64,000 bases of DNA from a bacterium (GTDB lineage: Bacteria; Patescibacteriota; Minisyncoccia; UBA6257; GWB1-50-10). The translations under genes and the position numbers were made by a program. Below, in pieces: positions 1 through 64,000 of the stretch; the first letter of the stretch is position 1; the number at the start of each line of letters is the position of its first letter. The stretch spans positions 89,247 to 153,246 of the forward strand of contig JAKAHD010000001.1 of the NCBI GenBank assembly GCA_021815205.1. Reading direction: 5' to 3'. The notes beneath the pieces were generated by a model. It had not been told where the DNA came from and ran no database searches. It saw nothing but the letters and a program-made list of their open reading frames with translations.

Positions 1-2
1 GA

Positions 3-431
3 AAAGATAAGTTCTTACATCTCGCACGGGAAAAAGAAAGAGGGATTGGAATGACAGGGACGCGTATCTATGATGCGTCGGGCCTCGACGATTCGAACAC
101 GACGACCGCGCGCGATATGTTTTTGCTCCTCAAGTATCTCGTAGCGCACCACCCCGATATCTTGAGTTGGACGCGGCTCACGTCGCTTATCGTACAGCCC
201 CTGAATACCGATCGCTCGCACATCGTATCGAACATCGACGCGCTTTCCTCTCGCCCCGATTTTCTTGGGGGGAAGACGGGAACCTCTCCCAAGGCGCAAG
301 AGAATTTCGCGGGTATCTTTTCGTTTCACAACGCGCGGACGGCGCTCGTCATACTCGGTACGCCCGATCGCGTGAAGGAGACGGATAATATGCTCAAGTG
401 GATAAACAGTGCGTACACATTCGGTAATTAA
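3..431 (+). CDS. D-alanyl-D-alanine carboxypeptidase-like serine peptidase (PBP5/S11-like), C-terminal part; 5' end lies outside window
   Basis: Open frame runs to window start. KTG motif (FLGGKTGTS) is followed by AGIFS...ALVILG, typical of serine DD-peptidases. TTARDM...L motif present. Sits next to cell-wall genes. Confidence 0.5.
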   Translation, partial: KDKFLHLAREKERGIGMTGTRIYDASGLDDSNTTTARDMFLLLKYLVAHHPDILSWTRLTSLIVQPLNTDRSHIVSNIDALSSRPDFLGGKTGTSPKAQENFAGIFSFHNARTALVILGTPDRVKETDNMLKWINSAYTFGN

Positions 432-554
432 GTCATTTGCATCCCGCAAAAAGCGGATGCGTAATTGGTAATTAGGTTGTTCGTTCGGTTCATGACGACC
501 TAATTTCCATGAATTACTACCAATTTCTTCGCGGTGGTATAATGTAACAGATCT

Positions 555-1601
555 ATGGCTGTTTTCGCCGCAACCCGTGTCCTTATTATGTTTGCGCTCT
601 CATTCGTGGTGGCGCTTTTTATCACTCCGCTTGTGTTTCGTCTCCTTGATCGTTTCAATCTCCGGAAGAACAACATTCGCGACAAAGAGAGCGCGCCGGT
701 CTTCTACGTGTACCATAAGGATAAGGCGAACACTCCCACGATGGGAGGGATAATTATCTGGGCCACGGTTATCGGGCTCGCGATCATCTTTCTTGTGTTA
801 GGGGGTCTCTTCGACGGATTCGCGAGTTATCTGAACTTCGTGAACCGCTCGGAGACGTATCTTCCGCTTGCGGCGCTCCTCCTCGCCGCGATCGTTGGGC
901 TCGTGGACGACATGATGGGTATTCGCGGGAAGGGGCCTCACGGCGGGGGACTGCGGATGAAGTACAAGATACTTTTGTATACCGCGGTCGCCCTGATCGG
1001 CGCGTGGTGGTTTTATTTCCGCCTCGGATGGAACACGCTCTACGTGCCGTTCGTTGGCACATTCGATATCGGCGGGTGGTACATCCCGTTCTTCCTTTTC
1101 GTGCTCGTCGCGAGCGCTTTTTCCGCGAATGAGACGGACGGACTCGACGGTCTTGCGGGCGGCATCCTCCTCCTCTCTTTCGGAGCCCTCACCGTCGTCT
1201 CGTTCGTATTGCACCGTTATGATCTCGCGGTGATGGAGGCAGCGATCTTAGGATCGCTCCTCGCGTTTCTTTGGTTCAATATTCATCCGGCGAGATTCTT
1301 CATGGGGGACACGGGCTCGATGTCCTTAGGTATCACGCTCGGGATTATCGCGATGCTTACGAACACGGCGCTTTTTCTTCCGTTTTTCGCTTTCGTGCTG
1401 GTGCTCGAATCGACATCCGTGATCATCCAGGTGATGGGGAAAAAATTTCTGAAGCGGAAACTGTTCCACTCGACCCCCATTCACCATCACTTCCAGGCGC
1501 TCGGCTGGCCCGAAAGCCAGATCACGATGCGGTTCTGGATTATCGGCGCCTTAATGACGGTCTTTGGGCTCGTGCTGTTCTTCTTGGCGCATTTCGCGTA
1601 G
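555..1601 (+). CDS. mraY: phospho-N-acetylmuramoyl-pentapeptide transferase
   Basis: 348 aa polytopic membrane protein with NETDGLDGLAGG, MGDTGS and HHHF motifs characteristic of MraY. Extended -10 'tggtataat' lies about 20 nt upstream. Confidence 0.9.
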   Translation: MAVFAATRVLIMFALSFVVALFITPLVFRLLDRFNLRKNNIRDKESAPVFYVYHKDKANTPTMGGIIIWATVIGLAIIFLVLGGLFDGFASYLNFVNRSETYLPLAALLLAAIVGLVDDMMGIRGKGPHGGGLRMKYKILLYTAVALIGAWWFYFRLGWNTLYVPFVGTFDIGGWYIPFFLFVLVASAFSANETDGLDGLAGGILLLSFGALTVVSFVLHRYDLAVMEAAILGSLLAFLWFNIHPARFFMGDTGSMSLGITLGIIAMLTNTALFLPFFAFVLVLESTSVIIQVMGKKFLKRKLFHSTPIHHHFQALGWPESQITMRFWIIGALMTVFGLVLFFLAHFA

Positions 1602-1605
1602 TTAG

Positions 1606-1696
1606 CTACGAAATACGAATTTTGTACGAATATACGAAAACGAATAGAATACATGAAGAATTATTCGTATATTCGTAATCAATTCGTAATTCGTAG
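1606..1696 (+). repeat. hairpin-rich leader repeat (family R3) copy 1, immediately 5' of the amidohydrolase start codon
   Basis: Nested inverted repeats 'ctacgaaatacgaatt...tacgaatatacgaaaa...ttcgtatattcgta...aattcgtaattcgtag', followed by 'agagaaattccATG'. Related copies at 13065-13177 and 57443-57546. Confidence 0.7.
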
Positions 1697-1705
1697 AGAA
1701 ATTCC

Positions 1706-3175
1706 ATGAGTATTCTCATTAAAAATGGAACGGTCTATGACGGCACGGGCGCGCCGCCGCAGAAGATGGATATCTTGATCCGCGAAGCGCGGATCGTCCG
1801 TTGCGGAACGCTCTCCAAGGATAGCGCGGAGACGCTTCTTGACGCGACGGGAGCGATCGTAGCGCCCGGATGTATTGATACGGTGTCCGGCGAAGGAGTG
1901 CACGGCGGTTTTGATCCGGACGCGGATACAAAACTCCTCGAGAAGGGAGTCACAACAATCCTTGGTGGGGTAAGCGGCATTTCTTCCGTCCCGTTCTCTT
2001 CGAGGACGGGATCATTGATGCGGGAGTGGAGCGCGGAGCGGCGTTGGAACGTGCATTGGAACAGCGTGCGAGAGTTTCTCCGCGTGCTCGAGAGGCGCCC
2101 CCATACGCTGAATTTCGGAACGTTCGTCGGTCTCGGGACGCTTCGGAGCGCCTGCGGCGTACCGTATGGAAACGACATGACGTTTCGCGAGCTCGAATCG
2201 GCAACGGCGTTACTGCGCAGGAGTCTTGCGGAAGGAGCCTTCGGCCTTTCAGCCCATCTCTCCATGCCGCATTCCGAGACGATTGCATTTCACGAACTAG
2301 TGCGACTTTTCAAGGTGGTTGCGGAAAAAAAAGGAACAGGTATCCTTGAGGCGCGTTTCCCCGACAAGGGCGCAATTCCGGCGCTCGAAGAGTTTTTCGA
2401 TCTCGCGCGTTCGTCCCATGCGCGCGTCGTCCTCCATAACGCGCAATCGCTCTTCGGAGGGAACGACAAAGAGGAGGCGCTTGCGTTCCTTGAACGCGAG
2501 ACGGCGAACCTCGATGCGTATTTTGATACCGTTCCTTTTCCTTCCCTGCGGCTTCCGCTTACGGCATTTCTGCCCCGGTGGCTCCGCGAAGGGAATCGCG
2601 CGGCAATGGAAGCGGCGATGCGGGAGCGGCACGGAAAAGAACGCCTGCTTGCGCATTTCAAGAACACGATGAAAGGGAAAGGTGAGAAGCTTGTGATCGC
2701 GGATGTGCCGCCCCCGCTCAGTTTTCTTCGCGGTACGACGCTCGCCGCTTTTGCGGAGCACCACGGCGTTTCGCTTCAAAGAGCCCTGTATCTTTTCATG
2801 CGTCTTACGAGATTTCGCGCGCATCTACTCGTACCACAACCGCACACGCGAATCTTCGAGGCATTGCTCGCGAATCCGCATGGAATAGTGACGGGGGATT
2901 TTAAGGCGCTTCTTGCTCGTGCGGCAGACGACGAACGCGTGCCGCTTGAGAAGTGGATAAGGAAGATGACGGGACTGCCCGCGGAGAAGTTTCGTATCCC
3001 GAAGCGGGGAGTCCTCAAAGAGGGGAACTTCGCGGATATCGTGGTGCTCCGCGATGCGAAGCCGGAGACGGTGATCGTGAACGGTGTGCAGACGGTCCGC
3101 GATGGAGTGTCGCTTCACGGCAGGTACGCTGGGCGTGTACTCGCGCGCGAGGCGCAGAGCGGTAACATACAATGA
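1706..3175 (+). CDS. amidohydrolase-family protein (D-aminoacylase-like); metal-binding HxH appears degenerate
   Basis: N-terminus (ILIKNGTVYDGTGAPP...IREARIV...LDATGAIVAPGCIDT) and C-terminus (KEGNFADIVVL) resemble the amidohydrolase/D-aminoacylase fold. The expected 'HxH' is replaced by 'TVSGEG'. Confidence 0.45.
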   Translation: MSILIKNGTVYDGTGAPPQKMDILIREARIVRCGTLSKDSAETLLDATGAIVAPGCIDTVSGEGVHGGFDPDADTKLLEKGVTTILGGVSGISSVPFSSRTGSLMREWSAERRWNVHWNSVREFLRVLERRPHTLNFGTFVGLGTLRSACGVPYGNDMTFRELESATALLRRSLAEGAFGLSAHLSMPHSETIAFHELVRLFKVVAEKKGTGILEARFPDKGAIPALEEFFDLARSSHARVVLHNAQSLFGGNDKEEALAFLERETANLDAYFDTVPFPSLRLPLTAFLPRWLREGNRAAMEAAMRERHGKERLLAHFKNTMKGKGEKLVIADVPPPLSFLRGTTLAAFAEHHGVSLQRALYLFMRLTRFRAHLLVPQPHTRIFEALLANPHGIVTGDFKALLARAADDERVPLEKWIRKMTGLPAEKFRIPKRGVLKEGNFADIVVLRDAKPETVIVNGVQTVRDGVSLHGRYAGRVLAREAQSGNIQ

Positions 3176-4278
3176 ACATGAAATTCAAAGCGCGCAAGGG
3201 GAACCCCGATTACGTATTCATCGCGTTTCTTGTTATCCTCGTCGTGTTCGGGCTCGTGATGCTCATGAGCGCCTCATCCGATCTTGGGAGAGCAAATTTC
3301 GGCGACAGTTTTTATTTTCTGAAACATCAGATCTTCTACGGGCTCATTCCGGGGATCATCGGTTTCTTTTTCGCGTATTTCTTTGAGTATCGGATATGGG
3401 AGAAGATAAGCCTCCCCGCACTGCTCGTGAGTATCCTTTTTCTTCTTCTTGTATTCAGTCCTCTGGGATTTCGCGCCCTGGGCGCCGAACGGTGGGTCTC
3501 GATCGGCGGCATACAGTTCCAGCCCGGCGAGCTTGTGAAACTCACCTTCATCGTGTACATGGCGGCGTGGATGGGAAAGAAAAGAGCGCGGGGGAAAAAA
3601 CTGGGTGAAGGATTCTTGCCGATGCTCATGCTCCTCGGCGCGGTATTGGTGCCGCTTGTGCTGCAGCCCGCGACGACCACGGCGGGCCTTATTTTTGCGT
3701 CCGTGCTCACCATGTACTTTATGAGCGGCGCGCGCGTGAAGTACGTTGCCGCGACGATCGCGCTTGCCGCGGTCGGGTTCGTATCACTCGTTATGATTAC
3801 GCCGTATCGCATGGAGCGTATTTTAGGATTTATTCATCCGCAGGCGGATCCGCTCGGGAAGACCTACCAGATCAATCAGACGCTCATGGCAGTCGGATCG
3901 GGAGGCGTGTGGGGCGTAGGGTACGGCCGTTCGACCACGAAGCTCGGCGCTCTTCCCGAACCGATGGGGGATTCCATCTTCGCCGTGATCGGCGAGGAGC
4001 TCGGTTTCGCGGGATCTATAGCGCTCATCCTTTTCTTTTTACTCTTCGTATGGCGGGCGTTCATAATCGCAAAGAAGACCTCCGACGGCTTCGCGCGGCT
4101 TATGGTTGTGGGATTTGGAACGCTTATCGGCATTCAGGCGTTCGTGCATATCGGCGCGAATACCGGAGTGATTCCGCTTACCGGCGTACCGCTTCCTTTC
4201 ATCAGTTACGGCGGTACGGCGCTTGCGGTTTTTTTGACCATGAGCGGCATTATTGCTACGATTTCGAGAGGAAGATGA
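3172..4278 (+). CDS. ftsW: SEDS-family peptidoglycan glycosyltransferase FtsW
   Basis: 368 aa, about 10 TM helices, FtsW/RodA/SpoVE signature regions (PEPMGDSIFAVIGEELGF, SYGGTA). Position between mraY and murG supports ftsW. Confidence 0.8.
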   Translation: MNMKFKARKGNPDYVFIAFLVILVVFGLVMLMSASSDLGRANFGDSFYFLKHQIFYGLIPGIIGFFFAYFFEYRIWEKISLPALLVSILFLLLVFSPLGFRALGAERWVSIGGIQFQPGELVKLTFIVYMAAWMGKKRARGKKLGEGFLPMLMLLGAVLVPLVLQPATTTAGLIFASVLTMYFMSGARVKYVAATIALAAVGFVSLVMITPYRMERILGFIHPQADPLGKTYQINQTLMAVGSGGVWGVGYGRSTTKLGALPEPMGDSIFAVIGEELGFAGSIALILFFLLFVWRAFIIAKKTSDGFARLMVVGFGTLIGIQAFVHIGANTGVIPLTGVPLPFISYGGTALAVFLTMSGIIATISRGR

Positions 4279-4282
4279 AACG

Positions 4283-4375
4283 AAATCCTAAATTCGAAAT
4301 CCTAAATCCTAAACAAATTCAAAACACGTGTTTCAGTCATTGTGATTTTGTATTTCGGTCATTATTTAGGATTTG
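4283..4375 (+). repeat. MITE-like intergenic element (family R2) copy 1
   Basis: Terminal inverted repeats 'aaatcctaaa...tttaggattt' with internal palindrome 'aaaacacgtgtttc'. A second copy lies at 36346-36522. Confidence 0.6.
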
Positions 4376-4489
4376 GTGTTTGAAATTTGAAATTTTTATT
4401 CAAGTCCAAATGGAGTAATTTTGAAATTTAAAATTAAAAGACATTTAAAATTGATTAAAAATTTAAAATTGTGAATTAAAAATTAATAT

Positions 4490-5620
4490 ATGATAAAAAG
4501 GATTGTGTTAACAGGCGGGGGAAGCGGGGGGCACGTGTTCCCGCTCGTTGCCGTCGCGGAGGAGCTTAAGAAGATCCCCGCGGACCTCGAACTGCATTAT
4601 GTGGGTCCAAAAAGTCCCTTGAACCAGGAGTTTCTGGAGCGAGATATTCCCGTCCGCACCATCTTGGGAAGCAAGATCAGGCGATATCTTTCTTTCGGGA
4701 CTATTGTTGATATTCCGAAATTTTTTATAAGTCTCCTGCAGGCGCTCTTTTACCTCTACCGCATCATGCCGGATGCGGTGTTCTCGAAGGGCGGTACGGG
4801 TGCGTTTCCCGTGGTCTTCGCCGCGTGGTGCTACCGGATTCCCGTTGTGATTCATGAGTCGGATTCGGTTCCTGGTCTCCAGAATCGTCTTTCCGGAACA
4901 TTCGCGAAAAAGATCTGCATCTCATTCTCCGGCGCCGCGGATTATTTTAAGAAAGAGAAGCTTGTGTTCACGGGGAATCCGATTCGTGAAGCGTTGTTGC
5001 ACATGGCAGAAGCGCAGATGCCGCACGAGAAGGTAGCGATCGGGTTCAAGGACGAGGCGCCGCTTCTTTTCATCGTGAGCGGATCGCAGGGCGCCGCGCG
5101 CATCAACCGTTTTCTATTTGATAATTTCGAGCTCCTTCTTCAAGAGTTCCAGATATACCATCAGGTCGGTCCTTCGAATACAGAAGATGCCGAGTTTTTT
5201 GCCGCATCCGCACTGCAATCCTTCGACGAGAACATGAAGCGGCGTTACAAGATGGCGGGGTTTCTTTCGCTTCGCGAAATGCAAGCCGCGTACGCCGCCG
5301 CCGATATCGTGCTTTCGAGGGCGGGCGCGAGTGGCATCTTCGAGATTGCGGCGTTTGGAAAGCCCTCACTACTCATTCCACTCCAAGGATCGGCGAATGA
5401 TCATCAGCGGCTCAATGCGTATGAGTATGCGAAAGGAGGCGCTGCGGTTGTCGTTGAGGAATCGAACCTTACGCCGCACGTCGTTGTGGATCAGGCGGTT
5501 CGTATTCTGAAGGATAAGAACCTTTACGGATCCATGAGTGCGGCCGCGAAGGCGTTCTCGAAGCCCGATGCCGCGAAGATGATTGCGCGGGAGCTTACCA
5601 CACTGCTTCGTCTGGCATAA
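4490..5620 (+). CDS. murG: UDP-N-acetylglucosamine--N-acetylmuramyl-(pentapeptide) pyrophosphoryl-undecaprenol N-acetylglucosamine transferase
   Basis: 376 aa with N-terminal LTGGGSGGHVFPLVAVAEEL G-loop, GT28 architecture, dcw context. Confidence 0.9.
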   Translation: MIKRIVLTGGGSGGHVFPLVAVAEELKKIPADLELHYVGPKSPLNQEFLERDIPVRTILGSKIRRYLSFGTIVDIPKFFISLLQALFYLYRIMPDAVFSKGGTGAFPVVFAAWCYRIPVVIHESDSVPGLQNRLSGTFAKKICISFSGAADYFKKEKLVFTGNPIREALLHMAEAQMPHEKVAIGFKDEAPLLFIVSGSQGAARINRFLFDNFELLLQEFQIYHQVGPSNTEDAEFFAASALQSFDENMKRRYKMAGFLSLREMQAAYAAADIVLSRAGASGIFEIAAFGKPSLLIPLQGSANDHQRLNAYEYAKGGAAVVVEESNLTPHVVVDQAVRILKDKNLYGSMSAAAKAFSKPDAAKMIARELTTLLRLA

Positions 5621-5648
5621 AAGCCGCAGGGTGCCCTATAATAGGAGC

Positions 5649-7058
5649 ATGCCGATACGCGTGCGCTTTGCTCCGTCTCCCACAGGTCCTTTCAGCTTCG
5701 GGAACGCGAGAACGGCGCTTTTTAACTGGCTTTTTGCCCGCCACGAGGGGGGTAAGTTTTTGATTCGCATCGAGGATACGGACAAGGAGCGTTCAGAGAA
5801 AACCCACGAAGCGAATCTCCTTATGACGCTCGAGTGGCTCGGCATCACGCCGGACGAAACGATAGTGCGTCAGAGTGAGCGCGGCGCGGTCTACGAATCG
5901 TATCTTAAGAAACTTCTCGAGGAGAAAAAAGCGTACTATTGCTTCTGTACGCCCGAAGAGCTGGAGGCGGAGCGGCAGGCGCAGTTGAGCCAAGGGCTTC
6001 CTCCGCGCTACCGCGGAACGTGCAGGGCACTCTCGGACGAAGCGATCGCGGAGCGCCTCAAAAAGGGGAGCGGAGTGATCCGTTTCAAGATGCCGGAGAG
6101 TACCGTGTCGTTTCAGGACATAGTGCACGGAAAAGCGTCCTTCGATGGGTCGCTTTTCGGCGACTTCATTATCGCGAAGGGATGCCGCGAACCGCTCTAT
6201 AATTTCGCGGTTGTTGTGGACGACTACGAGATGAAGATCACGCATGTGATCCGCGGCGACGATCATTTTTCGAATACACCGAAGCAGATCGCGATTCAAG
6301 ACGCCCTCGGATTTCCGCACGTGCATTACGCACACCTTCCGCTTATTTTGGGGAGTGACCATAAGAAACTCTCGAAGCGCTATCTTGAAACCTCGATCTA
6401 CGAATATAAGGAAAAAGGATACCTCGCCTCCGCGGTCGTGAACTTCCTCGCGCTCTTGGGGTGGCACCCCGAAGAGGATCGCGAGGTGTTGACCATCGAA
6501 GATCTTGTAAGGGAGTTCGATCTGAGACGCGTGCAAAAATCGGGAGGCGTGTTCAATCCCGAAAAACTCGAGTGGCTGAACGCGCAACACATAAAGAGGA
6601 TGCCGACGCCCGCGCTCGCGGAGCTTGTGGCGCCCTTTATTTCCGAATCCTGGCGGGCGAACGGAGAGATGCTCCTTCGCGTGGTGAACGTCGAGAAGGA
6701 GCGCTTGAAGCATCTCTCGGATCTCCCGATGCTCGCGGGATTCTTTTTCGAGCTTCCGGAATACGACGCGAAGCTTCTTATCTGGAACAGCACGCCGCCC
6801 GCCGCGATTCTCGACAATCTGCATTTTACGCTGGATGTGATGCAAGAGATTCCTCCTTCCGAGTTTGAGAAGGGCACGATTGAACAGTATGTCATGACGG
6901 TTGCCGAGAAGCGCGGCAGGGGAGAGGTCTTGTGGCCCCTGAGAGTCGCACTTTCGGGGAAAGAAAGTTCGCCCGGCCCATTTGAGATTATGGAAGTGTT
7001 AGGTAAGGAAGAGTCATTGAGAAGAATTGAGCGTGCGATTCAAAAAATGGAAGCGTGA
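5649..7058 (+). CDS. gltX: glutamyl-tRNA synthetase
   Basis: Start moved to the ATG giving MPIRVRFAPSPTGPFSFGNARTALFNW (class I HIGH region). KLSKR (KMSKS) motif and C-terminal anticodon-binding region are present. Confidence 0.9.
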   Translation: MPIRVRFAPSPTGPFSFGNARTALFNWLFARHEGGKFLIRIEDTDKERSEKTHEANLLMTLEWLGITPDETIVRQSERGAVYESYLKKLLEEKKAYYCFCTPEELEAERQAQLSQGLPPRYRGTCRALSDEAIAERLKKGSGVIRFKMPESTVSFQDIVHGKASFDGSLFGDFIIAKGCREPLYNFAVVVDDYEMKITHVIRGDDHFSNTPKQIAIQDALGFPHVHYAHLPLILGSDHKKLSKRYLETSIYEYKEKGYLASAVVNFLALLGWHPEEDREVLTIEDLVREFDLRRVQKSGGVFNPEKLEWLNAQHIKRMPTPALAELVAPFISESWRANGEMLLRVVNVEKERLKHLSDLPMLAGFFFELPEYDAKLLIWNSTPPAAILDNLHFTLDVMQEIPPSEFEKGTIEQYVMTVAEKRGRGEVLWPLRVALSGKESSPGPFEIMEVLGKEESLRRIERAIQKMEA

Positions 7059-7175
7059 AAATCCTTCGTATGCGGGAGCAAGGGCACGGGTCCCGGCGTG
7101 AATCTCTTGTGCACAGTCATTGCGTGCATTGATTCCGGGCAGTGCTACAGTATATACAGGGAGAACAAACGGCGT

Positions 7176-7598
7176 ATGAGAAAAATTACTCTTATTCTGC
7201 TTGTTGCCTCGTTTTTCATCCCGCTTATAGGGAGCGCGCAACAGGCGCAGACCGTGCAGAACGCGCAGGGGATTCAAAACTTGAATCCAAGCGCCCTCGT
7301 ACCGGTTCAGGATCTTATGAATCTTCTTAATAAGGCAAAGAGCTATGTGCCGCTTCTGAACGTTGCACAGGGCCGGCACACCGTTCAGGCGCCCGCACCT
7401 GCCGCCATCCCTTCTATCGCCGCATTTGATCTTTCAACGCTTACCAATGCGTGGAGTTCGGCGAACGCATGGTCCGAGGCGAATCTCGGAGTGAGTCTTA
7501 CGAGCATCGCGACCACCGTAATGAACTTTATGATGTGGATATGGGGACTCGTGTGGAAGCTCCTTCAATTTGGGTTGTCGCATATTCAATTCACGTAA
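7176..7598 (+). CDS. hypothetical secreted protein with C-terminal hydrophobic segment
   Basis: Start at the internal ATG gives signal peptide MRKITLILLVASFFIPLIGSAQQ. Q/N/A-rich sequence follows, and a hydrophobic tail MNFMMWIWGLVWKLL. Confidence 0.4.
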   Translation: MRKITLILLVASFFIPLIGSAQQAQTVQNAQGIQNLNPSALVPVQDLMNLLNKAKSYVPLLNVAQGRHTVQAPAPAAIPSIAAFDLSTLTNAWSSANAWSEANLGVSLTSIATTVMNFMMWIWGLVWKLLQFGLSHIQFT

Positions 7599-7788
7599 GG
7601 AATATGAAGAAGATAATTCTTCTTTCTCTAATCCTCGTCTTCCTTTTGGATGGCAACATTTGACGATGGAAATGGAAACACTGCGAGATGTTACGTAAGC
7701 TGGCCTGGATATACTGGACACGCAAGAACATCATTCTATCACGTGGGAGATATAATAGGATCAACAACTACAGTTCCAAAATTCTAAT

Positions 7789-8135
7789 ATGCTTTGGTTT
7801 CTCGCAATAATCGCGGTGGGAATGTTGTTATTAAGTAATCCGAAAAACAGTATTTCTTCACTTGCTCAAGCAGAACGCTCTGTTGGGAAAATTATTCTTA
7901 TAATAACTATAGGATTACCTCTTTTAGTTATCCCTCTTTATTTCATTGCCCCTTCTTTGTTTTACTAATGATAGCGCGTCTTCTTCTTTCATTCGGGATA
8001 TTTGCACTTATCACTTATATAGGATATAAGCGCGGGAAACCTGTCTCGTATAAAGAGTATGCGATATTCATGCTCGCGCTTTTGTGTGCGCTTACGGTTT
8101 TTGTGGCTTCTCTTGCACTCCTCGGATGGTGGTAG
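7789..8135 (+). CDS. two tandem small hydrophobic ORFs (59 aa and about 55 aa, the second starting at the first's stop 'TAATG')
   Basis: Read directly: MLWFLAIIAVGMLLLSNPKN...FIAPSLFY* and MIARLLLSFGIFALITYIGYKRGKP...LALLGWW*. Both are below the 60-aa ORF track cutoff. Each has two predicted TM helices. Confidence 0.2.
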
Positions 8136-8150
8136 TTTCTAAAAGTTTAG

Positions 8151-8270
8151 GAAGGGGAGGGTGTTATGACGCGTCATAACACCCCTTAGTAGACCCCCAC
8201 ACCTATACTAGGTTGTGGTGGTAAACCAGTGCCATTAAGATTATTAGTCTACCAATGGCGTATATAAGAG
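8151..8270. repeat. intergenic conserved element (family R1) copy A, containing a perfect 24-bp palindrome GGTGTTATGACGCGTCATAACACC
   Basis: Palindrome at 8159-8182 followed by 'cccacacctatactaggttgtggtggtaaaccagtgccattaagattattagtctacc'. The same about 110-bp element, with a 100-bp insertion, occurs at 48408-48600. Confidence 0.7.
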
Positions 8271-8312
8271 TTGCGGATGTTGCATTGCAAGATTGAATTT
8301 GCGGTATTTTTA

Positions 8313-8347
8313 TTTGACAATTTAGTGTAAGAGTTGTTACTATATTT
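8313..8347 (+). promoter_or_regulatory. candidate sigma70-type promoter for the 8394 gene
   Basis: TTGACA at 8313, then a 17-18 nt spacer and TACTAT. GGAGGA Shine-Dalgarno lies 4 nt before the ATG at 8394. Confidence 0.4.
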
Positions 8348-8393
8348 CTCAAGTTTTAGTTTGCATTTTTAAAAATAAACCCATGGAGGATGT

Positions 8394-8783
8394 ATGGGAT
8401 CCCGAACAAAAAAGCGGTTGGTGCTATTATTGTTAATAATACTAGTTGCCGTAAGCGAAGTAATATTGGCCATAAGAACCATATGGCATGTAAGCTGGTG
8501 TACAGAAATATTTTCCGTGGCCTATAGCACGATAATGTTTATAATCGGGGTTGTGTCATGGATGCTTGTGGCGTCGCATTATTGGTTAGGACAATACAAG
8601 TGTATTGATCGTATGAGGTTTTTTACTGTGTTACTGGTAATCATCGCGATAGTGCTCAGCAGTACAGGAAGGATACTGCCATTTTATGTGGCTTTGGTAC
8701 TCAACGCGCTTTTATGGATAATTTTTTCCATAAAGTTCTTTTTTGAGCTTGTATGGAATTCCAGGGGAGATTGGAGCAAATAG
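8394..8783 (+). CDS. hypothetical 4-TM membrane protein
   Basis: 129 aa, four hydrophobic helices, good RBS. No recognisable family. Confidence 0.5.
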   Translation: MGSRTKKRLVLLLLIILVAVSEVILAIRTIWHVSWCTEIFSVAYSTIMFIIGVVSWMLVASHYWLGQYKCIDRMRFFTVLLVIIAIVLSSTGRILPFYVALVLNALLWIIFSIKFFFELVWNSRGDWSK

Positions 8784-9011
8784 TTTTAGCCCGGTTCTTA
8801 ATTGTAAGGGACCGGGCACATTATTTTCTGGATTAAGAAGTCCACGAGATTCAACCTCCTTGCGCCAGTATCATTATGTCGGGAAATGTACCTTGTGCGA
8901 CAGATACAGATACCTCTAGGCCGCGCTTCTTTTCAACTCCCCCGCATCGTTCATGAGCAGTGTACGCAACCACTTCGCTTTTTTCGTTTCTTCTGCGATA
9001 ATACGAAAGAT

Positions 9012-10418
9012 ATGCGCGTCCATCCCCATACTCCTGTATTTGGAGACGTATCGAAAGACAGGTCCGTACACTTTGTCGGTATCGGAGGTATTGGCGTAAG
9101 TTCACTCGCCCGTTGGTTTCTCGCTCAAAAATGGGCTGTTTCTGGCTCTGATATCGTGAAGGGTGAAATTACCAAGGATCTCGAAAAACAGGGCTTAAAA
9201 GTCAAAATAGGGCATAAGAAGGGCAATATAGGCCCAAAAACGGGTCTTGTGGTGTATAGTAACGCCATAAGAAGCGACAACCCAGAGGTTATTGAGGCAA
9301 GGCGTCGGGGCATTCCCACGCTCTCCTATCCCGAGGCATTGGGGGCGCTCACCAGGGAGTATACGGCAATTACCGTCTCCGGCGCTCACGGGAAGAGTAC
9401 AACAACGTCGCTTCTTTCGCTTGTGCTTATCAAGGCGGGAATGGATCCGACGGTCATTGTGGGAACGAAGCTTAAAGAGTTCGTTCCGCCCGCTCGTGGA
9501 AGTAATTTCCGATTCGGCAAGAGCGAGTATCTTGTGCTCGAGGCCGACGAATGGAAGGCAGCGTTCCTCCACTACTCCCCTTCTCTTGCCATTATTACAA
9601 ACATCGATAAGGAACATTTGGATTTCTATAAAAACCTTTCGAATATAAAGAAAACGTTTCTGCGATTCATTGGAAACGTGCGGTCGGGCGGCGTGCTTGT
9701 CGTGAATCGCGATAGTAAGGAGCTTTACGGATTGCGCCCGCGCATCATGAAGATCGCGAGGGCGCATCGCCTGAAGGTTATGTGGTATTCGGTCGCCGGC
9801 TCCCCCACCGCTTTTACGCGGAAGGTAAGAGCGAATTTCTCGATTCCCGGGGCGCACAATATTTCAAATGCATGTGCGGTGTATACGCTCGCGCATCATC
9901 TGAAGATCAGAGATGAGGTTATTTTTTCCGCGTTAAAGCGTTATCGCGGCGCATGGCGCCGTTTTGAATATCGCGGTGTATTAAAAATTTCAAATTTCAA
10001 ATTAAAAATTTATGATGATTACGCGCACCACCCGACGGAGATCAAGGTGACGCTCCAGGCATTCAGGGAGAAATTTCCCAAATCACATCTTATCTGCGTC
10101 TTCGAGCCGCATCAGGCGAAGCGGCTGAGGTCGCTCTTTAGAGAGTTCGCTGGCGCGTTCAAGGGCGCGGATACGTTGATCCTTCTTCCCATTTATAGAG
10201 TGGCGGGGCGCGACAGAATCAATCCCCGCTATACCTCGGAGGCGCTCGCGAAAAAGATAAAGGGAGCAACGTATCTCCATAATAAAAAAAATTTACTGCA
10301 TGCGATTCGCGCTGTCATATCTAAAAATTTCAAATTTCAAATTTCAAATTACGTCGTGATCATGATGGGTGCCGGCACCATCGTCGAGGAAACGGACAAG
10401 CTTTTGCGAAACGAATGA
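9012..10418 (+). CDS. murC: UDP-N-acetylmuramate--L-alanine ligase
   Basis: Start moved to MRVHPHTP... before VHFVGIGGIGVSSLARW. GAHGKSTTTS P-loop, DDYAHHPTE and Mur ligase C-terminal domain are present. Two in-frame AT-rich 'aaatttcaaattt' microsatellite insertions at about 9975-10020 and 10325-10350. Confidence 0.85.
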   Translation: MRVHPHTPVFGDVSKDRSVHFVGIGGIGVSSLARWFLAQKWAVSGSDIVKGEITKDLEKQGLKVKIGHKKGNIGPKTGLVVYSNAIRSDNPEVIEARRRGIPTLSYPEALGALTREYTAITVSGAHGKSTTTSLLSLVLIKAGMDPTVIVGTKLKEFVPPARGSNFRFGKSEYLVLEADEWKAAFLHYSPSLAIITNIDKEHLDFYKNLSNIKKTFLRFIGNVRSGGVLVVNRDSKELYGLRPRIMKIARAHRLKVMWYSVAGSPTAFTRKVRANFSIPGAHNISNACAVYTLAHHLKIRDEVIFSALKRYRGAWRRFEYRGVLKISNFKLKIYDDYAHHPTEIKVTLQAFREKFPKSHLICVFEPHQAKRLRSLFREFAGAFKGADTLILLPIYRVAGRDRINPRYTSEALAKKIKGATYLHNKKNLLHAIRAVISKNFKFQISNYVVIMMGAGTIVEETDKLLRNE

Positions 10419-10494
10419 CTAATATCTAATTGCTCTAATTTCTAATGTGGCGTTTAGGTTAATTAGGAATTAGGTTAATTGGAAATTTGAACAG

Positions 10495-11259
10495 ATGAAC
10501 ACCTTTTCCACTCCCGAGGAGTTCAAGGAAACCTGCGGTTACGAGATCGACGGTTTCTGGTATCCGCGCGTGACAAAAATCGTCGAGATCAAGGCGAAGC
10601 CGGCGCTCTACCGCTTTTATGCGGCCTTAAAGAACTTCGACGAGGGGGAGCGGATCAAACAGAACTCCGCCGAGGAGGGCACCTTAATCCACGAGACAGT
10701 GGAGGCACTGCTTCTTGGAGAACGTCCTCTCATCCCCCCCTCCGTCGATTCTTCCATCAAGGCGTTTCTTGAGTTTGCGGAGAAGACGCATATCCGCGTC
10801 GAGAAAGAGTTCGTCGAGCGGCGGCTTGTGAACTTCGAAGAGCGCTACGCGGGTACGCTTGATGCAATCGCCTTGATCGACGGCAAGGTGGGAATCTTGG
10901 ATATCAAGACCTCGCAGGAAATCTATCGCGACTATAATCTCCAGACCTCCGCATATGTCGCCGCGATGAAGGACATCGTGCCGGAGCTCGAGACGAGGTG
11001 GATCCTGCGGATCGATCAAATGCGGCACTGCGACCGGTGCGGGAGCATCCTGCGGAGCAAGGGCGGAAGGGATAAGGTGCGCCTCAATTGGCGGAATTAC
11101 AACTCGAAAACATGTATGCACGAGTGGGGACCGCTTGAGGGGGAGGTAGAGTTTAAAGAGTTCCCCGCGTGGCACGACGACTACCACGCCTTCCTCGGCG
11201 CGAAGAAGTTATGGGAATGGGAGCACGCCGATTGGCTGAAGAAGGTGGGGTACCTTTAG
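10495..11259 (+). CDS. PD-(D/E)XK nuclease superfamily protein (RecB/Cas4-like fold) with four cysteines
   Basis: Motifs GTLDAIALIDGKVGILDIKTSQ (D...D-x-K) and QTSAY (QhxxY) typical of RecB-family nucleases. One N-terminal Cys (ETCGYE) plus C-terminal HCDRCG...C. No CRISPR array nearby. Confidence 0.55.
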   Translation: MNTFSTPEEFKETCGYEIDGFWYPRVTKIVEIKAKPALYRFYAALKNFDEGERIKQNSAEEGTLIHETVEALLLGERPLIPPSVDSSIKAFLEFAEKTHIRVEKEFVERRLVNFEERYAGTLDAIALIDGKVGILDIKTSQEIYRDYNLQTSAYVAAMKDIVPELETRWILRIDQMRHCDRCGSILRSKGGRDKVRLNWRNYNSKTCMHEWGPLEGEVEFKEFPAWHDDYHAFLGAKKLWEWEHADWLKKVGYL

Positions 11260-11336
11260 AGGTCATGGTGTAGCAATATTGAAGCCGTGCGAATCTTTGA
11301 TTCGCACGGCTTTGTTTCGTTAAAAACTTCTCCTTC

Positions 11337-11756
11337 TTATGAAAAGAAAGCAATAAGAATAATAAGAAGAAATATGAGGAGTACCCCCACCATCGTGGGC
11401 AAACGCCTCATTCTCCGCTCATGAGAGAGTTTCTTTAATGCGGCTTTTTTCTCGAGATCACTCTGCATTTGTCCTCCTCGAATTGCTCCGAGAAAAAGAA
11501 AGAGCGACTCGATGAGCCATAGCAATATGATGTCCATCGGTGTGAAGTCCACCATCTTTCCTATTATGATGATGGATATCCCCAATGAACAGGCAACCGC
11601 AATCAGTCCGCCGACGCGCACGCCGCCTCTTCTTAGGAAAGATCCAATTAAGAAGAGGATATACGACACAAATATCCCGATCCCCAAAACACTCCAGTTT
11701 TCCATAACCCACCTCCTTATGTTATTTTGAAGTTTCTTTGTATTTTGTAGTATCAC
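11337..11756 (-). CDS. hypothetical membrane protein (3-4 TM)
   Basis: 139 aa hydrophobic ORF. No family recognised. Confidence 0.4.
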   Translation of the reverse strand: MILQNTKKLQNNIRRWVMENWSVLGIGIFVSYILFLIGSFLRRGGVRVGGLIAVACSLGISIIIIGKMVDFTPMDIILLWLIESLFLFLGAIRGGQMQSDLEKKAALKKLSHERRMRRLPTMVGVLLIFLLIILIAFFS

Positions 11757-12000
11757 AATCTTTGCCTCGCGGTCAATAGTACCCGATACGTTAAGGACTG
11801 TGCGTCTCGATTATGATCGGCGTCTGGTTTTTCTCCTGTCCTACCAGAAAACCGACCCCAAAGCTTGCGAGGACGAGGAGCGCGAGCCCACCCCAGAAGA
11901 GAATCCATAGGCGGCGGTATTTTGCCCACTGTACGATATTCTTAATTATTGACATATTTTTGATTGTTCTATACTATTATACAAAAGTCTAAGGTGTTAT

Positions 12001-12100
12001 CCCGCAGCTATTTTACTATTCGACTCGTATCTCTGTGGGAGGATAGTGGTAAATATCTAACCGAGGAGCGGGTTCGAATCTACAGTAAAATAGTGCGGGA
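12001..12100 (+). ncRNA. candidate structured RNA/leader upstream of rpmA (unclassified)
   Basis: A 16-bp closing helix (cccgca-g-ctattttact / agtaaaatag-tgcggg) encloses about 65 nt with internal attcga/tcgaat pairing and a tRNA T-loop-like GGGTTCGAATC. The 11964-12197 ORF looks spurious. Class not determined. Confidence 0.25.
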
Positions 12101-12160
12101 CGCTCATGATTGTAACGAAATTTTTTCGCTCACAATCGTGAGCTTAAAATTTCGACAATC

Positions 12161-12445
12161 ATGGCGCATACTAAAGCGAAAGGATCAACTAAGTTAGGAC
12201 GAGAATCAGAGTCCAAACGGCTTGGCGTGAAGCTTTTTGACGGTGAGACGGCGAAACCGGGCGATATCCTAATCCGGCAACGCGGCACAAAGTACTACCC
12301 CGGTGTGAACGTGCGCCGCGGCGGCGATGACACGCTCTACGCGGTACAGCACGGTACGGTAAAGTTTACGAAGAAGAAGAAAGAGAATTTCAACGGTTCT
12401 ACGAGAAAAGTGAGTGTGGTGAACGTCCTCGAAAAAACCTCCTAA
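12161..12445 (+). CDS. rpmA: 50S ribosomal protein L27
   Basis: [24 protein letters not shown]...[11 protein letters not shown] matches the L27 family almost motif-for-motif. Confidence 0.92.
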
Positions 12446-12469
12446 TTATCGGGAGGTTTTCTTTTATTC
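12437..12469 (+). terminator. rho-independent terminator after rpmA (possibly bidirectional)
   Basis: Stem cctcc/ggagg with 9-nt loop, flanked by aaaaaa upstream and ttttcttttatt downstream. A second 13-bp perfect hairpin (ccaaatgaaaatg/cattttcatttgg) lies at 12485-12515. Confidence 0.55.
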
Positions 12470-12618
12470 CGACGAGCGAGAGAGCCAAATGAAAATGGAT
12501 ACATTTTCATTTGGGCCGAGCGATGTCGGAACAAAGGTTGAATACCTCGCGGCGTGCCGCGAGGGCGGACGAGCGAAGCGAGTTCCGCGAATACCGCGGG
12601 GCTTGCCCCGCGGAACCT

Positions 12619-13056
12619 TTATTCCGGTTCGACTTGGATATTAATCTCGGTTCGTACGCCTTCGCCGAAGTTGATGGCGACCGGATGAGTGCCGAGTGTT
12701 TTGATCGGCCGATCGAGCTCCGCATGTGCGTTTAAAATCCCCCGCTCCCCGAGCTTTTTCTCGATGTCATTCTTCGTGACCGAGCCGAATACGGATTCGT
12801 GCGCTCCCGTCTTTACCGTAAAGGAGAATGTTTTTCCCTGGATTGTCTTCGCTTGCTCCTGGAGTTTCGATAGAAGCGCATGATGCGCCGCTTCGTGTTC
12901 CGCTCTCTGCCTTTCGAGCTTTACGAGCGCATCTTTCGTCGCGGGTATCGCAAGTTTTTTCGGGATGAGGGCGTTCCTCGCATAGCCGTCCGAGACGTGC
13001 TTCACCTCGGATTTTTTCCCGACACCGCGGACATCCCGAAGGAGAATGACTTGCAT
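12619..13056 (-). CDS. rplI: 50S ribosomal protein L9
   Basis: MQVILLRDVRGVGKKSEVKHVSDGYARNALIPKKLAIPATK matches the L9 N-domain. 145 aa. Confidence 0.9.
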   Translation of the reverse strand: MQVILLRDVRGVGKKSEVKHVSDGYARNALIPKKLAIPATKDALVKLERQRAEHEAAHHALLSKLQEQAKTIQGKTFSFTVKTGAHESVFGSVTKNDIEKKLGERGILNAHAELDRPIKTLGTHPVAINFGEGVRTEINIQVEPE

Positions 13057-13064
13057 GTATTTCT

Positions 13065-13177
13065 CTACGAATTACGAATTGAGTACGAATATACGAAAAC
13101 GAAGAGATTTTTCACTGCGTTCAGAATGACACAAAAGGTACAAATTCGTATATTCGTAAGTCATTCGTATTTCGTAG
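13065..13177 (-). repeat. hairpin-rich leader repeat (family R3) copy 2, 8 nt upstream of the rplI start codon
   Basis: Read in gene orientation: 'gctacgaaatacgaat...tacgaatatacgaa...ttcgtatattcgta...aattcgtaattcgtagagaaatacATG'. Confidence 0.7.
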
Positions 13178-14395
13178 CTATTTCGCCATCTCTTGCTTAA
13201 TGATCTCTATCGCCTTATCGTACTGGGGATCTTTTCCTTCTTTTGTATTCTGATCCGTAATTGGCACTTGTATGTCGGGCTGAAGCCCAATCTTATTAAT
13301 GGTATGTCCGTCTGGTGTGAGCCATTCGGCGATCGAGACCTTCAAGGATGATCCGTCTTTCAGTGTTTGCACCTCCTGCACACTCCCCTTCCCGAACGTT
13401 TTTTCTCCAATGAGTTTGATGCTCCGATCGTCGCGAAGCGCTCCCGAGAGAATCTCGGAGGCAGACGCCGAACCTCCGTCAATAAGAACCACGACCGGCA
13501 TGTGCGTGAGCGCCGCATTCCCATTCGCCCGAAGGATGTTCTCGTCTCCCGAACGGAGCTTCTCCTTCACAACCACGTCTCCTCTCGGCAGGAACCATCC
13601 CGCGATATCCGTTGCTACCTCAAGGAAACCTCCCGGATCGCCTCGGAGATCAAGTACCACCCCGCGCGCTCCCTGGAGCAGCGCCGAGAGCGCCGCTTCG
13701 TAGAAGAGCGATGAGGCGTTCGCGCTGAAGTTATAGAGTTGAATGTAGGCGATGTTGCCGTTTACCATCTTCCAGTCAAGTGTCGGAATATGGATGGTCT
13801 TGCGGGTAATGTCGAATTCTTTCGCCGCCTTCCATCCGTTCCGCATAACCATAAGTTTCACCTTAGTGTCAATTGGGCCTCGGATGAGATTCACCGCTTC
13901 GTCTACACTCAAGTCGCTCGTTACGATCGTGTCGTCAATCTTCAGGATCTGATCGCCCGTCTTGAGCCCCGCCTTTTCCGCAGGATTCCCCTTGATGGGA
14001 GCAATCACCGTGAGTTGATTGTTTCGTATACCGATCTCGGCGCCGATACCTCCGAAGCTGCCGCTCAGATCTTCGTTGAATTTTTTCGCGTTGCTCGGCG
14101 TGAAGAACACGGTGTACGGATCGCCCGTTGACTGCACCGCTCCTTTGATCGCGCCGTACACGATGTCCTGATCGCTTATTTTATGTATCCCATAGTAATT
14201 ATCCTTCAGTGCTTTCACCGCATCCCAGAACAAGGAGAAGTCGGCGTTCTGCAGTAAGCTGTTTTGAACCCCGTTCGTTGCCGTCGATGCGGCGTCCTTC
14301 ACGGAACCGATCTTGTACCCGCCGTAGAACGTAGCGGCCAGAAGGATGATTGCAACGCCGATCGCGGCGATTCTTTTCCTTGAGAAAAAACCCAT
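13178..14395 (-). CDS. ctp: carboxy-terminal processing protease (peptidase S41)
   Basis: Signal anchor, PDZ region (GGIGAEIGI...KGNPAEKAGLKTGDQILKIDD), S41 catalytic region (VLIDGGSASASEILSGAL...GEKTFGKGSVQ). Confidence 0.85.
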   Translation of the reverse strand: MGFFSRKRIAAIGVAIILLAATFYGGYKIGSVKDAASTATNGVQNSLLQNADFSLFWDAVKALKDNYYGIHKISDQDIVYGAIKGAVQSTGDPYTVFFTPSNAKKFNEDLSGSFGGIGAEIGIRNNQLTVIAPIKGNPAEKAGLKTGDQILKIDDTIVTSDLSVDEAVNLIRGPIDTKVKLMVMRNGWKAAKEFDITRKTIHIPTLDWKMVNGNIAYIQLYNFSANASSLFYEAALSALLQGARGVVLDLRGDPGGFLEVATDIAGWFLPRGDVVVKEKLRSGDENILRANGNAALTHMPVVVLIDGGSASASEILSGALRDDRSIKLIGEKTFGKGSVQEVQTLKDGSSLKVSIAEWLTPDGHTINKIGLQPDIQVPITDQNTKEGKDPQYDKAIEIIKQEMAK

Positions 14396-14520
14396 ACGTC
14401 TATTTAAGAGGAAATCGAGTGAAAAGGCAATTACGATTCTCTGTTGGCATTTTACGATAGTTTAACATAGAATATGAAGGTGAGAGCTTGAGTAATTAGG
14501 CGGTAACTAGGTTGTAATTA

Positions 14521-14625
14521 ACGGTAATTACGTTGTTCGTGCAATGAATTTCTACTTCATTTCTACTTCATTTCTACTTCATTTCTACTTAATTACTACT
14601 TAATTACTACTTCATTTCCATTAAT
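14521..14625. repeat. tandem microsatellite repeats
   Basis: 'catttctactt' x4 then 'aattactactt' x2, preceded by 'taattaggcgg/taactaggttg/taattaacgg/taattacgttg' iterations. Confidence 0.8.
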
Positions 14626-14653
14626 TACTCAATGTTGTTCAAATTTTCTTCAT

Positions 14654-14950
14654 ATGTCAGGGAAAAACACCGCAGATGGAAAGAGTGAAAATTACCTCGC
14701 CTCTCTGAAGCGGCGGGGAAAAGAAAGCCACGTATACAGGAGATATCAGATGACGGGCTTGATGCTCTCCGAGATCTTGCATGATAGTGCCCACAAGGCG
14801 CTCTATATCAAGCTTGCGAAAGAGCACAATGAAGAGAAGCTTCTACGGCTTGCAAAGGATATCGCGGAGAAAAAGAACGTGAGAAACAAAGGAGCGTATT
14901 TTATGAGGGTATGGTTCGATGGAGAGAAAAATTCTGCGCATCACCAATAA
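14654..14950 (+). CDS. hypothetical protein
   Basis: 98 aa ORF overlapping the def start by 32 nt. Basic/charged, no family recognised. Confidence 0.3.
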   Translation: MSGKNTADGKSENYLASLKRRGKESHVYRRYQMTGLMLSEILHDSAHKALYIKLAKEHNEEKLLRLAKDIAEKKNVRNKGAYFMRVWFDGEKNSAHHQ

Positions 14951-15419
14951 GGAGGAGGATTTGTGTTTGCGGAAGAAAACGATTCCGTATGATTTCGCCG
15001 CACATTCCCTCAAGGAAACGCAGGCGTTCGTGAGATCAATGCGGGAGGTGATGAAACGCGCGGACGGCGTCGGACTTTCGGCGAATCAGATCGGGCTTCC
15101 CTATCGCGTCTTTGTGGCACAAGTGCCGGACAGTCAGGGAGCACAGAAGTTCTACGCGGTCTTTAATCCGGAGATCGTGAAGCGGTCGAAAGAAACGGAG
15201 GCTCTCGAAGAAGGGTGCTTGAGCGTACCAAATACGTTCGGTTCCGTCGATCGGCATTACCGCGTGACGCTCACTGGATTCGATGCGCGCGGCAAGAAGC
15301 TCAAAATCAACGCGTGGGGACTCCTCGCGAGAGTGTTCCAGCACGAGGTGGATCACCTGGACGGGAAGGTGTTTGTGGATAAGGCGAAGATAGTGCACGA
15401 AGTCGGCGAGGATGGCTAA
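14919..15419 (+). CDS. def: peptide deformylase
   Basis: Motifs GVGLSANQIG, EGCLSVP and QHEVDHLDG (HExxH). Confidence 0.9.
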   Translation: MERKILRITNKEEDLCLRKKTIPYDFAAHSLKETQAFVRSMREVMKRADGVGLSANQIGLPYRVFVAQVPDSQGAQKFYAVFNPEIVKRSKETEALEEGCLSVPNTFGSVDRHYRVTLTGFDARGKKLKINAWGLLARVFQHEVDHLDGKVFVDKAKIVHEVGEDG

Positions 15420-15519
15420 TTTTTAATTTACAATTTTAAATGAATCAATTTTTAAAAATTAAAACATTACTACATTGAGTATTGAATGAAAATTTCAAAT
15501 TAAAAATTTAAGAATTAAA

Positions 15520-16365
15520 ATGAATTATGTATTTTTCGGCACTCCGCGTTTTGCGGAGATCGTCTTCCAGAAACTCATCGAGGGCGGCATGCCGCCGTCT
15601 CTTGTGGTCACGAACCCCGACCGTCCCGTAGGAAGGAAGCAAATAATAACTCCTTCGCCGGTGAAGGCGCTCGCCGGACGATACGCGATACCCCTTTTGC
15701 AGCCAGAAGATATTAAAAATTTTGTCCCTACGGGACATCTCCCGGAGGGAGACAAATTGCATTTCGCCATTCTCGCCTCATACGGCAAGATTATCCCGAA
15801 GGAGATCATCGGCCTCTTTCCAAGAGGGATTGTGGTGGTGCACCCCTCCCTTCTCCCGAAATATCGCGGCGCGACACCGATTCAATCCGCGCTTCTCGCG
15901 GGAGACGAGGAAACGGGCGTGAGTCTTATCCGCATGGACGAGAAAGTGGATCATGGGCCGATTATCGCGGAACGCGAATTGAATAAGGAATTAGGAATTA
16001 TGAGTTATGAATCTCTGCACGACGCACTCGCCAAACTGAGCGGCGAACTTCTCCTTGAAACAATTCCCGAATATCTTGCGGGAACAATAACACCGCGGGA
16101 GCAGAATCATGCGGAGGCGACATTCACGAGAAAATTTTCCGCGGACGATGCGTTCGTGGGCGAAGAAGAATTACACAAAGCGGAGACGGCGGGCGGTGAA
16201 ACTGCAGTAACAATAGATCGGATGATCCGCGCGCTGAATCCCGAACCGGGAGTATGGACGCTTCGCGGAGGAAAACGAATCAAGCTCCTTGAGGCGGAGC
16301 TTGTCGAAGGAAAATTAAAACTGAAGAAGATTCAGGAGGAAGGAAAAACCCCAAGAGCGGTCTAA
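15520..16365 (+). CDS. fmt: methionyl-tRNA formyltransferase
   Basis: N-terminal formyltransferase domain (VFFGTP...VVTNPDRPVGRK, HPSLLPKYRGATPIQSALL) plus C-terminal domain. Adjacent to def. Confidence 0.9.
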   Translation: MNYVFFGTPRFAEIVFQKLIEGGMPPSLVVTNPDRPVGRKQIITPSPVKALAGRYAIPLLQPEDIKNFVPTGHLPEGDKLHFAILASYGKIIPKEIIGLFPRGIVVVHPSLLPKYRGATPIQSALLAGDEETGVSLIRMDEKVDHGPIIAERELNKELGIMSYESLHDALAKLSGELLLETIPEYLAGTITPREQNHAEATFTRKFSADDAFVGEEELHKAETAGGETAVTIDRMIRALNPEPGVWTLRGGKRIKLLEAELVEGKLKLKKIQEEGKTPRAV

Positions 16366-16492
16366 TTTCTTAATTATCGTGGTCGCGGTGCGTTAGGTTG
16401 TAATGAGTTGATATACCGATGAAGGGCGACGGAATTGCCGATCGATGCATGTGTGGGGTTTGCACGATCAGGGTCGTTTCTTGTACGTTTCC

Positions 16493-16888
16493 TTACTGGC
16501 GGGACACAAAAGAAAAGAGCAGGGCCCTTATTTCTTCCCGAAACGGCAACGAGCCGAGTCTCTCGATTGGCACCCATTCGAGTTCGTAAAAATTTTCCGG
16601 CGAGTTCCGCTCCGCTTCGGGGCCGCCGAGCTTTGGAGTGCCGACCCATGATTCAGCAACGTAGAACGATTCCGATGCATCGTTCGCGGCGAGCGATCCG
16701 ATCTTCTCGCCGAGCACGATGTCGAGACTTGTTTCTTCCCTAAGCTCCCGTACCGCGGCGTATTCCTCGGTTTCGCCTTCTTCCACCCCTCCCCCGGGAA
16801 CGGCATAATATTCTTTACCGTGTTTGCGGCGGTGAAGGAGCAGTACGTTTTTCCCGTCGAACACAAATACCGCAACGCGTTGTCTCAT
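16493..16888 (-). CDS. NUDIX hydrolase
   Basis: Nudix box GGGVEEGETEEYAAVRELREETSLD. Confidence 0.75.
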   Translation of the reverse strand: MRQRVAVFVFDGKNVLLLHRRKHGKEYYAVPGGGVEEGETEEYAAVRELREETSLDIVLGEKIGSLAANDASESFYVAESWVGTPKLGGPEAERNSPENFYELEWVPIERLGSLPFREEIRALLFSFVSRQ

Positions 16889-16924
16889 AAAGATGTGCCC
16901 TTCTCTGTTTCTTCGCTGCCAAAT

Positions 16925-17533
16925 TCAACTATGGGTTGACTCTGGAATCAATTGCCTTCGGAAATAGCAAATAAAGAGAAGTGCGATATTAGCTGATGTT
17001 ATCGCGGCTAGATACGTAACCGTCAATGCATTATATTCTTTTAGCGCCGATATCGCAAAAATATTTGACGCTGAAAATAACATCCAAGAAATTAAAGTTT
17101 CACTCCACGGCTCCTCATATGACTTTCTAAAACTTGGAACATACCCGATTACGTCGATTGCGGAAACCATGAGCACGGAAATAAGAGGTTGATGTAATTG
17201 CCACCACACCACAATTGCGGCCAAGGCCGCAATCAAGATAACCATATCGCTTTTGGTGATATTTTTTGTTCCATACTTTAGCGAAAATAAAAAAACCGCG
17301 ATTACAAAAAGAGTTCCAACCGTTAACTCTAACGCACCCCACCCTCCGCCGCCATACCAAATTCCAAAGACCGCAGTTCCTTGAGTAATCGCCCAGATAA
17401 GCCACGTATAAACGTGAGGCTTTGTTTTTAATGAAAAGGTGTCTTTAAAATACAGGAGGAAAGCAACAATTCCGATAAGCGTGGCAACTAGGGTAAGAAT
17501 TATCTTTATATCCATGACTATTTTCGCCGCCAA
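16925..17533 (-). CDS. hypothetical polytopic membrane protein
   Basis: 202 aa, about 6 TM helices, no recognisable family. Confidence 0.45.
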   Translation of the reverse strand: MAAKIVMDIKIILTLVATLIGIVAFLLYFKDTFSLKTKPHVYTWLIWAITQGTAVFGIWYGGGGWGALELTVGTLFVIAVFLFSLKYGTKNITKSDMVILIAALAAIVVWWQLHQPLISVLMVSAIDVIGYVPSFRKSYEEPWSETLISWMLFSASNIFAISALKEYNALTVTYLAAITSANIALLFICYFRRQLIPESTHS

Positions 17534-17536
17534 CTA

Positions 17537-18157
17537 TTAATTTTGAACTTTCACAAAATAGCAGAGCCAATTTGTTTTTTGCCTATCATGTTCGGTGTGT
17601 GTACTCATTCTAACAACCGAAAAGCCATTTTGTTCAAGTAGATTTTTGAATTCATCCTGAGTATAGAATGAAAAATAACGACTTATGCCTCCATACTTAT
17701 TTTCATCTATCATTCCTTCGTCCATTCCATTTTTTTCTTTGACCGAGATAAAACCGATGCCGCCGTTTTTAGTAATTCGCTTTGCTTCCTGTAAAACTCC
17801 AGCGACATCGTTTTTGGGAATGTGCAGAAAACTGGCGGCCGCCCAAAATCCGTCAAATTCTTCGTCTGGGAAGATGGTTTTGCCAAAATCCATTTTTTGA
17901 AATTTTCCTTTTGGCACCCGCTCGCTTGCTACTTTCAACATTCCATCCGAAGCGTCTATACCCGTGTAGTCAAAACCGTTTTCCACAAAAACGGCGGCAT
18001 CTCGTCCGGCTCCACAGCCGAGGTCAATAACTTTTTTGCCACTGGTCATGCTTTTATAAAAATCAAACTCATCAACCCAAAAGTGATCAAAATGGCCCGC
18101 ACTGTAGCCAAAAGCAATTTTGTCGTAGGTTTCGGTTGTTTTCTGCTTGAAGTCCAT
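17537..18157 (-). CDS. class I SAM-dependent methyltransferase
   Basis: Motif I VIDLGCGAGRDA and post-I acidic residue. 206 aa. Confidence 0.75.
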   Translation of the reverse strand: MDFKQKTTETYDKIAFGYSAGHFDHFWVDEFDFYKSMTSGKKVIDLGCGAGRDAAVFVENGFDYTGIDASDGMLKVASERVPKGKFQKMDFGKTIFPDEEFDGFWAAASFLHIPKNDVAGVLQEAKRITKNGGIGFISVKEKNGMDEGMIDENKYGGISRYFSFYTQDEFKNLLEQNGFSVVRMSTHTEHDRQKTNWLCYFVKVQN

Positions 18158-18214
18158 AATTATTTTTCTGTCGGCTCAAACTGGATAATTTGAAAGCCCT
18201 ATTTCTCTACATTT

Positions 18215-18955
18215 TTATCCAAGAGTTACCAGCCCCATTCCCCCATCAATAGTAAGAACCTCGCCGCACATAGCATCATTCTTTATAAGGAAAATTATTG
18301 CATCAGCAATTTCTTCGGGTTGTATCATCCTCCTTATGAGATGAACCTGTCCTAATTCTTCTTGTTCTTTTATGTCAGGATTGCCCCACATAGGAGTTGC
18401 GACGCGTCCTGGTGCAACAGCGTTAACAAGTATCTTGGGAGCGAGGTCTTTAGCCAAGTTCTTAGTGTAATTTTCAAGTGCAGCCTTAAAAGCAGAATAA
18501 GCGGCCGCCGATGGCCTGCCATACCCAAGTCGCCCATGAATTGAGGAAACATTTACGATTTTTCCTTCTTGCATTAAGGGCAGAGAGTGTTTAGTTACCA
18601 TTACAGCACTCAAAAAATTATTTCGGAAAACATTTTCAAATGCCTCAACATTTATTGAATTATCGTTTTCATCAAAAATTCCTGCGTTATTGACGAGTAT
18701 ATCCAAATGAGAAAATTCTTGTTTTACCTCTTGGCACATTTCGGATACCTCTTTATCGTTAGATACATCAGCACGAACAAGTATATTGCCCTTAGAGTAA
18801 CGATTACACTCGTCTAGGACTTCTTGTGCCGCTTTAGTGTCCGATTTGAAATTGATTGCGACCGAACAACCCTCTTTCGCCAAAGCAATAGCGGTTGCCC
18901 GCCCGATACCTTTTGAAGCCCCTGTTATGAGAATTTTCTTATCTTTTAGATTCAT
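18215..18955 (-). CDS. SDR-family oxidoreductase (FabG-like)
   Basis: TGASKGIGRATA Rossmann motif, NNAG, catalytic YSAFKAA (YxxxK). Confidence 0.8.
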   Translation of the reverse strand: MNLKDKKILITGASKGIGRATAIALAKEGCSVAINFKSDTKAAQEVLDECNRYSKGNILVRADVSNDKEVSEMCQEVKQEFSHLDILVNNAGIFDENDNSINVEAFENVFRNNFLSAVMVTKHSLPLMQEGKIVNVSSIHGRLGYGRPSAAAYSAFKAALENYTKNLAKDLAPKILVNAVAPGRVATPMWGNPDIKEQEELGQVHLIRRMIQPEEIADAIIFLIKNDAMCGEVLTIDGGMGLVTLG

Positions 18956-19057
18956 AGATTATTTCAAAACACCATATCTTTACCTAGCCGTTCCGAAATT
19001 TTATTCTCCTTCGCCCGAATACCTCGCCTTGTAATTATTCATATTTTAGCACTTTGT

Positions 19058-19098
19058 TATATTTACCTCCACACCTAAGCCTGAGGTGTGGAGGTAAA
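19058..19098 (-). terminator. long hairpin downstream of copA (candidate terminator)
   Basis: 'atttacctccacacc-taagcctga-ggtgtggaggtaaat', about 15-bp stem. No strong U-tract. Arms resemble hairpins at 28696-28736. Confidence 0.35.
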
Positions 19099-19155
19099 TA
19101 GGCACTATTTTCCTGCCCGCCGACCTGTCCGCCAAAGTTTTGACATCGGCGGAAA

Positions 19156-21342
19156 CTATTCGCGCAGGCGGGGTTCGACGCGTTTAAGGAGCACGGCGTT
19201 CGTGGCCACAATAATGGAAGAAGCGGACATAAGGAGCGCGGCGATCTCCGGCCGCAAGGTCCAGCCAAGGGGGTGGTAGAACACTCCAGCAGCAACGGGA
19301 ATGGCCAGCATGTTATAAATCGCTGCCCAAAAAAGATTTTGCTTCATTTTAACGACCGTCGCCTTGCTCAAACGAATCGCGGCTACGATGTCGAATGGAT
19401 CAGATTTCATGAGGACGATGTTCCCGGTTTCAATCGCAACGTCGGTGCCCGCGCCGATCGCGATGCCGATATCGGCTTGCGCCAAGGCGGGCGCATCGTT
19501 CACGCCGTCGCCCACCATTGCTACGAACTTCTTCTCGTCCTGCAGTTTTTTTACGTAACTCGCCTTGTCCTCTGGGAGCACTTCCGCGAACACACGGTCG
19601 ATGCCGAGCTCTTTGCTCACCGCTTCCGCAACTTTTGCGTGGTCGCCGGTGATCATCACAACTTCGATGCCCATATTTTTCAATTCCTCGATGCTCTTTT
19701 TCGCGCTCGGGCGCACCGTATCCGCGACCGCGATGACGCCGGCAATCTTGCCATCAATGGCGAGCATGCTCAAGGTTTTGCCCTCTCCCGCGAGCCGGTC
19801 GATCGTCGCCCGGGCGGTTTCAAGATTTACACCGCTCGCATTCATAAGCTTCTCGTTGCCCGCAAGGATGCGTTTACCGTCGATCACGGCCTTTAAACCA
19901 TATCCAGCAACCGATTCGAACTGCGAGGACTTGACAAGCCGAATGTTTTTATTTGCCGCCTCATCGACGATGGCTTTTGCGATCGGGTGGTTCGAGCCGA
20001 TTTCGATGCTCGCCTCATATTTCAAAATTTCTTCTTCCTTCACGCTATTCAAGGGCGCGATATCAGTCACCTTCGGCTTGCCGAGGGTTAACGTTCCCGT
20101 CTTGTCCAGCACGATCGCCGTAAGACGGGAGGTATTTTCGAGTGTTGCTGCGTCCTTAATTAAAATGTTGTGCTTTGCGCCGATGCCGGTGCCGACTGCT
20201 ACCGCCGTCGGTGTGGCAAGCCCCAAGGCGTCGGGACATGCAATAACGACTGTTGCCACGGCAAAGGTTAACGCGGTAAGCAAGTTCGCACTGCCGATAA
20301 AATACCAACCGAGGAATGCGGCGATGCCGGAACCAATCGCAACAATCACCAGCCGTCCCGCCCAAATATCAGCAATGCGCTGACCGGGAGCTTTGGAATT
20401 CTGGGCGGTCTCCACCATTTTGATGATTTGGGCAAGCACGGTTTCCGAGCCGACTTGTGTGGCTTTGAATTGAATCGTGCCGGTGAGATTGACCGAACCG
20501 CCCACCACCTTGTCGCCGATCGTCTTTGAGATCGGTATAGATTCGCCCGTCACCAACGATTCGTCAATTGATGTTTCGCCCGAGGATATTTCGCCGTCCA
20601 CCGGAACCTTGTCGCCGGGTCGGAGTACCACACTATCGCCATGAATAATTTCCGCGCTCGGAATAGTAATCTCTTTGCCGTCCCGAATCACATTTGCTTT
20701 GGGCGGCACTAGATCAAAGAGGGCGCGCAAGGCATCCGAGGTGCCGCGGCGTGATTTCATCTCCATCCAGTGGCCAAACAAGACGAACGTAACCAAGAGC
20801 GCAGCGGCTTCAAAAAATGTTTCTTCGCCGCCGACGAGTGTGAGTAGAACGCTGAAAAGATAGGCCGCCAAAACGCCGGTCGCGATTAAGACCGCCATAT
20901 TAAGCTTCTTTGCTTTGAGCGAGTAGTAGGTGCCGGTAATAAAGATTGAACCAGTCCAAAAAACGATTGGTGTCGTGAGAATTAAGAGCAACCAATTGAT
21001 TGGAATGGGGGTTGGCAAATGTAACTTAAAAATAGTTGTGCCAACCGGCGAATACAGGAAAATAGGAACGGAGAGGAAAAGTGAAATGAAAAACCGGCGG
21101 CGCATATCCCTTTCCATCTGTTTGGCGATTGCTGGGTTGGTCATGGCCGCTTCATGATCGGTATGGCTCATTTTTTGCATGTTGTGACCAGTATGAGCAT
21201 CAACTTCCATCGGAATTAAATCCATACCACATCCGGGGCATTTGCCGGGCGCATTTTTAATGACTTCCGGGTGCATGGGGCAGGTGTAGAGAGTTTCTTT
21301 TGAATTGTGGTGATTATGGTTATTCATATTATTTATTTTCAA
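19156..21342 (-). CDS. copA: heavy-metal (Cu+-type) translocating P1B-type ATPase with a CPD transmembrane motif
   Basis: DKTGTLT, MVGDGVNDAPAL, TGES, and the Cu(I)-class TM signatures YN (AAIYNML) and MSASS. The TM6 motif reads IACPDALGLATP (codons tgt ccc gac), not CPC. N-terminal CPMHPEV...CPGCGM Cys4 metal-binding motif. Confidence 0.85.
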   Translation of the reverse strand: MKINNMNNHNHHNSKETLYTCPMHPEVIKNAPGKCPGCGMDLIPMEVDAHTGHNMQKMSHTDHEAAMTNPAIAKQMERDMRRRFFISLFLSVPIFLYSPVGTTIFKLHLPTPIPINWLLLILTTPIVFWTGSIFITGTYYSLKAKKLNMAVLIATGVLAAYLFSVLLTLVGGEETFFEAAALLVTFVLFGHWMEMKSRRGTSDALRALFDLVPPKANVIRDGKEITIPSAEIIHGDSVVLRPGDKVPVDGEISSGETSIDESLVTGESIPISKTIGDKVVGGSVNLTGTIQFKATQVGSETVLAQIIKMVETAQNSKAPGQRIADIWAGRLVIVAIGSGIAAFLGWYFIGSANLLTALTFAVATVVIACPDALGLATPTAVAVGTGIGAKHNILIKDAATLENTSRLTAIVLDKTGTLTLGKPKVTDIAPLNSVKEEEILKYEASIEIGSNHPIAKAIVDEAANKNIRLVKSSQFESVAGYGLKAVIDGKRILAGNEKLMNASGVNLETARATIDRLAGEGKTLSMLAIDGKIAGVIAVADTVRPSAKKSIEELKNMGIEVVMITGDHAKVAEAVSKELGIDRVFAEVLPEDKASYVKKLQDEKKFVAMVGDGVNDAPALAQADIGIAIGAGTDVAIETGNIVLMKSDPFDIVAAIRLSKATVVKMKQNLFWAAIYNMLAIPVAAGVFYHPLGWTLRPEIAALLMSASSIIVATNAVLLKRVEPRLRE

Positions 21343-21535
21343 TAGCTTGGTTTGTGATCTCTAAATTGCAACCGTGATGTTCTTTGCACCATGTTTCGCA
21401 CTTTTTCGCTTGCGTTTTCTCTTTATAATGCAAACCGCACTCTGGACACTTATGTGATTCCTCCTCGACTTTTTCGTTATGATTTTTGTGATCCATATAA
21501 TTTATATTTGTTTTACAGATTTTAACTTTTTCCAA
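21329..21535 (-). CDS. small zinc-ribbon protein (novel family) overlapping the copA start
   Basis: HKCPECGLHYKEKTQAKKCETWCKEHHGCNLEITNQA is homologous to the N-terminus of the 49345-51162 protein (YQCEACGFQY...KCEAWCKEHKSCNTEITAHA). Confidence 0.5.
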   Translation of the reverse strand: MEKVKICKTNINYMDHKNHNEKVEEESHKCPECGLHYKEKTQAKKCETWCKEHHGCNLEITNQAIENK

Positions 21536-22227
21536 GTAAGATGTTCGTAAATACTCGACCAGATAAAACCAAAGCTGAAAGCGAATAAAAGTTCTTCTAA
21601 TGGAATTCCTAATATCAAAATACCCGAGATAGCCTTGAGGTTCCAGACCTGTTCCACATACCCAGGATAAAGAGCAATGAGCGTTAAGAAATATACAAAA
21701 TAAATCCCTAAGAATATAAAAGCGCTTGCGATCATTTTCTTTTTAAGATCAGGTCTGCAATACCAAGAGAAAAAGCCGCCGACAAGCATTGCTATAATTG
21801 CCGAATAGATAGGATTAAGCGAAGTTGTAAAAAAGATCACAAAAAAGATAAATGGGGACGAGAGAATAGAGAGCAAGTGGTAGTTGTGGTGGATCAAATG
21901 ACGTTCATATGTTTCTATTCGCTCATGCGAAGTGCGATGGATACACTCATAGATCGCTACCGCGATACCACCGATAGCAAAAGAGAAAATGAAACTTTCA
22001 ATATCAAAACCAGTTCGGTGAGCTAAGTCAAAAAGTGATGGTGGATTCCAGTAGGTTGGAACAAAAAGTGGCTCTGTAAATCCAAAAAGTGCAGTCCATA
22101 AGCTCACCCAAAGCATTTCTTTTTTACTCTCTCTGTTTTTTAGAAGTACGTAAATAACTACCCAGATTGCAACAAGGATTAAGCTCCATAAAAACCAAGC
22201 AAGTTGTGGTTCGTGTGTTGAGTTCAT
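21502..22227 (-). CDS. hypothetical polytopic membrane protein
   Basis: 241 aa, 6-7 TM helices, overlaps neighbours (operon). Confidence 0.45.
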   Translation of the reverse strand: MNSTHEPQLAWFLWSLILVAIWVVIYVLLKNRESKKEMLWVSLWTALFGFTEPLFVPTYWNPPSLFDLAHRTGFDIESFIFSFAIGGIAVAIYECIHRTSHERIETYERHLIHHNYHLLSILSSPFIFFVIFFTTSLNPIYSAIIAMLVGGFFSWYCRPDLKKKMIASAFIFLGIYFVYFLTLIALYPGYVEQVWNLKAISGILILGIPLEELLFAFSFGFIWSSIYEHLTWKKLKSVKQI

Positions 22228-22595
22228 ACGTTTTTAGTTAGATATTTCTCGCCAAAGACAAGAGCAAGTGCCATAAACAAAAGTCCGGAATGCTCAAGCG
22301 CATCGAAAGGACTTGCAATAACGATCATGACGCCGACAAGCCAGATAAACGCCCATAAGCCCACACGACGTGTAGTAATACCAAAAAAGAGGAGCAAAGC
22401 GACGATACCGTCGTTCAAACCGATCACAAACGGCACAAATAGCTCCGGGCGGATTGGCAATAGAGGCAAGATAAACGAGTTGTTTATCAGCTCGATGAAT
22501 TCCGATGGTGCAAAAAACGCCGTTAGAGAATTAGCAAGGAAGATGACGCCTAAGCCAAAGCGAATCAAGAAGTTATAATTTAGAAATTTATTCAC
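22224..22595 (-). CDS. DoxX-like membrane protein
   Basis: 123 aa, 4 TM helices. The FGLGVIFLANSLTAFFAP pattern resembles the DoxX family. Confidence 0.4.
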   Translation of the reverse strand: MNKFLNYNFLIRFGLGVIFLANSLTAFFAPSEFIELINNSFILPLLPIRPELFVPFVIGLNDGIVALLLFFGITTRRVGLWAFIWLVGVMIVIASPFDALEHSGLLFMALALVFGEKYLTKNV

Positions 22596-22596
22596 G

Positions 22597-23127
22597 TTAT
22601 TTCAAACCCCATTTGAAAGATCGTTCTGGAATGCCGCCAATATCTTTGATTTTAAGTTCGACGGTTTGAGGCATTGGTTGGATTGCGTTAAAAATCAACA
22701 CTCCCTCCCGATGGTGGCCGCCGGGCCCGGCACCCTCCCAAGACAGGGGCTTATACACGTTACCTTTATCATCGACCAGCGTCACGATTTGTACAGGATC
22801 TTGATCAAGTTCGACCGAATGTGTGTTCATACCAATATCAAATTTCCACTCCGTCGATTGTGATGAAAGATTAAGCGGCGTAACTACGACGGTAACATTT
22901 GCTTGCTCGTCAGTCCTCGTCTCCCATTTTTGTTTCACGCCTGATGTTGAAGAGTTGTCTTGGGGCGGACGAGAGCTGGGTTTAGGATTATACAAGACCA
23001 GAGAAACTCCCACGAACACCAATGCCAATACGGATATTGTGATTACTTTTTTATTCATCCCGTTAGGGGTTCCCATGATTGATTTTTTGAGATATTGGTA
23101 ATTGCGACTATTTTTCAATTTTTCCAC
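22597..23127 (-). CDS. hypothetical secreted/membrane-anchored protein
   Basis: The track start is GTG. The likely start is the internal ATG (MNKKVITISVLALVFVGVSLVLY signal anchor), preceded by 'cccctaacggg'. Confidence 0.45.
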   Translation of the reverse strand: MEKLKNSRNYQYLKKSIMGTPNGMNKKVITISVLALVFVGVSLVLYNPKPSSRPPQDNSSTSGVKQKWETRTDEQANVTVVVTPLNLSSQSTEWKFDIGMNTHSVELDQDPVQIVTLVDDKGNVYKPLSWEGAGPGGHHREGVLIFNAIQPMPQTVELKIKDIGGIPERSFKWGLK

Positions 23128-23603
23128 CCGTCAGAGTTTTTTAGGTTTCTCACAGAGGCGGATCCGTCTCGGGCGGAGCATTTGATGATTTTATTGCTGA
23201 TAAATAAAATGCCGAATATGTTAAACGCAAGACCGATCCAGAAAATCTTGACTTGATATTGAGCTACAAACGTAGCAAGCCCCGTAACTCCGAGAATGGG
23301 AACCACATTCACAAGATAATGAGCGCAACAGGAAATCATAGAGGCCGTCGAAGTCGTACCTGATACGCCGACAACCTTGCTCATGCCAAGCCCCCCATGC
23401 ACTAAGGCCCTAAGATGCTGATATAAACCGATCTGAACACCGAAACCAATCGCCAAGCTCGTGATGAAATACCAGTATGTGCCGAATTGATCTTGAGCAA
23501 AGCTCCATCCGGAGACGAGCGTCAAGACCGCGAAGTACACACCAAGCAAGATCGCACTTGCAAGTGTCCCATATAATATTGCCTTTGCGTAAGTGTTTGT
23601 CAT
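23115..23603 (-). CDS. hypothetical membrane protein
   Basis: 162 aa, about 4 TM helices. Confidence 0.4.
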   Translation of the reverse strand: MTNTYAKAILYGTLASAILLGVYFAVLTLVSGWSFAQDQFGTYWYFITSLAIGFGVQIGLYQHLRALVHGGLGMSKVVGVSGTTSTASMISCCAHYLVNVVPILGVTGLATFVAQYQVKIFWIGLAFNIFGILFISNKIIKCSARDGSASVRNLKNSDGWKN

Positions 23604-23605
23604 GG

Positions 23606-23917
23606 TTACTTTTTGATATAGCTTTCCGGGTCTTTCTCAAACTGACTCCGGCAATGATCCGAACAAAAGACATACTCCTTGTCTTTGTAGGTGAAGGTAA
23701 TGCTGTCGCTTGCCCGCATACCGCACACCGGATCCCGCAAAAGCTTCTTTGATGGGATTTTTTTGAATTTGTTGAAGAATGATGTAAGCATAGATTTATC
23801 CCCCACACCTCCTGAGGGGTTTAGTGCCTTAATGGCAACACCCATGGCCGGGATGATCTTTTTTGTTTTTGCCATCTTTATCTTCGCCCTCTCCATTGGT
23901 AACCGATTTTTCCTCAT
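23606..23917 (-). CDS. YHS (TRASH-like) domain protein; start uncertain
   Basis: DPVCGMRASDSITFTYKDKEYVFCSDHCRSQFEKDP is the YHS metal-binding signature. An internal start (MLTSFF..., about 23791) would remove the overlap with the next gene. Confidence 0.6.
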   Translation of the reverse strand: MRKNRLPMERAKIKMAKTKKIIPAMGVAIKALNPSGGVGDKSMLTSFFNKFKKIPSKKLLRDPVCGMRASDSITFTYKDKEYVFCSDHCRSQFEKDPESYIKK

Positions 23918-24158
23918 CGGAATGTTTATGCGATCGACCCATCATAAAGAAGTGGGCTATGACCATTATGGCAACTCCACCGATAATGACCCACGTCGGA
24001 GCCCCAAATGCTCTGCCTCCGAGTCCGAGAATGACGATTAACAATAAGGGCGCCACACAGCACACCATCATTGTCCACATCATCCAATTCCCGTCTTTTT
24101 GATCGTGATTATGCATGGCGATTAATAGTTTAATAATAACCAGATTATCAACCCTCAC
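23829..24158 (-). CDS. DUF2933-like small membrane protein with C-terminal HGCCH
   Basis: VCCVAPLLLIVILGLGG helix pair and C-terminal HPGHGCCH. Confidence 0.4.
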   Translation of the reverse strand: MRVDNLVIIKLLIAMHNHDQKDGNWMMWTMMVCCVAPLLLIVILGLGGRAFGAPTWVIIGGVAIMVIAHFFMMGRSHKHSDEEKSVTNGEGEDKDGKNKKDHPGHGCCH

Positions 24159-24360
24159 GTTCTAACTGCCTGCGATACAAGGCGCATACTCCGGCCGAGA
24201 TGGAGATGAGAGTAAGCACAATTGCGTCATTGAAGCAGTGCTGTTGCGTGAAGCCGAAAATGGTGCCGTTCTGTCCGGCAAGCCACGCCCCAATGAGCGC
24301 AAGTACCCCCCAAATACCAGTAACAATCGAGACCCCGTGAATGAATGTGGATTTTTTCAT
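24148..24360 (-). CDS. small 2-TM membrane protein
   Basis: 70 aa hydrophobic ORF in operon. Confidence 0.3.
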   Translation of the reverse strand: MKKSTFIHGVSIVTGIWGVLALIGAWLAGQNGTIFGFTQQHCFNDAIVLTLISISAGVCALYRRQLEREG

Positions 24361-24366
24361 AGGTTT

Positions 24367-24648
24367 TTATTTATTGGAAAGGGTATATATCCTGATCAAT
24401 TCTTTAATTGCTTTTTGATCTTCACTTTTGCTCTGCATTTGATGTTTGACATGCGAGCGCAAGTGATTTTCAAGAAGAAAGCCGTCAAGACTCTTAAGCG
24501 ACCTTTGAATGGAGAGGGATTGTTCCAACAGCGTTGGGCAATACACCTCTTTCTCAATGGCCTTAATAAGACCATCAAACTGACCGCGAAGAATCCTCGC
24601 CCGATGGAGGGCGCGTCCTTTTATTTTCTGATCTACTCCGTGTTGCAT
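24367..24648 (-). CDS. CsoR/RcnR/FrmR-family metal-sensing transcriptional repressor
   Basis: 93 aa all-helical DUF156-type sequence. Ligand fingerprint positions read His3-Cys37-His62-His66 (MQH..., VYCPTLL, ENHLRSHV). Confidence 0.7.
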   Translation of the reverse strand: MQHGVDQKIKGRALHRARILRGQFDGLIKAIEKEVYCPTLLEQSLSIQRSLKSLDGFLLENHLRSHVKHQMQSKSEDQKAIKELIRIYTLSNK

Positions 24649-24690
24649 GTAGGTAACGCATTAGTGATTTTATCGACCTCTCTAGGTAGG

Positions 24691-24735
24691 GTATACCCCT
24701 ATGCCCTATTTGTCAAATCGTGCTTGTGGATAATC
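24691..24735 (-). promoter_or_regulatory. candidate promoter/operator of the csoR-like operon, shared with 28313-28368
   Basis: 'gtatacccctatgccctatttgtcaa-N12-ttgtggataa'. In gene orientation it contains TTGACA (-35-like) followed by a GC box 'aatagggcataggggtata'. Near-identical 45-bp motif at 28313-28368. Confidence 0.45.
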
Positions 24736-25710
24736 TTATATGCCACACCCGTCCTGCTGGCGCTGTGGCGCTGGGGCTGTTCCACCTGTATCTACACCGC
24801 ATCCGCTCCCGCCTCTCTCTTGTCGCGTTTGGGGGACTTGAGCGGCAATTCTTGCAAATCCGGAACCGCTTGAATATTCCGCGCTAAGAAGCATTTGCGG
24901 AGTTACACTTTTTACATCAATACCTTTTATTTTTAGGTATTGTGCAATGGTCTCGTATTGATCCGGGAACCAGGCTCTGTTGGCCGTTATGGCCGCATTC
25001 CACATCTCTTCCCCTGTTCTCCCTTGCGATGCCAGGTATTCAAGAAGCCCGAGCATTGCCATGCCGTGATTGCAATCCGGGAAATACGTTGAATTATTGC
25101 AGCAGGGCCGGTAAATTCCTTTCGCGATCTTCTCCACAAGCGCCTGCTGATCTGACGTGAGAGGGGCCAAGGCGTGCTTGTCGTAGTGATCCATCACCGA
25201 CCCCGTAGTAACCGTCCAACCGCCGACCGATGCCATGTTGGTCGGTCCGCCGTAGCGCACGTCCATAATCGGGCCGGTCTCCAAAACCGGGTTTTTATTT
25301 GCCAGACCATAAGCCCAGAGCAAGTTCAGCTCTGTCACTTGAGAAAGCTTGGCGGGATTGATAGTGCCATTCGCAATCAAGGCGGCAAGCATTTTCTTTT
25401 CTGTTTCTAAGGGCAGGATTTTTCCTCCGTCAACCAGGGTTGCCTGGCCGTTTTGCGAAGCCGCATTTTCTGCCGTCTGCGTCTCCGGGGAGCGATTCTC
25501 GTTGTTATAGATCATAGCTCCCGCAAGCATGGCTCCCGCAATGACAATGGCAATCGGGATCATATATCTGTTGCCGAACTCTTTAGGTTTCTCCTGTCTT
25601 GATCCCTCCTGTATCTCGTATTCCGTTTCGTGTTCCGTCCCATTAGAAATTTTCGTATCGGTGAGATTTTCATTTTTTTTCTTATCCATATTTTTATACC
25701 CGTTACCCAT
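24736..25710 (-). CDS. secreted/membrane-anchored protein carrying a novel Cys-rich domain (YRPCCNNSTYFPDCNHG ... GGSGCGV C-terminus)
   Basis: TM/signal MIPIAIVIAGAMLAGAMIY, then an about 250-aa domain homologous to the C-terminal domain of the 49345-51162 protein. Start may be the internal MDKKK. Confidence 0.6.
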   Translation of the reverse strand: MGNGYKNMDKKKNENLTDTKISNGTEHETEYEIQEGSRQEKPKEFGNRYMIPIAIVIAGAMLAGAMIYNNENRSPETQTAENAASQNGQATLVDGGKILPLETEKKMLAALIANGTINPAKLSQVTELNLLWAYGLANKNPVLETGPIMDVRYGGPTNMASVGGWTVTTGSVMDHYDKHALAPLTSDQQALVEKIAKGIYRPCCNNSTYFPDCNHGMAMLGLLEYLASQGRTGEEMWNAAITANRAWFPDQYETIAQYLKIKGIDVKSVTPQMLLSAEYSSGSGFARIAAQVPQTRQERGGSGCGVDTGGTAPAPQRQQDGCGI

Positions 25711-25721
25711 TCAGTATTGAT

Positions 25722-25790
25722 TGGATTTCTAACGGGACAAGTGTTTTTATCCCGTGAGAAGCAGGTCGCAATGCGACCGCGACTTCTCAT
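25722..25790. promoter_or_regulatory. inverted-repeat element in the 5' region of the 24736-25710 gene
   Basis: 'ttctaacggga-N13-tcccgtgagaa' (11-bp half sites, 1 mismatch), then hairpin 'gagaagcaggtcgcaatgcgaccgcgacttctc'. Shares 'agaagcaggtcgc' and 'ttctaacggg' with 27651-27775. Confidence 0.4.
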
Positions 25791-25795
25791 TGGGG

Positions 25796-26041
25796 TTATT
25801 TCTTACAACAATCCGTTAACTTGCTAATAATTTCTTCAATTGACTTTTTTTCGAGAGAACGCTTAGAAGATACGGAAAATCCAACCGCTCTCAACTTCCT
25901 TATTGTTTCTCTTACCCCCAACGATCTCACCTCGTTGAGAATAAGGCGACGCTGTTCGCATTTTTCACAGTGAGGTATATGAAGCGCCTTCGCAATCTTC
26001 CTCACCGTATCGCCGAGTCTAAGTTGCCGTTTCTTGCCCAT
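25796..26041 (-). CDS. small hypothetical protein with CxxC and C-terminal CC
   Basis: 81 aa: HCEKCEQRR...DCCKK. Basic, possibly nucleic-acid or metal binding. Confidence 0.35.
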   Translation of the reverse strand: MGKKRQLRLGDTVRKIAKALHIPHCEKCEQRRLILNEVRSLGVRETIRKLRAVGFSVSSKRSLEKKSIEEIISKLTDCCKK

Positions 26042-26042
26042 G

Positions 26043-26708
26043 TTATTGTTTGCTTAATTCCTGAATTTTACCGAAGAGCATGTCATTCGCTATTGCCATG
26101 TTCGGGTCATCGAATACGAATCTCACCATCCCCTCTTTATCAACCACGATATAGGTATGGCCTGGCAGTGAGCCGCGATGCATTGAGGAATTTGTAGTCA
26201 ACATGCCAAGCTCTCTCGAGGCGTTCGCACCTCCGTCAAACATGGTGGTTGCCTTCGCAAGCTCCGGCATCTTGGCTATTGCCGTCTGCCAGTCTCTCGC
26301 GGAATCGGTTACAACGGATATTGCTTGAATCTCTCCGCTCTTGAATCTTTGGTCGCTCCCGAATGATGCCATCTGATTCCAGCACGCCGGATAACACATA
26401 AGGCCCTCGTTGAAGAACAGAACGGTGTATTTGCCTCTGAAGTCTGCCGAGGTGTATATTTTTCCATCCTTATCAGTCAGTTGGATATTTGGCAATGGTT
26501 TTCCTATAAGGGAATTCAGTTGCTCGGTATTGGGGGCCCCCGGCGATCCATGCATGGTATCAGTGGCGGATGTTTGATTGGCGTTTTGCGGCGAACTCTT
26601 CATAAGGAGATATCCCAAGCTCAGCGCCACGACCGCAATGATGGTGATCGTGAGCCAAGGAGTTTTTTGATTGTAGTTATTTTTATTCATCCCGTTAGAA
26701 GTTTTCAT
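26043..26708 (-). CDS. secreted thioredoxin-fold protein with CxxxC motif (Sco/redoxin-like)
   Basis: Signal anchor. FRGKYTVLFFNEGLMCYPAC resembles the Trx-fold active-site region, with CxxxC spacing as in Sco1/SenC. The likely start MNKNNYNQKTPW... is preceded by 'acttctaacggg'. Confidence 0.5.
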   Translation of the reverse strand: MKTSNGMNKNNYNQKTPWLTITIIAVVALSLGYLLMKSSPQNANQTSATDTMHGSPGAPNTEQLNSLIGKPLPNIQLTDKDGKIYTSADFRGKYTVLFFNEGLMCYPACWNQMASFGSDQRFKSGEIQAISVVTDSARDWQTAIAKMPELAKATTMFDGGANASRELGMLTTNSSMHRGSLPGHTYIVVDKEGMVRFVFDDPNMAIANDMLFGKIQELSKQ

Positions 26709-26796
26709 GATTATTTTTTTGTTTTTTTATTTTGGCTAGCGAAGAGCGAAATGAAAATTTATTTCCATTTCGTCCGAGCGAAGACGAAACAAAAGA

Positions 26797-27648
26797 CTAT
26801 TGTCTTTTATATTGTTTAATGAACACATACGAAACGTACGCGACTATTCCAATGAAGAGAAGCGCCCAAACGTATTCCGGAATCAACGTTACCAATCCGT
26901 TGATTGCGTCCAAGAACTTGGCATTCCACAGATTTATTTGCAATTGATACTCCGAATGTACGAATAACGTATTGCTGAACGCCAAATACGTTATGTAGCC
27001 GCCCATCAAGAGAAATATCAATCCGGAAATGAGCTCCGAGACGGTAATGTGCCAGCTCCAGCTCCCGATTCTCATCCCCACCGTTTTCTTGGCGTTCGTG
27101 AATCGTTCTGTCAGATTTACTTTGTCGAGGAACGCCGCAATGATAAAGAGCGGCAGGGTCATACCTACGACATAGGCCAAGGTATACAACGCGCCCCACA
27201 GAATGGTGCCGCTTGCAACGGACAGCGCGAGCACACCGGCGAGCACCGGCGCACAGCAGGTAGTGGCAATAGCCGAGAAGATACCGAGAATATAGATCGA
27301 GGACACATGCCGCTTCATGCCGTCACGAACGGAGGTCGGGGTGGTGAACTTCTTGCCAAAGAGCATTGAGAGTCCCAACGCCATCAGGAAAATTCCGCCA
27401 ACGGTGAAAATTATGTTGTGGTATTTACTGAACAACTGTGCCAAGAAAGAGGCTCCAAGTCCGATTGGCAAGAAGACCGTCGCTACTCCCAAGAAGAAGA
27501 CAAAAGTCATGAAGAATATTTTGTATTTTTCTTTGAAGATGTTTCCCAAGTAGGACGGTAAGAGGACGGTAATACAGCATGGGGCAAAGAGCGCGGCAAC
27601 CCCCGCCACGAACGCCGCTATGAGTGATGTCCCTACAAGTAATTCCAT
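26797..27648 (-). CDS. DsbD/CcdA-like transmembrane thiol-disulfide transfer protein
   Basis: 283 aa, about 8 TM helices, paired membrane cysteines (FAPCCITVLLPSYLG and IATTCCAPVLAG). Start codon directly preceded by 'gcgacctgcttctaacgga'. Confidence 0.5.
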   Translation of the reverse strand: MELLVGTSLIAAFVAGVAALFAPCCITVLLPSYLGNIFKEKYKIFFMTFVFFLGVATVFLPIGLGASFLAQLFSKYHNIIFTVGGIFLMALGLSMLFGKKFTTPTSVRDGMKRHVSSIYILGIFSAIATTCCAPVLAGVLALSVASGTILWGALYTLAYVVGMTLPLFIIAAFLDKVNLTERFTNAKKTVGMRIGSWSWHITVSELISGLIFLLMGGYITYLAFSNTLFVHSEYQLQINLWNAKFLDAINGLVTLIPEYVWALLFIGIVAYVSYVFIKQYKRQ

Positions 27649-27650
27649 TC

Positions 27651-27775
27651 CGTTAGAAGCAGGTCGCGATCAGCCGACCCTGCTTAATGATTAAGTTTGT
27701 GGATTCTCGACCCGCTTTCATATCGACGTTCTTTCTCTTTAGAGAAATCGTGATCGCGGCTTCTAACGGGATCCA
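27651..27775. repeat. MITE-like element with about 18-bp inverted ends between ccdA-like gene and upstream gene
   Basis: Left arm 'ccgttagaagcaggtcgcgatc', right arm 'gatcgcggcttctaacggg'. Internal hairpin aagcagg/cctgctt. Confidence 0.5.
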
Positions 27776-27885
27776 TATAGTTTTTTGCATAGGTATTATT
27801 TGATGCGAGTTAGTGAATAACAAAAATATCCTTTTTGAGAGGATATTGAAACAGCACGAAAAAGCGTATCGCTTAATGCGTGCTG

Positions 27886-28296
27886 TTAGTGCAAAGAGGG
27901 ACTAAGCTCAAATAGAGAAAGCCACGAGGTAATTTTCTGCTCACCGCCTAAAGAGTGAAGCGTCCCCTCTCGCCGCCGCTCTTGCAATAGTTCCGGTTTC
28001 GGAAGCAGTACATTTTTATACCATAGAACTATCGAAACCGAAGCAAGAAGCAGGGACACGATCAATGAAAGCCAGCCGGAGATCGGCGGCACCACGGTTG
28101 TCGTAAGCGTTTGAAAAGCGGAGACATGATGCAAAGTCATGTCCATGATGCTTGCGGGACAGGCCGTTCCGTCTATGGCCGAGGCAATACAACCGTCGCT
28201 TGAGCCACCCATCATCGCATGCTCAAAAAGCGAAAAACCAAAAACACCTATTCCGACAAAGCTCATTATTAGGAGTAGTGACGCAAGATATTTCAT
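27886..28296 (-). CDS. hypothetical membrane/secreted Cys-containing protein (first gene of second metal operon)
   Basis: 136 aa. N-terminal TM, central Cys/His cluster (DGCIASAIDGTACPASIMDMTLHH), C-terminal TM. Confidence 0.4.
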   Translation of the reverse strand: MKYLASLLLIMSFVGIGVFGFSLFEHAMMGGSSDGCIASAIDGTACPASIMDMTLHHVSAFQTLTTTVVPPISGWLSLIVSLLLASVSIVLWYKNVLLPKPELLQERRREGTLHSLGGEQKITSWLSLFELSPSLH

Positions 28297-28312
28297 GGGA
28301 TTACAAGATGAA

Positions 28313-28368
28313 TATATACCCCCATACCCTATTGGTCAAGTTAAACCATTGTGGATAACAACAAGGCA
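28313..28368 (-). promoter_or_regulatory. candidate promoter/operator of second metal operon (paralogous to 24691-24735)
   Basis: 'atatacccccataccctattggtcaa-N12-ttgtggataa'. In gene orientation TTGACC...gggggTATATA then ATG 17 nt later. Confidence 0.45.
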
Positions 28369-28384
28369 AGGAAAGATTATTAAC

Positions 28385-28420
28385 GCTTTTGCATTTGCTG
28401 CGGGACTTGGATTCGAACGT
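28385..28420 (-). repeat. direct duplicate of tRNA-Gln 3' end plus 15-nt downstream flank (att-like)
   Basis: 'cgcttttgcatttgctgcgggacttggattcgaac' is identical at 28385-28420 and 28563-28598. The first copy lacks the rest of the tRNA. Confidence 0.7.
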
Positions 28421-28576
28421 CGTCCGCCTAAGGCGGACTCCTTGAAACCCATCGGTTTCAATACTTCCGCCACGGGGAAACTCCCGTTTCCCCGACCCCT
28501 TTCCCGGTTCGAATCCACGCCCAAGAAATGCTAAAGCGATATACCTTTTGAGTATAGTATATCGCTTTTGCATTTG

Positions 28577-28647
28577 CTGCGGGACTTGGATTCGAACCAA
28601 GATGACATGATTCAGAGTCATGTATCCTACCATTAGATGATCCCGCA
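28577..28647 (-). tRNA. tRNA-Gln (anticodon CUG)
   Basis: Cloverleaf reads UGCGGGA/UCCCGCA acceptor with U1-A72 and G73 (as in bacterial tRNA-Gln). D-arm AUCU-AAUGGUA-GGAU, anticodon arm CAUGA-CUCUGAA-UCAUG, T-arm CUUGG-UUCGAAU-CCAAG. No encoded CCA. Confidence 0.8.
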
Positions 28648-28689
28648 AGTGCGGACTTATCATATCAAGGAAGAAGAGACGATTCAACT

Positions 28690-28770
28690 CGAAATGTAAA
28701 CCCCCACACCATAAGCATAAGCCTATGGTGTGGGGGTAAACCGCCGTCAGTTGCTTGACGGCGGAGATTT
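28690..28770 (-). terminator. tandem hairpins downstream of the Cys-repeat protein gene
   Basis: 17-bp stem 'taaacccccacaccata...tatggtgtgggggttta' and 10-bp GC stem 'ccgccgtcag-ttgc-ttgacggcgg' with adjacent T-run. Confidence 0.45.
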
Positions 28771-28777
28771 TGGTGGG

Positions 28778-30568
28778 TTATTGGGTGAGAATGTTTCCTA
28801 GGCTTTGCGCGAATGTCCGGAATGCGCCTAAGAGGTTTCCTCCAGAAGATGGCGCAGGAGACGGCGGCGTCATGCCGGCCGGAGGCATCTGGTTCATTGG
28901 CGGTATCTGACTTGCGGGCGGTTGTCCTTGCGGAGGCATCTGCCCCTGCGGAGGTTGTCCGTCTGAAGGAAGTTTTCCGTTCGGCGGGAATCGTCCCTGA
29001 AACTCTTGCATCATCTTTCGCAGATTGCTCTCATCGCCTTGACCCCCCCGATGATTATCTTTACCATCTTGCGGCATCATCTGAAGTTGTTGTTGATTTT
29101 GAAACTGCCCTCGCTCACCGCCCTGCCCTTCGAAGGGCGGCATCTGGCCTTGATTAGGTTGTCCGTTTGGCGGCATTTGTCCGCCAGGGAGGTTGCCTTC
29201 CTGCCCATTCATCATTGGACCGCCATTCGGAAACTTCCCATTCGGCATCTGCCCCTTAAAGGGAATCCCTTCAGGGGTAAGCTGACCTCCTCCTTGTTGC
29301 TCCCCTTGATGCATCTGCCGTATTGTTCCGGGACCTCCCTCTCCTTGCGCGCCTTGAGGAGGTATCATCTGCTCAAAACATTGGCGCATTTTTTCGCCGA
29401 TGCCCTGCGACGCCATCATCGTGCCGCTTTCCAGTTTTTGCATTATGTCGCTTCCCAACGCGTTCTTGAGGCAGTCGAGTACCGCAGGCGGCGCCTGTTC
29501 GAGTGATTGCCGCATCATCTGTCTTCCCTGTTCCATCTTCCGAAGGTCTTCCGGCGGTATCATGCCGTTATCCTTCGCAAACTGGAAACAGGTTTGTTGG
29601 TTTTGAGGATCCTTGCAAAACGTCTCGCACGCGTCTTTGCCGACACATCCGCCCGGACCCTTCCCTCCCGTCTTTTGCGCCATCTCGGCATCCTTTTCCG
29701 TCATGAAGCCCGCGGCCACCGCGAATTTCGTACACTCGTTCACGTGCGCGGGGTCGGCGCAATATTGATCACACGCTTCCTTCCCTTGGCACGCAGGCGG
29801 CTTCACGCCCGCCTGGAGCGCCTTCATCATTCCCTGCGACTGCTCCGCTTCCTTCGGCGTCATAAACCCAGCCTCTTTCGCGAACGTTATGCACTGGAGC
29901 ATGTGGTCGGCCGATGCGCTACAGTAGGTGTTGCACGAATCGCGTCCTCGACAGGGCGGCGGCGTAATACCCTTGTCAATCGCCGTAAGCACTTTCTCGG
30001 CGTTCTGGAGTTCTTCTCCTTTTAAAAATCCTGCCGCCTTGCCGAATGTGATGCACTCCTTCATGTGCGAAGGCTCGCTGCAATAGGTATCGCACGCGTC
30101 TTTGCTCTTGCACGCGGGCGGCTTCACGCCGCTTGCGATCGCCGCTTGTATCCGTTTTGCCTGCTCGAGCCCGCCGGGCGGCGTGATGCCCGTCTTCTCC
30201 GCAAACGCAAGGCATTCATTGATGTGATCAATGTTCGAACAATATGTCTTGCAGGAACCGAGGGACGTGCACCCGCCGGGACCCTGGAGCGATTTCCGCG
30301 CAAGCTCCTCGGCGACGTTCACCTCGTGCTCCGACATTAAGTTGTGGGCCTTCGCAAACGCAAGACACGCATCTGTGTGCGAGGCATCCGCGCAGTATGT
30401 TCTGCATGAGTCTTTACTCGAACAATTTCCGAGCTCGGCAATCGGATATTGGAGCGAGGCGAAAGGATTCGGTCCTGCAACCGTTTGCGCCCGAGCGATG
30501 TGCATGATCACGCCCGCGATCGTTATCCCTGTAGCAAGAATGGCGACCGTGAATAATTTCGTTCTCAT
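28778..30568 (-). CDS. secreted protein with six tandem Cys4(His) repeats and a Met/Gln/Pro/Gly-rich C-terminal tail (novel; putative metal-binding)
   Basis: Signal peptide. Six about 45-50-aa repeats of C-x2-[KR][DE][SA]C-x-[TQ][YF]C-x3-H-x3-C-x2-FA-x2-G. Then about 250 aa of low complexity with MM/MPP/QMPP motifs. Confidence 0.6.
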   Translation of the reverse strand: MRTKLFTVAILATGITIAGVIMHIARAQTVAGPNPFASLQYPIAELGNCSSKDSCRTYCADASHTDACLAFAKAHNLMSEHEVNVAEELARKSLQGPGGCTSLGSCKTYCSNIDHINECLAFAEKTGITPPGGLEQAKRIQAAIASGVKPPACKSKDACDTYCSEPSHMKECITFGKAAGFLKGEELQNAEKVLTAIDKGITPPPCRGRDSCNTYCSASADHMLQCITFAKEAGFMTPKEAEQSQGMMKALQAGVKPPACQGKEACDQYCADPAHVNECTKFAVAAGFMTEKDAEMAQKTGGKGPGGCVGKDACETFCKDPQNQQTCFQFAKDNGMIPPEDLRKMEQGRQMMRQSLEQAPPAVLDCLKNALGSDIMQKLESGTMMASQGIGEKMRQCFEQMIPPQGAQGEGGPGTIRQMHQGEQQGGGQLTPEGIPFKGQMPNGKFPNGGPMMNGQEGNLPGGQMPPNGQPNQGQMPPFEGQGGERGQFQNQQQLQMMPQDGKDNHRGGQGDESNLRKMMQEFQGRFPPNGKLPSDGQPPQGQMPPQGQPPASQIPPMNQMPPAGMTPPSPAPSSGGNLLGAFRTFAQSLGNILTQ

Positions 30569-30570
30569 GG

Positions 30571-30840
30571 TTATTGGAAAGGATTGGTTTTTACCGACTG
30601 AAGCGGATTGGCATTTTCCGCCGGATTCACATTTGGCTGGTTTTGGAGGGGAGAGGTTACGTCACCGAACGAGGGAACGGCCGCTTGCGCCGCGCGCTGT
30701 ACTGCCGCGGATTCCGATGATGTGGCGGGCGGCGAAGACGCGGGTTTTTCCCCGGTCCCCGTCTTTGTTGCGAAATACCACGCGATGAGCGCCGCTACGA
30801 CAATGGTCACTCCCGCGGAAATAAGGGCTTTTTTGTTCAT
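30571..30840 (-). CDS. small secreted/anchored disordered protein
   Basis: 89 aa. Signal anchor then P/S/A/Q/N-rich tail. Sits 3 nt upstream of the Cys-repeat gene. Confidence 0.4.
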   Translation of the reverse strand: MNKKALISAGVTIVVAALIAWYFATKTGTGEKPASSPPATSSESAAVQRAAQAAVPSFGDVTSPLQNQPNVNPAENANPLQSVKTNPFQ

Positions 30841-30890
30841 GGAAGTTCTTATGCTTATTATACCATATCGTTCTTGTGCTACTACTATGC

Positions 30891-30920
30891 GAAGTTGAAC
30901 CTCCGCGGAGGTTCAACTTC
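30891..30920. promoter_or_regulatory. perfect 30-bp palindrome in divergent intergenic region (candidate operator)
   Basis: 'gaagttgaacctccgcggaggttcaacttc' is its own reverse complement. Lies between minus-strand 30840 start and plus-strand 30970 start. Confidence 0.5.
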
Positions 30921-30969
30921 CCACAGGTACTTCAGGAAACTTATATCAAGTTTCGGTATACTATATACT

Positions 30970-31410
30970 ATGAAGCAGTACACAGGCATCGCGATAAGCC
31001 TAGCAGGAGCCGCGGCGCTTGTTGCGGTTCTTTTCTCCATGGGGGTCCTTCGCGAAGAGAAGAAAGAAACCGAAGCGGTCACATCAACGCCGCCCGTATC
31101 GGAAGCAATGAATCCGAACCTCTCACAATCGGGAGGTCTCTCCCATGTGTATTCCACGCAGTACGAAATTACCGAAGCCGATATGGGGAAGACCTTTGTG
31201 TATCCGCTCACTTCCCGTTTCTCGGTGATGTTGGACGGCACGAAGTATGCGCCGCAGAATCTCCATTGCGATAAAGAAGGGATTCTTGGTTCCATCTCAA
31301 ATATCCCCTCGGTTGCGCCGTCGCGTTTCGCAAAGCGATTCGAGGCGGTTGCGCGGGGACTCTGTACGCTTATTGACGGTGATTTCAGCGTGAAGATTCG
31401 CGTCGAGTGA
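30970..31410 (+). CDS. hypothetical secreted/membrane-anchored protein
   Basis: Start at internal ATG (MKQYTGIAISLAGAAALVAVLF signal anchor). 146 aa. Confidence 0.4.
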   Translation: MKQYTGIAISLAGAAALVAVLFSMGVLREEKKETEAVTSTPPVSEAMNPNLSQSGGLSHVYSTQYEITEADMGKTFVYPLTSRFSVMLDGTKYAPQNLHCDKEGILGSISNIPSVAPSRFAKRFEAVARGLCTLIDGDFSVKIRVE

Positions 31411-32662
31411 GGAATGATTGCGCTCTGACTTTTTTATGGTACGCGATCGCAAAGCGATGCGCTTCGTCACGCACGCGGATCAGCGTCGCTTCGTCCGCGA
31501 ATCCGGGGATCGCGCCGAAGAAGTCGTTTCTTTTTCTTTCGGGACCCTTTGCGATCCCCACCACGGGAATCTTCAGTTTTGTTTCCCGAAGTACCTCCCG
31601 TGCGGCACGCACCTGCTCCGCTCCCCCGTCGACGAGAACGAGATCCGGAAGCGGCCAGCCGTCCCGGTCGTCGTGCACGAACCTGCGTCTCATGATCTCT
31701 TTGAGCATCCCGACATCATTCGGCGTCTTGAGTGTCCGTATTTTGAACCTCCTGTACCATCGTTTGGCGGGCTTTCTGTCCTCGAAGACCGCCATCGATC
31801 CCACTGCCGAGGTTCCCGATAGATTCGAGATATCAAACCCCTCTATGCGATAATTTTTAATTTTTAATTTAAAGTTTTTAATTTCCGGTTCTTTAATGAG
31901 GGCGACATCTTGAATGTGCTGGAGGGCGAAGAGATTCCTTTTTATCCTTTCCGCCTTCTCGAACTCGAGATCTTTTGCCGCCGTCCGCATTTCCCTCTTG
32001 AGATTCTTTATAATCCTCTCTTTTTTCCCTTCGAAAAACAGTTTTAAATTCCTAACGGTCTTCAGGTACTCGCTCCTCTGACCGGCATTGACGCACAGTT
32101 CCGGACAGAGGTCTATCTGCGCGTCGAAGCACGGCGTTCCTCTTCCGATATCTCTTGAGGGGTGTGTGTTCCATGGAAAAATCCTGCGGAGAATTTTGAG
32201 TGCTTCGCGCACGCTCGAAGCAGAAGTAAACGGCCCATACCGCGTTCCCGCACATTTTGTTTTTCCGCGCACAAGAAGCACTCTCGGAAATTTCTCCTTC
32301 GTAATCTCGACATAGAGGAAGCTTGTGTCATCTTTCTCGCGGATATTGAACGGCGGAAGATATTGTTTGATAAGGCGCGCCTCAAGCATCAGCGCCTCAA
32401 TCGCGGTACCGGTTTTTTTGTAGTCTATCTTTTGTATCTTGCGTACGAGCTCTTCGATGCGGGAGTCATACCTGCCCTCCGAAGCCTTGGCGAGGGAAGG
32501 AGGACGCAAGAAATAACTCGAAACTCTCCGTTTCAAGTTTCCCGCTTTACCGACGTAGAGAACGTTCCCGTGCCCATCCTTCATGAGGTATACGCCGGGA
32601 GTATCCGGGAGATTCTTGTAGTACGCGGCGCGATCCTGGTTTTTATTCTTACCGGTTCGCAT
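31385..32662 (-). CDS. uvrC: excinuclease ABC subunit C (short form lacking C-terminal HhH region)
   Basis: N-terminal GIY-YIG (GVYLMKDGHGNVLYVGKAGNLKRRVSSYF), UvrBC-interaction and RNase H-like endonuclease regions. 425 aa versus about 600 typical. Confidence 0.75.
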   Translation of the reverse strand: MRTGKNKNQDRAAYYKNLPDTPGVYLMKDGHGNVLYVGKAGNLKRRVSSYFLRPPSLAKASEGRYDSRIEELVRKIQKIDYKKTGTAIEALMLEARLIKQYLPPFNIREKDDTSFLYVEITKEKFPRVLLVRGKTKCAGTRYGPFTSASSVREALKILRRIFPWNTHPSRDIGRGTPCFDAQIDLCPELCVNAGQRSEYLKTVRNLKLFFEGKKERIIKNLKREMRTAAKDLEFEKAERIKRNLFALQHIQDVALIKEPEIKNFKLKIKNYRIEGFDISNLSGTSAVGSMAVFEDRKPAKRWYRRFKIRTLKTPNDVGMLKEIMRRRFVHDDRDGWPLPDLVLVDGGAEQVRAAREVLRETKLKIPVVGIAKGPERKRNDFFGAIPGFADEATLIRVRDEAHRFAIAYHKKVRAQSFLTRRESSR

Positions 32663-33527
32663 CGAAGAGAAAGTCCGTGATCTTTTGTAGTGGAGTCCGT
32701 ACGGGTTTCGGATATCCCGCGCCGTTTCTGATCTGTGTTACGTAGTATGCCGCCTCCGCCGTTCCAAGTTGGATGAGATCTTCCGCTTCAGGAAAATCCG
32801 CCCAGTGGTACTTCGCGACCGGAGGATGCAGTACGATATCGGCTTTTTCGAGCACATGGCGCGCAATCTGGAACTCGAGCGCGGGAAGCACGTCCGCGAT
32901 AAGTGACTTGATGCCGTGGATGCTTATCGTCTCTTCGGAGATGTCGGGCCATTCTTTCGAAACGTCAACCGCGATCACGAACTCTGCTCCCATGTCGCGC
33001 ACGACGTCCGCCGGCACGGGGTCCACAAGTCCTCCATCCGCAAGCAGGCGTCCTCCCACGGGAACCGGTGCGAATAATATCGGCAGTGCGGCCGACGCCT
33101 GGATTGCGGTGGTGAGCAGCCCTTTCTTAAGAATTACGGTTTCGCCGTTTTTTACGTCCGTCGCGATGGCGCTGAACGGGATTGTGCATTTCTCGATTGA
33201 AATGCCCTTGATGTGCGACTTCAGCATCTCAATCACGGGCCGCGTGTCGCGGAAAGGCGACTCCGCCTTCTTGTGCGCCCTGAGAAGTTTGCGCACGGGA
33301 AGCATATCCTTCTCCTTCACACTCAGAAAGAGTTTTTCAAGCGTGTCGATATCCTTCGTTGCCGCATAGAATCCGCCGATTAAGGCGCCCATACTGGTGC
33401 CTGCAATGTAGTCAATTTGAATCTCCGCGTCCCGCAACGCCTTGATGACGCCGATGTGCGCGAGTCCTCTCGCTCCCCCGCCTCCAAGGGCAAGCCCGAT
33501 TGTTTTTTTCTTCTGACGTGGTGCCAT
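32649..33527 (-). CDS. patatin-like phospholipase
   Basis: GGGARG oxyanion motif, GTSMG (GxSxG) nucleophile elbow, DGG catalytic Asp motif. Overlaps uvrC start by 14 nt. Confidence 0.8.
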   Translation of the reverse strand: MAPRQKKKTIGLALGGGGARGLAHIGVIKALRDAEIQIDYIAGTSMGALIGGFYAATKDIDTLEKLFLSVKEKDMLPVRKLLRAHKKAESPFRDTRPVIEMLKSHIKGISIEKCTIPFSAIATDVKNGETVILKKGLLTTAIQASAALPILFAPVPVGGRLLADGGLVDPVPADVVRDMGAEFVIAVDVSKEWPDISEETISIHGIKSLIADVLPALEFQIARHVLEKADIVLHPPVAKYHWADFPEAEDLIQLGTAEAAYYVTQIRNGAGYPKPVRTPLQKITDFLFDANR

Positions 33528-33732
33528 TCTTTTTATTGGCGCAGTGTAGCGAGTGAAATGTGAAAGCGAAGCTTTTGCGTTTCAGGAGCACACAAGCCAA
33601 GAAGGGGTTCACTACCCCGCGGTCGGCTACCCTTCATTTTAGAACGAAAATGTTTTTTATCAAAATATAGACGGAACGCTGGTCTATTAGTAGATGGATG
33701 TCTTTATGATCATCATATCCTTCAAACAAGAG

Positions 33733-33780
33733 GGTGCTATGCCATAGCATAGCACCTGTTACTCCGCGCATTTTTTCTTA
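33733..33780. terminator. hairpin plus T-tract between uvrA and patatin gene (bidirectional terminator candidate)
   Basis: 10-bp stem ggtgctatgc/gcatagcacc with loop 'cata', followed by 'cattttttctt' on plus and 'ctcttgtttg' on minus. Confidence 0.45.
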
Positions 33781-33815
33781 AGCAAAGAGAATCTCCCCTG
33801 TCCGTAAGGAAAGGG

Positions 33816-36338
33816 TTACTTTAAGATTTTCCTCAAATACTCTCCCGTAAAGCTCCCCGCTTTCCGCGCCACTTCCTCGGGTGTTCCGGTCGCAACGATG
33901 TATCCTCCCTTCTCTCCTCCCTCGGGGCCGAGGTCGATCACCCAGTCCGCGGTTTTGATGACATCGAGATTGTGTTCGATCACGACTACCGTGTTGCCGC
34001 GGTCCACGAGGCGGTTTAGTACGTCCAGAAGATTCTGCACGTCCGCGAAATGAAGCCCCGTCGTGGGCTCGTCCAGAAGGTAGAGGGTATTCCGCGTGTC
34101 CCGTTTTCCGAGCTCCGCGCCGAGCTTTACGCGCTGGGCTTCGCCGCCCGAGAGCGTCGTTGCCGATTGCCCGAGCTCGAGGTAGCCGAGTCCCACCTCG
34201 TCCAGGATTTTCAGGCGATCATAGAGCCATGGGATATCCTCGTAAAACTTCACCGCTTCCTCAATCGTCATCTTCAAGATCTCGTAGATGTTCTTTCCTT
34301 TATATTTTACTTCGAGCGTTTCGCGGTCAAAACGTTTCCCATGACACACGTCGCACTCCACGTAGACCGTGGGGAGGAAGTGCATCTCGATCGCGATCGA
34401 TCCGTGCCCCTCGCAGTTTTCACAGCGCCCCCCTTTCACGTTGAAGCTGAAGCGCCCGGGCTTGTAGCCCCTAACGCGCGCGTCCTCGGTCGAGGAAAAA
34501 AGCTCGCGGATAAAAGTCCATGCGCCGACGTACGTCGCGGGATTCGAACGCGGCGTGCGCCCGATCGGCGACTGGTCAATATTGATGATGCGATTTACAT
34601 ATTCGGTGCCCGTGATCGATTTGTGCGTCCCCGCTTTGTAATTCGCGCCGTTGTAGGTATTGGCGAGCGATTTATAAAGCACATCATAAAGCAGTGTGCT
34701 CTTTCCCGAGCCCGAGACGCCCGTGATCGCCGTGAAGCGCTTCAGGGGAATGTCGATGTCTATGTTCTTGAGGTTATTCGCCGTGACTCCTCTGATTTTC
34801 AGATGTTCCCTGTCCTTCGTTACTTTTCTCCGTTCCTTCGGCACCTTGATAAATCGTTTTCCGCGCAAGTATTCGAGCGTGAGCGAATCTTTCTTCATAT
34901 CTTTAAATATCTCCGGCACTTTTCCCTCCGCGATTATTTTCCCGCCGTGCACCCCCGCCGCCGGACCGATATCCACGAGATAGTCCGCGGCGCGGATCGT
35001 GTCTTCGTCGTGTTCCACGACGATAATGGTGTTGCCGAGATCGCGGAGATCATGGAGCGTTTTAATGAGCTTCGCGTTGTCGCGCTGGTGGAGACCGATC
35101 GTGGGTTCGTCGAGAATATAAAGCGTACCTACGAGGCGCGAGCCGATCTGCGAAGCAAGGCGGATGCGCTGAGATTCTCCTCCCGAGAGCGTTCCCGCCC
35201 TTCGATCGAGCGTGAGGTACTCGAGCCCCACGTCGATCATAAACTGAAGGCGGCTTTTTATCTCCTTCAAGGGAATTTCCGCGATCTCCGCAAGATTTTT
35301 TTTCTTCGCGAGTTTTTCCCGCACCTTCGTGAAGAACGCGAATGCGTCATCAATCGAGAGTTTGGTGACGGAAGCGATATTTTTGTGTTCCACGAGTACG
35401 TTCAAGCTCTCTTCCTTGAGGCGCTTTCCTGCGCATATGGGGCAGAGTTTTTCAGACCAAATGCTTTCGGTGCCGAGGCCGTGGCACTCGGAGCATGCGC
35501 CGTAAGGACTGTTGAATGAAAAGAGGCGCGGCTCAATCTCGGGAAAGGAGAAGCCGTCCCTGGGGCAGGTGTACTGCGCGGAGAGCGAGGTTTCATCTTT
35601 CGTAATGATCGACACCACATCGTGGCCGTACTTCAAGGCGGTTTCGATGGACTCGGCAAGTCGTGCGCGATTGTCCTTTTCTTTAAAATCGATTCCAGCC
35701 GGCATGCGATCTATTACAAGCTCGATCGTGTGCTGTTTGTATCTCGAAAGATTGATACGTTCGCGGAGACTCATGAACTTCCCGTCAATCCGCACCTCCG
35801 AGAACCCCGCGTTCAGAAAGTCATAGAGCATCTGGTAGTACTCCCCCTTCCTGCCGCGCACGACAGGTGCGAGGATCACGATGTTCCTTTTTTCTTTATT
35901 CTCGTTCGAGATTTGGATTACCACATCCACGATCTCCTCATTCGTCATCTTCCTAATCTCATTTCCGCACCGCGGGCAATACGGCGTTCCCGCTCGCGCG
36001 AAGAGCACGCGGAGATAATCGTAGATTTCCGTGATGGTCGCGACTGTGGAGCGCGGGTTCGCCGAGTGGTGCTTCTGATCGATCGAAATCGCGGGAGAAA
36101 GCCCCTCAATTTCGTCCACGTCGGGCTTATCAAGCTTTCCTAAGAATTGCCTCGCGTACGCCGAAAGTGATTCGATGTAACGGCGCTGACCCTCGGCGAA
36201 GATCGTGTCGAATGCAAGGGACGATTTCCCCGATCCGGAAAGCCCCGTGAACACGATCATTTTATCGCGGGGAAGCTCGAGGTTAATGTTCTTGAGATTA
36301 TGCTCGCGAGCACCCCTGATGATGATTTTGTCCCGCAT
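33816..36338 (-). CDS. uvrA: excinuclease ABC subunit A
   Basis: Two ABC ATPase modules ([27 protein letters not shown]; LSGGE signatures) and Zn-finger Cys clusters. Start moved from the track's TTG to ATG at 36338 ([18 protein letters not shown]). Confidence 0.9.
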
Positions 36339-36345
36339 GGTCTTC

Positions 36346-36522
36346 AAATCCTAAATTCTAAGCACTAAATCCTAAACAAATTCTGTCCCTTTGGTCATCC
36401 CTACGGGAGATGTCCCGGAGGGACAGACATCTCCCGCAGGGAGACAAATAACCAAAACCCAAAATTCAAAACACGCGTTTTGGTCATTTGGATTTTGTAT
36501 TTTTGTCATTATTTAGGATTTA
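36346..36522 (+). repeat. MITE-like intergenic element (family R2) copy 2, abutting the uvrA start
   Basis: Same 'aaatcctaaa...aaaacacgcgtttt...gtcattatttaggattt' architecture as 4283-4375, with an extra imperfect palindrome (gggagatgtccc...gggacagacatctccc) inserted. Confidence 0.6.
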
Positions 36523-36687
36523 GATGATATTGGAATTTAGAATTTCGCTTATGTATACGCAAACACTCCCCCGCCTTTATGCTATGGGGGGTGGTGTAGT
36601 GAAGATACTCCTCCCTTTATCTCCCTGTCAAACAACAATCATCAATTAGAAAAAGAAAAGGATGCATTATAAAAGCGGGGAAGAGCG

Positions 36688-36720
36688 GCCTCGCCTGCCT
36701 GCGCAGGCAGGCGGCCTTGG
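36688..36720 (-). terminator. GC-rich palindrome downstream of uvrB (candidate terminator)
   Basis: 'ggcctcgcctgcctgcgcaggcaggcggcc' near-perfect palindrome. On the minus strand it is followed by 'cttccccgcttttat'. Confidence 0.35.
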
Positions 36721-36751
36721 AGCGCACACTCTTATAATACATTCTTTTCGT

Positions 36752-38971
36752 TTAAGATTTTCTTGTTTTTTCTCTCAGTATTTTTATCTCATCCCGCAGA
36801 ATCGCCGCAAGTTCGAAGTCGAGCGCGTTCGCCGCTTCTTTCATTTCTTTTTCCTTCTCCTTGACGAACTGCTCCAAACTCTTCTTCGATTTCGGCAGTA
36901 CCTTCGTTTCGAGCGTGAGGATTTTTTCTACAGGGAGAATGTCTTTGATCTCTTTCTCAATCGTTTTCGGAGTGATGTGATGCCTTGTATTGTACGCGAG
37001 CTGGAGTCTCCTGCGACGTTCCGTCTCCATAACGGCGCGCTGTACCGATCCCGTGATCGTATCCGCATAAAGAAGCACTTCTCCTCCCACGTTCCGCGCC
37101 GCCCTTCCGATCGTCTGAATGAGCGATGTTTCGCTTCGGAGGAACCCTTCTTTGTCGGCGTCGAGGATTGCGACCAAAGACACCTCGGGAAGATCAAGCC
37201 CTTCGCGCAAAAGATTCACGCCCACGAGGACGTCGAATCCGCCGTTTGAAGATCCTCTTCTGAGATTGGTAAGAATCTTGATGCGGTCGAGCGTCTTCAC
37301 GTCGCTATGGAGATACGTCACCTTGATTTTTGCCTCCTCGAGGAAACTTGCGAGATCCTCGGCCATACGTTTTGTAAGCGTCGTGACCAAGACGCGCTCC
37401 TTTTTCTTCACGCGCTCTCGTATGCGCGGTAGAAGATCATCAATCTGCCCCATGACTGGACGGATCGTAACCTTGGGATCGACGAGTCCCGTGGGGCGGA
37501 TGATCTGCTCTACTACTCCCGGTAATCGCGGACTTTTGCCCCCATGCCAGAACGCCCCGAGCGTAAGCCCGTGGTGTGGGGGTTTGCTGAACGCGCGCTG
37601 AAAATCGCGGCCGCTCTTTTCCGCGCCGTTCCGCATTTTGTCCGTGTGAGTCTGTGCAAAATGTGCAACGCTTTTGGCGGACATTTTAATTTCAAATGCT
37701 CCCGGCGTCGCCGAGGTATAAATCGTCTGGCCCGTGCGTTCCTTAAATTCTTTGAATTTCAGAGGACGATTATCCGCGGCCGAGGGAAGGCGGAACCCGT
37801 ACTCGATCAATGTCTTTTTTCGTGATGCATCTCCGTGATACATTCCCTGGAGCTGCGGTATCGTCACGTGCGATTCATCTATTATGGTTAAGAAGTCTGG
37901 CTTCGCCAGACTCGCTGATTGTCCATGATTTTCAAGTTGATTGCCGCTCACATTATTACGCCAGAAGTAATCCAATAAGGTGGCGGGCGGCTCGCCCGGT
38001 TTTCTTCCGGAGAGATGGCGGGAGTAATTTTCGATGCCGTGGCAATATCCCACTTCGCGGATCATCGCCATGTCCGCTTTTGTTCTTCGTTCGAGGCGCT
38101 CCGCTTCAAGGAACTTCTTCTCTTTTTCGAATTGTTTGAGCTGTGCTTTGAGTTCTTCCCGGATCGCGTGGAGTGCACCCTTGCGGTCTTCGGGCGGGGT
38201 GATGAAATGCTTCGCGGGCGCGATGTAGATCTCCGGCAGTGCCGGCGTTTTTCCTGCCTGCCCAGGCAGGCCCGGGCGGAACCCTTGCACGGGGTCAACT
38301 TCATAGATGTTCTGGATCGTATCGTTTTTCGTTTCGAAAGTGTAGATCACCTCCCTGTCGGGTGGCATGATCTCCCAGTGGTCGCCGCGGAGGCGGAACG
38401 TAGCGCGTTTCAGATCGGAGTTCGTGCGCGCGAACTGGAGTTCGACGAGTTTCCTCGAAAACTCGCTCCTGCTTACCCGATCCCCCGGCTTCAAGTGAAA
38501 AATATTTTTTGCATATAATTCGGGGCTCCCCAATCCGTAGATGCAAGAGACGGAGGCGACGACAATCACATCCTTCCGCGTAAGAAGCGCCGCGGTCGCC
38601 GCATGGCGGAGCTTGTCAATCTCGTCGTTCACCATCGCCTCTTTTCCGATGTAGGTATCGCTTGAGGGAAGGTATGCCTCGGGCTGGTAGTAGTCGTAGT
38701 ACGAGACAAAATAATTTACCGAGTTGTGCGGAAAAAGCTCGCGGAACTCATTTGTAAGCTGGGCGGCCAAGGTCTTATTGTGCGCGATCACCAGCGTCGG
38801 TTTTCCAACGCTCTGGATCACATTTGCAATTGAAAATGTCTTCCCCGATCCTGTAACCCCGAGGAGCGTCTGGTCGCGGTATCCTTTCCGGATGCCATCC
38901 GTGAGCGCCTTGATAGCCCTCGGCTGATCACCCGCGGGTTTGTTCTTTGAAGTGAGGTTAAATACGTTCAT
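36752..38971 (-). CDS. uvrB: excinuclease ABC subunit B
   Basis: Start moved to MNVFNLTSKNKPAGDQPRAIKAL. Helicase motifs (GVTGSGKT, DESH), beta-hairpin region, C-terminal UVR domain (ELAAILRDEI). Contains short in-frame low-complexity insertions whose DNA resembles intergenic palindromes (37551-37590, 38225-38290). Confidence 0.9.
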   Translation of the reverse strand: MNVFNLTSKNKPAGDQPRAIKALTDGIRKGYRDQTLLGVTGSGKTFSIANVIQSVGKPTLVIAHNKTLAAQLTNEFRELFPHNSVNYFVSYYDYYQPEAYLPSSDTYIGKEAMVNDEIDKLRHAATAALLTRKDVIVVASVSCIYGLGSPELYAKNIFHLKPGDRVSRSEFSRKLVELQFARTNSDLKRATFRLRGDHWEIMPPDREVIYTFETKNDTIQNIYEVDPVQGFRPGLPGQAGKTPALPEIYIAPAKHFITPPEDRKGALHAIREELKAQLKQFEKEKKFLEAERLERRTKADMAMIREVGYCHGIENYSRHLSGRKPGEPPATLLDYFWRNNVSGNQLENHGQSASLAKPDFLTIIDESHVTIPQLQGMYHGDASRKKTLIEYGFRLPSAADNRPLKFKEFKERTGQTIYTSATPGAFEIKMSAKSVAHFAQTHTDKMRNGAEKSGRDFQRAFSKPPHHGLTLGAFWHGGKSPRLPGVVEQIIRPTGLVDPKVTIRPVMGQIDDLLPRIRERVKKKERVLVTTLTKRMAEDLASFLEEAKIKVTYLHSDVKTLDRIKILTNLRRGSSNGGFDVLVGVNLLREGLDLPEVSLVAILDADKEGFLRSETSLIQTIGRAARNVGGEVLLYADTITGSVQRAVMETERRRRLQLAYNTRHHITPKTIEKEIKDILPVEKILTLETKVLPKSKKSLEQFVKEKEKEMKEAANALDFELAAILRDEIKILREKTRKS

Positions 38972-38995
38972 GCAAGCGTTGTAAGAGAGATCCAA

Positions 38996-39026
38996 CCTCC
39001 CTGAGGAGGTTGGACCTCCTTAATTA
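38996..39026 (-). terminator. hairpin between giant ORF stop and uvrB start
   Basis: 'ccaacctcc-ctgag-gaggttgg' 8-bp stem. Arms resemble the 30891-30920 palindrome. Confidence 0.3.
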
Positions 39027-39034
39027 AGGAGAGG

Positions 39035-42000
39035 TTACCGCAAATCTTTCGGCAGTATCTTCTTATCGATGATGTCGCCGTAATTCTGCGCGATGACATT
39101 AAGCTGTATTTTTATCCGACGCAGAAGCCCGTCGGCGTGTTTCGTCTCGAACGGGTTCGCGCGCATCTTTTCGTATATGCCGATATTATGCGTGAGTTTC
39201 TTTCCCTCCATAATCGCATTTCCCCTTAGGAGATCCAGCTTCTTGCCGTGCGAGTTTGCGTATGCCACAAGCTTTGATTCGAAGTCCTTTGAGAAATATT
39301 CCCCTCCTTTGATCCCGCCTCCTGGCCGGGTTTCAGCGAGCGACTTCGCGATCTCGTGATGCGGCGCGGTGTGAGCGCTTTGCGTATTTTCCTTCATCGT
39401 CTGGAATATATGATCGGCGGTTCCCCCGCGTGGTATCATTGTTGTTCCTTTGGGAACCACCTCTTCAAATCCGGTCGAGTGTATGTGGCGGGGTGTCATG
39501 TGAAATATCTCCCGTAATGGCTGTGATTCCTCGATCCCCTTCGCCTCGATTCCCTCAAGTACCTTCTCCGGCGGCTGGTCGTGGAGCACTGATGCACGAA
39601 GCCATCCCGGCACGTGCCCCTTCTTTTTGAGGATAATGTCATACAGCGCGGCATCACTTTTCGCTTCACGACTTGTATCAATAAGCTCGAAGTGGCCCCC
39701 GTGTCCTCCCGCGTGAGGCACGTATGCCACCTTATCGCCCTCGACGACAAGTCCCATCCTGGAGAGCGGCACCAATTTTCCATCGGGAGTCCTGAAGACG
39801 GAATGCGGGTCGCTCCACGCTTTTTCAAAATCAACGTGATTCTTTTTCGCGAGTTCCCGCGCCGAGTTCCATATATTCCCGCCCTTCCCGATCGTGGCCT
39901 CGAGATTCGTCGGCGCGTTCGGCGCGGGGGAAGAAATGATTTCTGTTGGTGTGTTACCACCGGTTTTAGGAAGGGGCACCACCCCCTTCAAGGTGTTTTG
40001 TATGCCTCGTGTCGTGTCGGGTACTTCCTGAAATTGAGAGGGGAGGCGAACGGTGTCTTGAGGCGCGGGGGTATTTTTGATGGACACGTAAGGAGTTTTA
40101 TTGTGAACAACGGTATAGTCTGGAGCAAAAGGATTTCCGGATGTTTTTAGTGCGGGAGCGTGAGACACCTGCTGCTGGGGTAACACGTGGTCCGTATGCG
40201 GCACGGTTTCAGTACCTCCTCCACGCCACCATTGATTGATCTCGCCGCCCAGGAATGCGAGGCCCGCTCCAAGCGCCGCGCCCTTCAGCGTTTCTTTCCA
40301 TACGTGCTTTGTTCGTGCGGTATCGGTATGCCCCGCTTTTCTCCGGAGCACTGACGCAAGCCGTTCTTTTATTTTTTCGTTCACCTCTTTATCTCCCATT
40401 TGGACTGCTACTTCTCCTTCCGCGAGCTTCGAAAGCAGTTCGTATTGTTCGGAGAGTTGCGCGTCTTTTCCGGAAAAACCGACGAGCCGATTATCAAGCA
40501 CGTATCTCGTGTAATACAAGCGCTGGTCGAGTATATTCAGTAAGTGAGCTCTTTCTTTCTCGTCTGTTGCCATATTGATGCGCTCGATTGTTTTTTCTAT
40601 TTTTTCCGCGAGCGTGTTCGCTTCTACATACGCTTTTCCCGCGAGGATTGTTTCTCCGCTGTACTTTCCGCTTTTTATTCTTTCCGCCGCTTGTATTTTC
40701 TGTTTTTCCGTGTTGCCGCTCATTTTTTCCATGAGCGCGCTCTTCTTTCCTAACTTTGCGGCTCGGAACTCTTCGTTAAGATTCTCCACCGCTCGCTTTC
40801 TCGCCATAAATCCCCCGCTTCCCGCGGCGACGAGCGGCGCGGCGAATACACCGAGCGCTCCCGCAAGCGCGGCGCGTCCGCCGTAACCTAACGCCATATA
40901 CCCGCCGCGTTCGAGGGTGGTGTTCTTGAGCGCTTTCGTCCAAAACGGTTTTGAAGTAATTTTATTCAACTCTTCTTCCACTTTTGGATTCTCGCTGAAG
41001 AACTGATTCATTCGCACCCTTTTATCAATCCTCATCATCTCGAGAAGCGTCTCCCTTGTGTACTCGTCCCGCCATGAAGCCTTCTCAAAGTCCATTCTCC
41101 TTAAGATCCCCCCTTTTTTGATAGTCATGAGGTCATCCAGCGCGGTGGCATACTCGTTTTCAAGAAGATTATTTGCGATATCAAGTTTCAATCCCCTTCC
41201 TGCGTTTCTCGTATCCCCTTCCGCGAGGCGTCGCGCCACGTCGTTAAAGCGATCCACCACGGCTTGTTCCTGCTCTGTCAATCCTTCCATTCTTCCGGCG
41301 TAATCTATCACAAGGACTGATTTTGGTCCCTTTGCGAGTCTCTTTGCTAAGCGAGCTTTTTCTATGAGTGTTCTGCTTCCTTCTCCCGAGCGGAGGGTGC
41401 GGCTCAACACTTCGTCGCGTTTCTCAAAATGCGCGTCAATGCCGCTCTCCTTCGTCATTCTCGTGAGGTCTTCAAGCGTTCTTAGATTTGCTTCCTTGTC
41501 TCGCGCCTTCGCCGTCCTCACAACCTCCTTCTCGGTTTCTGCGAGGTAGAAATTTTTAAGAATGCTTCGTACGACTTTTGGGAAGAACGACGCCTTTGCG
41601 GTTTCCTCCTTGTATTGTTTCGCCGCTTCCACCTTCGTGTGCATCAACGCCATGCTTTCCATATTCTGAAGTACGAGCCGCCGCTGTCCCTCGGAGAGCG
41701 ATGCGTATCCCTCAATGGCGTTCAATTCCTCTTCCTTGATGCCGAAGATTTTTTCAAAACCCGCCGTTGTTGCTTTTTCGGGATCTTCCGGCGTTTTTTC
41801 TTGCCTCTCTTTTTGTTTCGATTTTTTCTTTTCTTTTATCTCATGAGAAGCAGAAAGCCCCGTGGCGAACGCGGGGTTTACTGCCTCGTGTGAGCTTTTC
41901 ACGGGATTTATTTCCCTGAATTTCGCTTCGGTTGCCTCGTCTTTATTAAATGATTTCTTATATATCCCCCCGTCTTCGGGTATGATGACAGCCGCCTTTT

Positions 42001-42568
42001 TTCTCCTGAATTTTTTTACCTTTTGTCTCTCTGTTTGTAGGAGAATTTCTTTTGCTTTATCAACCGCTTTCTCAATGTTCTGTTCCCTCCTTTTTTCTGC
42101 ATCCTCCGTTCGTTCTTGTTCAAACGGATTCATTTTTTCATGAGTCGAGGTGTCTTCATGCACCTTCGTGTTTTGTGTTGCTTTTCCTTCTTCTCCCTTT
42201 TCCCCCTCCCCTTCCTTAAACTTCAAAAATCTTCCATCCGCATACTTCTTTGCGTACATCCTCCCGTGTTCCCAGAACTCGGTGTTCCCCTCGGAGTCGT
42301 TTATTTTCCCATTCTTCAATATTTCTTTTGTTTTTTCTTGCTCCGCTGTTTTCTCTTGCGTCGCCTCGTGCAGTACCGCTCCCAAATCCTCAAGCGTGAG
42401 CGAGGTCGTTCCTTTCTTCTTTTTCGCGATCTCCCGCGCGCGGATTATCATGTCGTCGCTTTCGGGCAAGGCATGTTCCGGCGTTTTCGGGGTTTCCGGC
42501 GTTTGTTCCGCCGGATTGTTCTTGAATTCTTCTTCCGATTGACCCGCGAGAGGGTTTTCTATAGACAT
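39035..42568 (-). CDS. giant hypothetical protein (1177 aa) with charged N-terminal half, two central TM helices and a large C-terminal region
   Basis: Single uninterrupted ORF. E/K-rich coiled-coil-like N-terminal 550 aa. Gly/Ala-rich hydrophobic segments (GGYMALGYGGRAALAGALGVFAAPLVAAGSGGF and GAALGAGLAFLGG). No recognisable catalytic motifs. Confidence 0.5.
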   Translation of the reverse strand: MSIENPLAGQSEEEFKNNPAEQTPETPKTPEHALPESDDMIIRAREIAKKKKGTTSLTLEDLGAVLHEATQEKTAEQEKTKEILKNGKINDSEGNTEFWEHGRMYAKKYADGRFLKFKEGEGEKGEEGKATQNTKVHEDTSTHEKMNPFEQERTEDAEKRREQNIEKAVDKAKEILLQTERQKVKKFRRKKAAVIIPEDGGIYKKSFNKDEATEAKFREINPVKSSHEAVNPAFATGLSASHEIKEKKKSKQKERQEKTPEDPEKATTAGFEKIFGIKEEELNAIEGYASLSEGQRRLVLQNMESMALMHTKVEAAKQYKEETAKASFFPKVVRSILKNFYLAETEKEVVRTAKARDKEANLRTLEDLTRMTKESGIDAHFEKRDEVLSRTLRSGEGSRTLIEKARLAKRLAKGPKSVLVIDYAGRMEGLTEQEQAVVDRFNDVARRLAEGDTRNAGRGLKLDIANNLLENEYATALDDLMTIKKGGILRRMDFEKASWRDEYTRETLLEMMRIDKRVRMNQFFSENPKVEEELNKITSKPFWTKALKNTTLERGGYMALGYGGRAALAGALGVFAAPLVAAGSGGFMARKRAVENLNEEFRAAKLGKKSALMEKMSGNTEKQKIQAAERIKSGKYSGETILAGKAYVEANTLAEKIEKTIERINMATDEKERAHLLNILDQRLYYTRYVLDNRLVGFSGKDAQLSEQYELLSKLAEGEVAVQMGDKEVNEKIKERLASVLRRKAGHTDTARTKHVWKETLKGAALGAGLAFLGGEINQWWRGGGTETVPHTDHVLPQQQVSHAPALKTSGNPFAPDYTVVHNKTPYVSIKNTPAPQDTVRLPSQFQEVPDTTRGIQNTLKGVVPLPKTGGNTPTEIISSPAPNAPTNLEATIGKGGNIWNSARELAKKNHVDFEKAWSDPHSVFRTPDGKLVPLSRMGLVVEGDKVAYVPHAGGHGGHFELIDTSREAKSDAALYDIILKKKGHVPGWLRASVLHDQPPEKVLEGIEAKGIEESQPLREIFHMTPRHIHSTGFEEVVPKGTTMIPRGGTADHIFQTMKENTQSAHTAPHHEIAKSLAETRPGGGIKGGEYFSKDFESKLVAYANSHGKKLDLLRGNAIMEGKKLTHNIGIYEKMRANPFETKHADGLLRRIKIQLNVIAQNYGDIIDKKILPKDLR

Positions 42569-42705
42569 GTAAATATTATAGCATTCTTACCCCTCTGTTG
42601 TGTTGAGATATTATAACACATGTGCTTGAAAAAAGCAACAAAAAAACACCCATGCGCGCATGAGTGTTTTTTGCAGTAAGGGGATAAAGAAAGATTAGGT
42701 GTCCC

Positions 42706-43038
42706 TTATTCTACTCCATTAAACTGACGATCAACGTTCACCCCCGCCTGATCCTGGTGCCCGCCGCCGGGGAGGTTTTCATTTGCCTCAATGCCGCTTT
42801 TTGTTTCTACGCCGCCCTCTTTCCCTAGTGCGGATTCGGGTGTGCCGCTCTCTTCGGGCTTGCCGCTCTCTTTGTCTATTCCAAAATTATCTTGTCTGCC
42901 AGACTGTGTCTGAATCTGTGCGGGCTGGCTTGCGGCGGCGTTCTGCTGGGCGTGCGCCTGAAGTCCTATCGCGCCGGCGCCGCCGAGCACGAGTGACAAC
43001 ACCGCAAGGAGAGACGCTGTTTTTTTATTCCACTGCAT
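42706..43038 (-). CDS. small secreted disordered protein
   Basis: Signal peptide then Q/A/G/E-rich sequence. 110 aa. Confidence 0.35.
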   Translation of the reverse strand: MQWNKKTASLLAVLSLVLGGAGAIGLQAHAQQNAAASQPAQIQTQSGRQDNFGIDKESGKPEESGTPESALGKEGGVETKSGIEANENLPGGGHQDQAGVNVDRQFNGVE

Positions 43039-43204
43039 AATGTGGTTCCTTAATTTTTTTGAGTATTCTTACTCAAAGTCCAGGCCGACCTTTATCATCA
43101 TTATTCCTGAACTTCCCCAGTATATACAGTGGGGATGAAAAAAATATGAAGTAGAAACACTGCGGCTCTCACCGCAGTGTGTGCATCGTCAACTCTATTT
43201 GGAA

Positions 43205-43750
43205 TTACTGGATGCTATAGCTTATCCTTTTCGCTTTTTCCCCGTTCACGTAGAAATTGAGCGTGTAATTGCCGGTTTTGCGCGTCTGTCCAGGTTTCAG
43301 CGTCCAATCAAAGTGGAAATACTGCACGCCATCTTTGGTGGGATGCGAGACCTTTGAATCCACATACTTGCCCGCATAGTAGCGGACGTAGGACAGTTCT
43401 GTGCGCTGGGTTGCATTCTGGAGCGACAACACTGCGTAGATTACCGGATCGGCAGAAGAAAATACGGTCTTGGGCGCGACTGCCGCCCCGCGTGCGGTGA
43501 TACTCCTACTCATCGCAACGTTCGTAATCGTCGCTACGGTGCCGGGCTGTGATTTCAGGGCGATCTTTTGGGAGGGTGTAACGGTTGATGTGGGTAGCGC
43601 AGGCATTGATCCGAGAGGCGCCGTGAGTGGAGGCGAAATCGGAGCTTTGGTACTCAGAGTCGATACCGAGGGATATCGGGTCGCAAGATAAAAAATACCT
43701 CCTATTGCAACGAGTACGATTGCTATAACGCCGATTACTTTTGCGTTCAT
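43205..43750 (-). CDS. hypothetical secreted/anchored protein
   Basis: Signal anchor MNAKVIGVIAIVLVAIGGIF. 181 aa with beta-rich C-terminal half. Confidence 0.4.
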   Translation of the reverse strand: MNAKVIGVIAIVLVAIGGIFYLATRYPSVSTLSTKAPISPPLTAPLGSMPALPTSTVTPSQKIALKSQPGTVATITNVAMSRSITARGAAVAPKTVFSSADPVIYAVLSLQNATQRTELSYVRYYAGKYVDSKVSHPTKDGVQYFHFDWTLKPGQTRKTGNYTLNFYVNGEKAKRISYSIQ

Positions 43751-43815
43751 TTAAGATATTACTGGATAGAATTGTTTATTCTTACACCGCAGGTATACAC
43801 CAGGGATGTGGAAGT

Positions 43816-44262
43816 TTAGTCACCCTCACCACTACCGGTTGACGATGCGTCGGACTCATGGTTTTCAGTTGATGATGTCGAGCGATTCCCGCTTTCTTGA
43901 TCATTCTGGCCGCCTTCTGTTTCTATTTCTACCTCATTCTCAATCTCTTGCTCGATCTCCAGTTCCGGTTTCTCTCCGTCAATCACCTGATGATCCCCGT
44001 ACTGGTCCCCCGCCTTTTCGTTTTCTTCGTCATCTATTTCACGCTGATTATTCTGGGCGACTTTATCGTTCACGATCTGCTGTTTTCCATCTTCTACGTC
44101 TTTCTGAAAGTCTGATTGGCTTTGACTGTTGGCTTGGGACGGCGTTGTTGAAGTTTGCGCGCGTGCTGATACAACCCCCCTTCCAGTAAATAGTGCAATG
44201 GCTACTACAGAGATAATGGCGAAAGAGGATCGAGAGAAGGTACATTTCGTTGGTTGTAGCAT
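43816..44262 (-). CDS. small secreted acidic protein
   Basis: Signal peptide. Asp/Glu/Gln-rich (DDEENEKAGDQYGDHQVIDGEKPELEIEQEIENE). Confidence 0.35.
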   Translation of the reverse strand: MLQPTKCTFSRSSFAIISVVAIALFTGRGVVSARAQTSTTPSQANSQSQSDFQKDVEDGKQQIVNDKVAQNNQREIDDEENEKAGDQYGDHQVIDGEKPELEIEQEIENEVEIETEGGQNDQESGNRSTSSTENHESDASSTGSGEGD

Positions 44263-44332
44263 CCTTTCATTGTACCATAAGGAGCTCTTTTCTGTGCAAC
44301 GTTATCCACATGAAGTTATTCATCCCCGCACC

Positions 44333-45865
44333 CTATTCACCGATATTCAGCGCCATTCGTGTGTTGGGGCCGACATATCCGGTTGCTTCGATACCGTGCG
44401 CCGTTTGATATGCCTTGACGGCCGACTCTGTAAGAGGGCCGTAAAATCCGGTGATTGTCCCCGAATAAAATCCCCGCGAGGATAATTTCTCCTGCAGTGC
44501 GGTCACTTCCGCGTCCTGTGATCCGATGTTCAGAAATTCGGTGAAGGTATATGCAGGGCTCGCGCTCGTACTTGTAGTGGCGGTTGTAGTAGGATTGGCG
44601 TTGAGGTTGTTCAGGGCAGGCGCGCGTGTACCCATACTTGCGGCGAGCCGAGACAAGGTGTTCGCCATGGACTGAACTTGCGTTACGATCTGCGACAACT
44701 GGTTTTGTATAGATTGGATCGCCGAAAGCAAACTGCTTGCGGATGCTGGGGAGGCGGTCGGAACAAGGGTCCCGCTCACCGTCGCGTAAAGCGTATTGCA
44801 CCCGCTCCCCGAGGCACACACCGTGATCGCGTCTGATCCCGCGCTCTCCCCGTAGAGCACGAGCGAATTGCCGTTCACACTCGCTTGAGCGATTGCGCTG
44901 TTCGCATTTGAAGAAACATAATAGCTTGATCCGCCCGAAAGTGAGAGGTTGAAACTTTGACCAATCGTGAGCGCGGGGTTTACGACGCCAAACATCACGT
45001 TCCCTGTGGAACTCGAAGCACCAACTGTCGCATAGATCGAACCACAACCATTCGAAGCCGAACAGACGGTGATCATGTCGGAGCCGTTTCCTATGCCGGA
45101 TATCGTAACCACGTTGCCGCTCAAGGTCTGTGCCGCCACGCTTGGGTTGGAGTTGCCGGTCACGTAATATCCCGATCCTCCCGAAATGGTAACGGTGATG
45201 GTCTGACCGAGCGCGATATTCGGATTGGAAGTACTGAAATAGAGCGACCCGCTCGTGGGATTATTATTCACCGTAACATAGAGTGTGCCGCAATTCGAGG
45301 CGGTCCCCGTGTAGCAGATTGTTGCGGTGGCTGACCCCGTTTGATTCCCCCGCACGGTGATCTGCGTTCCGTTTGTCTGCATCGAGACGGCGGAAGGGTT
45401 GGAGTTCGTCGCCGTATACACCGGAGCGGAACTTCCCTGTGAATACAGCGTCACTGACTGCCCGATACCGAGCGTGACGCTCGTCTGGCTTAGGGTCGGC
45501 GTTCCCGTCGGCGCGGGCCATACTTGCATTGCCGACTGCTGACCGTTCACGATGACATACGCGGATTGTCCTGTGTTGATTCCGTATGAAGATGCGCTAA
45601 TGTTCATTGAGAAGTACCCGCTCGAGTTCGTCGTGCCGAGCGTTACCGTCCGCATCCCAGACCCACTCGCAACGTTGTAATAGAAGACAACGCTCGCATT
45701 CGGGTCTCCAAAGACGCTCACGAGTGCCGAATCGCCGCCGGCACTTGAAAGTGAGAGTGTGGGCGTCATTGCCGCGCGAGCGCCTGTTGCCGCAAAAAGA
45801 CCGATGCCGCTCAAGCCCATTACGAAGAGAGCCGTAATTGTCCAAAATCGTCCCATTGCATACAA
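44333..45865 (-). CDS. secreted repeat protein with C-terminal peptidoglycan-binding (PG_binding_1-like) domain
   Basis: Signal peptide. Three or four about 65-aa Gly/Ser/Thr-rich beta repeats each ending ...ITVC-x3-GCG/N-x-[IL]YATV. C-terminal FTEFLNIGSQDAEVTALQEKLSSRGFYSGTITGFYGPLTESAVKAYQ. Confidence 0.55.
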   Translation of the reverse strand: MYAMGRFWTITALFVMGLSGIGLFAATGARAAMTPTLSLSSAGGDSALVSVFGDPNASVVFYYNVASGSGMRTVTLGTTNSSGYFSMNISASSYGINTGQSAYVIVNGQQSAMQVWPAPTGTPTLSQTSVTLGIGQSVTLYSQGSSAPVYTATNSNPSAVSMQTNGTQITVRGNQTGSATATICYTGTASNCGTLYVTVNNNPTSGSLYFSTSNPNIALGQTITVTISGGSGYYVTGNSNPSVAAQTLSGNVVTISGIGNGSDMITVCSASNGCGSIYATVGASSSTGNVMFGVVNPALTIGQSFNLSLSGGSSYYVSSNANSAIAQASVNGNSLVLYGESAGSDAITVCASGSGCNTLYATVSGTLVPTASPASASSLLSAIQSIQNQLSQIVTQVQSMANTLSRLAASMGTRAPALNNLNANPTTTATTSTSASPAYTFTEFLNIGSQDAEVTALQEKLSSRGFYSGTITGFYGPLTESAVKAYQTAHGIEATGYVGPNTRMALNIGE

Positions 45866-45958
45866 ATGTAGAGAGCGAAGATGAAATCAATATGAACCCC
45901 GTTACCCCCCTTTCTTTCCTGCGTTAAGGCCAGAGTTTTGGGGAATAACGGGGTGAAG

Positions 45959-46984
45959 TTACATCACAGCGGGGAAGGTAATGATCACGAGCGTCCCCTT
46001 CCCCGGTTCGCTTTCAATGTGAATGGCGCCATGATGCGTATGCGCGATTTCTTGAGCGATCGCTAGCCCCAAGCCGGTTCCACCGCCCTGCTCCCGCGCC
46101 TTATCGGCTCGATACAGACGCTCATACACATGCGGGAGGTCTTCTTTTGCTATTCCTATCCCCGTGTCGTGAACGCGAATCATTATTTTTCCGTCATGTG
46201 TGTAGACCGCAACCCGAACATATCCATTGGCGGGAGTGAAATGAAGCGCGTTGCTTATAATATTCATTATAAGCCGCTCTAAGGCGCCGGCTTCCCCGTA
46301 CATCCATGCGGTATCGGAACGTTCAATGGAGAGCTGAACATTGCGCTCCGTCGCAATACCCTGCATTTTTGTTACCACCTCCTCAACGAGTTTGGCTACG
46401 TTGATTTTTAGAAAAGAACGAGTTGTTTCCCCGCTCTCTAACTTTGAGAGCGTCAGCAAGTCCTCGGTCAGTTTGGTCATCGATTGCACTTCATTGATGG
46501 CGCCCGCAATACGCATGCGTCCTTTTTCGTTGTTCCATTCCTTTTCCCGCAATGCCACCTCTAGATTGGTTCGTATTACCGCAAGCGGCGTGCGGAGTTC
46601 GTGCGATGCGTCAGCGGTAAATTGCTTTTGTTGTTCCATCGCGTGTTGAATGGGTTTTAACGTCTTCCCCGCCAGAAAATAACTAAAGCCGCCTAAGACA
46701 AGCAGCACCAATGCGTCGATAAAAAATATACTGGTTTGCAGCTCATCCGTTGTTTTTGTAATAACTAGTTCTTGGGTTTGTTCGCTTGAAAAGTTGCCCT
46801 CAAGATTATTCCGAACATTTTTGGCGAGCGCGTAGTAGAGTGTTACGCTAAACGCGACTAATATGACGGCAATAATACCGACATAGAGACCGGTAAGTTT
46901 CAGACGAGCGCGTTGCAACACACTATGCCTTGAGGCGGTAGCCCACTCCGCGAATGGTTTCCAATACTTTTTCATTGTTGCCAT
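45959..46984 (-). CDS. sensor histidine kinase
   Basis: Two TM helices, H-box ASHELRTPL, N/G1/G2 boxes (GTGLGLAIAQ). Confidence 0.8.
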   Translation of the reverse strand: MATMKKYWKPFAEWATASRHSVLQRARLKLTGLYVGIIAVILVAFSVTLYYALAKNVRNNLEGNFSSEQTQELVITKTTDELQTSIFFIDALVLLVLGGFSYFLAGKTLKPIQHAMEQQKQFTADASHELRTPLAVIRTNLEVALREKEWNNEKGRMRIAGAINEVQSMTKLTEDLLTLSKLESGETTRSFLKINVAKLVEEVVTKMQGIATERNVQLSIERSDTAWMYGEAGALERLIMNIISNALHFTPANGYVRVAVYTHDGKIMIRVHDTGIGIAKEDLPHVYERLYRADKAREQGGGTGLGLAIAQEIAHTHHGAIHIESEPGKGTLVIITFPAVM

Positions 46985-47597
46985 GCGCTATTTTCTTGCG
47001 CAGATTTTTTATATGCACGTCGACCGTGTTGCTCATAGCGTTCGCGGCAAAATCCCACGCATGGTCATACAACTCATCGCGGGTTACCACCTTGTTGGGG
47101 TGGCGCATCAGATATTCCAATACCATAAACTCTTTGAGTGTGAGCGGAACTTCCTTCCCGGCGCATGTTACTCTTCTTGTTCCTGTATGTAAAGTAATGT
47201 CCTTGATGGTGAACTCATCCGGTACCATTGCGGCGGGGCGACGCAGGAGCGCGCGAATTCGGGCCGTCAGCTCATCAAATGAAAATGGCTTTATCAAATA
47301 ATCGTCCGCGCCGCAGTCAAGCCCCACAATGGTATCTTCGGTCGTGTCTTTCGCTGTGAGCATGAGTACTGGAATGGTAATATTGGCATTGCGCCAATCT
47401 TTACAGACGGATATGCCGTCCTTTTTTGGAAGCATGATATCTAGAATCACCGCATCGTAATCATGCATCCCGAACCCAATTCGTCGTGCGCCGCTTTCGC
47501 CGTCTAAGACGTAATCGGCGGCATATCCTTCTTGTACTAATCCCTGCTGTATTCCCGAGGCCAGTGTTTCGTTGTCTTCTATGATTAAGATTTTCAT
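46923..47597 (-). CDS. OmpR-family response regulator
   Basis: Start moved to MKILIIEDNE. Receiver domain (D...DIMLPKKDG), winged-helix C-terminus. Overlaps the kinase gene. Confidence 0.85.
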   Translation of the reverse strand: MKILIIEDNETLASGIQQGLVQEGYAADYVLDGESGARRIGFGMHDYDAVILDIMLPKKDGISVCKDWRNANITIPVLMLTAKDTTEDTIVGLDCGADDYLIKPFSFDELTARIRALLRRPAAMVPDEFTIKDITLHTGTRRVTCAGKEVPLTLKEFMVLEYLMRHPNKVVTRDELYDHAWDFAANAMSNTVDVHIKNLRKKIAHGNNEKVLETIRGVGYRLKA

Positions 47598-47628
47598 GGG
47601 TGTAGCATACACAATGAAGATGAAGCTT

Positions 47629-48249
47629 TCATGAAGATTGTTTCGCGGACGATCGAGAATATTTGACAATAATTCTAGTAAGAATGACCGCAACAATGAC
47701 CGCGAGAATAAAAATGCCGGCTCTCGTTGACCATGCCTCGATGACCCGCAACGCGCCGCCAAAGAAATAACCAAGAAACAAGTGCGCCGTTGCCCACAGA
47801 AAACCGCTCACGAGATTCCAGAGCAGGAACTGCCACTTGTTCATCTTTGAAAGACCGGCAATAAAAGGGATGATCGGTCGAAGCGGTCCGATGAATCTGC
47901 CCAAGAACACGCTCTTGCCGCCGTGCGTTTTGAAGAACCGCTCTCCTTTTTCCAAGTGCGCCCGCTTAAGCCATCGGTTTTCTTCCTTGAAGAACCTCGT
48001 TCCTTTCGTCCCAAGCCAGTAACTCAAGTTGTCGCCCAGTATCGCGCCTATTGCCGCGAACCAGATCAGATCGCCGAGATCAAGATAACCCCGGGAGGAG
48101 AGGAAACCCGCGAGGGTCACAAGGATCGCGCCCGGCACCACCGATCCGACAAATGCGAGCGACTCGGTGAGCGCGACGAGCAACACGAGCCAATACCCAA
48201 ACACGCCGAGGTGCTGGAGTGCGGGGAGTATTGAATTAATCGCGTTCAT
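47629..48249 (-). CDS. DedA/SNARE-associated family membrane protein
   Basis: VTLAGFLSSRGYLDL...AIGAILGDNLSYWLGTKG signature region. 206 aa. Confidence 0.75.
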   Translation of the reverse strand: MNAINSILPALQHLGVFGYWLVLLVALTESLAFVGSVVPGAILVTLAGFLSSRGYLDLGDLIWFAAIGAILGDNLSYWLGTKGTRFFKEENRWLKRAHLEKGERFFKTHGGKSVFLGRFIGPLRPIIPFIAGLSKMNKWQFLLWNLVSGFLWATAHLFLGYFFGGALRVIEAWSTRAGIFILAVIVAVILTRIIVKYSRSSAKQSS

Positions 48250-48407
48250 TGGTGTAGTTATTGTACCAAGTTAGAACCTGTTTCCAAAATCCATAACAGA
48301 AGACGGATTTTTGCGGGACATATTCTGCGGGGGGTAGGATCCCGGATGAATTTAGGATACGGCACCGTGTGCGGTGCCGTATCTTCGTTTAAGGAGGATT
48401 GGGAAGA

Positions 48408-48600
48408 GAGGTGTTATGACGCGTCATAACACCCTTTGTAATTCTATGCCAAGTTATAACGCCATGGCATTATAACTTGGTATATAACCTTCTTACTAAC
48501 TTATGTGACGATCGTCACATAAGTTAGTAACCCTCACGCCTATACTAGGTTGTGGGGGCAGACCGGCGCCATTAAGGTTATTAGTCTACCGAACGGTGCA
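48408..48600. repeat. intergenic conserved element (family R1) copy B with two extra long palindromes
   Basis: Same GGTGTTATGACGCGTCATAACACC palindrome and 'cctatactaggttgtggggg...gccattaaggttattagtctacc' tail as 8151-8270. Inserted 38-bp perfect palindrome 'ttactaacttatgtgacgatcgtcacataagttagtaa' and near-palindrome 'ccaagttataacgccatggcattataacttgg'. Confidence 0.7.
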
Positions 48601-48728
48601 TGAAGATTACAGGTGCTGCACTTCAAAGTTGCATTCGCCTTTGTTGTTGATGATGAAAACGGAGATTTTATGGTAAAATCAAGCTATGTTCAGGGTGTAT
48701 AAGAATCTTTCAGAGAACCTCGTAATTT

Positions 48729-49361
48729 TTGTCTTCGCCTCGTTCGCTGACAAAAACTTCTAACGGAGTGAATAAAAAATTACCAACCGCAATTATTATC
48801 CTTGCTGGTATCGTTTTGGGATACCTCTTTATCTCAAGTTCGCAACAGTTCAAGTTTGGACAACCGAAAGAACAAACACACAGCGGAATAGTAAATGAAG
48901 CATTGGCGGCCAAGTTTGATTACTTAAGCAAAAACGGAAATTCATCTTGTTCAGCAGTGTTTCGCGATTCTATCGCCTCAAAATCAGATGGCGCCCGACT
49001 ACAAGGTTCATGCTGCAGCCCCATGAGCATGCACCGCTATCGCGAGCAAGTCGAAGCGCTTAAAAGATACAGCAATATTAAAGAAATCCCTCCCGACCCT
49101 TACGACATTCAGGCCGGACTTGCCAAAATACTCATGTCCCATTATGGCGACGAGCTCTCGCCGGAACAGCAAAAGGTCTACGACTACGCCATGCAAAACT
49201 CAAGCGAGAAAGGGCCGTGCTGCTGCAAATGCTGGCGGTGGAATACGTATGGCGGTTTAGCAAAAATACTTATTACAAGATATAGCTTCACTGGCGAGCA
49301 AGTAACCGAAGTGTGGAATTTATCCGACGGCTGCGGCGGCGACAGTGAGCATCATCACTAA
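48729..49361 (+). CDS. Cys-rich hypothetical secreted protein
   Basis: Track start is TTG. A GTG preceded by 'cttctaacgga' (VNKKLPTAIIILAGIVLGYLF) is a plausible start. Cys clusters SSCSAV, GSCCSPMSMH, GPCCCKCWRW, DGCGGDSEHHH. Overlaps next gene by 17 nt. Confidence 0.45.
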   Translation: MSSPRSLTKTSNGVNKKLPTAIIILAGIVLGYLFISSSQQFKFGQPKEQTHSGIVNEALAAKFDYLSKNGNSSCSAVFRDSIASKSDGARLQGSCCSPMSMHRYREQVEALKRYSNIKEIPPDPYDIQAGLAKILMSHYGDELSPEQQKVYDYAMQNSSEKGPCCCKCWRWNTYGGLAKILITRYSFTGEQVTEVWNLSDGCGGDSEHHH

Positions 49362-51162
49362 TATGACAAAGGTGATTCAAAAAGAAGACAAAAAATTATA
49401 TCAATGTGAAGCGTGCGGCTTCCAGTATACAGATGATTCGACCTCGCTCATCACAGGGAAAGAGTGGGCGGAAAAATGCGAAGCGTGGTGCAAAGAACAC
49501 AAGAGTTGCAATACTGAGATAACTGCGCATGCCGTTCCACAAGACAGCGAACCTGAAAAAAGCGAGCTTAACGCCGTTCAAAGCAAAACATCAGAGGCGT
49601 CTGCCGATCCGCTTGCGGGTAGAACTTCTAACAGGGTCAAGCCGGAAGACGTTAAGTTTCTGGCCCGTTCGATAAGCTCAAAGCCGGCTTTGAGTCGTAT
49701 CGAAGGGATGACAAGATTTTTCTACGGTCTTGTCGGCATCGCCTCATCCCTTGCCTTTTTTCTTATCTTGTACTGGGCATTACGACTTGATTCAACAATC
49801 ACGAACATAATCGCCAACACCTACAGCACCCCGCTCTACTTCTGGCCGTACGTTACTCTGACGCTCGGCGCGATTGTGCTCTTTGGCGTCAATGTTTCTC
49901 TCCTTGTATATCGCTGGAGAAAGTTCGGACCGCCACGATTCAAAACAGAAGCCGGCGGCGGAGCAGGAACACTTTTCGGCATTGCGGCCTCTGCGTGTCC
50001 TGTTTGCGGGTCAACCCTGCTTTCGGTAATTGGCATTGCCGGAGGGCTTGCCGCATTTCCGCTTGGCGGGCTTGAACTTAAAGCATTGTCTTTTGGATTT
50101 ATGGTATTGCCAATTTGGCTAATAAGAAAGGACTTGTCCGCCAAGGCCTCAGTGTCGGCGGGAGCCTCGGCACAGGCGGGCGAAAGCGGCATATGTCCTC
50201 TCCCAAGAGACCACCGCTTCAAAGAATCTGATCGGCCGTGGCTTTTAGCGCTTCTCGCCTTGGTAATTGTTTTGTCGCTTATTAGCTGGAATTGGCTTAA
50301 GACCGAGCCGATTATCGCCAAAGCCCTTGCTCAAAACCGCATCTTGGACTCAAGCTACAACGCAAACATTTCGGCGAAAGGAGATAAACTCATTAATGAA
50401 GTAGTTGCGCAGGTTCTACCGGAGAAAGGGTTCCAAAGTAAAATCGCGCTCGGCGATAGCGTCCTGAAATTGGTGCAAAACGGCGTGATTGATCGAGATA
50501 AGTTCCTCGCGATTTATGAAGATCGCGGCGGTCTGCCCGATGCGCTAAAAAATGTGCTTGATAGCCCCTCGACAAAACCAATTCTCCTTACTCGCGAGAA
50601 TGCAAACTACTATATAAATCTCATGTGGCCGTTGGGGCTTGCAAACTACATGTCGTCTAACAAGAAAAGCCCTATTAGTGGTAAGTCGCTCTTTCACTTT
50701 GCTTCGACTGGCGGCTGGAACTTGGGAAAAGAAGAAAACGGCGGCGCGTACTTCAACAAATTTAAGATTGCTAAACTAACACCGGAGCAAGAGGCGCTGG
50801 TCACGAAAATCGCCCAAAGTACCTATCGCCCCTGCTGTAATAACTCAACGTTCTTTCAGGATTGCAATCATGGCTCGGCTCTCTTGGGACTTTTGCAACT
50901 CGGCGCGTCCCAAGGTTTAACTGAAGATGAACTCTATCGTGAGGCGCTTGCATTCAATTCGTTTTGGTTTCCTCAAAACTACGTTCAGACCGCGCTCTAT
51001 TTCAAAGCGACGAAAGGCACTGATTGGAATGAGATTGATCCAAAAATGGTGATGGGAAAAGATTTTTCTTCCGCGAGCGGTTGGTATACCAACATTGACG
51101 CGGAAGTGAAACGGCTCGGCCTTGTTCCACAGCAAGAAGGCGGCGCAGGTTGCGGAGTATAA
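49345..51162 (+). CDS. fusion protein: N-terminal zinc ribbon, 4-TM region with membrane CPVCG, C-terminal novel 'PCCNNSTFFQDCNHG...GCGV' domain
   Basis: N-terminus homologous to the 21329-21535 protein. C-terminal about 300 aa homologous to the 24736-25710 protein (shared LW..GLAN, GGW, YRPCCNNST[YF]F.DCNHG.A.LGLL, SQG, WFP, GG.GCGV). Confidence 0.6.
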   Translation: MSIITNMTKVIQKEDKKLYQCEACGFQYTDDSTSLITGKEWAEKCEAWCKEHKSCNTEITAHAVPQDSEPEKSELNAVQSKTSEASADPLAGRTSNRVKPEDVKFLARSISSKPALSRIEGMTRFFYGLVGIASSLAFFLILYWALRLDSTITNIIANTYSTPLYFWPYVTLTLGAIVLFGVNVSLLVYRWRKFGPPRFKTEAGGGAGTLFGIAASACPVCGSTLLSVIGIAGGLAAFPLGGLELKALSFGFMVLPIWLIRKDLSAKASVSAGASAQAGESGICPLPRDHRFKESDRPWLLALLALVIVLSLISWNWLKTEPIIAKALAQNRILDSSYNANISAKGDKLINEVVAQVLPEKGFQSKIALGDSVLKLVQNGVIDRDKFLAIYEDRGGLPDALKNVLDSPSTKPILLTRENANYYINLMWPLGLANYMSSNKKSPISGKSLFHFASTGGWNLGKEENGGAYFNKFKIAKLTPEQEALVTKIAQSTYRPCCNNSTFFQDCNHGSALLGLLQLGASQGLTEDELYREALAFNSFWFPQNYVQTALYFKATKGTDWNEIDPKMVMGKDFSSASGWYTNIDAEVKRLGLVPQQEGGAGCGV

Positions 51163-51272
51163 CCCCGCCTCCGGAGGACGCGGCGGAAAGAGGGAACAAG
51201 TTATACCCCACGAATAACTCCTATTCACAAACAGAGAACAAAAACACCATCCTTGATGAGTGGTGTTTTATC

Positions 51273-51345
51273 TGGTGCGGGATACGGGAATCGAACCCGT
51301 GCCTCAACCTTGGGAAGGTCGCATCCTACCACTAAACTAATCCCG
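51273..51345 (-). tRNA. tRNA-Gly (anticodon CCC), CCA encoded
   Basis: Acceptor GCGGGAU/AUCCCGC, T-arm ACGGG-UUCGAUU-CCCGU, anticodon arm CGACC-UUCCCAA-GGUUG, 3' ACCA present. D-stem weak (wobble pairs). Confidence 0.65.
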
Positions 51346-51413
51346 CCTACATTTGCCCCGGCAAACTTCGGCGGGCAAGCCCGCAAAGATGACCGGAGTT
51401 GAACGAATGTATC

Positions 51414-51722
51414 TTATTTCTTGGTGCTTGTTGATGAGCTTGCGGTGCTTGATGAAAGTCCGGGGACGACAATAATAAGCTTTTCGCCCGGCGCGACGTA
51501 GTTCGTTTGCGATTTAAGCTCGTTCACCAGATTCTGCGGATTTTGGTAATATTCTATCTTGTTTTGGAGTTCATGGTTCTGATCCTCGAGTTCTTTGAGT
51601 TGCTGTTCCATGGTCCCCGTGTGAGCTTCGAGGCCGCGCTTCGAGTTTTCGAGTCCTACCAACCCTCCTACGAGGAGGAGCACCACAATGACGAAGAGAA
51701 TAGGTCTCCATGCCCGCATCAT
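51414..51722 (-). CDS. FtsB/DivIC-like septum formation initiator (TM + coiled coil)
   Basis: 102 aa. N-terminal TM (ILFVIVVLLLVGGLVGL), then heptad-like LEAHTGTMEQQLKELEDQNHELQNKIEYYQN. Confidence 0.4.
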   Translation of the reverse strand: MMRAWRPILFVIVVLLLVGGLVGLENSKRGLEAHTGTMEQQLKELEDQNHELQNKIEYYQNPQNLVNELKSQTNYVAPGEKLIIVVPGLSSSTASSSTSTKK

Positions 51723-51828
51723 GTGTATTATACATCAATTGACTTTAGAAGCAGATCACGCCGATGAAACGCAGATGAACGCAGACGTAACCTCTGGTTC
51801 ATTTGTGTCGTTTCTATGTTGGTTATCT

Positions 51829-54138
51829 CTATTTTTTGAGAAGTTCTTTGAATAGATGCGGCGGGATGCGGACGTGTGCGCGTGCCTTGAGGCGCTCCTT
51901 CCCTTTTTTCTGCTTCTGCCACAGCTTCATTTTTCTCGTCCGGTCCCCTCCGTTTTTCCCAAAGTTGCCGAGTTCTTTCCGGAGCGCGGGGATGTCTTCG
52001 CGTGCGATCACTTTTCCGTGGTCCTTCGCCTGAATCGGCTGAGCGAACTGCTGTTGCGGGAGCGTCTTCTTCAGGCGCTCGACGAGCTCACGCGCTTCGT
52101 ATTGCAGCGTGCTCTTCGGAAAGAAGCGCGAGAGCCCCGGGATGATTTCTCCCGCAATCGCGATGTCGATCTTTACGATGTCGGCCTTCATGTAGTCCGC
52201 GAGCTCATAACTGAACGAAGCGTAGCCGGCGGTCGCGGATTTCAACTGGTCGTCAAAATCACTTACGAGTTCCGCAAGCGGCATGATTGCCTTGATTTCT
52301 GTTTGGTTTTGGAACGTCTCCGTCATGATGTTCGAGAATCTGAATTTGTTCTGGAGCGGGTAGATATTATTCAGAAATTCCGGCGAGGTGAGGATTACAA
52401 TCTTCACCATCGGTTCCCAAATCGCTTCGTATTCTTCAGGGATTTCTTCGGGCTTCACAATCTCGATCCACCCCCCTCTAGTTTTCACTTTATAAAGCAC
52501 CGAAGGAAATGTACTCACGGTCGTAACATGGAATTCGCGCCGGAGGCGTTCCGCGGTAATCTCGAAGTGAAGGTGCCCCAGGAATCCGACCTTAAATCCC
52601 CGCCCCAAGACCTCGTTCTGGTCCGGTTCGATATGGAGTGCCGAGTCATTGAGCCGCAGTTTATCGAAGCTTCGCTTCAGAAGATCATACTCGTCGTTGT
52701 CCTCCGGGTAAAAGGACACGAACACAACCGGTTGCGGCTCTTGGTAGCCGTGCAGCGCAAACGTTTTTGGATTCTGGCATTTGGATTTTGAGCTTACTAT
52801 CGTGTCCCCTATCTTCACGAGCGCAATATCCTTGATGCCGGTCGCGATGTACCCGATCTCTCCCGTTCCGAGTTTCTGTGTCGCGGTCAAGGGCGGAGCA
52901 AAAAAACCAACTTCCTTTATCTTCGAGGAAGCGCCGGATGCCGCAAGCGTAATAATGTCCGTTCCGTTTACCGTGCCTTCGAAGACGCGCACCGACGCGA
53001 TCACCCCCTTGTGATCGTCGTAGAAGGAATCGAAAATGAGTGCCCGCGCTGGGGCCGCCGATACTCGCTGATTTTGAGCTGATGCACGCTGATCCGTTTC
53101 TATCTCGACCGGTGAAGGTATTCGTTCAATGATTACTCGAAGCAGATCAGAAACCCCTTCTCCCGTTTTTGCGGAGACCATCATTATTTCATCGTCGGAT
53201 ATGTTCAGAAGTTCCGCGACCTCGTGCCGGATGCGCGCAAGCCCCTCCGTGTCTCCCCGCGCTTCGAGAATATCGATCTTATTTACCGCGCCGATGATCG
53301 TAAGTCCCGCACTGCGCGCCAAGTGAAGGTTTGCAAGGGTCTGTGCCTGGATTCCTTGGGTTGCGTCCACAAGGAGAATACCGCCCTCGACGGCCGCCAA
53401 GGCGCGCGACACCTCGTACGAGAAATCGGAGTGCCCCGGAGTATCAATCAAGTTGAGGATATATTCCTCAACTTGCGCGGAAGGTCGCGGAAGGGACGCG
53501 GAATCGCGCGGAATTTCACGGGCTGTGTCGTATACGACTCTTTGTATGTCGAGAGTCTTCGTTCCGAAATTAATGAGTAGCGCAAGTTTGTAGTCTGACC
53601 CCTTGAGATAGCTCCATAGCTGTTCTGTCTGTGGGCGGCCTATTTCCGGTAATGCTTTCAGCTCGATAAGTATTTTCTCTTCAATTATAAAATCCGGTTG
53701 GTAGGAACCGATTTTCTTGCCGTCGTAAAAAATTCCAATGTTTTTTTCGCTTTCGAACCGCAGGTTTCTCTTCTTGAATTCTTCTGCCAGGGCATTATGA
53801 TAGACGATCTCTTTATGTCCTAGACCTAGCCTTTTTCTTACCTCGAAAGCGGCGCCGCGTATTTCATAGGTAATGGTTTCGTATAGTAATTTACTTTCTG
53901 CGTCATTCCGCGTATCATTCTGCGTCATTCTGCGGTGAGGATGATAACGCATCCTCACAGGGGCCATTTTAATGGTGATCCCCCGCTCCCGTTCGAGTTC
54001 AAGCTGATCAAGATATTGTTCCTGCATGTGGCGCGTATCCACCGTGCCCGTAATTTCAAGGAACCGATCCGCGAGGGTTGACTTCCCGTGATCGATATGG
54101 GCGATGATGCAGAAATTTCTGATGTAGACTTCGTTCAT
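51829..54138 (-). CDS. lepA: translation elongation factor 4 (LepA) carrying an in-frame about 158-aa GxxExxY/PD-(D/E)XK-domain insertion in the G domain
   Basis: NFCIIAHIDHGKSTL, ERERGITIK, DTPGH, NKID and LepA C-terminal domain are all present. 769 aa versus about 600 typical. The extra segment lies between ITIKMAPVRMRY and EEYILNLIDTPGH. Confidence 0.85.
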   Translation of the reverse strand: MNEVYIRNFCIIAHIDHGKSTLADRFLEITGTVDTRHMQEQYLDQLELERERGITIKMAPVRMRYHPHRRMTQNDTRNDAESKLLYETITYEIRGAAFEVRKRLGLGHKEIVYHNALAEEFKKRNLRFESEKNIGIFYDGKKIGSYQPDFIIEEKILIELKALPEIGRPQTEQLWSYLKGSDYKLALLINFGTKTLDIQRVVYDTAREIPRDSASLPRPSAQVEEYILNLIDTPGHSDFSYEVSRALAAVEGGILLVDATQGIQAQTLANLHLARSAGLTIIGAVNKIDILEARGDTEGLARIRHEVAELLNISDDEIMMVSAKTGEGVSDLLRVIIERIPSPVEIETDQRASAQNQRVSAAPARALIFDSFYDDHKGVIASVRVFEGTVNGTDIITLAASGASSKIKEVGFFAPPLTATQKLGTGEIGYIATGIKDIALVKIGDTIVSSKSKCQNPKTFALHGYQEPQPVVFVSFYPEDNDEYDLLKRSFDKLRLNDSALHIEPDQNEVLGRGFKVGFLGHLHFEITAERLRREFHVTTVSTFPSVLYKVKTRGGWIEIVKPEEIPEEYEAIWEPMVKIVILTSPEFLNNIYPLQNKFRFSNIMTETFQNQTEIKAIMPLAELVSDFDDQLKSATAGYASFSYELADYMKADIVKIDIAIAGEIIPGLSRFFPKSTLQYEARELVERLKKTLPQQQFAQPIQAKDHGKVIAREDIPALRKELGNFGKNGGDRTRKMKLWQKQKKGKERLKARAHVRIPPHLFKELLKK
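53470..53960 (-). mobile_element. inserted element inside lepA encoding a GxxExxY (23S rRNA IVS-protein-like) domain, with inverted-repeat ends
   Basis: Insert encodes ...YEIRGAAFEVRKRLGLGHKEIVYHNALAEEFKKRNLRFESEKNIGIFYDGKKIGSYQPDFIIEEKILIELKAL. Low-coordinate end has 'cgcggaa' x4 (53475-53520). High-coordinate end has 'tcattc(c/t)gcg' x3 plus an 8-bp hairpin gtgaggat/atcctcac at 53935-53958. The ends are mutually inverted (cgcggaat / attccgcg). Confidence 0.45.
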
Positions 54139-54179
54139 ATTATTTTGAAATCAAAATCTCTGATGCTCAGTCAAAGCAG

Positions 54180-56291
54180 TTATTCCTGCCGTGTTGGTTG
54201 CGCCTCAAGCGTGAGCGTGAGTAGTATCCGCTTATCCGGATCGTTCGTGTCGTAGGTAAAGACGGAACTCTTGGATTCCGCCCAATAGTATTTGAAAGGC
54301 GCATTGATGACAAGATGAAGCGAGTTTTGTACTCCCGATTGACGCTCGAAAATGAAAGTGTATACCTGTCCCGGCGCGAGTGCGGGAAGATTGGTGTAAG
54401 AGGTCTGATAGCGGAGCTGCATCGTCTTCGACTGTCCCGCGGGAGTCTGAAGCCACGCGGCGAACACATTCTTTCCAAACTCGTTCCTTTGCCACGCCTT
54501 GAAATTCGTGAGGTATACCTCCTTCTCTGTTGCGGCGAGATCCGGGTTTGTTGTGTAACTCGAGCGGGTGTACTCAAGCGTGGAGTTCACCGTCCTTGCG
54601 TCATTTCCTTGAATACTCACGAGCGATGTGCCGGGTTCCGTGAAGACCTGCAGAAAATCTTTGTTCACCACCCGATACCATGGATCTTTCTGGGTGTTGC
54701 CGCTATGGGTTCTTGTGATGTTTACACTCGTAAACGTATTCCCGTTCGTATCAAGATCCACCTTCGCACTGACGCTTTCCCCGATGAACGCATCGGTTTT
54801 TCCTCCAGCGACGTTCGCGTTCACGACCGCAAGATACGAACCCCAGAAGTTGTCGGGGAGTGAGTAGACCGAACCGTCGAGGTTATGTGACGTAAGGAAA
54901 TCGGAGAGCGTCGCATCCTTCGCGTAGTACATAATGTCTTTTTTCTGCACCGCTTCTTTTATCTTTTGGAAGAGTTGATTTCTTCCTTCGGAAGAGAGAT
55001 CATTCAGCTTCTGGAGCAGGATCGGCGCGAGCACTTTGAGTATCTTCTTCGGCTGGCCCGCCTTTTTATCCGCTCCCGCCTCGACTTCCCGTTGTACCTC
55101 AGGAAGGAAGTTATCGCTCGTAATGGTTATACCGTATTCGGGAAGCGGAATGGGGCCTGTCACGTCGAGGAGGGATTGCACGACGTTGATATTGAGGGCG
55201 ATCGCCATATCGAACGTTTCGTTACGATCCGAGTACATCTTCGATGCCTCGAGGAAGTGCACGATCGTCTTTGCGGAAGTCGGAAAATCAAAGAACCAGT
55301 TCGCGTCGCGCGCTCCCCAGTTGCGCGTGACGCCCTGCAATTGTTCCGGAGGAATCACCTTGAGGTCGAGCTGTCCGTCGGGATCGTAAATATCCCGCAC
55401 GTCTATGTTTGTCATCTGTCCTCCCGAGACCGTGATATCGGCATAACTCCCCACAAAACCGCCTCCCGGGCGGATCTCGGAGGGATTTTGGAAGAGAAGC
55501 ACTATATGGTGATCCCCCGGCGCTTGAAACCACGCGAGGAGACTTCCTAAGGCGCTGTCCCAACTGTAGAGCTCGGCGCTGTATTTCAGGTACTCCCCTC
55601 CGATCGCGGTATCAACTGACTGGAATGACGAGGAAAGGTTTTTAAGATTCGAGGTGGTATTTTTAATGTCGAGCGTCTCGGTATTGATCTGTTGGATGAG
55701 AGTATGGAGGGAAGAGAGCGCCGCAATAAGCGACTTTCCGTCGTGTACGAAGTATCCGAAGCCGTTTGTCTGGAGATCCTGGAGCCCCTGGCTCAGTTGA
55801 AGGAACTGGAGGTTCAGCGAGGTGATTTTCCCAAGAAACCCCATCCCCTGTTGGACGACGGGAACAATATTCCCCACGACATCAAAGATGGTTTGTCCGA
55901 CGCCGTTCCGCACCATGGAGTTGATGTTTCCGAGCGCTTCCTTGTTTTTCTCGAGATACGCGGATGCGGCTTGAGGTTCGAGATTTTTGAGCGCGGTTGC
56001 GGACGCGAGAAAATTTTTCATAATGGACGAGCTTGTGTCGGCGACGCTCGCCTTAATGGTCCTCAAGTTGTTTACGAGAAGGAGCACGAAGAGCACGACC
56101 CCGACAAGGAGGAGCCCGAATATGCCTATGAGCGCCCGTTTCAGAATCACAAATCGGGGCGGTGCAGCTTCCGGCACGTGCGCGAGGTTCACCGTACCGA
56201 ACTTATTGAGCCGCTCGTAGTTGAAGTTTGGGTTCCTCACGTCGACGAGGATCGGGTCGATGTTCTTTTTTGGTACTGACTTCTTTTCCAT
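54180..56291 (-). CDS. large membrane-anchored protein, DUF4012-like, associated with glycosyltransferase cluster
   Basis: 703 aa. Single N-terminal TM (LIGIFGLLLVGVVLFVLLLV) then large extracytoplasmic domain. Family assignment from overall architecture and context only. Confidence 0.35.
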   Translation of the reverse strand: MEKKSVPKKNIDPILVDVRNPNFNYERLNKFGTVNLAHVPEAAPPRFVILKRALIGIFGLLLVGVVLFVLLLVNNLRTIKASVADTSSSIMKNFLASATALKNLEPQAASAYLEKNKEALGNINSMVRNGVGQTIFDVVGNIVPVVQQGMGFLGKITSLNLQFLQLSQGLQDLQTNGFGYFVHDGKSLIAALSSLHTLIQQINTETLDIKNTTSNLKNLSSSFQSVDTAIGGEYLKYSAELYSWDSALGSLLAWFQAPGDHHIVLLFQNPSEIRPGGGFVGSYADITVSGGQMTNIDVRDIYDPDGQLDLKVIPPEQLQGVTRNWGARDANWFFDFPTSAKTIVHFLEASKMYSDRNETFDMAIALNINVVQSLLDVTGPIPLPEYGITITSDNFLPEVQREVEAGADKKAGQPKKILKVLAPILLQKLNDLSSEGRNQLFQKIKEAVQKKDIMYYAKDATLSDFLTSHNLDGSVYSLPDNFWGSYLAVVNANVAGGKTDAFIGESVSAKVDLDTNGNTFTSVNITRTHSGNTQKDPWYRVVNKDFLQVFTEPGTSLVSIQGNDARTVNSTLEYTRSSYTTNPDLAATEKEVYLTNFKAWQRNEFGKNVFAAWLQTPAGQSKTMQLRYQTSYTNLPALAPGQVYTFIFERQSGVQNSLHLVINAPFKYYWAESKSSVFTYDTNDPDKRILLTLTLEAQPTRQE

Positions 56292-56294
56292 ACG

Positions 56295-57434
56295 TTATGC
56301 GCGCTGTGCGATCGATGCAAATAGCTTCATATACTGCGCGGCGCTTTTTCTCCAGTCGAACCGCGCCGCATTTTCCTTCCCTTTCCGTATGAACGATGCG
56401 CGGAGTGCGGGGTGTTCGAGGAACGCCTCAATTGCGTCGGCGAGCTCGCGCACATTCCAGGGATTTACAAGGAGCGCGCTTCCGCCGAGTATTTCTGGAA
56501 GTGAGGTGCGGTTTGAAGCGATGACGGGCGTGCCGCACGCCTGGGCCTCGAGCGGAGGAAATCCGAACCCTTCAAAGAAGGAAGGGTAGACGAATGCCTC
56601 GGCTCTGCGGTAGAGGAGGCGCATCACTTCGGGGTCCGCTTTTCCCCAGAAGATGATGGCGTTCGAGTAGGGCGACCGCGCTGCCTCTTTGAAAATTGTA
56701 GCATAGAGCCATCCCGGCGATCCCGCGAGTACGAGCGAGAGATCCTTGTTGTTCGGCGATTGTTTGAGGAGAGAAAATGCCCGTATGATCGCGATGATGT
56801 TCTTTCTCGGTTCAATCGTGCCGGAGTACAACAGGAAGCGCTCGGGCAGCCGTAGCGCATCCCGCGCCGCCGTGTTTGTATGGCTTGTTTCGAGGTACAA
56901 AGGATCAATTCCAGAGTAGATTCTCGTGATCTTCTCTTCAGGTATTTTGAAGGTATCAACGAGCGTTTCTTTTGTGAAGTCGGAGACGGCGACGAGATGC
57001 CCCGCGGTACGTATCTGCTCCGCGTAGTTCTGTCTCCAATGCCACAGGCGTTCGCGCGAAGAGAAGAACTCCGGGTAGTGGAATGAAATATCGTGAATCG
57101 TAAGGACGCGGCGTTTCGGGTTCCGAAACGAAAGAATATTGATGTTGGGACTCCAGAATACATCGGAGGGAAATAGTGCGTCAATCTTCGGAGCCGCAAG
57201 AAAGAGGTTTAGAAAATCGAATATCCTGTTCGGTATCCTGAAATTCGCCGAGTGCATATTCCCCGGGCCCTCCGGAGCGCACATCTCTTTTTTTCTTCTG
57301 AACCCGTTCGCAAAAAGGAGATACCGGTGTTCCGGATAATCCTCGATGAGACGTTCGGTAAGAAGTCTTGTATATTCGGAGATTCCGGAGAACGTATCGG
57401 GTTTCCATCCCCGTGTGTCAATGAAGATATTCAT
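56295..57434 (-). CDS. family 4 (GT-B) glycosyltransferase
   Basis: E-x7-E region EGFGFPPLEAQACGTPVIASN. Start moved to MNIFIDTRGWKP. The track's longer N-terminus is translated from the R3 repeat. Confidence 0.8.
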   Translation of the reverse strand: MNIFIDTRGWKPDTFSGISEYTRLLTERLIEDYPEHRYLLFANGFRRKKEMCAPEGPGNMHSANFRIPNRIFDFLNLFLAAPKIDALFPSDVFWSPNINILSFRNPKRRVLTIHDISFHYPEFFSSRERLWHWRQNYAEQIRTAGHLVAVSDFTKETLVDTFKIPEEKITRIYSGIDPLYLETSHTNTAARDALRLPERFLLYSGTIEPRKNIIAIIRAFSLLKQSPNNKDLSLVLAGSPGWLYATIFKEAARSPYSNAIIFWGKADPEVMRLLYRRAEAFVYPSFFEGFGFPPLEAQACGTPVIASNRTSLPEILGGSALLVNPWNVRELADAIEAFLEHPALRASFIRKGKENAARFDWRKSAAQYMKLFASIAQRA

Positions 57435-57442
57435 GTATTTCT

Positions 57443-57546
57443 CTACGAAGTACGAATTGCTTACGAATATACGAAAAAAAACGTACAACTCGCAACTTAC
57501 AGCTTAATGAGCGGATTCGTATATTCGCGTAAAATTCGTATTTCGT
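57443..57546 (-). repeat. hairpin-rich leader repeat (family R3) copy 3, 8 nt upstream of the GT4 start codon
   Basis: Gene orientation: 'gctacgaaatacgaatt-ttacgaatatacgaat...ttttcgtatattcgtaagcaattcgtacttcgtagagaaatacATG'. Confidence 0.7.
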
Positions 57547-57696
57547 AGCATGGCATAGTTTTTACCCTCCTCCGCGAGCGAAAGCGAGTAGAGAAAGTCA
57601 TGCCCGTAACCCCCCCACATCAGAGAATGCCCCGCGCGTGATCCCATGGTGTGGAGGTAAAGTCGCGGGGCTCCACATTGCATTTTTGGAACGTTT

Positions 57697-58794
57697 CTAT
57701 AGTGTAAGCCCATACTTGGCGAGCATGCCGAGAAAATTTTTTTTAAATTCTTCCTTCGAGAATCGTTGTGCCGATTTTGCGATCGCGCGCCGATCGAACG
57801 AATGGAATTCCAGCTCCTTCACGGCGGCAACGATCGCTTCGGGCGTTTGTTCCCGGAACAAAAGCCCCGTTTTCTTATGCGTAACGATTTCTCTCGCGCC
57901 CCCTTGGGCGAACGCGATGACGGGCGTGCCGCACGCCTGCGCTTCCGCGGCGACAAGCCCGAAATCCTCGATCTGGGGAAAGATAAACGCCTTGGCGTTG
58001 CTGTAAAGAAGCCGCAGTTCGTCGTCGCTCGCCGACTCTATGAATTCTATGAGCGGCGATCGTACGAGCTTCTTAAGCTTTGCGAGTTCCGGTCCCCGTC
58101 CCGCAATCTTCAGGGGCTTCTGAAGCTGATTCATGGCGGCAATCCCGAGATCGAATCCTTTGTAATAGAGAAGCCTTCCCGCCATAAGATAATACTCCTT
58201 CTTTCCCGATTCCGGCTCCGGATAGAACATGTCGGTGTCGACGGGAGGATATACCGTAATCGCGTCTCTTCCGTAATACGCTCTCACCTTCTCGGCGATG
58301 AAGTTCGAGTTTGCAATGAAGAGATTTACCTTTTGCGCCGCGTTCCTGTCCCATTTCTTGAGCCACTTCGCGATGGGGTATGCGATAAGATTCGAGAGCG
58401 CCTTCGGAGAAAAGCGGAGATTCTTCAGATAATCGATCTCCCACGCGTAGCGGAGCGGGCTATGGCAGTAGCTTATGTGATAAGGCGCCCGTACCCGGAA
58501 CCCCTTGGCATATCCCGCGGTCGAGGAGATCACGAGGTCGTATTCCTGTTTCGGGTGAATGGACGACGCGGCGAAAGGCATGAGTGGTATGAAGAGCCGA
58601 TGATGTTTCCGTACCCACGGGATGTCGAGAAAGCTCGATCCGCGGATGTTTCTTTCAAAGATCCCTTTTGTTTTCCCCCTATCGTAAAGAAGCGTATAAA
58701 GATCGGCGCGAGGAAAAATCTCGATCAAGGATTTCAATACCCGTTCCGCTCCTCCGAACTGATTTAAGTAATCATGGAGTATGGCAACTCTCAT
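57697..58794 (-). CDS. family 4 (GT-B) glycosyltransferase
   Basis: EDFGLVAAEAQACGTPVIAFAQGGAREIV. Start moved to MRVAILHDYLNQFGGAERV. Confidence 0.8.
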   Translation of the reverse strand: MRVAILHDYLNQFGGAERVLKSLIEIFPRADLYTLLYDRGKTKGIFERNIRGSSFLDIPWVRKHHRLFIPLMPFAASSIHPKQEYDLVISSTAGYAKGFRVRAPYHISYCHSPLRYAWEIDYLKNLRFSPKALSNLIAYPIAKWLKKWDRNAAQKVNLFIANSNFIAEKVRAYYGRDAITVYPPVDTDMFYPEPESGKKEYYLMAGRLLYYKGFDLGIAAMNQLQKPLKIAGRGPELAKLKKLVRSPLIEFIESASDDELRLLYSNAKAFIFPQIEDFGLVAAEAQACGTPVIAFAQGGAREIVTHKKTGLLFREQTPEAIVAAVKELEFHSFDRRAIAKSAQRFSKEEFKKNFLGMLAKYGLTL

Positions 58795-59010
58795 TACCTC
58801 AATTTTACACTGAAAATCTCTATTATTCCAAATGAAGAGAGTTCTCCTCCCGAGCGTATATTGCTCAAGCATGTCACACGCTTCCCGCGCGAGCCACGTT
58901 GCCGAGCCAGGCCCCTCGCCGATAGGCGCGCAGGGTGGCGAGGAGTGAGCGAGCAAGGAAGAAGCGTGATGCGCGATGCACGTATACGCGAGGGAGGAGA
59001 ACTCTTATTC

Positions 59011-59613
59011 TTACACCCCCGTCGGGTCGGAGAAGAATATAAGAAACGTCTTGAGGAGAATTTTCAGATCGAATGAGATGGATTGGTGTTCGAGATAGTA
59101 TCTGTCGAACCCAATCTCTTGCTCAAACGGAAGGAGGGATGCGCCGCGTATCTGGGAGAGGCCAGTCAACCCCCCCCTCGCAAGGGTAACGTCTTTGAAT
59201 TCGGAAGGATAACGTGCTACCTCCTCCGGCTCGTGAGGCCGGGGTCCCACGAGCGCAAGCCGCCCCTGGAGCACGTTCACGATTTGCGGGAACTCGTCGA
59301 TCCTGAACTTGCGGAACCACTTACCCACCCGCGTGATGCGCGGGTCATTCGCCATTTTGAAGAGCGGTCCGTCATTCCGCTCGTTCTGGGAGAGAAGCTC
59401 ATGTTTCATTGCGTGGGCGTTCCGCACCATACTGCGGAATTTGTATACCTTCACGATCTTTCCTTCACTCACGCGGTCGAGCGCTACGAATACGGGAAAG
59501 CCGCTCTCGAGGACGATTGCGAGAGCTATGAACGGATAGAACGGGAGAGAGATGAGGAAGAAAATCGTTCCGAGAGCGATATCAAAGAGGCGTTTGGAGA
59601 GAGGATAGGACAT
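59011..59613 (-). CDS. bacterial sugar-phosphate transferase (WbaP/WcaJ C-terminal domain type), polyprenyl-phosphate hexose-1-phosphate transferase
   Basis: One TM then PF02397-like region (...RIDEFPQIVNVLQGRLALVGPRPHEPEEV...). Confidence 0.8.
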   Translation of the reverse strand: MSYPLSKRLFDIALGTIFFLISLPFYPFIALAIVLESGFPVFVALDRVSEGKIVKVYKFRSMVRNAHAMKHELLSQNERNDGPLFKMANDPRITRVGKWFRKFRIDEFPQIVNVLQGRLALVGPRPHEPEEVARYPSEFKDVTLARGGLTGLSQIRGASLLPFEQEIGFDRYYLEHQSISFDLKILLKTFLIFFSDPTGV

Positions 59614-59747
59614 GCCTAAAATTTTAAATTTATAATTACCTAATTTTTAATTCACAATTTTAAATTTTTAATCAATTTTAAATGCGTTCTAATTTTAAAT
59701 TTCAAAATTATTTCATTTCGATTTGAATAAAAATTTCAAATTAAAAA

Positions 59748-60419
59748 TTATTTTATGACCATGGTAAATTCTCCTCTCCCCTTCTCTCCTTTGAAATACT
59801 CCTGTGCCTCGCGCACGGTGCCGTGCCAGACCTCTTCGTGTAATTTCGTGAGTTCTTTCCCCACGATAAGACGCTGATCCGCTCCGAATGTTTTCTTGAT
59901 ACTCTCGAAAGTTTTTTGGAGCCGGTGCGGCGATTCGTAGAGCACGATGGGGCGGATGATAATTTTGCAAAGTTTTTTAAAGAATGTTGCTCTCCCTTTT
60001 TTGTGCGGCGGGTAGCCGACGAACGTAAACTCATTCGCGTGGATGCCTGATACGGAGAGAAGCGTCGCGATGGCCGACGGTCCCGGGATCGGTATGATGC
60101 TTATCTCCGGATGGCGTTCGCGAAGATACGCCACGAGCTTCGCGCCGGGATCCGCGATTCCCGGCGTACCCGCGTCGCTTACGAATGCGGCGCTTTTCCC
60201 TTCATCAAGAAAATCGGCCACCCTTTTATAGAATGATTCCGCCGCGTACTCGTCCGCGCGCCATGCGGGCCTTTGAAGTCCGAGATGGTTCAAGATTTTT
60301 CTTGCAACGCGCGTATCCTCGGCGAGTACAAGATCAACCTCCTTCAAGGTCTCGATCGCGCGGAGCGTGAGATCGTTCAGGTTCCCGATCGGTGTGGCGA
60401 CGATGTAAAGGGTAGGCAT
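59748..60419 (-). CDS. rsmI: 16S rRNA (cytidine1402-2'-O)-methyltransferase
   Basis: MPTLYIVATPIGNLNDLTLRAIETLKEVDLVLAEDTR tetrapyrrole-methylase-fold N-terminus typical of RsmI. Confidence 0.85.
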   Translation of the reverse strand: MPTLYIVATPIGNLNDLTLRAIETLKEVDLVLAEDTRVARKILNHLGLQRPAWRADEYAAESFYKRVADFLDEGKSAAFVSDAGTPGIADPGAKLVAYLRERHPEISIIPIPGPSAIATLLSVSGIHANEFTFVGYPPHKKGRATFFKKLCKIIIRPIVLYESPHRLQKTFESIKKTFGADQRLIVGKELTKLHEEVWHGTVREAQEYFKGEKGRGEFTMVIK

Positions 60420-60512
60420 GAAAAGAAATTTGAAATTTGAAATTTTTAATTTTAAATCAATTCTAATTTTTTCAATTTAAAATTCAATTAAAATTTAGAA
60501 CTTGAAATTTTC

Positions 60513-62501
60513 TCATTTAATACCAAACTCCCGTAAAAATGCCTCGTTCGACGGTTCACGGCCGAGGAAATTTTTGATGAGATTTATCGCTTCCTCGCTT
60601 GATCCTTTCTCGAGCACTTTGTTCCTGTAATCCATTCCGATCGTTCCGCTCAGTATACCCTCGCTCCTGAACCGTGTGAACATGTCGGCGGCGTACACCT
60701 TTGACCACATATAGCCGTAGTAGCCGGCGTCGTATCCCACGAGATGCCCGAACCCCGCCGGAAAAATTGCGTCGTCGGGAAGCGTGACGCCGAGATACCG
60801 CGCGAAGATCTCGTTATATAACGCCGCGGGGTCATCGTGCTCGGTATGCTCCATATGCAGGCGCAGATCGAATATGCCGAATACAAGCTGGCGCATTGTG
60901 ATATACCCTTCCATGTAGTGCTCGGTTTTTTTCAGGTTCTCAATCATGGCGTCCGAGAGTGCTTCGCCGGTTTTATAGTGGCGCGAGAGCATACGGAGCA
61001 CTTCCGCATCCCATCCCCAGTATTCGAACATCTGGGACGGCGCCTCGACGAAGTCGCGTTCGACCCGCGTGCCCGATTGCGATCCGTACGTTGCCGCAGT
61101 CAACGAGTGGTGCATCACATGGCCGAACTCGTGGAAGAAGGTGAGTACTTCGTTGTGATCCAAGAGTGAAGGGTTTTCTTCCGTGGGCTTGTTGAAGTTT
61201 GCGACCATGACGCAGAGTGGCGCGACATACCCCTCCCCTTCTTCAGGAAGCGTTTTTCTTCCATGAATGATCGGAAACATTGCGGCATGTCCGTATTTTC
61301 CCTCGCGTGGATAGAGGTCGAGAATAAACTGCGCAATACAATCTCCTCCCGCATCTTCGACGCGGTAAAGTTCCGCATCCTCGTGCCACAAAGGATATCC
61401 CTCACCCCGCACGAAGCGTACCGAAAAAAGTGTTTCATAGCTTCTGAATACGGCATCTTTGACCGACGCGAATGGGAAATACTCCCGCATTTTTTCTTTA
61501 TCGATCTTCATGGAACTCTTCCGTAATTGGTTCAGGTAGTACGGAATGTCATAGTATGCGAGCGCCTCCGTATTTGAGCCGAGTATCCTCCGTTTTTCTT
61601 CAGCAAGCGCGTGGAGATCTCTCCTCACGAGCGGAGCGATTTTCTCCGCGAGTGAGTTGAGGAATTCTTTTGCGGTCTTCGCGTGTTTTGCCATCCGTGT
61701 CTCGATCCTGAAGTCCGCGTGGTTCGCGTACCCGAGAAGTTCCGCGTTGCGTTTCCTGTACCAGAGTATTTTTTTGAGTATCGCGATGTTTTTTACCCCG
61801 CCCTTCTTGAGATTTTTATCAAAGAGCTCTTTGCGTTTCGCGGCATGCGCCGCGTTCTCGACGAACGGGAAGTAATCGGGATACTTGAGCGTCACGATAT
61901 AGTTTTTTTTGTCGTCCCGCGCAAGCCCCTTCAAGTACTGTTCCGGTAGTCCCTCGGTCTCTTCGGGCGCGACGAGGATGGCATCGTTATACTCGTTAAT
62001 ATTCTTAAGGAATTGCGTCTCGAGTCCGGTGAGCTCCTTGTAGTTTTCCTTGAGTTCCTTTCGTTTCGCTTCGTCGAGTTCGAATCCCATGCGTTTCATA
62101 TCGCGGAGCATGTCATCGAAGAGCTTCTTATCTGCTCCCTCGAGAACCCGCTTTCTCGCGGCATACGCCTTGAGCGCCTCATAGATCTTTTCGTCGTACT
62201 CAATATCAATCATCGTTTTCTGGATATCTTCGATCGCGACGCGCGCCGCATCCCGCACCTTCGGGTCGGGGCTCACATTCATGAGCACGTCGATGGCATT
62301 TATAACTCTCTCATTTTTGTAGTCGGAGGATTCGATCGCGAATACGGTATTCTCGAACGTTCTTTCGGACTCCGGGATTTCTTTGATTGCTTCGTAGCAC
62401 CCGCGTTTCTCCGCGAGAATGTCCGCGGGCATTTTTGTGATGGTCGCGGCGTCCCACCGCGTCCAGCGGAAATCTTCGGGAGTGTATTCCGTTCTTTTCA
62501 T
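60513..62501 (-). CDS. pepF: M3-family oligoendopeptidase (PepF-like)
   Basis: 662 aa, zinc motif HEFGHVMHH with downstream Glu, M3 overall length. Confidence 0.8.
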   Translation of the reverse strand: MKRTEYTPEDFRWTRWDAATITKMPADILAEKRGCYEAIKEIPESERTFENTVFAIESSDYKNERVINAIDVLMNVSPDPKVRDAARVAIEDIQKTMIDIEYDEKIYEALKAYAARKRVLEGADKKLFDDMLRDMKRMGFELDEAKRKELKENYKELTGLETQFLKNINEYNDAILVAPEETEGLPEQYLKGLARDDKKNYIVTLKYPDYFPFVENAAHAAKRKELFDKNLKKGGVKNIAILKKILWYRKRNAELLGYANHADFRIETRMAKHAKTAKEFLNSLAEKIAPLVRRDLHALAEEKRRILGSNTEALAYYDIPYYLNQLRKSSMKIDKEKMREYFPFASVKDAVFRSYETLFSVRFVRGEGYPLWHEDAELYRVEDAGGDCIAQFILDLYPREGKYGHAAMFPIIHGRKTLPEEGEGYVAPLCVMVANFNKPTEENPSLLDHNEVLTFFHEFGHVMHHSLTAATYGSQSGTRVERDFVEAPSQMFEYWGWDAEVLRMLSRHYKTGEALSDAMIENLKKTEHYMEGYITMRQLVFGIFDLRLHMEHTEHDDPAALYNEIFARYLGVTLPDDAIFPAGFGHLVGYDAGYYGYMWSKVYAADMFTRFRSEGILSGTIGMDYRNKVLEKGSSEEAINLIKNFLGREPSNEAFLREFGIK

Positions 62502-62526
62502 TGTTCTTATTTTAGCGCACTATGCC

Positions 62527-63084
62527 CTACGGAAGCACGTTCGTTTCCTCAAGTTGGTGCGCAAGGATCGTGTCATGTTCGCCGAAAAGGAACCTCCCCT
62601 TGAATCTTTTCCCCGCAAGAAAAAGCGGAAGCCAATGAATGTCGTCGGGCCACATCGTGTCATAGGGGATTTCATCAACGGAAAACCATTGAGGTTTCAT
62701 CTCCTCGCTCTCTTCCGGAGTTCCGGTAAAACCGCGTACTTGAAAGACGTGAACCTCGAGTATTCCCGCATTCTTCTGCCCGCTTTGGGGGGAGAATTCA
62801 AATTCGATCACCCCCCTCTTCTCGATGTCGTGGGCGGTAATACCGGTCTCTTCGAATATTTCTCTTTTTGCCGCGCTCTCGATCGTTTCTCCTTCTTTGA
62901 GTTTTCCGCCGAATCCGTTCCATCGTCCCGCGCCGAAGCCGCGTTTCTTCATTCCGAGGAGAATGCGCGGAGGATCATAAATAATACAAAGCGTGAGCGG
63001 TCTTTTTATCGGCATATTTGTGTAGCATGTGTTCTCATTCGTGACATCTGCGTTATTTAAAGAAGGTCTTGAATACCCTATCAA
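62527..63084 (-). CDS. NUDIX hydrolase
   Basis: GFGGKLKEGETIESAAKREIFEETGI Nudix box. Confidence 0.7.
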   Translation of the reverse strand: MIGYSRPSLNNADVTNENTCYTNMPIKRPLTLCIIYDPPRILLGMKKRGFGAGRWNGFGGKLKEGETIESAAKREIFEETGITAHDIEKRGVIEFEFSPQSGQKNAGILEVHVFQVRGFTGTPEESEEMKPQWFSVDEIPYDTMWPDDIHWLPLFLAGKRFKGRFLFGEHDTILAHQLEETNVLP

Positions 63085-63523
63085 ATCCAGGCAAGAGCTT
63101 CAATCTTTTCACTTCCTTCGGGGTGGTCCATATATATTTTTTCGCTTCCCAGTCGAGCTTTATCTTGTCCGTAGTTATGGTGACCATGACAGGATGTACG
63201 ACCCATGTCTTTTTATATTTCGGTTCTTCCTGGTCGAATGGCGCACCGCGTACTATTGTTTTTACTTTATTCCTCGGAACGCTGAGTTCTTCTCTTAATT
63301 CTTCGTATACCTTTTCCTCGAGGCTCTTTGCGTCATCCAGAAATCCCGAAATGCCGTTCCAGCATTCCGGATAGAAGTGCAAATTTTCATTCCTCCAGAC
63401 GAGAAGTATTTTGCCCTTGTATTTCACTATGGAATTCACAACCGGCGTCCAGCGGATATTCCGGTAATCCGCTTGCCCCGGCTTCGGCTTGAATTTCGGC
63501 TCCTTAAATTTTTTTTGTTCCAT
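63053..63523 (-). CDS. NUDIX-like hydrolase
   Basis: GFLDDAKSLEEKVYEELREELSV degenerate Nudix box. 156 aa. Confidence 0.5.
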   Translation of the reverse strand: MEQKKFKEPKFKPKPGQADYRNIRWTPVVNSIVKYKGKILLVWRNENLHFYPECWNGISGFLDDAKSLEEKVYEELREELSVPRNKVKTIVRGAPFDQEEPKYKKTWVVHPVMVTITTDKIKLDWEAKKYIWTTPKEVKRLKLLPGFDRVFKTFFK

Positions 63524-63689
63524 GTTTATACTTATTCAAACTTCCGCACCATGAGCAATACCATGCGCGTTTCGTTTTCGGTGCGTCGCCCACCGTCCAC
63601 CACTTGCCGCACTTCCCGCAATTGAAATGATGTAGCAGTTCGATGAACCTACGCCCGCTTTTTGATTTTTGTGTTTTTGCGGTTTGCAT
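63504..63689 (-). CDS. small zinc-ribbon protein (tentative)
   Basis: MQTAKTQKSKSGRRFIELLHHFNCGKCGKWW...YCSWCGS has two CxxC pairs. Overlaps both neighbours, start uncertain. Confidence 0.25.
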   Translation of the reverse strand: MQTAKTQKSKSGRRFIELLHHFNCGKCGKWWTVGDAPKTKRAWYCSWCGSLNKYKHGTKKI

Positions 63690-63987
63690 GATGCGCGTAC
63701 GCGGCGAGAAGCCACGAGCTTGATTGGACCTTTCCGCCTTTCCCCACATTGAAGATTATCTGAATGCCGAGCTTCTTGCATGTCTGTATGTCTTTATAGA
63801 GAGAAGATTTTGGATCGGCGGCATCTTTCTCATCTCTATCACCCCCATTCGCGAAAAGAGTGGGTCGAAGTTTCAGGAGATCCCTGGAGACGCTCATATC
63901 TTTCGGGTTTTTCGAATGGGACGAAATTATCACCTTATCGACACCCCCGATTGCCTCAATGAGTTCCTTTCGTTCCTTGTCGGGCAT
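63649..63987 (-). CDS. nucleotidyltransferase (cytidylyl/adenylyltransferase)-like protein, C-terminal part; N-terminus probably outside window
   Basis: C-terminal region ...LKLRPTLFANGGDRDEKD...IIFNVGKGG resembles the end of the cytidylyltransferase fold. ORF abuts window edge. Confidence 0.35.
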   Translation of the reverse strand: MPDKERKELIEAIGGVDKVIISSHSKNPKDMSVSRDLLKLRPTLFANGGDRDEKDAADPKSSLYKDIQTCKKLGIQIIFNVGKGGKVQSSSWLLAAYAHHANRKNTKIKKRA

Positions 63988-64000
63988 GAAGATGATTCCC

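Follow-up and report, generated by a model that had tools for sequence, protein, structure and literature searches.

Why the same hairpin of about 100 nt should stand immediately before the start codons of three unrelated genes is the question that this locus raises. The window, that is, the whole stretch of 64,000 nt that was analysed (source assembly ERZ27237563), contains three copies, at 1605-1705 on the plus strand and at 13057-13178 and 57435-57549 on the minus strand. Each copy consists of two inverted 33-nt arms made of TACGAA hexamers, an unconserved loop and, directly next to an ATG, the tail AGAAATWC(C). The first-pass annotation had located them at essentially these positions; the conserved unit extends from G 1605 to the end of the tail at 1705. 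The 22-mer AATTCGTAATTCGTAGAGAAAT occurs three times at ≤1 mismatch and was absent from 100 dinucleotide-preserving shuffles, and an nhmmer search of the window with an arm profile returned the six arms of these copies and no others. The downstream genes are indeed unrelated, as had been proposed: they have a weak match to Amidohydro_3 (copy 1) or encode ribosomal protein L9 (copy 2) and a GT4 glycosyltransferase (copy 3). With a probability of roughly 60%, we consider the three copies to be members of a dispersed family of short, non-autonomous foldback insertion elements (MITE/REPIN-like) that are co-transcribed and whose tail serves as an initiation region. Such a TACGAA insertion element has apparently not been described so far.

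Copy 1 begins 4 nt past the mraY stop codon (TAG, 1599-1601). Its left arm (1605..1638, plus strand) is composed of G + CTACGAAATACGAAT as the outer box, a TTTTG linker and TACGAATATACGAA as the inner box, followed by an unconserved 25-nt loop (1639..1663), the right arm TTCGTATATTCGTA-ATC-AATTCGTAATTCGTAG (1664..1696) and the polar tail AGAAATTCC (1697..1705), which abuts the ATG at 1706 of the amidohydrolase-like gene (1706-3175, plus strand). The arms at 1606-1638 and 1664-1696 are 88% complementary. Copy 2, read in gene orientation on the minus strand, has its left arm at 13145..13178, a 47-nt loop at 13098..13144, the right arm at 13065..13097 and the tail AGAAATAC at 13057..13064, abutting the rplI ATG (13054-13056). 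Its arms (13065-13097/13145-13177) are 85% complementary, and the stop codon of the S41 peptidase gene (TAG, 13178-13180) directly abuts or overlaps the G+CTAC end of the left arm. Copy 3, also on the minus strand, has a left arm (57516..57549) with a degenerate inner box, CGCGAATATACGAA, a 40-nt loop (57476..57515), a right arm (57443..57475) with C at the variable position N, and again the tail AGAAATAC (57435..57442), which abuts the GT4 ATG (57432-57434); its arms (57443-57475/57516-57548) are 82% complementary. Upstream of copy 3 lies an extra inserted spacer (57550..57696, minus strand) with a GC-rich hairpin, ACCTCCACACC...TGTGGGGGGGT, which is missing in relatives. Many other junctions in the window also carry hairpins, made of different 7-8-nt units.

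Within an arm, the outer box CTACGAA-N-TACGAAT and the inner box are both composed of directly repeated TACGAA hexamers at spacings of 8, 11 and 7 nt, with a short non-complementary linker between the boxes. A single arm has no internal dyad, and pairing takes place only between the two arms. The predicted RNA folds of copies 1, 2 and 3 have energies of -37.9, -40.0 and -38.1 kcal/mol, with z-scores against shuffles of -5.8, -3.9 and -4.2, respectively. The tail and the AUG are unpaired in all three folds, and the stems end 8-9 nt before the ATGs at 1706, 13056 and 57434, in line with the earlier description of long stems ending just before the start codon. In the stem alignment, 91.5% of the cells were paired, and covariation was restricted to the N position and the terminal pairs; GTAG/CTAC, the outermost paired bases at the 3' end of every arm, was nearly invariant. 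The boxes were almost invariant as well, whereas linkers and loops varied freely. This strict conservation suggests, from the sequence pattern, that a putative protein recognises the TACGAA boxes.

Homologue look-ups yielded the corresponding junctions of relatives in the empty state. At the mraY junction, the stop codon overlaps the next ATG in L128 (gcATGAgt) and an 18 nt spacer is present in L129, both without an element; the S41|rplI junction of L120 reads TAGaATG (1 nt), and the GT4|GT4 junctions of L124-L126 measure only 11-13 nt. These sites lack the element alone, with no gene missing. AGAAATWC was absent from the empty junctions of relatives at all three sites, indicating that the tail arrived with the insert. 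L119 carries an orthologous copy, whose loop is alignable with that of copy 2, with one compensatory A-T to G-C change. No arms were found in 2 × 21 kb of L125/L126, and presence among close relatives is patchy; a metagenome scan with L9 returned one distant relative only. As far as sequence comparison goes, these junctions show that the element was inserted into formerly tight stop/start junctions of operons, namely mraY|amidohydrolase-like, S41 peptidase|rplI and GT4|GT4. Unrelated hairpin families occupy the same junctions in relatives; against a merely tolerated insert, this could hint at a selected function there, for example as an internal promoter or processing site.

The exact arm pattern was found at more than 116 loci in other genomes, mostly of Patescibacteria and some of verified Bacteroidota. 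Hairpin pairs (~57) and solo arms (~60) account for roughly half each, and nearly all are intergenic. The elements are 52-150 nt long, with loops of ~0 to 80 nt that have no conserved core across the family loci compared, and they are scattered among housekeeping genes at a density of about one per 20 kb. Genome-specific subfamilies differ in terminal bases and spacing, and symmetrical subfamilies are found in either orientation. Solo arms of 33-42 nt also stand in frame within MiaB, a FemAB-like gene and MurD. The same loop recurs at different loci (L008 = L113, 18/18; L058 ~ L088, 20/21), and one loop is common to two genomes (L016 ~ L050).

Units within one arm can change jointly, as in L046 (TACAAA ×4) and L098 (TACCAA ×3). 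Such changes, and the hairpins of other units elsewhere in the window, would be expected if AT-rich junction DNA expanded in situ by slippage and inverted duplication, the hairpins being local mutational by-products that never moved. This process cannot produce one 33-mer with its tail at three unrelated sites in the window or at more than 116 elsewhere, nor identical loops at different loci. It is contradicted for the TACGAA family, where we give it hardly any probability, and may contribute to the turnover of other hairpin families. The same distribution bears on an operator array, in which a DNA-binding protein, either a nucleoid protein or a global regulator, binds the TACGAA repeats and the copies are the signature of a regulon, not of insertions. 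Near-invariant boxes with free linkers and loops are the pattern expected of protein contacts, and the 4 to 6 hexamer units per arm (L027/L057) would suit such an array. However, convergence cannot account for exact 33-nt arms that recur at non-orthologous sites across many genomes of two phyla, whole elements including their loops have been duplicated, copies exist inside coding genes, and stand-alone boxes are absent from the rest of the window. We regard an operator array as most unlikely; a binding protein is still likely, but as the factor by which the element is moved or maintained.

Hallmarks of a particular transposition mechanism were searched for at the element flanks. There was no target-site duplication, with no direct repeat of ≥3 nt above expectation, and the bases outside CTAC/GTAG pair with each other rather than forming direct repeats. 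The left flank showed no conserved target tetranucleotide of the IS200/IS605 type. No transposase, recombinase, RAYT or integrase was present among the recurrent neighbour proteins in the 116 loci, and a Pfam scan of 20 large ORFs of the window revealed none either. In the absence of a target duplication or a linked transposase, mobility is inferred from the distribution only. A phage vehicle was set aside, as there were 0 exact arm matches in viral contigs. The largest cluster of recurrent neighbours (12 loci) was a mix of DnaK-length proteins and shorter relatives of ~340 aa, and a consistent association with heat-shock genes was rejected because the genes of this cluster are variously positioned relative to the arms.

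The first-pass annotation had described a portable 5' leader and held that its copies would not lie at random orientation and distance relative to genes. Placement of the arms is indeed non-random: by crude ORF calls, a start codon follows at 0-21 nt in 59 of 136, and a stop codon is 0-12 nt away in 25. The tail starts with AGA in 24 of the 59 start-adjacent arms versus 3 of the 25 stop-adjacent ones. When an arm in other genomes ends in TTCGTAGAGAAA, as the GTAGAGAAA arms do, an ATG follows 2-5 nt on in 13 of 16 cases, ahead of unrelated genes. Together with the empty junctions, this upholds the portable and, in this subfamily, polar character of the leader, but not its role as a dedicated cis-regulator. 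Element-bearing spacers comprised 61 tandem, 11 divergent and 4 convergent ones, compared with 492, 70 and 102 in the background (p about 0.015-0.03).

The depletion in convergent spacers and the occurrence in divergent ones are also what a mobile promoter cassette would produce, with an outward-facing promoter in each arm, a leader of ~25 nt and a downstream gene uncoupled from its operon. This reading is compatible with mobility of the element too. The TATATT of the inner box, a 5/6 match to the -10 hexamer, is present in every arm, for copy 2 a consensus scan gives promoter-like pairs in each of the two arms, and relatives show the same operon junctions filled again and again. In L046, the 110-nt spacer between the divergent yraN-like and smpB genes consists of the element and two short tails, so the promoters of both genes must lie there or in coding DNA. 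However, the conservation of TATATT carries no independent weight, since the arm search pattern itself demanded it, and the -35 hexamer that a sigma-70-type promoter would have at 16-18 nt from the -10 hexamer was not apparent, with no -35-like signal upstream of TATATT at any spacing in 134 arms. In L080, the element comes after the CIRCE operator of groES, within a 5' UTR that already existed, and that of L070 lies within a ribosomal-protein operon, between rpsQ and rplN; the 25 stop-adjacent arms face stop codons, and some arms are located within genes. In many native genes of the source genome, a mere 4-12 nt separate TATAAT from the ATG, which is a different layout. We consider a mobile promoter possible but unlikely.

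The first-pass annotation had also offered a cis-regulatory RNA, and a dedicated leader (riboswitch, RNA thermometer or protein-binding attenuator) controlling a regulon would account for a stable hairpin whose distance from the start codon is fixed at 8-10 nt, for the stem covariation and for single copies upstream of groES and dnaK. Against it, only the helical arms are conserved, and neither the AUG nor the tail is sequestered. A search of the window against Rfam gave no match at the gathering threshold, the sole sub-threshold match being a plant miRNA model (E = 0.51). On the sense strand, G.U pairs were not in excess over A.C mismatches (59 vs 53), so nothing here shows selection on an RNA rather than on a DNA palindrome. 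There is no terminator/anti-terminator alternative: in all three copies the AT-rich stem is followed by AGAAAT without a U-tract, and an intrinsic terminator scan of 1-16000 listed none of them. The downstream genes are functionally unrelated, relatives do without the element at the same junctions, and solo, stop-abutting and in-frame coding arms exist. The cis-regulatory reading, which we hold to be highly improbable, is weakly refuted already.

The insertion-element reading can be put together as follows. Co-transcribed with its neighbours, the insert would pair with itself to give a hairpin of about -38 kcal/mol and would so be kept from pairing with the flanking message. The hairpin would bring the stop codon on its upstream side and the AUG on its downstream side to the base of a single stem. 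The A-rich tail of 8-9 nt at one end, AGAAAUWC(C), brought by the element, is expected to remain single-stranded and may provide the displaced downstream gene with a new region for translation initiation, in a host that hardly uses Shine-Dalgarno sequences. In Patescibacteria and Bacteroidota, translation is initiated largely without Shine-Dalgarno pairing; in the window, a Shine-Dalgarno core precedes only 3 of 36 genes, and positions -12 to -3 are A/T-rich. The role of a portable intercistronic leader would then be the consequence of a tolerated selfish insert and not that of a dedicated regulator.

Several known repeat families resemble the element in part. REP/BIME sequences and REPINs are said, in the work of Nunvar in 2010, Bertels and Rainey in 2011 and Ton-Hoang in 2012, to be REP-doublet hairpins moved by RAYT transposases. 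Like them, the TACGAA element is short and extragenic, forms inverted doublets of ~70-120 nt that fold to a hairpin, leaves decayed singlets, shows no target-site duplication, and has genome-specific subfamilies and GTAG/CTAC ends. However, its arm is a direct hexamer repeat, whereas the REP unit is an imperfect palindrome of 20-40 nt, and GTAG stands at the outer 3' end of the arm, whereas the GT[AG]G of REPs stands 5' of the hairpin foot. REPs usually flank a gene for RAYT, a Y1 HUH transposase, and none was found in the 20 window ORFs or among the recurrent neighbour proteins in the 116 loci. REPs are species-specific and favour 3' ends; the TACGAA core is common to several classes and even phyla, favours spacers with a gene start and bears an initiation tail at one end. 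With MITEs it shares terminal inverted arms (33 nt), a size of 52-150 nt and a large number of loci (>116), but not the target-site duplication; as to a parent insertion sequence with the same ends, no transposase lay between or beside the arms at the loci examined, and there were 0 matches in viral contigs.

Correia/NEMIS elements of Neisseria and ERIC elements of enterobacteria are likewise palindromic inserts of 100-150 nt near or overlapping stop and start codons. They lie within transcription units and are co-transcribed as long hairpins; NEMIS hairpins serve as substrates of RNase III, and their ends have been reported to hold outward promoters. These elements provide the best functional analogy. 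Their sequences are unrelated, their internal sequence is conserved whereas the TACGAA loop is not, they are confined to one genus or family, and Correia elements duplicate a TA target whereas the TACGAA element shows no duplication. Rickettsia palindromic elements (RPE) are also a small palindromic family found in frame inside protein genes, where the insertions add a peptide segment in a surface loop. Unlike RPE, only solo arms of 33-42 nt occur within genes here, most copies are intergenic, and sequences and hosts are unrelated. Eukaryotic foldback (FB) elements have inverted arms of short tandem sub-repeats, heterogeneous loops and a variable number of units too, but they are far larger, some with ORFs, and unrelated to gene starts, so the likeness is architectural only. 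Integron attC sites and the folded attP of CTX phage resemble the element in the two paired boxes per arm, the unpaired spacer and the variable terminal loop, and attC, like the element, follows immediately on a stop codon and shortly precedes the next gene. An integron site was rejected, as the core motif and array context are absent: the ends read CTACGAA...TTCGTAG instead of GTTRRRY/RYYYAAC, cassette arrays and a nearby integrase are lacking, the genes on either side are core housekeeping genes, and the element alone was inserted, not a gene with its site. Putative mobile promoters, which Nijveen, Matus-Garcia and van Passel reportedly defined in 2012 by sequence reuse only, share the recurrence of one upstream sequence before unrelated genes within and between genomes; the TACGAA unit differs in being a palindrome that also abuts stop codons, and promoter activity is putative. 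TIGR arrays are tandem, lie beside a Tas gene with a Nop domain and have dual spacers flanked by box C/D motifs (PMC12045711). A TIGR-Tas array was rejected, since the elements are single, dispersed, without box C/D motifs and located at housekeeping junctions.

One feature fits random insertion poorly. The tail always abuts the ATG directly, with no native spacer remaining, which is hard to explain by random insertion and selection and may mean start-codon targeting or another mechanism. It is conceivable, although we doubt it, that a stop-hairpin-start cassette is targeted to start codons and moved by a putative iteron-binding enzyme common to Patescibacteria and Bacteroidota. Such a cassette would rewire operons at recurrent junctions, by translation uncoupling or an internal promoter, and its 33-nt arm could even become part of proteins by in-frame insertion.

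Patescibacteria account for much of bacterial diversity, and, to our knowledge, almost nothing is known of their non-coding DNA, expression signals and mobile elements. Searches of the full-text literature for TACGAA sequences and MITE-type repeats in Patescibacteria, and of the literature on these sequences, Candidate Phyla Radiation MITEs and Patescibacteria promoters or leaderless mRNAs, returned nothing relevant; the family appears to be the first repeat family of such kind described for Patescibacteria. A conserved core across many classes and genuine Bacteroidota is unusual for such elements. On the reading as insertion elements, tight, translationally coupled operons could take a 100-nt insert that carries its own initiation context, and AGAAAUWC-AUG behind a hairpin offers a concrete sequence for the study of Shine-Dalgarno-independent initiation. 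The arms give a handle for finding the putative protein that recognises TACGAA boxes and may be useful as strain-typing markers. In metagenome annotation, they also give rise to spurious ORFs and to misassigned start codons: TACGAATATACGAAAACG translates to YEYTKT, the motif of the spurious ORFs noticed at first reading, and the ORFs at 1271-1678, 12880-13200 and 57252-57548 cross the elements.

The first-pass annotation had described three copies of a conserved hairpin-rich unit before start codons, and these copies are real, with a common layout in gene orientation. They occupy 1605-1705 (plus strand), 13057-13178 (minus strand), and 57435-57549 (minus strand) of the window, hereafter copies 1, 2, and 3. 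The left half reads G-CTACGAAATACGAAT, a 3-5 nt linker, and (TA)CGAATATACGAA, followed by the loop, and the right half reads TTCGTATATTCGTA, a 3-nt linker, AATTCGTA(A/C)TTCGTAG, the tail AGAAAT(T/A)C(C), and ATG. Each 33-nt arm (outer box, linker, and inner box) carries TACGAA hexamers as direct repeats; arm-to-arm complementarity is 82-88%, and the loops of copies 1-3 are 25, 47, and 40 nt. Their RNA folding energies were -37.9, -40.0, and -38.1 kcal/mol (z = -5.8, -3.9, and -4.2), respectively, with the tail and AUG unpaired in the predicted folds. A 22-mer over the outer box and tail occurred three times in the window with at most one mismatch vs none in 100 shuffles, and an arm-profile search of the 64-kb window revealed no further copy. 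All three sites lie in operon-like clusters: copy 1 between MraY and a protein with a weak Amidohydro_3 match (FtsW and MurG downstream), copy 2 between an S41 (CtpB-like) peptidase and ribosomal protein L9, and copy 3 between two successive GT4 glycosyltransferases. The window is part of a 143-kb metagenome contig, and the source-named homologues are from Patescibacteria/Parcubacteria.

The same junctions in relatives were obtained via homologue look-ups. After mraY, the stop codon overlaps the next start in locus L128 (ttcgcATGAgtattctc) and 18 nt separate the genes in L129, whereas the window has the element and tail. Between S41 and rplI, L120 (L9 69% identical) has ggaaaaTAGaATGcaagtc, whereas the window has TAG, the element, AGAAATAC, and ATGcaagtc. 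The two GT4 genes are 11-13 nt apart in L124, L125, and L126 (e.g., catcgaactgtcaATG) and 262 nt apart in the window, where the last 115 nt are the element and tail. AGAAATWC was absent from the empty junctions of relatives at all three sites; therefore, the tail is part of the insert and the start codon (ATG) is native. Comparison of filled and empty junctions shows that the window copies are insertions; their tail is also polar. An orthologous element is present at S41|rplI in L119 (L9 72% identical); its loop remains alignable to that of copy 2, and one outer-stem change is compensatory (A-T to G-C).

The L119 loop harbours a small nested GC hairpin, ccgccagaggcgg (L119 300-320), which also occurs within an unrelated unit-hairpin at the S41|rplI junction of L121/L122 (L121 1688-1716) and is possibly another very small mobile hairpin. 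The spacers ftsW|murG, TP-methylase|Bac_transf, and S41|rplI hold other unit-hairpin families in some relatives and are empty in others. Such alternative fillers lie at L121 1659-1767, L126 8138-8253, L127 5103-5209, and L128 5105-5212, and TCAAT-unit hairpins fill two such junctions in the GCA_900218215 genome. These recurrent junctions reflect either repeated hits or rapid filler turnover.

Species-representative genomes were searched with the exact one-arm pattern TTCGTATATTCG-N4-8-ATTCGTANTTCGTAG, and more than 116 loci were found among the matches listed. About 87 of at least 116 loci carry Patescibacteria labels, and the labelled lineages include Moranbacteria, Uhrbacteria, Falkowbacteria, Nealsonbacteria, Staskawiczbacteria, Terrybacteria, Wolfebacteria, Doudnabacteria, Levyibacteriota, and 'Saccharibacteria'. 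Eight loci among the matches listed are labelled Bacteroidota; four of the six sampled had Bacteroidota-type or clearly non-Patescibacteria gene content (a T9SS sorting domain, a SusC-like barrel, a complex I subunit, and a ThuA/GSDH/PKD protein). Gammaproteobacteria, Bdellovibrionales, and Bathyarchaeia are database labels alone at some loci, and L018, so labelled, is nearly identical to the Patescibacteria contig L063. The exact pattern had no match in viral contigs.

About half of 124 elements were hairpin pairs and about half were solo arms, that is, single unpaired arms. Alignment of 51 hairpins showed nearly invariant TACGAA boxes, with covariation confined to the free outer-box position (U-A 18, A-U 16, C-G 3) and two terminal pairs beyond CTAC/GTAG, where G-C, U-A, C-G, and A-U were all seen. 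The linker between the boxes is non-complementary and the loop sequence is free. Judged from sequence and predicted folds, the boxes are conserved and the element is able to fold. Bases flanking the element are complementary to each other rather than repeats, and no target-site duplication was found around elements. Terminal bases, spacing, and tail differ by genome, defining genome-specific subfamilies. Whole elements including the loop recur at separate loci within a genome (L008 = L113; L058 ~ L088, whose orientations with respect to the genes are opposite) and in two genomes (L016 ~ L050), and the family is absent from the 42 kb examined in close relatives of the window genome. Taken together, these features indicate a probable spread by copy-and-paste with horizontal movement.

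The outer arm end adjoins a gene boundary: a start codon follows 59 arms at 0-21 nt (mode 4-8), and for 25 arms the nearest boundary, 0-12 nt away, is the stop codon of a gene running towards them. Hairpin pairs occupy 38 tandem, 8 divergent, and 2 convergent spacers. With an independent crude gene call, element-holding spacers were 61 tandem, 11 divergent, and 4 convergent against a background of 492, 70, and 102, indicating that elements are rarer in convergent spacers (Fisher p = 0.015, convergent vs rest; 0.027, divergent vs convergent). The tail opens with AGA in 24 of 59 start-adjacent arms vs 3 of 25 stop-adjacent arms. ATG follows 2-5 nt beyond 13 of the 16 arms ending TTCGTAGAGAAA. 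At least 10 genomes contribute to these 13, and the genes behind them, among which are rpmJ, rplI, and glycosyltransferases, are unrelated. In asymmetric hairpins, read by eye, the AG end was directed at the start codon 10 times and at the stop codon 1-2 times. Given this polarity and these distances, copies of this subfamily do not stand in random orientation or at random distance relative to genes, so the portable-leader reading is not refuted on that count.

The suggestion of a dedicated cis-regulatory RNA was not supported, as only the helices are conserved, the loops are not, the start codon is unsequestered, and the downstream genes are unrelated. Rfam covariance models gave no family match for the element regions, and no terminator was found at the window copies. 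Sense-strand stem mismatches were G.U 59 and A.C 53 and thus carry no RNA-strand signature. The genes that recur beside elements are ordinary housekeeping ones, with no transposase among them. The main rival, a promoter within the element, is compatible with insertion of a mobile hairpin. TATATT faces outward in each arm, and the 110-nt spacer between divergent yraN-like and smpB genes in L046 consists entirely of the element and two short tails, which makes some promoter activity inside it plausible. However, 134 arms revealed no -35 signal at any spacing; the element of the Uhrbacteria MAG L080 lies within the groES leader, between the CIRCE operator (TTAGCACTC-N9-GTGCTAA) and the start codon; and MAG L070 has a 68-nt, nearly loopless copy between rpsQ and rplN, inside a ribosomal-protein operon.

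Also at odds with a dedicated regulator, solo arms occur in frame within genes for MiaB (L063 703-736, L018 1636-1669), a FemAB-like protein (L037 2122-2154), and MurD (L094 5315-5348), encoding segments such as TNYEFNTNIRITN. In MiaB the arm contributes PTNYEFNTNIRITN, which sits in a loop exceeding that of the solved structure 7mjv by 7 residues. Such copies are tolerated because the CTACGAA strand is open in all three reading frames.

The Shine-Dalgarno core precedes 3 of the 36 ATG-start genes of the window, below random expectation, and positions -12 to -3 are A/T-rich. TATAAT/TACAAT lies just 4-12 nt before ATG in several genes (e.g., 39035-42568, 43816-44262, 51414-51722, and 555-1601). 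The scarcity of the core and this proximity therefore suggest that translation starts without Shine-Dalgarno pairing and that many mRNAs are leaderless or have a very short leader. We infer that the inserted hairpin would be co-transcribed with neighbouring genes, that its self-folding would insulate it from the flanking message, and that the tail would serve as a new unstructured initiation region once stop/start coupling is lost. A putative protein recognising the TACGAA boxes would be the mover. Neisseria NEMIS elements undergo RNase III cleavage, and by analogy this hairpin might be cleaved as well.

In the way it works, the element is comparable to REPIN, Correia, and ERIC-type inserts and, inside genes, to Rickettsia palindromic elements. 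But a single unit is not a palindrome as in REP, there is no target duplication as in MITEs, core sites and arrays as in attC are lacking, and the defining features of TIGR arrays were not found. Full-text literature searches for the element sequences and for such repeats in Patescibacteria returned nothing relevant.

At many further window junctions there are AT-rich hairpins with arms made of 7-8-nt units in tandem, e.g., AAATCCT, AAATTTC, CTAATTT/TTAGGTTAA, and GTAATTA (4279-4489, 36348-36560, 59614-59747, 60420-60512, 15420-15519, 10419-10494, 450-554, and 14492-14629). TACGAA is the hairpin family whose sequence is conserved across lineages. Stretches 4379-4497 and 59629-59747 share 88% identity across 119 nt and each lies directly 5' of a start codon in identical orientation, which makes them a second 'portable upstream cassette' family. 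The divergent spacer that separates the S41 peptidase gene from the gene at 14654 holds 6.5 copies of an 11-nt tandem repeat, ATTTCTACTTC (14548-14618), and these make up the right arm of a GTAATTA-type hairpin. A GC-rich hairpin, ACCYCCACACC...GGTGTGGRGGT, with no T-run after it, recurs in several spacers (19065-19095, 28700-28737, 57609-57658, and also 37560-37583), once within an extra 147 nt upstream of copy 3 that relatives lack. Regions 8158-8253 and 48407-48590 belong to long intergenic stretches (795 and 479 nt, respectively). Both contain a perfect 29-nt palindrome, AGGGTGTTATGACGCGTCATAACACCC, together with a 61-nt block that opens ACCCYCACRCCTATACTAGGTTGTGG and is 87% identical between them; they had no Rfam match and might represent either a structured RNA that lacks annotation or one more repeat. 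LepA (EF4; 51829-54138, minus strand) has 769 aa vs 607-608 aa in relatives L125 and L126, and its PD-(D/E)XK_3 nuclease domain (residues 88-200), within the GTPase region, may be a mobile domain insertion.

Follow-up and report, generated by a model that had tools for sequence, protein, structure and literature searches.

A probable copper homeostasis supra-operon, made of modules recurring across the Patescibacteria, next to a tRNA-Gln gene

Canonical Cu(I)-CsoR repressors have the ligand fingerprint C-H-C, whereas the repressor of the locus analyzed here is without the second cysteine and has a histidine at the Z position. The best solved relative of the ATPase is A. fulgidus CopA, in which ACPCAFGLATP aligns with our ACPDALGLATP; the YN and MxxSS motifs are kept, and the sole motif change is the replacement of the second cysteine of CPC by aspartate. 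In cytochrome c maturation System I, a relay leading from CcdA/DsbD to a thioredoxin-like protein has CcmH as its natural partner downstream. CPD ATPases are uncharacterized, with only a mention of the motif as "novel" in Rhizobiales (PMC5552934).

The locus lies in a 64-kb stretch of DNA (the window) on a contig from an uncultured, ultra-small member of the Patescibacteria (Parcubacteria-type). It is a 9.6-kb block of 15 genes, all on the minus strand (19156-28296), in two tight operons adjoining tRNA-Gln(ctg), confirming the arrangement proposed in an earlier sequence-only reading, with every gene at the position claimed. That reading had counted eleven genes in operon 1; the ORF list gives ten, as does the source contig when its genes are called independently. 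According to the gene coordinates, neighbors in operon 1 are spaced by 1 to 6 nt or overlap by 4 to 89 nt, and the five genes of operon 2 are separated by 237, 88, 1, and 85 nt. A palindrome with 20-nt arms (19060-19100; 95% complementary) and a CCACACC..GGTGTGG core, 56 nt past the ATPase stop codon, is likely the terminator and the low-coordinate limit of the block. The only other such palindrome in the 64 kb (28700-28737) is located between the tRNA and the neighboring 596-aa gene. Copper export and handling under the control of a repressor is the most likely function of the block, and we consider it probable that the whole represents a horizontally acquired copper homeostasis supra-operon, made of modules that recur across the phylum.

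The CsoR/RcnR-family repressor (24367-24648; 93 aa; PF02583, 55.8 bits) displays the ligand fingerprint C37-H62-H66 (C-H-H) when aligned to the CsoR proteins of M. tuberculosis and T. thermophilus. Both operons are preceded by a promoter/operator box on the minus strand. The box of operon 1 (24689-24733) comprises TTATCCACA, TTGACA, and then the operator ATAGGGCATAGGGGTAT at 24693-24709; that of operon 2 (28311-28358) comprises TTATCCACA and then TTGACC-17-TATATT, the operator ATAGGGTATGGGGGTAT (28316-28332) lying within the -35/-10 spacer. The G-tract operator, ATAGGGyATrGGGGTAT, is present in both promoters and nowhere else in the 64 kb, and a search for the 17-mer ATAGGGNATNGGGGTAT with up to two mismatches returned only these two sites, against 0.08 expected. 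The boxes are thus real, but they are not near-identical over 45 bp as had been thought, since 34 of 46 aligned columns (74%) are the same, with 24 of 27 in the core TTGACmAATAGGGyATrGGGGTATA. The same 17-mer was found upstream of csoR orthologues in five genomes (L003, L015, L034, L048, and L067) and, in L067, also upstream of the operon that starts with the 136-aa membrane protein p136. This conserved common operator, together with the family matches, supports the proposal of a copper-type system under one repressor.

The P1B-type heavy-metal ATPase (19156-21342; 728 aa), assigned by TIGR01511 and Pfam, has a His-rich N terminus with an HMBD (CPMH..CPGCG) and carries CPD in TM4, YN(x)4P in TM5, and MSASS in TM6. 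It scored 571 bits against the NCBIfam copper-translocating subfamily TIGR01511 (cut-off, 397) and far lower against the ZntA-type models. No CopZ/HMA chaperone was found in the 64-kb window. The repressor is C-H-H and not the canonical C-H-C, and the pump CPD and not CPC or CPH; the metal handled by the system is putatively copper.

Between the repressor and the ATPase, operon 1 encodes a series of small proteins, most of them in the membrane. A 70-aa 2-TM protein (24148-24360; ORF list) is 85% identical to its copies in L012 and L047 and was found in nine other loci by jackhmmer. It is followed by a 109-aa 2-TM protein (23829-24158; 23 other loci) with a His-rich tail ending in GHGCCH, for which the match to DUF2933 is weak and below threshold (E 0.11), and by a YHS-domain protein with a metal-binding Cys motif (23606-23917; PF04945, 41.6 bits against a cut-off of 30.3). 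For the 162-aa 4-TM protein (23115-23603), in which SCCAHY is invariant, neither a family nor a solved relative was found. Its partner, always paired with it, is a 176-aa extracytoplasmic protein anchored in the membrane (22597-23127), in which GGHHREG is invariant. This 176-aa protein is DUF5643-like, with weak matches in 9 of 12 family members, and no solved-structure relative was found for it. The 123-aa DoxX/MauE-like membrane protein (22224-22595; 18 other loci) remained under both thresholds (MauE, 23.0 bits, cut-off 27; DoxX, 21.0 bits, cut-off 23.6). A lycopene-cyclase-type domain characterizes the 241-aa polytopic membrane protein (21502-22227; PF18916, E 1.7e-19), which occurs in nine other loci, mostly between the 162/176-aa pair and the ATPase. 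Finally, a 68-aa cytoplasmic Cys4 zinc-ribbon-like protein, CPECG...C..WC (21329-21535; ORF list), matched only the PaaD zinc ribbon, weakly; its homologues in eight other loci keep the cysteines.

Operon 2 and the core module both begin with p136 (27886-28296), a 2-TM Cys/His membrane protein, which has two invariant cysteines (..GC.., ..CP..) and a histidine in its outside loop and W..L.E.SP at its C terminus. The 283-aa CcdA/DsbD_TM-type thiol:disulfide electron transporter (26797-27648; PF02683, 46.7 bits) has both membrane cysteines kept among homologues, and the 221-aa membrane-anchored, thioredoxin-fold redoxin (26043-26708; Sco/peroxiredoxin-like) has a conserved CYPAC (CxxxC) motif and the histidine of PGHT. 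Next is an 81-aa soluble protein with CEKC (25796-26041; ORF list), whose C terminus, ..KLTDCCKK, is that of the "DCC-tail" proteins encoded ahead of PCC in 31 loci. PCC itself (PCCNNST; 24736-25710; 324 aa), a member of an uncharacterized family, consists of an N-terminal TM anchor, a helical extracytoplasmic domain, and a flexible tail with GCGV...GCGI. Residues R201, C203, C204, N206, D212, C213, N214, and H215 are invariant, and four invariant cysteines and His215 persist in homologues as distant as about 30% identity. The only solved-structure resemblance of PCC, for which AlphaFold gave a good model, is a weak CcmH-like subdomain, the top match of this predicted structure being the CcmH periplasmic thiol-oxidoreductase domain.

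Over the whole block, Pfam matches above the curated cut-offs included PF02583, PF04945, PF19335 together with E1-E2 ATPase and HAD, PF02683, and AhpC-TSA/Redoxin. Recognizable families are not limited to those of the ATPase, YHS, and CsoR genes, as first believed, but include DsbD_TM, AhpC-TSA/Redoxin, Lycopene_cyc, and HMBD. Neither Pfam nor NCBIfam gave a curated-family match for PCC, p136, the 162/176-aa pair, or the 70-, 81-, and 109-aa proteins, so the roles of these proteins rest on their conserved Cys/His residues and on context.

This context was assessed in a set of 80 related loci from different species genomes, L001 being the window's own contig. About 70 of them contain the module p136-(DUF1573 or redoxin)-CcdA-(DCC-tail)-PCC, and the vicinity of PCC contains a CcdA-like gene in 72, p136 in 70, a P1B ATPase in 66, and CsoR in 41. 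An ORF scan, L001 excluded, identified 26 classical CopA pumps (CPC and HMA) and 13 CPD pumps. About 20 further ATPases missed the motif pattern; the eight of these that adjoin a CsoR, as well as that of L028, are CPH (CopB-type). A C-H-C CsoR is partnered by a CPC pump in 15 of 15 cases, while C-H-H repressors are found with CPD (9), CPH (8), and CPC (5) pumps. In most of the 80 loci, homologues of the family-less genes adjoin CsoR and an ATPase of the classical CopA, CopB, or CPD type, and their assignment to the metal system by context is therefore upheld by comparison as well as by adjacency.

At low copper, a CsoR-family tetramer (Cys37, His62, His66) would occupy the G-tract operator between the -35 and -10 elements of the two promoters and shut both operons; by analogy with the family, Cu(I) binding would free the operator. 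Operon 1 would then supply the repressor itself, the small membrane proteins rich in metal ligands, the YHS protein, and the CopA-like P1B ATPase, which, with its CPD ion site, His-rich N terminus, and HMBD, would export the metal from the cytoplasm. Operon 2 would provide an outward-facing thiol relay, in which CcdA passes reducing equivalents across the membrane to the membrane-anchored CxxxC redoxin, which in turn keeps the invariant Cys clusters of PCC and p136 reduced. These clusters could bind or pass on exported Cu(I), or repair wrong envelope disulfides formed by copper catalysis.

The tRNA-Gln (anticodon CTG; 28576-28647, minus strand) has its 3' end towards the block. A 38-nt direct repeat (28381-28418 and 28560-28597; 97%) corresponds to the 3'-terminal 22 nt of the tRNA and 16 nt downstream. 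In the tRNA-linked structured element (28381-28575, minus strand), one hairpin follows the tRNA and three more are internal; the element also has an inverted end resembling a T-arm (28506-28522) and, at 28381-28418, the repeated tRNA 3' end. The att-like duplication suggested by the sequence-only reading is a genuine repeat, but it does not bracket the island: its copies bound only a conserved 141-nt structured element, also present at tRNA-Gln in contigs without the island.

An ordinary core cluster, vertically inherited in the Patescibacteria and next to a tRNA by chance, would agree with this conserved element, with PCC homologues in at least 586 species genomes, and with the lack of an integrase and of direct repeats bracketing the island. 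It would also fit the eight contigs with an identical flanking SDR gene, all of which carry the block. We nevertheless regard it as unlikely. The island proteins are 77 to 89% identical to their best matches, which are in different genomes, whereas the best non-self homologue of UvrC reaches 71%, and the genes flanking the block are not conserved alongside it among related loci. In 8 of 80 loci, against about 2.4 expected, a tRNA lies within 300 bp of an edge of the cluster, the abutting tRNAs are of many identities, and in 13 of 15 nearby cases the 3' end points towards the cluster. The nearest relative keeps UvrA-patatin-UvrC and tRNA-Gln(ctg) without the island. In the L085-L087 contigs, homology stops exactly past the second copy of the tRNA 3' end, with unrelated cargo beyond. 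Mosaic high identities, tRNA 3' ends at cluster borders, and different cargo at tRNA-Gln elsewhere lead us to favor a putative island: the block occupies a variable region 3' of tRNA-Gln, and horizontal transfer among Patescibacteria most likely accounts for both its acquisition and its reshuffling.

As for function, a C-H-H sensor and CPD pump whose metal is not Cu(I) but a harder or borderline one (Ni, Co, Zn, Cd, or Cu(II)) would explain the histidine at the Z position and the aspartate in TM4, an added oxygen ligand, and the C-H-H CsoR of T. thermophilus reportedly responds to several metals in vitro. The repressor also has His3, as does RcnR, and its best NCBIfam whole-protein matches are FrmR, RicR, and RcnR, all far under their cut-offs. 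His3 is not kept, however, close orthologues beginning three residues later with MVDQK; C-H-H sensors also accompany CopB and CopA pumps; the pump retains the copper-type motifs and subfamily score; and homologues of the operon 2 module adjoin classical CopA with HMA in 26 loci, making another metal rather improbable. Still less probable is a role in delivery instead of detoxification, with an extracytoplasmic cuproprotein receiving its copper from the ATPase, the Sco-like redoxin, and PCC, as oxidases do from FixI/CtpA-type pumps with Sco/PCuAC. The redoxin does have the Sco hallmark of CxxxC and a downstream histidine, and in many related loci a cupredoxin-like protein is the partner of an HMA-DsbD_2 membrane protein, but control by a CsoR-type repressor implies expression in copper excess, no cuproenzyme gene was found in or beside the block, and the redoxin reached 18.3 bits against Pfam SCO1-SenC, under the cut-off of 22.8. 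Very improbable, finally, is a general envelope thiol-redox or oxidative-stress system merely co-located with the pump, comparable to the CcdA-redoxin pathways CcdA-Etrx or ScsB-TlpA-peroxidase, with PCC as a thiol oxidoreductase acting on proteins. Among solved structures, the redoxin has its best relatives in peroxiredoxins, and the CcmH match of PCC points the same way; yet the two operons have the same CsoR-type operator, here and in L067, the module is linked to Cu-type ATPases, and this explanation overlaps with the disulfide repair proposed above.

A copper export and handling system thus remains the most likely function of the block. Its proteins without a known family recur beside the copper pumps of related genomes and are therefore new candidates in copper biology that lend themselves to testing.

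ORF calling placed every long ORF of 19156-28296 on the minus strand, in two operons whose coordinates and gene order agree with those of the sequence-only reading. Operon 1 runs from a CsoR-family repressor gene (24367-24648) to a P1B ATPase gene (19156-21342), with neighboring genes separated by 1 to 6 nt or overlapping by 4 to 89 nt; it holds 10 ORFs instead of the eleven genes first counted, and the gene call of the source contig, a metagenome contig of 143 kb (ENA ERZ27237563), likewise gives 10. Operon 2 comprises 5 ORFs, from the gene of a 136-aa Cys/His membrane protein (p136; 27886-28296) to that of a 324-aa PCCNNST protein (PCC; 24736-25710). A tRNA-Gln(ctg) gene lies at 28576-28647, its 3' end pointing at the block. 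All named close homologues of the window genes come from Patescibacteria or Parcubacteria-group MAGs. The families found above curated Pfam cutoffs were Trns_repr_metal (CsoR/RcnR), YHS (41.6 bits, cutoff 30.3), HMBD with E1-E2_ATPase and Hydrolase, Lycopene_cyc, DsbD_TM, and AhpC-TSA/Redoxin. Matches to DoxX/MauE, DUF5643, a zinc-ribbon family and DUF2933 appeared below threshold only, and neither the DUF2933 label (E of 0.11, 13 bits against a cutoff of 21) nor the DoxX label (below the Pfam threshold) was retained. The 324-, 136-, 81-, 70-, 109- and 162-aa proteins matched no curated family of Pfam or NCBIfam, and profiles of the 162- and 176-aa proteins run against PDB and Pfam gave weak DUF5643 matches only.

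Several further features were seen in and around the operons. A 42-nt direct repeat (86%; 23048-23089 and 26680-26721) spans the starts of the 176-aa gene and the redoxin gene and gives both proteins the same N-terminal ..NGMNK.. signal-anchor start. Inside operon 2, CTTCTNACGGRAT occurs four times, at 25749-25761, 26689-26701, 27647-27659 (minus) and 27760-27772 (plus); allowing at most one mismatch, there are 8 copies in the 64 kb for 0.58 expected. One inverted pair of this element forms a long stem that takes in the CcdA start codon, and inverted pairs are also present in three related loci (L044, L068, and L079). The spacer between the genes of the 81-aa protein and PCC is itself structured (folding z of -6.6). 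On the far side of the tRNA, 28778-30568 (minus strand) encodes a secreted 596-aa protein with about seven Cys-rich repeats (C..C..YC....H..C..FA) and a Gln/Pro/Gly-rich tail, which has no Pfam or NCBIfam family and, among the 80 related loci described below, was matched only by the window's own contig.

Searching with a PCC profile returned 4835 clusters at 90% identity and 472 representatives at 50%, the relatives being distributed over at least 586 species genomes. We called the ORFs of the 80 best PCC loci and classified them by iterative searches. A CcdA-like gene was found near PCC in 72 of the 80 loci, p136 in 70, a P1B ATPase in 66, a DUF1573-type gene in 52, CsoR in 41, a soluble DCC-tail protein in 31, and a CxxxC redoxin in 23. 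The core order is p136, a DUF1573-type protein or CxxxC redoxin, CcdA, frequently a soluble protein that ends in ..L(A/T)DCC.., and PCC. A second recurrent block reads (SHOCT)-p86-109aa-(ICMT)-(YHS)-162aa-176aa-(Lycopene_cyc)-(Zn ribbon)-ATPase, and in a third, an HMA-DsbD_2 membrane protein is accompanied by a cupredoxin-like partner. The window carries the redoxin version of the core together with the second block, in nearly the same order as in locus L067, and its flanking genes show no conservation with the block across loci. Judged by this gene company, the genes of unassigned family are predicted to be part of the metal system. A literature search on this module in Patescibacteria/CPR returned nothing specific.

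In the PCC protein, an N-terminal membrane helix leads into a helical domain, which is followed by a disordered tail containing GCGV...GCGI. R201, C203, C204, N206, D212, C213, N214, H215, G216, A218, and C304 stay invariant in relatives as distant as about 30% identity. A model built from 81 sequences reached a pLDDT of 82, exceeding 90 over residues 100 to 295, and found no relative among solved structures by Foldseek; a sequence-profile search found none either. Ten longer members (430 to 600 aa) offered no fusion clue, being free of Pfam domains except for one BNR repeat. In hhalign, the active-site stretch RCPKCQNN-SIADSN of CcmH aligned with YRPCCNNSTYFPDCN of PCC, a match that was not significant with a single sequence or with a 12-sequence profile (E of 0.09 and 0.16), the latter being shallow because the homologue search gave only close enterobacterial sequences. 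None of the 81 family members matched Pfam CcmH (PF03918), and the PCC motif is RPCC, not the RCxxC of the CcmH LRCxxC signature. Since the alignment was not significant and PF03918 gave no match, PCC was not filed under CcmH. It also differs from CcmH of System I in having CC...C in place of CxxC, in being about three times larger, and in its extra helices and Cys-Gly tail. Patescibacteria are generally not known to have c-type cytochrome respiration.

Three other operon 2 products contain conserved thiols of their own. The CcdA-like protein (46.7 bits against PF02683, cutoff 27.1) keeps both membrane cysteines: in 74 homologues, conservation is at least 90% for the Pro-Cys in helix 1 as well as for the Cys-x-Pro in the second motif. 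The redoxin exceeded the cutoffs of AhpC-TSA and Redoxin (53.8 and 52.2 bits against 26 and 26.6), and in 24 homologues its CYPAC (CxxxC) and its PGHTYIVVD each show conservation of at least 90%. A CxxxC motif with a downstream His before a beta-strand is the pattern that defines Sco proteins; the redoxin scored 18.3 bits against PF02630 (SCO1), below the cutoff of 22.8, and in a PDB search ScoI (Blr1131) was reached at an E of 0.04 behind peroxiredoxins, the nearest solved relatives being peroxiredoxins and ResA. The outside loop of p136 holds two invariant cysteines and one histidine. With a CcmH-like Cys domain encoded alongside CcdA and a thioredoxin-fold protein, a thiol relay is the most economical working model.

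The ATPase aligned end to end with A. fulgidus CopA and scored 570.9 bits against TIGR01511, the copper-translocating subfamily of NCBIfam (cutoff 397). It retains the P1B-1 signatures YN(x)4P in TM5 (IYNMLAIP) and M(x)2SS in TM6 (MSASS); its TM4, however, reads ACPDALGLATP where A. fulgidus CopA has ACPCAFGLATP, so that CPD stands in place of the CPC of P1B-1. The conservation of CPD in 13 further loci excludes a sequencing error. The N terminus gave no HMA match in Pfam and instead carries HMBD (PF19335, E of 1.6e-11) and a His-rich leader. A His-rich N terminus is shared with CopB of the P1B-3 group, which nevertheless has CPH in TM4 and MSxST in TM6 where the window pump has CPD and MSASS. 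In the searchable literature the CPD motif had one mention elsewhere, as a novel uncharacterized motif of Rhizobiales (PMC5552934), where it occurs with an MSxSS-type TM6 in a novel subtype grouped with P1B-3 and described as poor in N-terminal His. Compared with CopB/P1B-3 and this Rhizobiales variant, the likeness lies in the His-rich N terminus and YN(x)4P; the Patescibacteria CPD pump differs from the Rhizobiales one in being found in 14 loci, including the window's own, and in being paired with a C-H-H CsoR.

This pairing concerns the ligand positions of the repressor, which scored 55.8 bits against PF02583 (cutoff 22.8) and could be aligned to CsoR of M. tuberculosis, T. thermophilus, and S. 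lividans and to FrmR. Aligned to M. tuberculosis CsoR, its ligands are Cys37-His62-His66, that is, C-H-H, and not the x-C-H-C fingerprint (Cys36, His61, and Cys65 in M. tuberculosis numbering); T. thermophilus CsoR shows the same C-H-H in the alignment. Among the 42 CsoR homologues of the loci, 25 are C-H-H and 16 are C-H-C. The repressor begins with MQH and thus has a His3, which would give an RcnR-like H-C-H-H set, but its close orthologues start with MVDQK; since they are without His3, we rejected H-C-H-H as a family trait. Against the NCBIfam RcnR model the score was 22 bits, for a cutoff of 138. In the related loci, C-H-C repressors were paired only with CPC pumps (15 of 15), whereas C-H-H repressors accompanied CPD (9), CPH (8), and CPC (5) pumps. 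Copper is the best-supported candidate metal, above all since these accessory genes are also the companions of classical CopA and CopB, and the CPD/C-H-H pair leaves room for a specificity that may be shifted.

Both operons are preceded by TTATCCACA, a gap of 8 to 10 nt, and then TTGACm AATAGGGyATrGGGGTATA. The two promoter boxes had been read as near-identical; a shared box is indeed present, but with 34 of 46 aligned columns identical, that wording overstates the similarity of the two. The operon 2 promoter gives a 10/12 sigma-70-type match, with the G-tracts lying within the spacer. Allowing up to two mismatches, the G-tract 17-mer occurs at only two sites in the 64 kb, namely, these two promoters (24693-24709 and 28316-28332), and in five other genomes it likewise stands directly in front of a csoR orthologue; in L067 it also precedes the p136 operon. 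Operators of the CsoR family have G/C tracts flanked by AT-rich inverted repeats. Taken together, the restriction of the 17-mer to these two sites, its conservation at csoR and p136 promoters, and this operator type make control of both operons by one repressor a prediction that is well supported at the sequence level; that the repressor responds to metal is what we infer. The TTATCCACA copies at 24725-24733 and 28350-28358, about 10 nt upstream of the -35 element in both promoters, are identical to the DnaA-box consensus. Further copies lie at 15374-15382 and 44302-44310, making four in the window for 0.36 expected, and in five other genomes, six orthologous promoters carry the element unchanged or with a single change.

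The tRNA-Gln gene raised the question of whether the block is a discrete insertion at this site. The duplication at the tRNA, which the sequence-only reading had described as att-like, is real: a 38-nt direct repeat (28381-28418 and 28560-28597), made of the last 22 nt of the tRNA plus 16 nt, has its copies 179 nt apart. It encloses 141 nt only and does not bracket the block, which rules it out as an island boundary. A scan for tRNA-3' junctions recovered the same arrangement in three metagenome contigs (L085 to L087), in which the tRNA, the hairpins that follow it, and the second tRNA-3' copy are conserved and homology ends exactly past that copy; beyond it lie the operon 2 promoter in the window and an unrelated 562-aa gene in the three contigs. 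Given this recurrence with other cargo, the duplication is not a by-product of this island's insertion but marks an attachment point for differing cargo. The structured element itself, some 140 to 180 nt long, follows tRNA-Gln(ctg) at 28381-28575 (L085:3334-3530, also in L086 and L087). Its first 157 nt fold with a z of -7.5, its 5' end is inverted T-arm-like, and it terminates in the tRNA-3' copy; it is kept in the three unrelated contigs, where insertions preserve the hairpins. Rfam matched only the tRNA in this tRNA-linked element.

Evidence for mobility of the cluster itself comes from its relatives and its surroundings. The best non-self homologue of UvrC, encoded 2.7 kb away, was 71% identical among 5.8 billion proteins; the island proteins reached 77 to 89% identity, with best matches spread over different genomes: L044 for the ATPase; L006 for the 162-aa protein, redoxin, and YHS; L067 for CcdA, PCC, and p136; L015 for CsoR; and L047 for the 70-aa protein. 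A tRNA lies within 300 bp of the cluster edge in 8 of 80 loci, where the tRNA density in these loci predicts about 2.4, and within 700 bp in 15, where about 5.6 are predicted. In 13 of these 15 the tRNA points its 3' end at the cluster; the 13 include two further tRNA-Gln(ctg) genes as well as five convergent cases, which co-orientation cannot account for; in the window, 279 nt separate the tRNA 3' end from the first start codon. The nearest relative found, GCA_021814165.1, keeps LepA...UvrB...UvrA-patatin-UvrC, then an identically oriented tRNA-Gln(ctg), and has nothing of the island after it, but this relative is not truly close (identities of 67% for UvrC, 88% for UvrA, and 85% for LepA). 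Against mobility, no integrase or recombinase was detected by Pfam or NCBIfam among the ORFs of 16.9 to 30.6 kb, nor any third tRNA-3' copy near 19.0-19.2 kb with up to three mismatches, and a search for an empty site among contigs with the identical flanking SDR protein found the island in each of the eight. The breadth of the family's distribution, like that of an accessory module at the phylum level, also counts against an island. Since GC content ranges from 0.40 to 0.58 across the whole window, it is uninformative on foreign origin. Over evolutionary time the cluster has probably been mobile.

Other features of these borders were also recorded. Short duplicates (16 to 18 nt) of a cluster-bordering tRNA occur at L016:2131-2148, L036:2286-2302, and L077:10829-10844, about 60 to 800 nt from the tRNA and never bracketing the cluster. 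Two related palindromes with stems CCACACC/GGTGTGG and loops sharing TAAGCCT (19060-19100 and 28700-28737) lie just outside both ends of the unit formed by tRNA-Gln, element, and operons and are the only ones of their type in the 64 kb; of 83 loci, L046 alone has one more, again at a cluster end. They may serve as boundary elements or as terminators of one common type. Farther away, a VTT/DedA-domain ORF (47629-48249, minus strand) is 83% identical, far above the housekeeping-gene level, to the N-terminal portion of a VTT-PAP2-LssY_C protein (L006:12101-14197) whose gene lies 1.2 kb from the L006 metal cluster.

Among known systems, the block resembles the CsoR-CopA(-CopZ) operons (M. tuberculosis cso, B. 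subtilis copZA, and T. thermophilus copZ-csoR-copA) in its CsoR-family repressor, its promoter-overlapping G/C-tract operator, autoregulation, and control of a P1B ATPase, and its C-H-H set is that of T. thermophilus CsoR. Unlike these operons, it has no CopZ/HMA chaperone, its pump has CPD where theirs has CPC and combines an HMBD with a His-rich N terminus, eight additional small membrane or metal-ligand proteins are encoded between repressor and pump, and a second operon shares the operator. In the Scs (ScsB-ScsC/ScsD) and CcdA/DsbD-TlpA-Sco systems, a DsbD/CcdA transporter feeds extracytoplasmic thioredoxin-fold proteins that serve copper tolerance or handling. The likeness to these relays lies in the CcdA and redoxin families, which were tested here. 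In contrast to them, the window has PCC, p136, and the DCC-tail/81-aa protein, which are without counterpart, a redoxin with CxxxC instead of CxxC, and control by CsoR instead of a CpxR/CueR-type regulator. Among the related loci, the place of the redoxin is mostly taken by a DUF1573-type protein with SCMCT.

Overall, the cluster is most likely a CsoR-controlled system for copper-type efflux and envelope thiol/copper handling, set in a modular neighborhood found widely across Patescibacteria. Systems of this kind are known, while its accessory proteins, CPD pump, and sensor pairing are not. A more far-reaching reading, which we hold tentatively and regard as somewhat the less probable outcome, is that p136-(DUF1573/CxxxC redoxin)-CcdA-(DCC-tail)-PCC would be an undescribed phylum-wide extracytoplasmic copper thiol relay, with PCC a new class of Cys-cluster proteins whose CcmH-like core is reused outside cytochrome maturation, and that the CPD pump and C-H-H CsoR would form a third copper-type P1B branch with its own sensor. 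If true, this would provide a functional context for the uncharacterized CPD variant of P1B pumps and another case of a CcdA-driven thiol relay serving metal handling and not cytochrome maturation. Patescibacteria are a very large uncultured group with small genomes and few recognizable stress systems, and they are now seen to have in common a large modular gene neighborhood around copper pumps. At least five unannotated families of this neighborhood (PCC, the 136-aa protein, the 162/176-aa pair, the DCC-tail proteins, and the 109-aa protein) now come with conserved ligand residues, a confident PCC model, a defined operator, and a matched sensor/pump pairing.

Follow-up and report, generated by a model that had tools for sequence, protein, structure and literature searches.

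Two genes in the 64,000-nucleotide stretch of patescibacterial DNA analysed here (the window) encode membrane-anchored proteins with related cysteine-rich C-termini, which raises the question of what the shared domain does and with which partners it operates. The two proteins, designated A (24736-25710, minus strand; 324 aa in the ORF listing) and B (49345-51162, plus strand; 605 aa), had been described as homologous in an earlier note made from the sequence, and BLASTP bears this out, with 43% identity over 187 aa (A128-306 aligned with B424-605, E 4e-36). Alignments of the wider family, together with its conservation pattern, extend the shared domain to about A90-306 and B345-605, roughly 215 aa (24793-25443, minus strand, in A; 50377-51159, plus strand, in B, where it ends in GGAGCGV). 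Judging from the lengths of homologues, the true start of A is likely M8, a few codons past the listed one, and those of B and of the free-standing zinc-ribbon protein considered below are likely M7 (position 49363) and M14, respectively.

Protein A consists of a short cytoplasmic N-terminus, a transmembrane (TM) anchor at aa 49-68, the cysteine-rich domain and a glycine-rich tail, and the positive-inside rule and the helix count place the domain on the extracytoplasmic side. Among 120 representatives with pairwise identity of at most 50%, the residues R201, P202, C203, C204, N206, D212, C213, N214, H215, G216 and C304 are conserved in 100% of the sequences; the shared motifs reported previously withstand realignment and are strongly constrained. 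The AlphaFold model of protein A, with pLDDT above 85 across most of aa 90-295, predicts a three-helix core at aa 186-247 (24970-25155, minus strand), in which the invariant RPCC-x-N-x5-DCNHG motif (aa 201-216) occupies the loop joining helices 1 and 2, flanked by helices 186-198 and 214-228. The tail cysteine C304 (GGxGCG; 24799-24801, minus strand) is borne by the glycine-rich segment, which is probably flexible because its pLDDT is low; a second tail cysteine, C322, is confined to the A subfamily.

The 4835 homologues of protein A are, without exception, unnamed or annotated as 'hypothetical'. No entry of Pfam or NCBIfam matched A, B, the ribbon protein or CC210, the protein encoded upstream of B, above threshold, and neither a sequence-profile search of the PDB with the domain nor a Foldseek search of the PDB with its model produced a match. 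Extending the Pfam scan of 74 alignment members to E values up to 10 retrieved only weak matches to HTH_60 and DUF7128. No description of the domain family was found in the literature on CcmH and Patescibacteria, on DUF1573 and CcdA, or on Patescibacteria and copper. The view that these motifs belong to no characterised family thus stands for the Pfam, NCBIfam and PDB sequence searches, where a confident profile match was sought and none was found, but it needs amendment at the level of the fold, since the core appears CcmH-like in the predicted model.

CcmH, which has a single TM anchor, is a three-helix bundle whose LRCPKC motif lies in the loop that connects the first two helices (PMC3884852). 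The predicted structure of A contains a three-helix bundle as well, with its cysteine motif in the equivalent loop. At the sequence level, the CcmH profile PF03918 was not matched at E values up to 10 by A, B or any of the 74 family members, and a HMMER search with the domain HMM against E. coli CcmH and the ORFs of the window gave no match. Profile-profile comparison of the domain with CcmH by hhalign returned a pairwise P of 0.001, with a probability of only 20%, over 53 columns in the structurally expected register; its score of 23.1 exceeds those of all 100 controls with shuffled columns (highest 18.8, median 10.4), and the result is suggestive only with the 120 diverse representatives, alignments of low diversity giving non-significant matches or a trivial CPxC. 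In this register, the second cysteine of the domain falls on the second cysteine of CxxC, DCN on DSN and QG-T--E on EGKS--E. The likeness to CcmH/CycL/NrfF (PF03918) comprises the outer-face position, the single TM anchor and the (predicted) placement of the motif, the suggested alignment of the arginine preceding the cysteines, of D-[SC]-N where helix 2 begins and of the G-x-[ST]-x-x-E turn, and encoding together with CcdA and a CcmG/TlpA-like redoxin. The LRCxxC dithiol is not retained: the domain has vicinal cysteines (R-P-C-C) in place of CxxC and adds the invariant C213, H215 and tail C304. It further differs from CcmH in an additional N-terminal subdomain of ~100 aa and a C-terminal extension, in an N-terminal rather than C-terminal anchor, and in a metal-efflux setting, with neither heme-lyase partners nor c-type cytochrome candidates seen in the window.

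The metal-efflux setting is formed by a CopA-like P1B-type ATPase with an N-terminal HMBD (19156-21342, minus strand; Pfam), a metal-sensing repressor of the CsoR/RcnR family (24367-24648, minus strand; Pfam E 6e-15) and YHS proteins. The TM motifs of the ATPase are CPD (not CPC), YN and MSASS; the ligand fingerprint of the repressor, H3-C37-H62-H66, is of the RcnR-like H-C-H-H type. Co-occurrence with copA, proposed in the earlier note as a check, was examined in 80 species-level A-type loci, the set to which our linkage counts refer: CopA is encoded less than 10 kb away on the same strand in 66 of the 80, and a CsoR-family gene is found in 42. Repressor fingerprints across loci are mixed, C-H-H outnumbering C-H-C by 39 to 20. 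Copper is the most likely metal of this efflux island, but the H-C-H-H fingerprint of the window's repressor, the excess of C-H-H and the CPD motif of the ATPase speak against a firm assignment.

The actual conserved partner set of the domain is a cassette built around CcdA, which the earlier reading had missed. Its genes are ordered p136, DUF1573 or redoxin, CcdA, a Cys-Cys-tail protein and the shared domain. The CcdA of the window (26797-27648, minus strand; Pfam E 3e-12), a membrane thiol electron carrier of the DsbD_TM family, has two cysteines, C24 and C131, that are 100% conserved in 74 homologues; CcdA genes are present in 75 of the 80 loci, without exception on the strand of the domain gene and in most cases immediately upstream of it. 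A membrane-anchored TlpA/ResA-like redoxin (26043-26708, minus strand; Pfam AhpC-TSA/Redoxin) occupies a slot taken elsewhere by an Ig-like DUF1573 protein with a 'TSCMCT' motif. DUF1573 occurs in 56/80 loci and a thioredoxin-fold partner (redoxin or Trx gene) in only 28/80, and one or another of DUF1573, redoxin or a Trx-like protein is encoded in 74. Between CcdA and the domain, a Cys-Cys-tail protein is encoded in 52 of the 80 loci; the small p81 of the window (25796-26041, minus strand), with HCEKC and a C-terminal ..KLTDCCKK tail, is its short form, and in P0362, from another genome, a membrane-bound Cys-Cys-tail protein is fused to the shared domain. The first cassette gene, p136 (27886-28296, minus strand; 70/80 loci), encodes a protein with two TM segments and an outward loop of the form C-x9-C...H, whose C36 and C46 are conserved in 100% and 98% of sequences. 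A site resembling a promoter lies close to p136, as does an upstream hairpin resembling a terminator; counts of such sites in the region are at chance level. The same cassette, consisting of p176, DUF1573, CcdA, a DCC-tail protein and the domain, is found in a high-GC betaproteobacterial MAG.

Protein B combines, from the N-terminus, a Cys5 zinc ribbon, a linker, a 4-TM CPxC module, TM5 and the shared domain. The ribbon (aa 7-66; 49363-49542, plus strand) is cytoplasmic, modelled with pLDDT above 90, and missing in about 40% of B-type homologues. In the membrane module (aa 113-319; 49681-50301, plus strand; five helices), the CPVCG element pointed out previously belongs to an A-C-P-x-C-G-S motif in TM3 (C218, C221) that is invariant in 69 B-type proteins. 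C284-P in the loop after TM4 is invariant too, and the predicted topology puts these three cysteines on the cytoplasmic side, beside the ribbon. A structural search with the module gave no informative match. Other genomes encode, after a DsbA-like gene, free-standing homologues of ~185 aa that carry 'GCAACGS' and, at the C-terminus, 'P.VC'. CC210 (48729-49361, plus strand), a membrane-anchored cysteine-rich protein (CCSPMSMH, PCCCKCWRW, DGCGG), is a conserved upstream neighbour of B-type genes. Neither CcdA nor CopA is encoded close to B in the window, where it adjoins a divergent gene pair for a response regulator and a histidine kinase. We read B as a paralogue in which the shared domain is fused to a 4-TM module with a predicted cytoplasm-facing Cys3 site (CPxC and C-P) and to a Cys5 ribbon.

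The proposed match between the ribbon of B and the 68-aa protein encoded at 21329-21535 (minus strand) is confirmed, with 40% identity to B residues 12-64 (E 1e-13), and so is the contact of its gene with the start of copA, which it overlaps by 14 nt on the longest-ORF reading and may otherwise abut. The ribbon has five invariant cysteines (C-x2-C-x12-C-x3-C-x5-C). Its best scores, 16.2 bits for the PaaD ribbon and 13.3 bits for DUF7128, lie below the respective Pfam gathering cut-offs of 27 and 25.7, and in the scan at E up to 10 DUF7128 matches 15 of 74 family members, with a best E of 2e-4. Of the ribbons in 80 metagenome loci, 67 stand alone, at least 16 of them directly upstream of CopA, and since outside B the ribbon is mainly such a free-standing CopA partner, its probable role is that of a cytoplasmic adaptor that binds metal or thiols. 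The idea of one module split at the first locus and fused at the second holds only in part: the window's ribbon lies at a distance of 3.2 kb and ten genes from A and is coupled to copA, and phmmer found no homologue of the membrane module of B at the first locus within the window, but truly split forms and further fused ones occur elsewhere. Joint action of the modules is independently favoured by fusions of the ribbon, one TM segment and the domain (L141, L158), by the P0362 fusion and by a free-standing B-type membrane module inside an A-type locus (L001), whereas the ribbon is found in only 5 of the 80 A-type loci.

Because the domain resembles CcmH, is nearly always encoded beside CcdA and usually lies near a copper pump, it probably forms the last step of a hitherto undescribed thiol system of the envelope with a link to copper defence. 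A more specific reading, to which we give an even chance, is that of a membrane-tethered thiol/Cu(I) centre on the outer face, built on a CcmH-like bundle at the end of a CcdA-based reducing cassette in a copper island. In the scheme that we infer, which extends to redox activity, Cu(I) binding, the metal concerned and the direction of transfer, the CcmH-like three-helix bundle with its extra N-terminal subdomain would serve as scaffold, and the reactive groups would be the vicinal C203-C204, C213 and H215 where helix 2 begins, and C304 on the flexible tail. Cytoplasmic electrons would cross the membrane via the two CcdA cysteines, and the redoxin or DUF1573 partner would pass them to the domain and so keep its cysteines reduced; the Cys-Cys-tail component of the cassette would be a cytoplasmic or membrane protein. 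The reduced Cys3-His site, possibly joined by the tail cysteine, could then bind Cu(I) freed at the membrane surface by CopA, resolve copper-oxidised thiols, or do both, with the tail cysteine as a mobile capture or resolving residue. Several observations weigh against this reading: no sequence-profile search assigns the domain to CcmH, a disulfide between its vicinal cysteines would be strained, a thioredoxin-fold partner is encoded in only 28 of the 80 loci, the repressor and ATPase motifs do not single out copper, and the B locus of the window lies away from any CcdA or CopA gene.

The foremost alternative, which we regard as unlikely, is that the domain lacks a metal site and acts purely as a reductase or isomerase of protein thiols. 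It would attack, in the manner of CcmH, disulfides of specific surface proteins, such as those mis-oxidised under copper or oxidative stress, and be recycled by CcdA and the redoxin, with the histidine and the third cysteine serving only to tune its reactivity. The CcmH-like fold and motif position, the obligate CcdA linkage and the alignment of C204 with the solvent-exposed second cysteine of CcmH all agree with such an enzyme, but four invariant cysteines and an invariant histidine exceed the needs of a dithiol reductase, and the tight linkage is to metal-efflux genes, not to any candidate substrate. Adjacent cysteines, moreover, make a poor redox pair.

Less probable still is a Mer-like relay, in which a thiophilic metal (Cu(I), Ag(I), Hg(II) or Cd(II)) would move by ligand exchange from the outer domain to membrane cysteine pairs (of the B-type CPxC module or a CcdA-like protein), then to a cytoplasmic pair and on to the Cys5 ribbon or the Cys-Cys-tail protein, B being a one-chain analogue of MerP, MerT and NmerA. 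Paired or vicinal cysteines do occur on every component (DCCKK in the p81 tail; 'VCCVAP' in a TM segment and a C-terminal GCCH in p109; 'SCCAHYL' in p162; CC pairs in the window's CcdA), as MerP, MerT and MerF have paired cysteines outside, in the membrane and in the cytoplasm, including vicinal CC pairs; the three conserved cysteines of the B module are predicted to lie next to the ribbon, and in locus L129 a ribbon is fused to a small MerT/F-like membrane protein with a 'GLCCTPL' motif. Against this, no homology to MerT, MerP, MerF or MerC appears among the Pfam matches of any island protein, the operon lacks MerA and MerR, and the extra cysteines of the CcdA vicinal pairs are only 29% conserved as opposed to 100% for the canonical electron-transfer cysteines. 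Import of a toxic metal beside an efflux pump would also call for a cytoplasmic detoxifier, and none is seen.

A surface module without catalytic activity, structurally cross-linked or stabilised by Zn, is a very improbable reading of the domain; it could be, for instance, a sensor or adhesin ectodomain or the input of the two-component system at the B locus. The kinase and regulator pair adjoining B and the fusion of the domain to a BNR propeller in P0470 would fit this role; a histidine kinase or response regulator is, however, present in only 2 of the 80 loci, and a polar Cys/His/Asp/Asn/Arg cluster that is absolutely conserved, along with the obligate linkage to CcdA, argues for chemistry rather than scaffolding. 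The fold, the motif position and the CcdA and CcmG-like redoxin neighbours would speak for a true CcmH orthologue with a part in cytochrome c maturation, and by gene linkage the domain has a candidate reductant like that of CcmH, DsbD/CcdA with a CcmG-like thioredoxin. Such an orthologue is nevertheless scarcely credible, given that LRCxxC is not conserved, that the window encodes neither a CcmF/CcsA-type WWD protein nor a c-type cytochrome candidate, its sole CxxCH protein being UvrA-like, that the families labelled in the 80 neighbourhoods are metal- and thiol-related only, and that Patescibacteria generally lack respiratory chains.

A bolder and doubtful proposal is that B and the free-standing 'GCAACGS' proteins by DsbA-like genes form a new class of transmembrane thiol conduit, unrelated to DsbD/CcdA, DsbB and VKOR, in which electrons or Cu(I) would pass within one polypeptide from the cytoplasmic Cys5 ribbon through the cytoplasm-facing Cys3 site of the 4-TM bundle to the CcmH-like ectodomain. 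The surrounding cassette of p136, DUF1573 and the Cys-Cys-tail protein would then be an unrecognised multi-step envelope thiol/copper relay common to Patescibacteria and some Proteobacteria.

About 600 species-level genomes of Patescibacteria keep the cysteine-rich cassette beside a copper pump, and since it is kept despite tiny genomes and the absence of a respiratory chain, it probably matters to life on a host cell or at the cell surface. Should the proposed function be correct, it would give the CcmH fold a role beyond cytochrome maturation, assign a testable role to DUF1573 and to no fewer than four families that lack annotation (p136, the Cys-Cys-tail proteins, the B-type membrane module and the Cys5 ribbon), and make the ribbon a candidate copper chaperone for CopA in organisms without CopZ. 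The gene fusions offer a clean set for dissecting contacts between the partners.

Precedents for the proposed system are copper-induced DsbD-type thiol systems with Cu(I)-binding proteins, such as the Scs proteins, which exchange disulfides and bind Cu(I) (PMC10907172, PMC8900818). As in ScsABCD and other DsbD/ScsB-driven systems, a carrier of the DsbD/CcdA family feeds extracytoplasmic cysteine proteins in a copper-stress setting, and the operon-encoded CcdA has both catalytic TM cysteines; if the proposed function is correct, the cassette would be a Gram-positive-type counterpart of Scs. The Scs clients, however, have a thioredoxin or DsbA fold, whereas the terminal client here is predicted to be CcmH-like, and the DUF1573, p136 and Cys-Cys-tail intermediates have no Scs counterpart. 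TlpA-ScoI/CoxB and CueP contain Cys2-His or Cys3 copper sites that are kept reduced by a CcdA/DsbD-fed thioredoxin, and the domain may share with them an outer-face Cys/His site that needs a dedicated reductant before copper binding. The folds are unrelated, and those systems deliver copper to enzymes, or to SodCII, whereas the domain sits in an efflux island; the logic of Scs, TlpA-Sco and CueP would here be realised on a CcmH-type scaffold. Neither sequence nor structure searches matched protein B to VKOR, DsbB or DsbD, and its conserved membrane cysteines are predicted towards the cytoplasmic side rather than the outer side. Its domain order is similar to that of bacterial VKOR-thioredoxin fusions and full-length DsbD, namely a 4-TM cysteine-bearing core, an extra TM segment and an extracytoplasmic redox domain (putative in B), and the cassette as a whole parallels the alpha (Ig-like), beta (TM) and gamma (Trx) domains of DsbD.

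The Cys-rich C-terminal domain shared by proteins A and B is obligately coupled to CcdA within a metal-efflux island. This is the signal of greatest strength and generality, and the conserved CcdA-centred cassette, for which a literature search found no describing paper, is a more important finding than the split-versus-fused arrangement proposed in the earlier note. Neighborhoods were counted in 80 species-level loci using iterated HMMs built from the window proteins, all counted matches sharing a strand with the domain gene. CcdA was found in 75 loci, p136 in 70, CopA in 66, a CsoR-family repressor in 42, a protein ending in ..CC or ..DCC(D/K)(E/K) in 52 and the zinc ribbon in 5. A DUF1573 protein ('TSCMCT...GPFGM.GHG'; Pfam E 3.5e-10) is encoded in 56, a redoxin in 18 and a membrane Trx-like protein in 10, any of the three being present in 74. 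The common order is p136, DUF1573 or redoxin, CcdA, the Cys-Cys-tail protein (in most loci) and the domain, with CopA, CsoR or the p162-p176 pair on the flanks of this block. The catalytic Cys pair of CcdA is 100% conserved, and the extra Cys that form vicinal pairs in the window CcdA reach only 29%. A betaproteobacterial MAG encodes p176, DUF1573, CcdA, a DCC-tail protein and the domain (HMM E 1e-39 to 1e-81), and in protein P0362 a membrane Cys-Cys-tail protein is fused to the domain. Genes for a cytoplasmic helical Cys-Cys-tail family (~165-180 aa, with 'GETWC..KH' and a C-terminal ..KL.DCC[DK]E) lie between CcdA and the domain (2879-3376 in the betaproteobacterial locus L171, 5714-6226 in L020, only a short 81-aa form in the window). 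This family is very strongly conserved, including in the betaproteobacterial MAG (E 5e-81), and lacks a Pfam family. Further extracytoplasmic proteins recur in related loci beside the ribbon or CopA: a multicopper oxidase, BNR/YncE-type beta-propellers and a ~178-aa 'HWH...HTH' protein (L001 14554-16158; L125 6147-7097; L002 10880-11986).

Annotation with Pfam shows the window genes from 28296 to 19156 on the minus strand to run in the order p136 (two TM helices, outward C-x9-C...H), CcdA (DsbD_TM), a TlpA-like redoxin, p81 (25796-26041; C-terminal ..DCCKK), A (24736-25710), a CsoR-family repressor (24367-24648), p70, p109 (23829-24158), a YHS protein, p162 and p176 (both within 22597-23603), a DoxX-like protein, a lycopene-cyclase-domain protein, the zinc ribbon (21329-21535) and CopA with HMBD (19156-21342). 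Upstream of p136 lie a promoter-like site (28311-28339) and a strong terminator-like hairpin (28700-28737, minus strand; 17-bp, GC-rich, separating the p136-CcdA cassette from the 596-aa gene that precedes it), regional totals of such sites being no higher than in shuffled sequence. The small two-TM protein p109 ('VCCVAP' in TM1, C-terminal 'GHGCCH'; 18 of 80 loci) resembles MerF in its layout of two vicinal Cys pairs and has no Pfam match. The genes of p162, whose TM motif 'SCCAHYL' has its CC and H 100% conserved, and of p176 (THS...WEG...GGHHR; weak DUF5643 match) form a conserved pair, which often immediately precedes CopA (24 of 80 loci), and a p176 homologue leads the cassette in the betaproteobacterial locus. 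The window CopA-type ATPase carries CPD, not CPC, in TM4 and retains YN and MSASS, motifs characteristic of Cu(I) pumps; the related loci have CPC (40), CPH (33) and CPD (16). Repressors of the C-H-H type outnumber C-H-C (39 versus 20) in related loci, and the fingerprint of the window repressor, H3-C37-H62-H66, matches the H-C-H-H ligand pattern of RcnR (Ni/Co) rather than the x-C-H-C pattern of CsoR.

The ORFs of A (324 aa), B (605 aa; 49345-51162, plus strand) and the 68-aa ribbon are present as previously described, the last overlapping the copA ORF by 14 nt when the longest ORFs are taken. The proposed homologies hold as well: the C-terminal regions of A and B align over 187 residues (43% identity, E 4e-36), and the 68-aa ORF matches residues 12-64 of B (40% identity, E 1e-13). 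At E<=1e-3, 4835 relatives of A are found among 90%-identity clusters; each is 'hypothetical', and those carrying a taxon name are all labelled Patescibacteria/Parcubacteria. There are at least 312 B-type proteins, with the ribbon missing in about 40% of those listed. Among 1.84 billion 50%-identity representatives the domain profile matched 515 clusters, 228 of them with E<=1e-30. One-genome-per-species contigs contain at least 598 domain stretches, the best 80 all in candidate-phyla-radiation MAGs, although the domain is not strictly limited to this group: P0505, with a Tat-like signal peptide, comes from a high-GC Casimicrobiaceae MAG. A further protein, P0470, combines a signal peptide, the domain and a BNR-propeller.

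The second signal lies in the scaffold: it is CcmH-like and carries invariant residues, four Cys and one His. In 120 domain representatives with pairwise identity <=50%, R201, P202, C203, C204, N206, D212, C213, N214, H215, G216 and C304 (A numbering) are 100% conserved, and W132, G135, A160, G164, W165 and W247 are conserved in >=96%; C304 always lies 10-16 residues past the last helix within a Gly/Ser/Pro-rich tail. The AlphaFold2 model of A is confident (pLDDT mostly >85 for residues 90-295) and shows a core of helices 186-198, 214-228 and 233-247; the invariant RPCC...DCNHG lies in the stretch joining the first helix to the second. PMC3884852 describes CcmH as an atypical thiol oxidoreductase, a three-helix bundle anchored by one TM helix, in which LRCPKC occupies the helix1-helix2 loop and the second Cys is the exposed nucleophile. 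With hhalign, diverse profiles from the 120 representatives and 120 CcmH sequences gave a 53-column local alignment in exact structural register (pairwise P 0.001, probability 20%), pairing the second Cys with that of CxxC, DCN with DSN and QG-T--E with EGKS--E; its score, 23.1, is higher than that of any of 100 column-shuffled controls (maximum 18.8, median 10.4). HMMER gave no link between the domain and CcmH, and Foldseek no match. On balance the domain is taken to be CcmH-like in fold and probably a distant relative, yet is not counted as a PF03918 member. The claim of a novel family stands at the level of sequence annotation, A, B and the domain having no Pfam or NCBIfam match, although the fold resembles that of CcmH. 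A profile from 74 family members likewise matched no PDB sequence.

In protein A the N-terminus is rich in Lys and is followed by a single hydrophobic helix (aa 49-68) and then the domain; in B, five helices (113-148, 163-194, 207-237, 242-273, 294-319) precede it, with positively charged loops after TM2 (RWRKFGPPRFK) and TM4 (RKDLSAK). If the zinc ribbon is cytoplasmic, the domain is predicted to lie outside in both, which would place the invariant CPxC of B (C218, C221) in the half of TM3 nearer the cytoplasm and the invariant C284-P in a cytoplasmic loop. The membrane module of B has no informative structural neighbor and no homologue in the island containing A, and for the window the split-versus-fused description is only partly right. 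Elsewhere, a free-standing ~185-aa version ('G[IM]GCAACGS' in TM3, C-terminal 'P.VC') lies 3' of a DsbA-like/Thioredoxin_4 gene (L001, an A-type locus, and L095, L111, L122, L139 and L162). B-type loci of other genomes have the order p136-like, CC210, x178 (HWH...HTH), B and x230, with p136, redoxin and CcdA sometimes directly upstream (L100, L111). CC210 (48729-49361, plus strand) is anchored in the membrane, carries densely clustered Cys (CCSPMSMH, PCCCKCWRW and, at the C-terminus, DGCGG) and has no Pfam or NCBIfam family; its gene is the conserved upstream neighbor of B-type genes (L005, L007, L095, L102, L111). Also in the window, a 769-aa LepA/EF4-like GTPase ORF (51829-54138, minus strand) has an apparent ~160-aa insertion past the start of the G domain ('...LLYETITYEIRGAAFEVRKRLGLGHKEIVYHNALAEEF...') resembling a GxxExxY/PD-(D/E)xK-type domain.

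The ribbon itself has five invariant Cys. In a tally of its forms in 80 metagenome loci it is free-standing in 67, in at least 16 of them immediately upstream of CopA; it is part of a fusion with the B module in about 9, joined to one TM and the domain in 2 (L141, L158), and fused to GrpE-like proteins in 3 and to a small MerT/F-like membrane protein with 'GLCCTPL' in 1. By this tally the ribbon is a mobile cytoplasmic Cys module, with CopA as commonest partner, and not a domain-specific subunit. Its position at the N-terminus of GrpE-like proteins (L128 1184-1921, L135 1221-1793, L138 5938-6642) hints at a link to chaperone control.

The best-supported reading, drawn from fold, motif and gene linkage, is that the domain forms a putative outer-face thiol/Cu(I) centre, which CcdA would hold reduced through the redoxin or the DUF1573 protein. 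Rival explanations are that it is a metal-free protein-disulfide reductase, that it takes part in a Mer-like metal relay, or that it is a structural or sensor module. A true cytochrome-maturation CcmH, as the fold might suggest, is unlikely, since a WWD protein is absent from the window, where the sole CxxCH protein is UvrA-like. Such a CcdA-reduced thiol/Cu(I) centre would be analogous to the Scs system (PMC10907172, PMC8900818), as well as to the TlpA-Sco and CueP systems.
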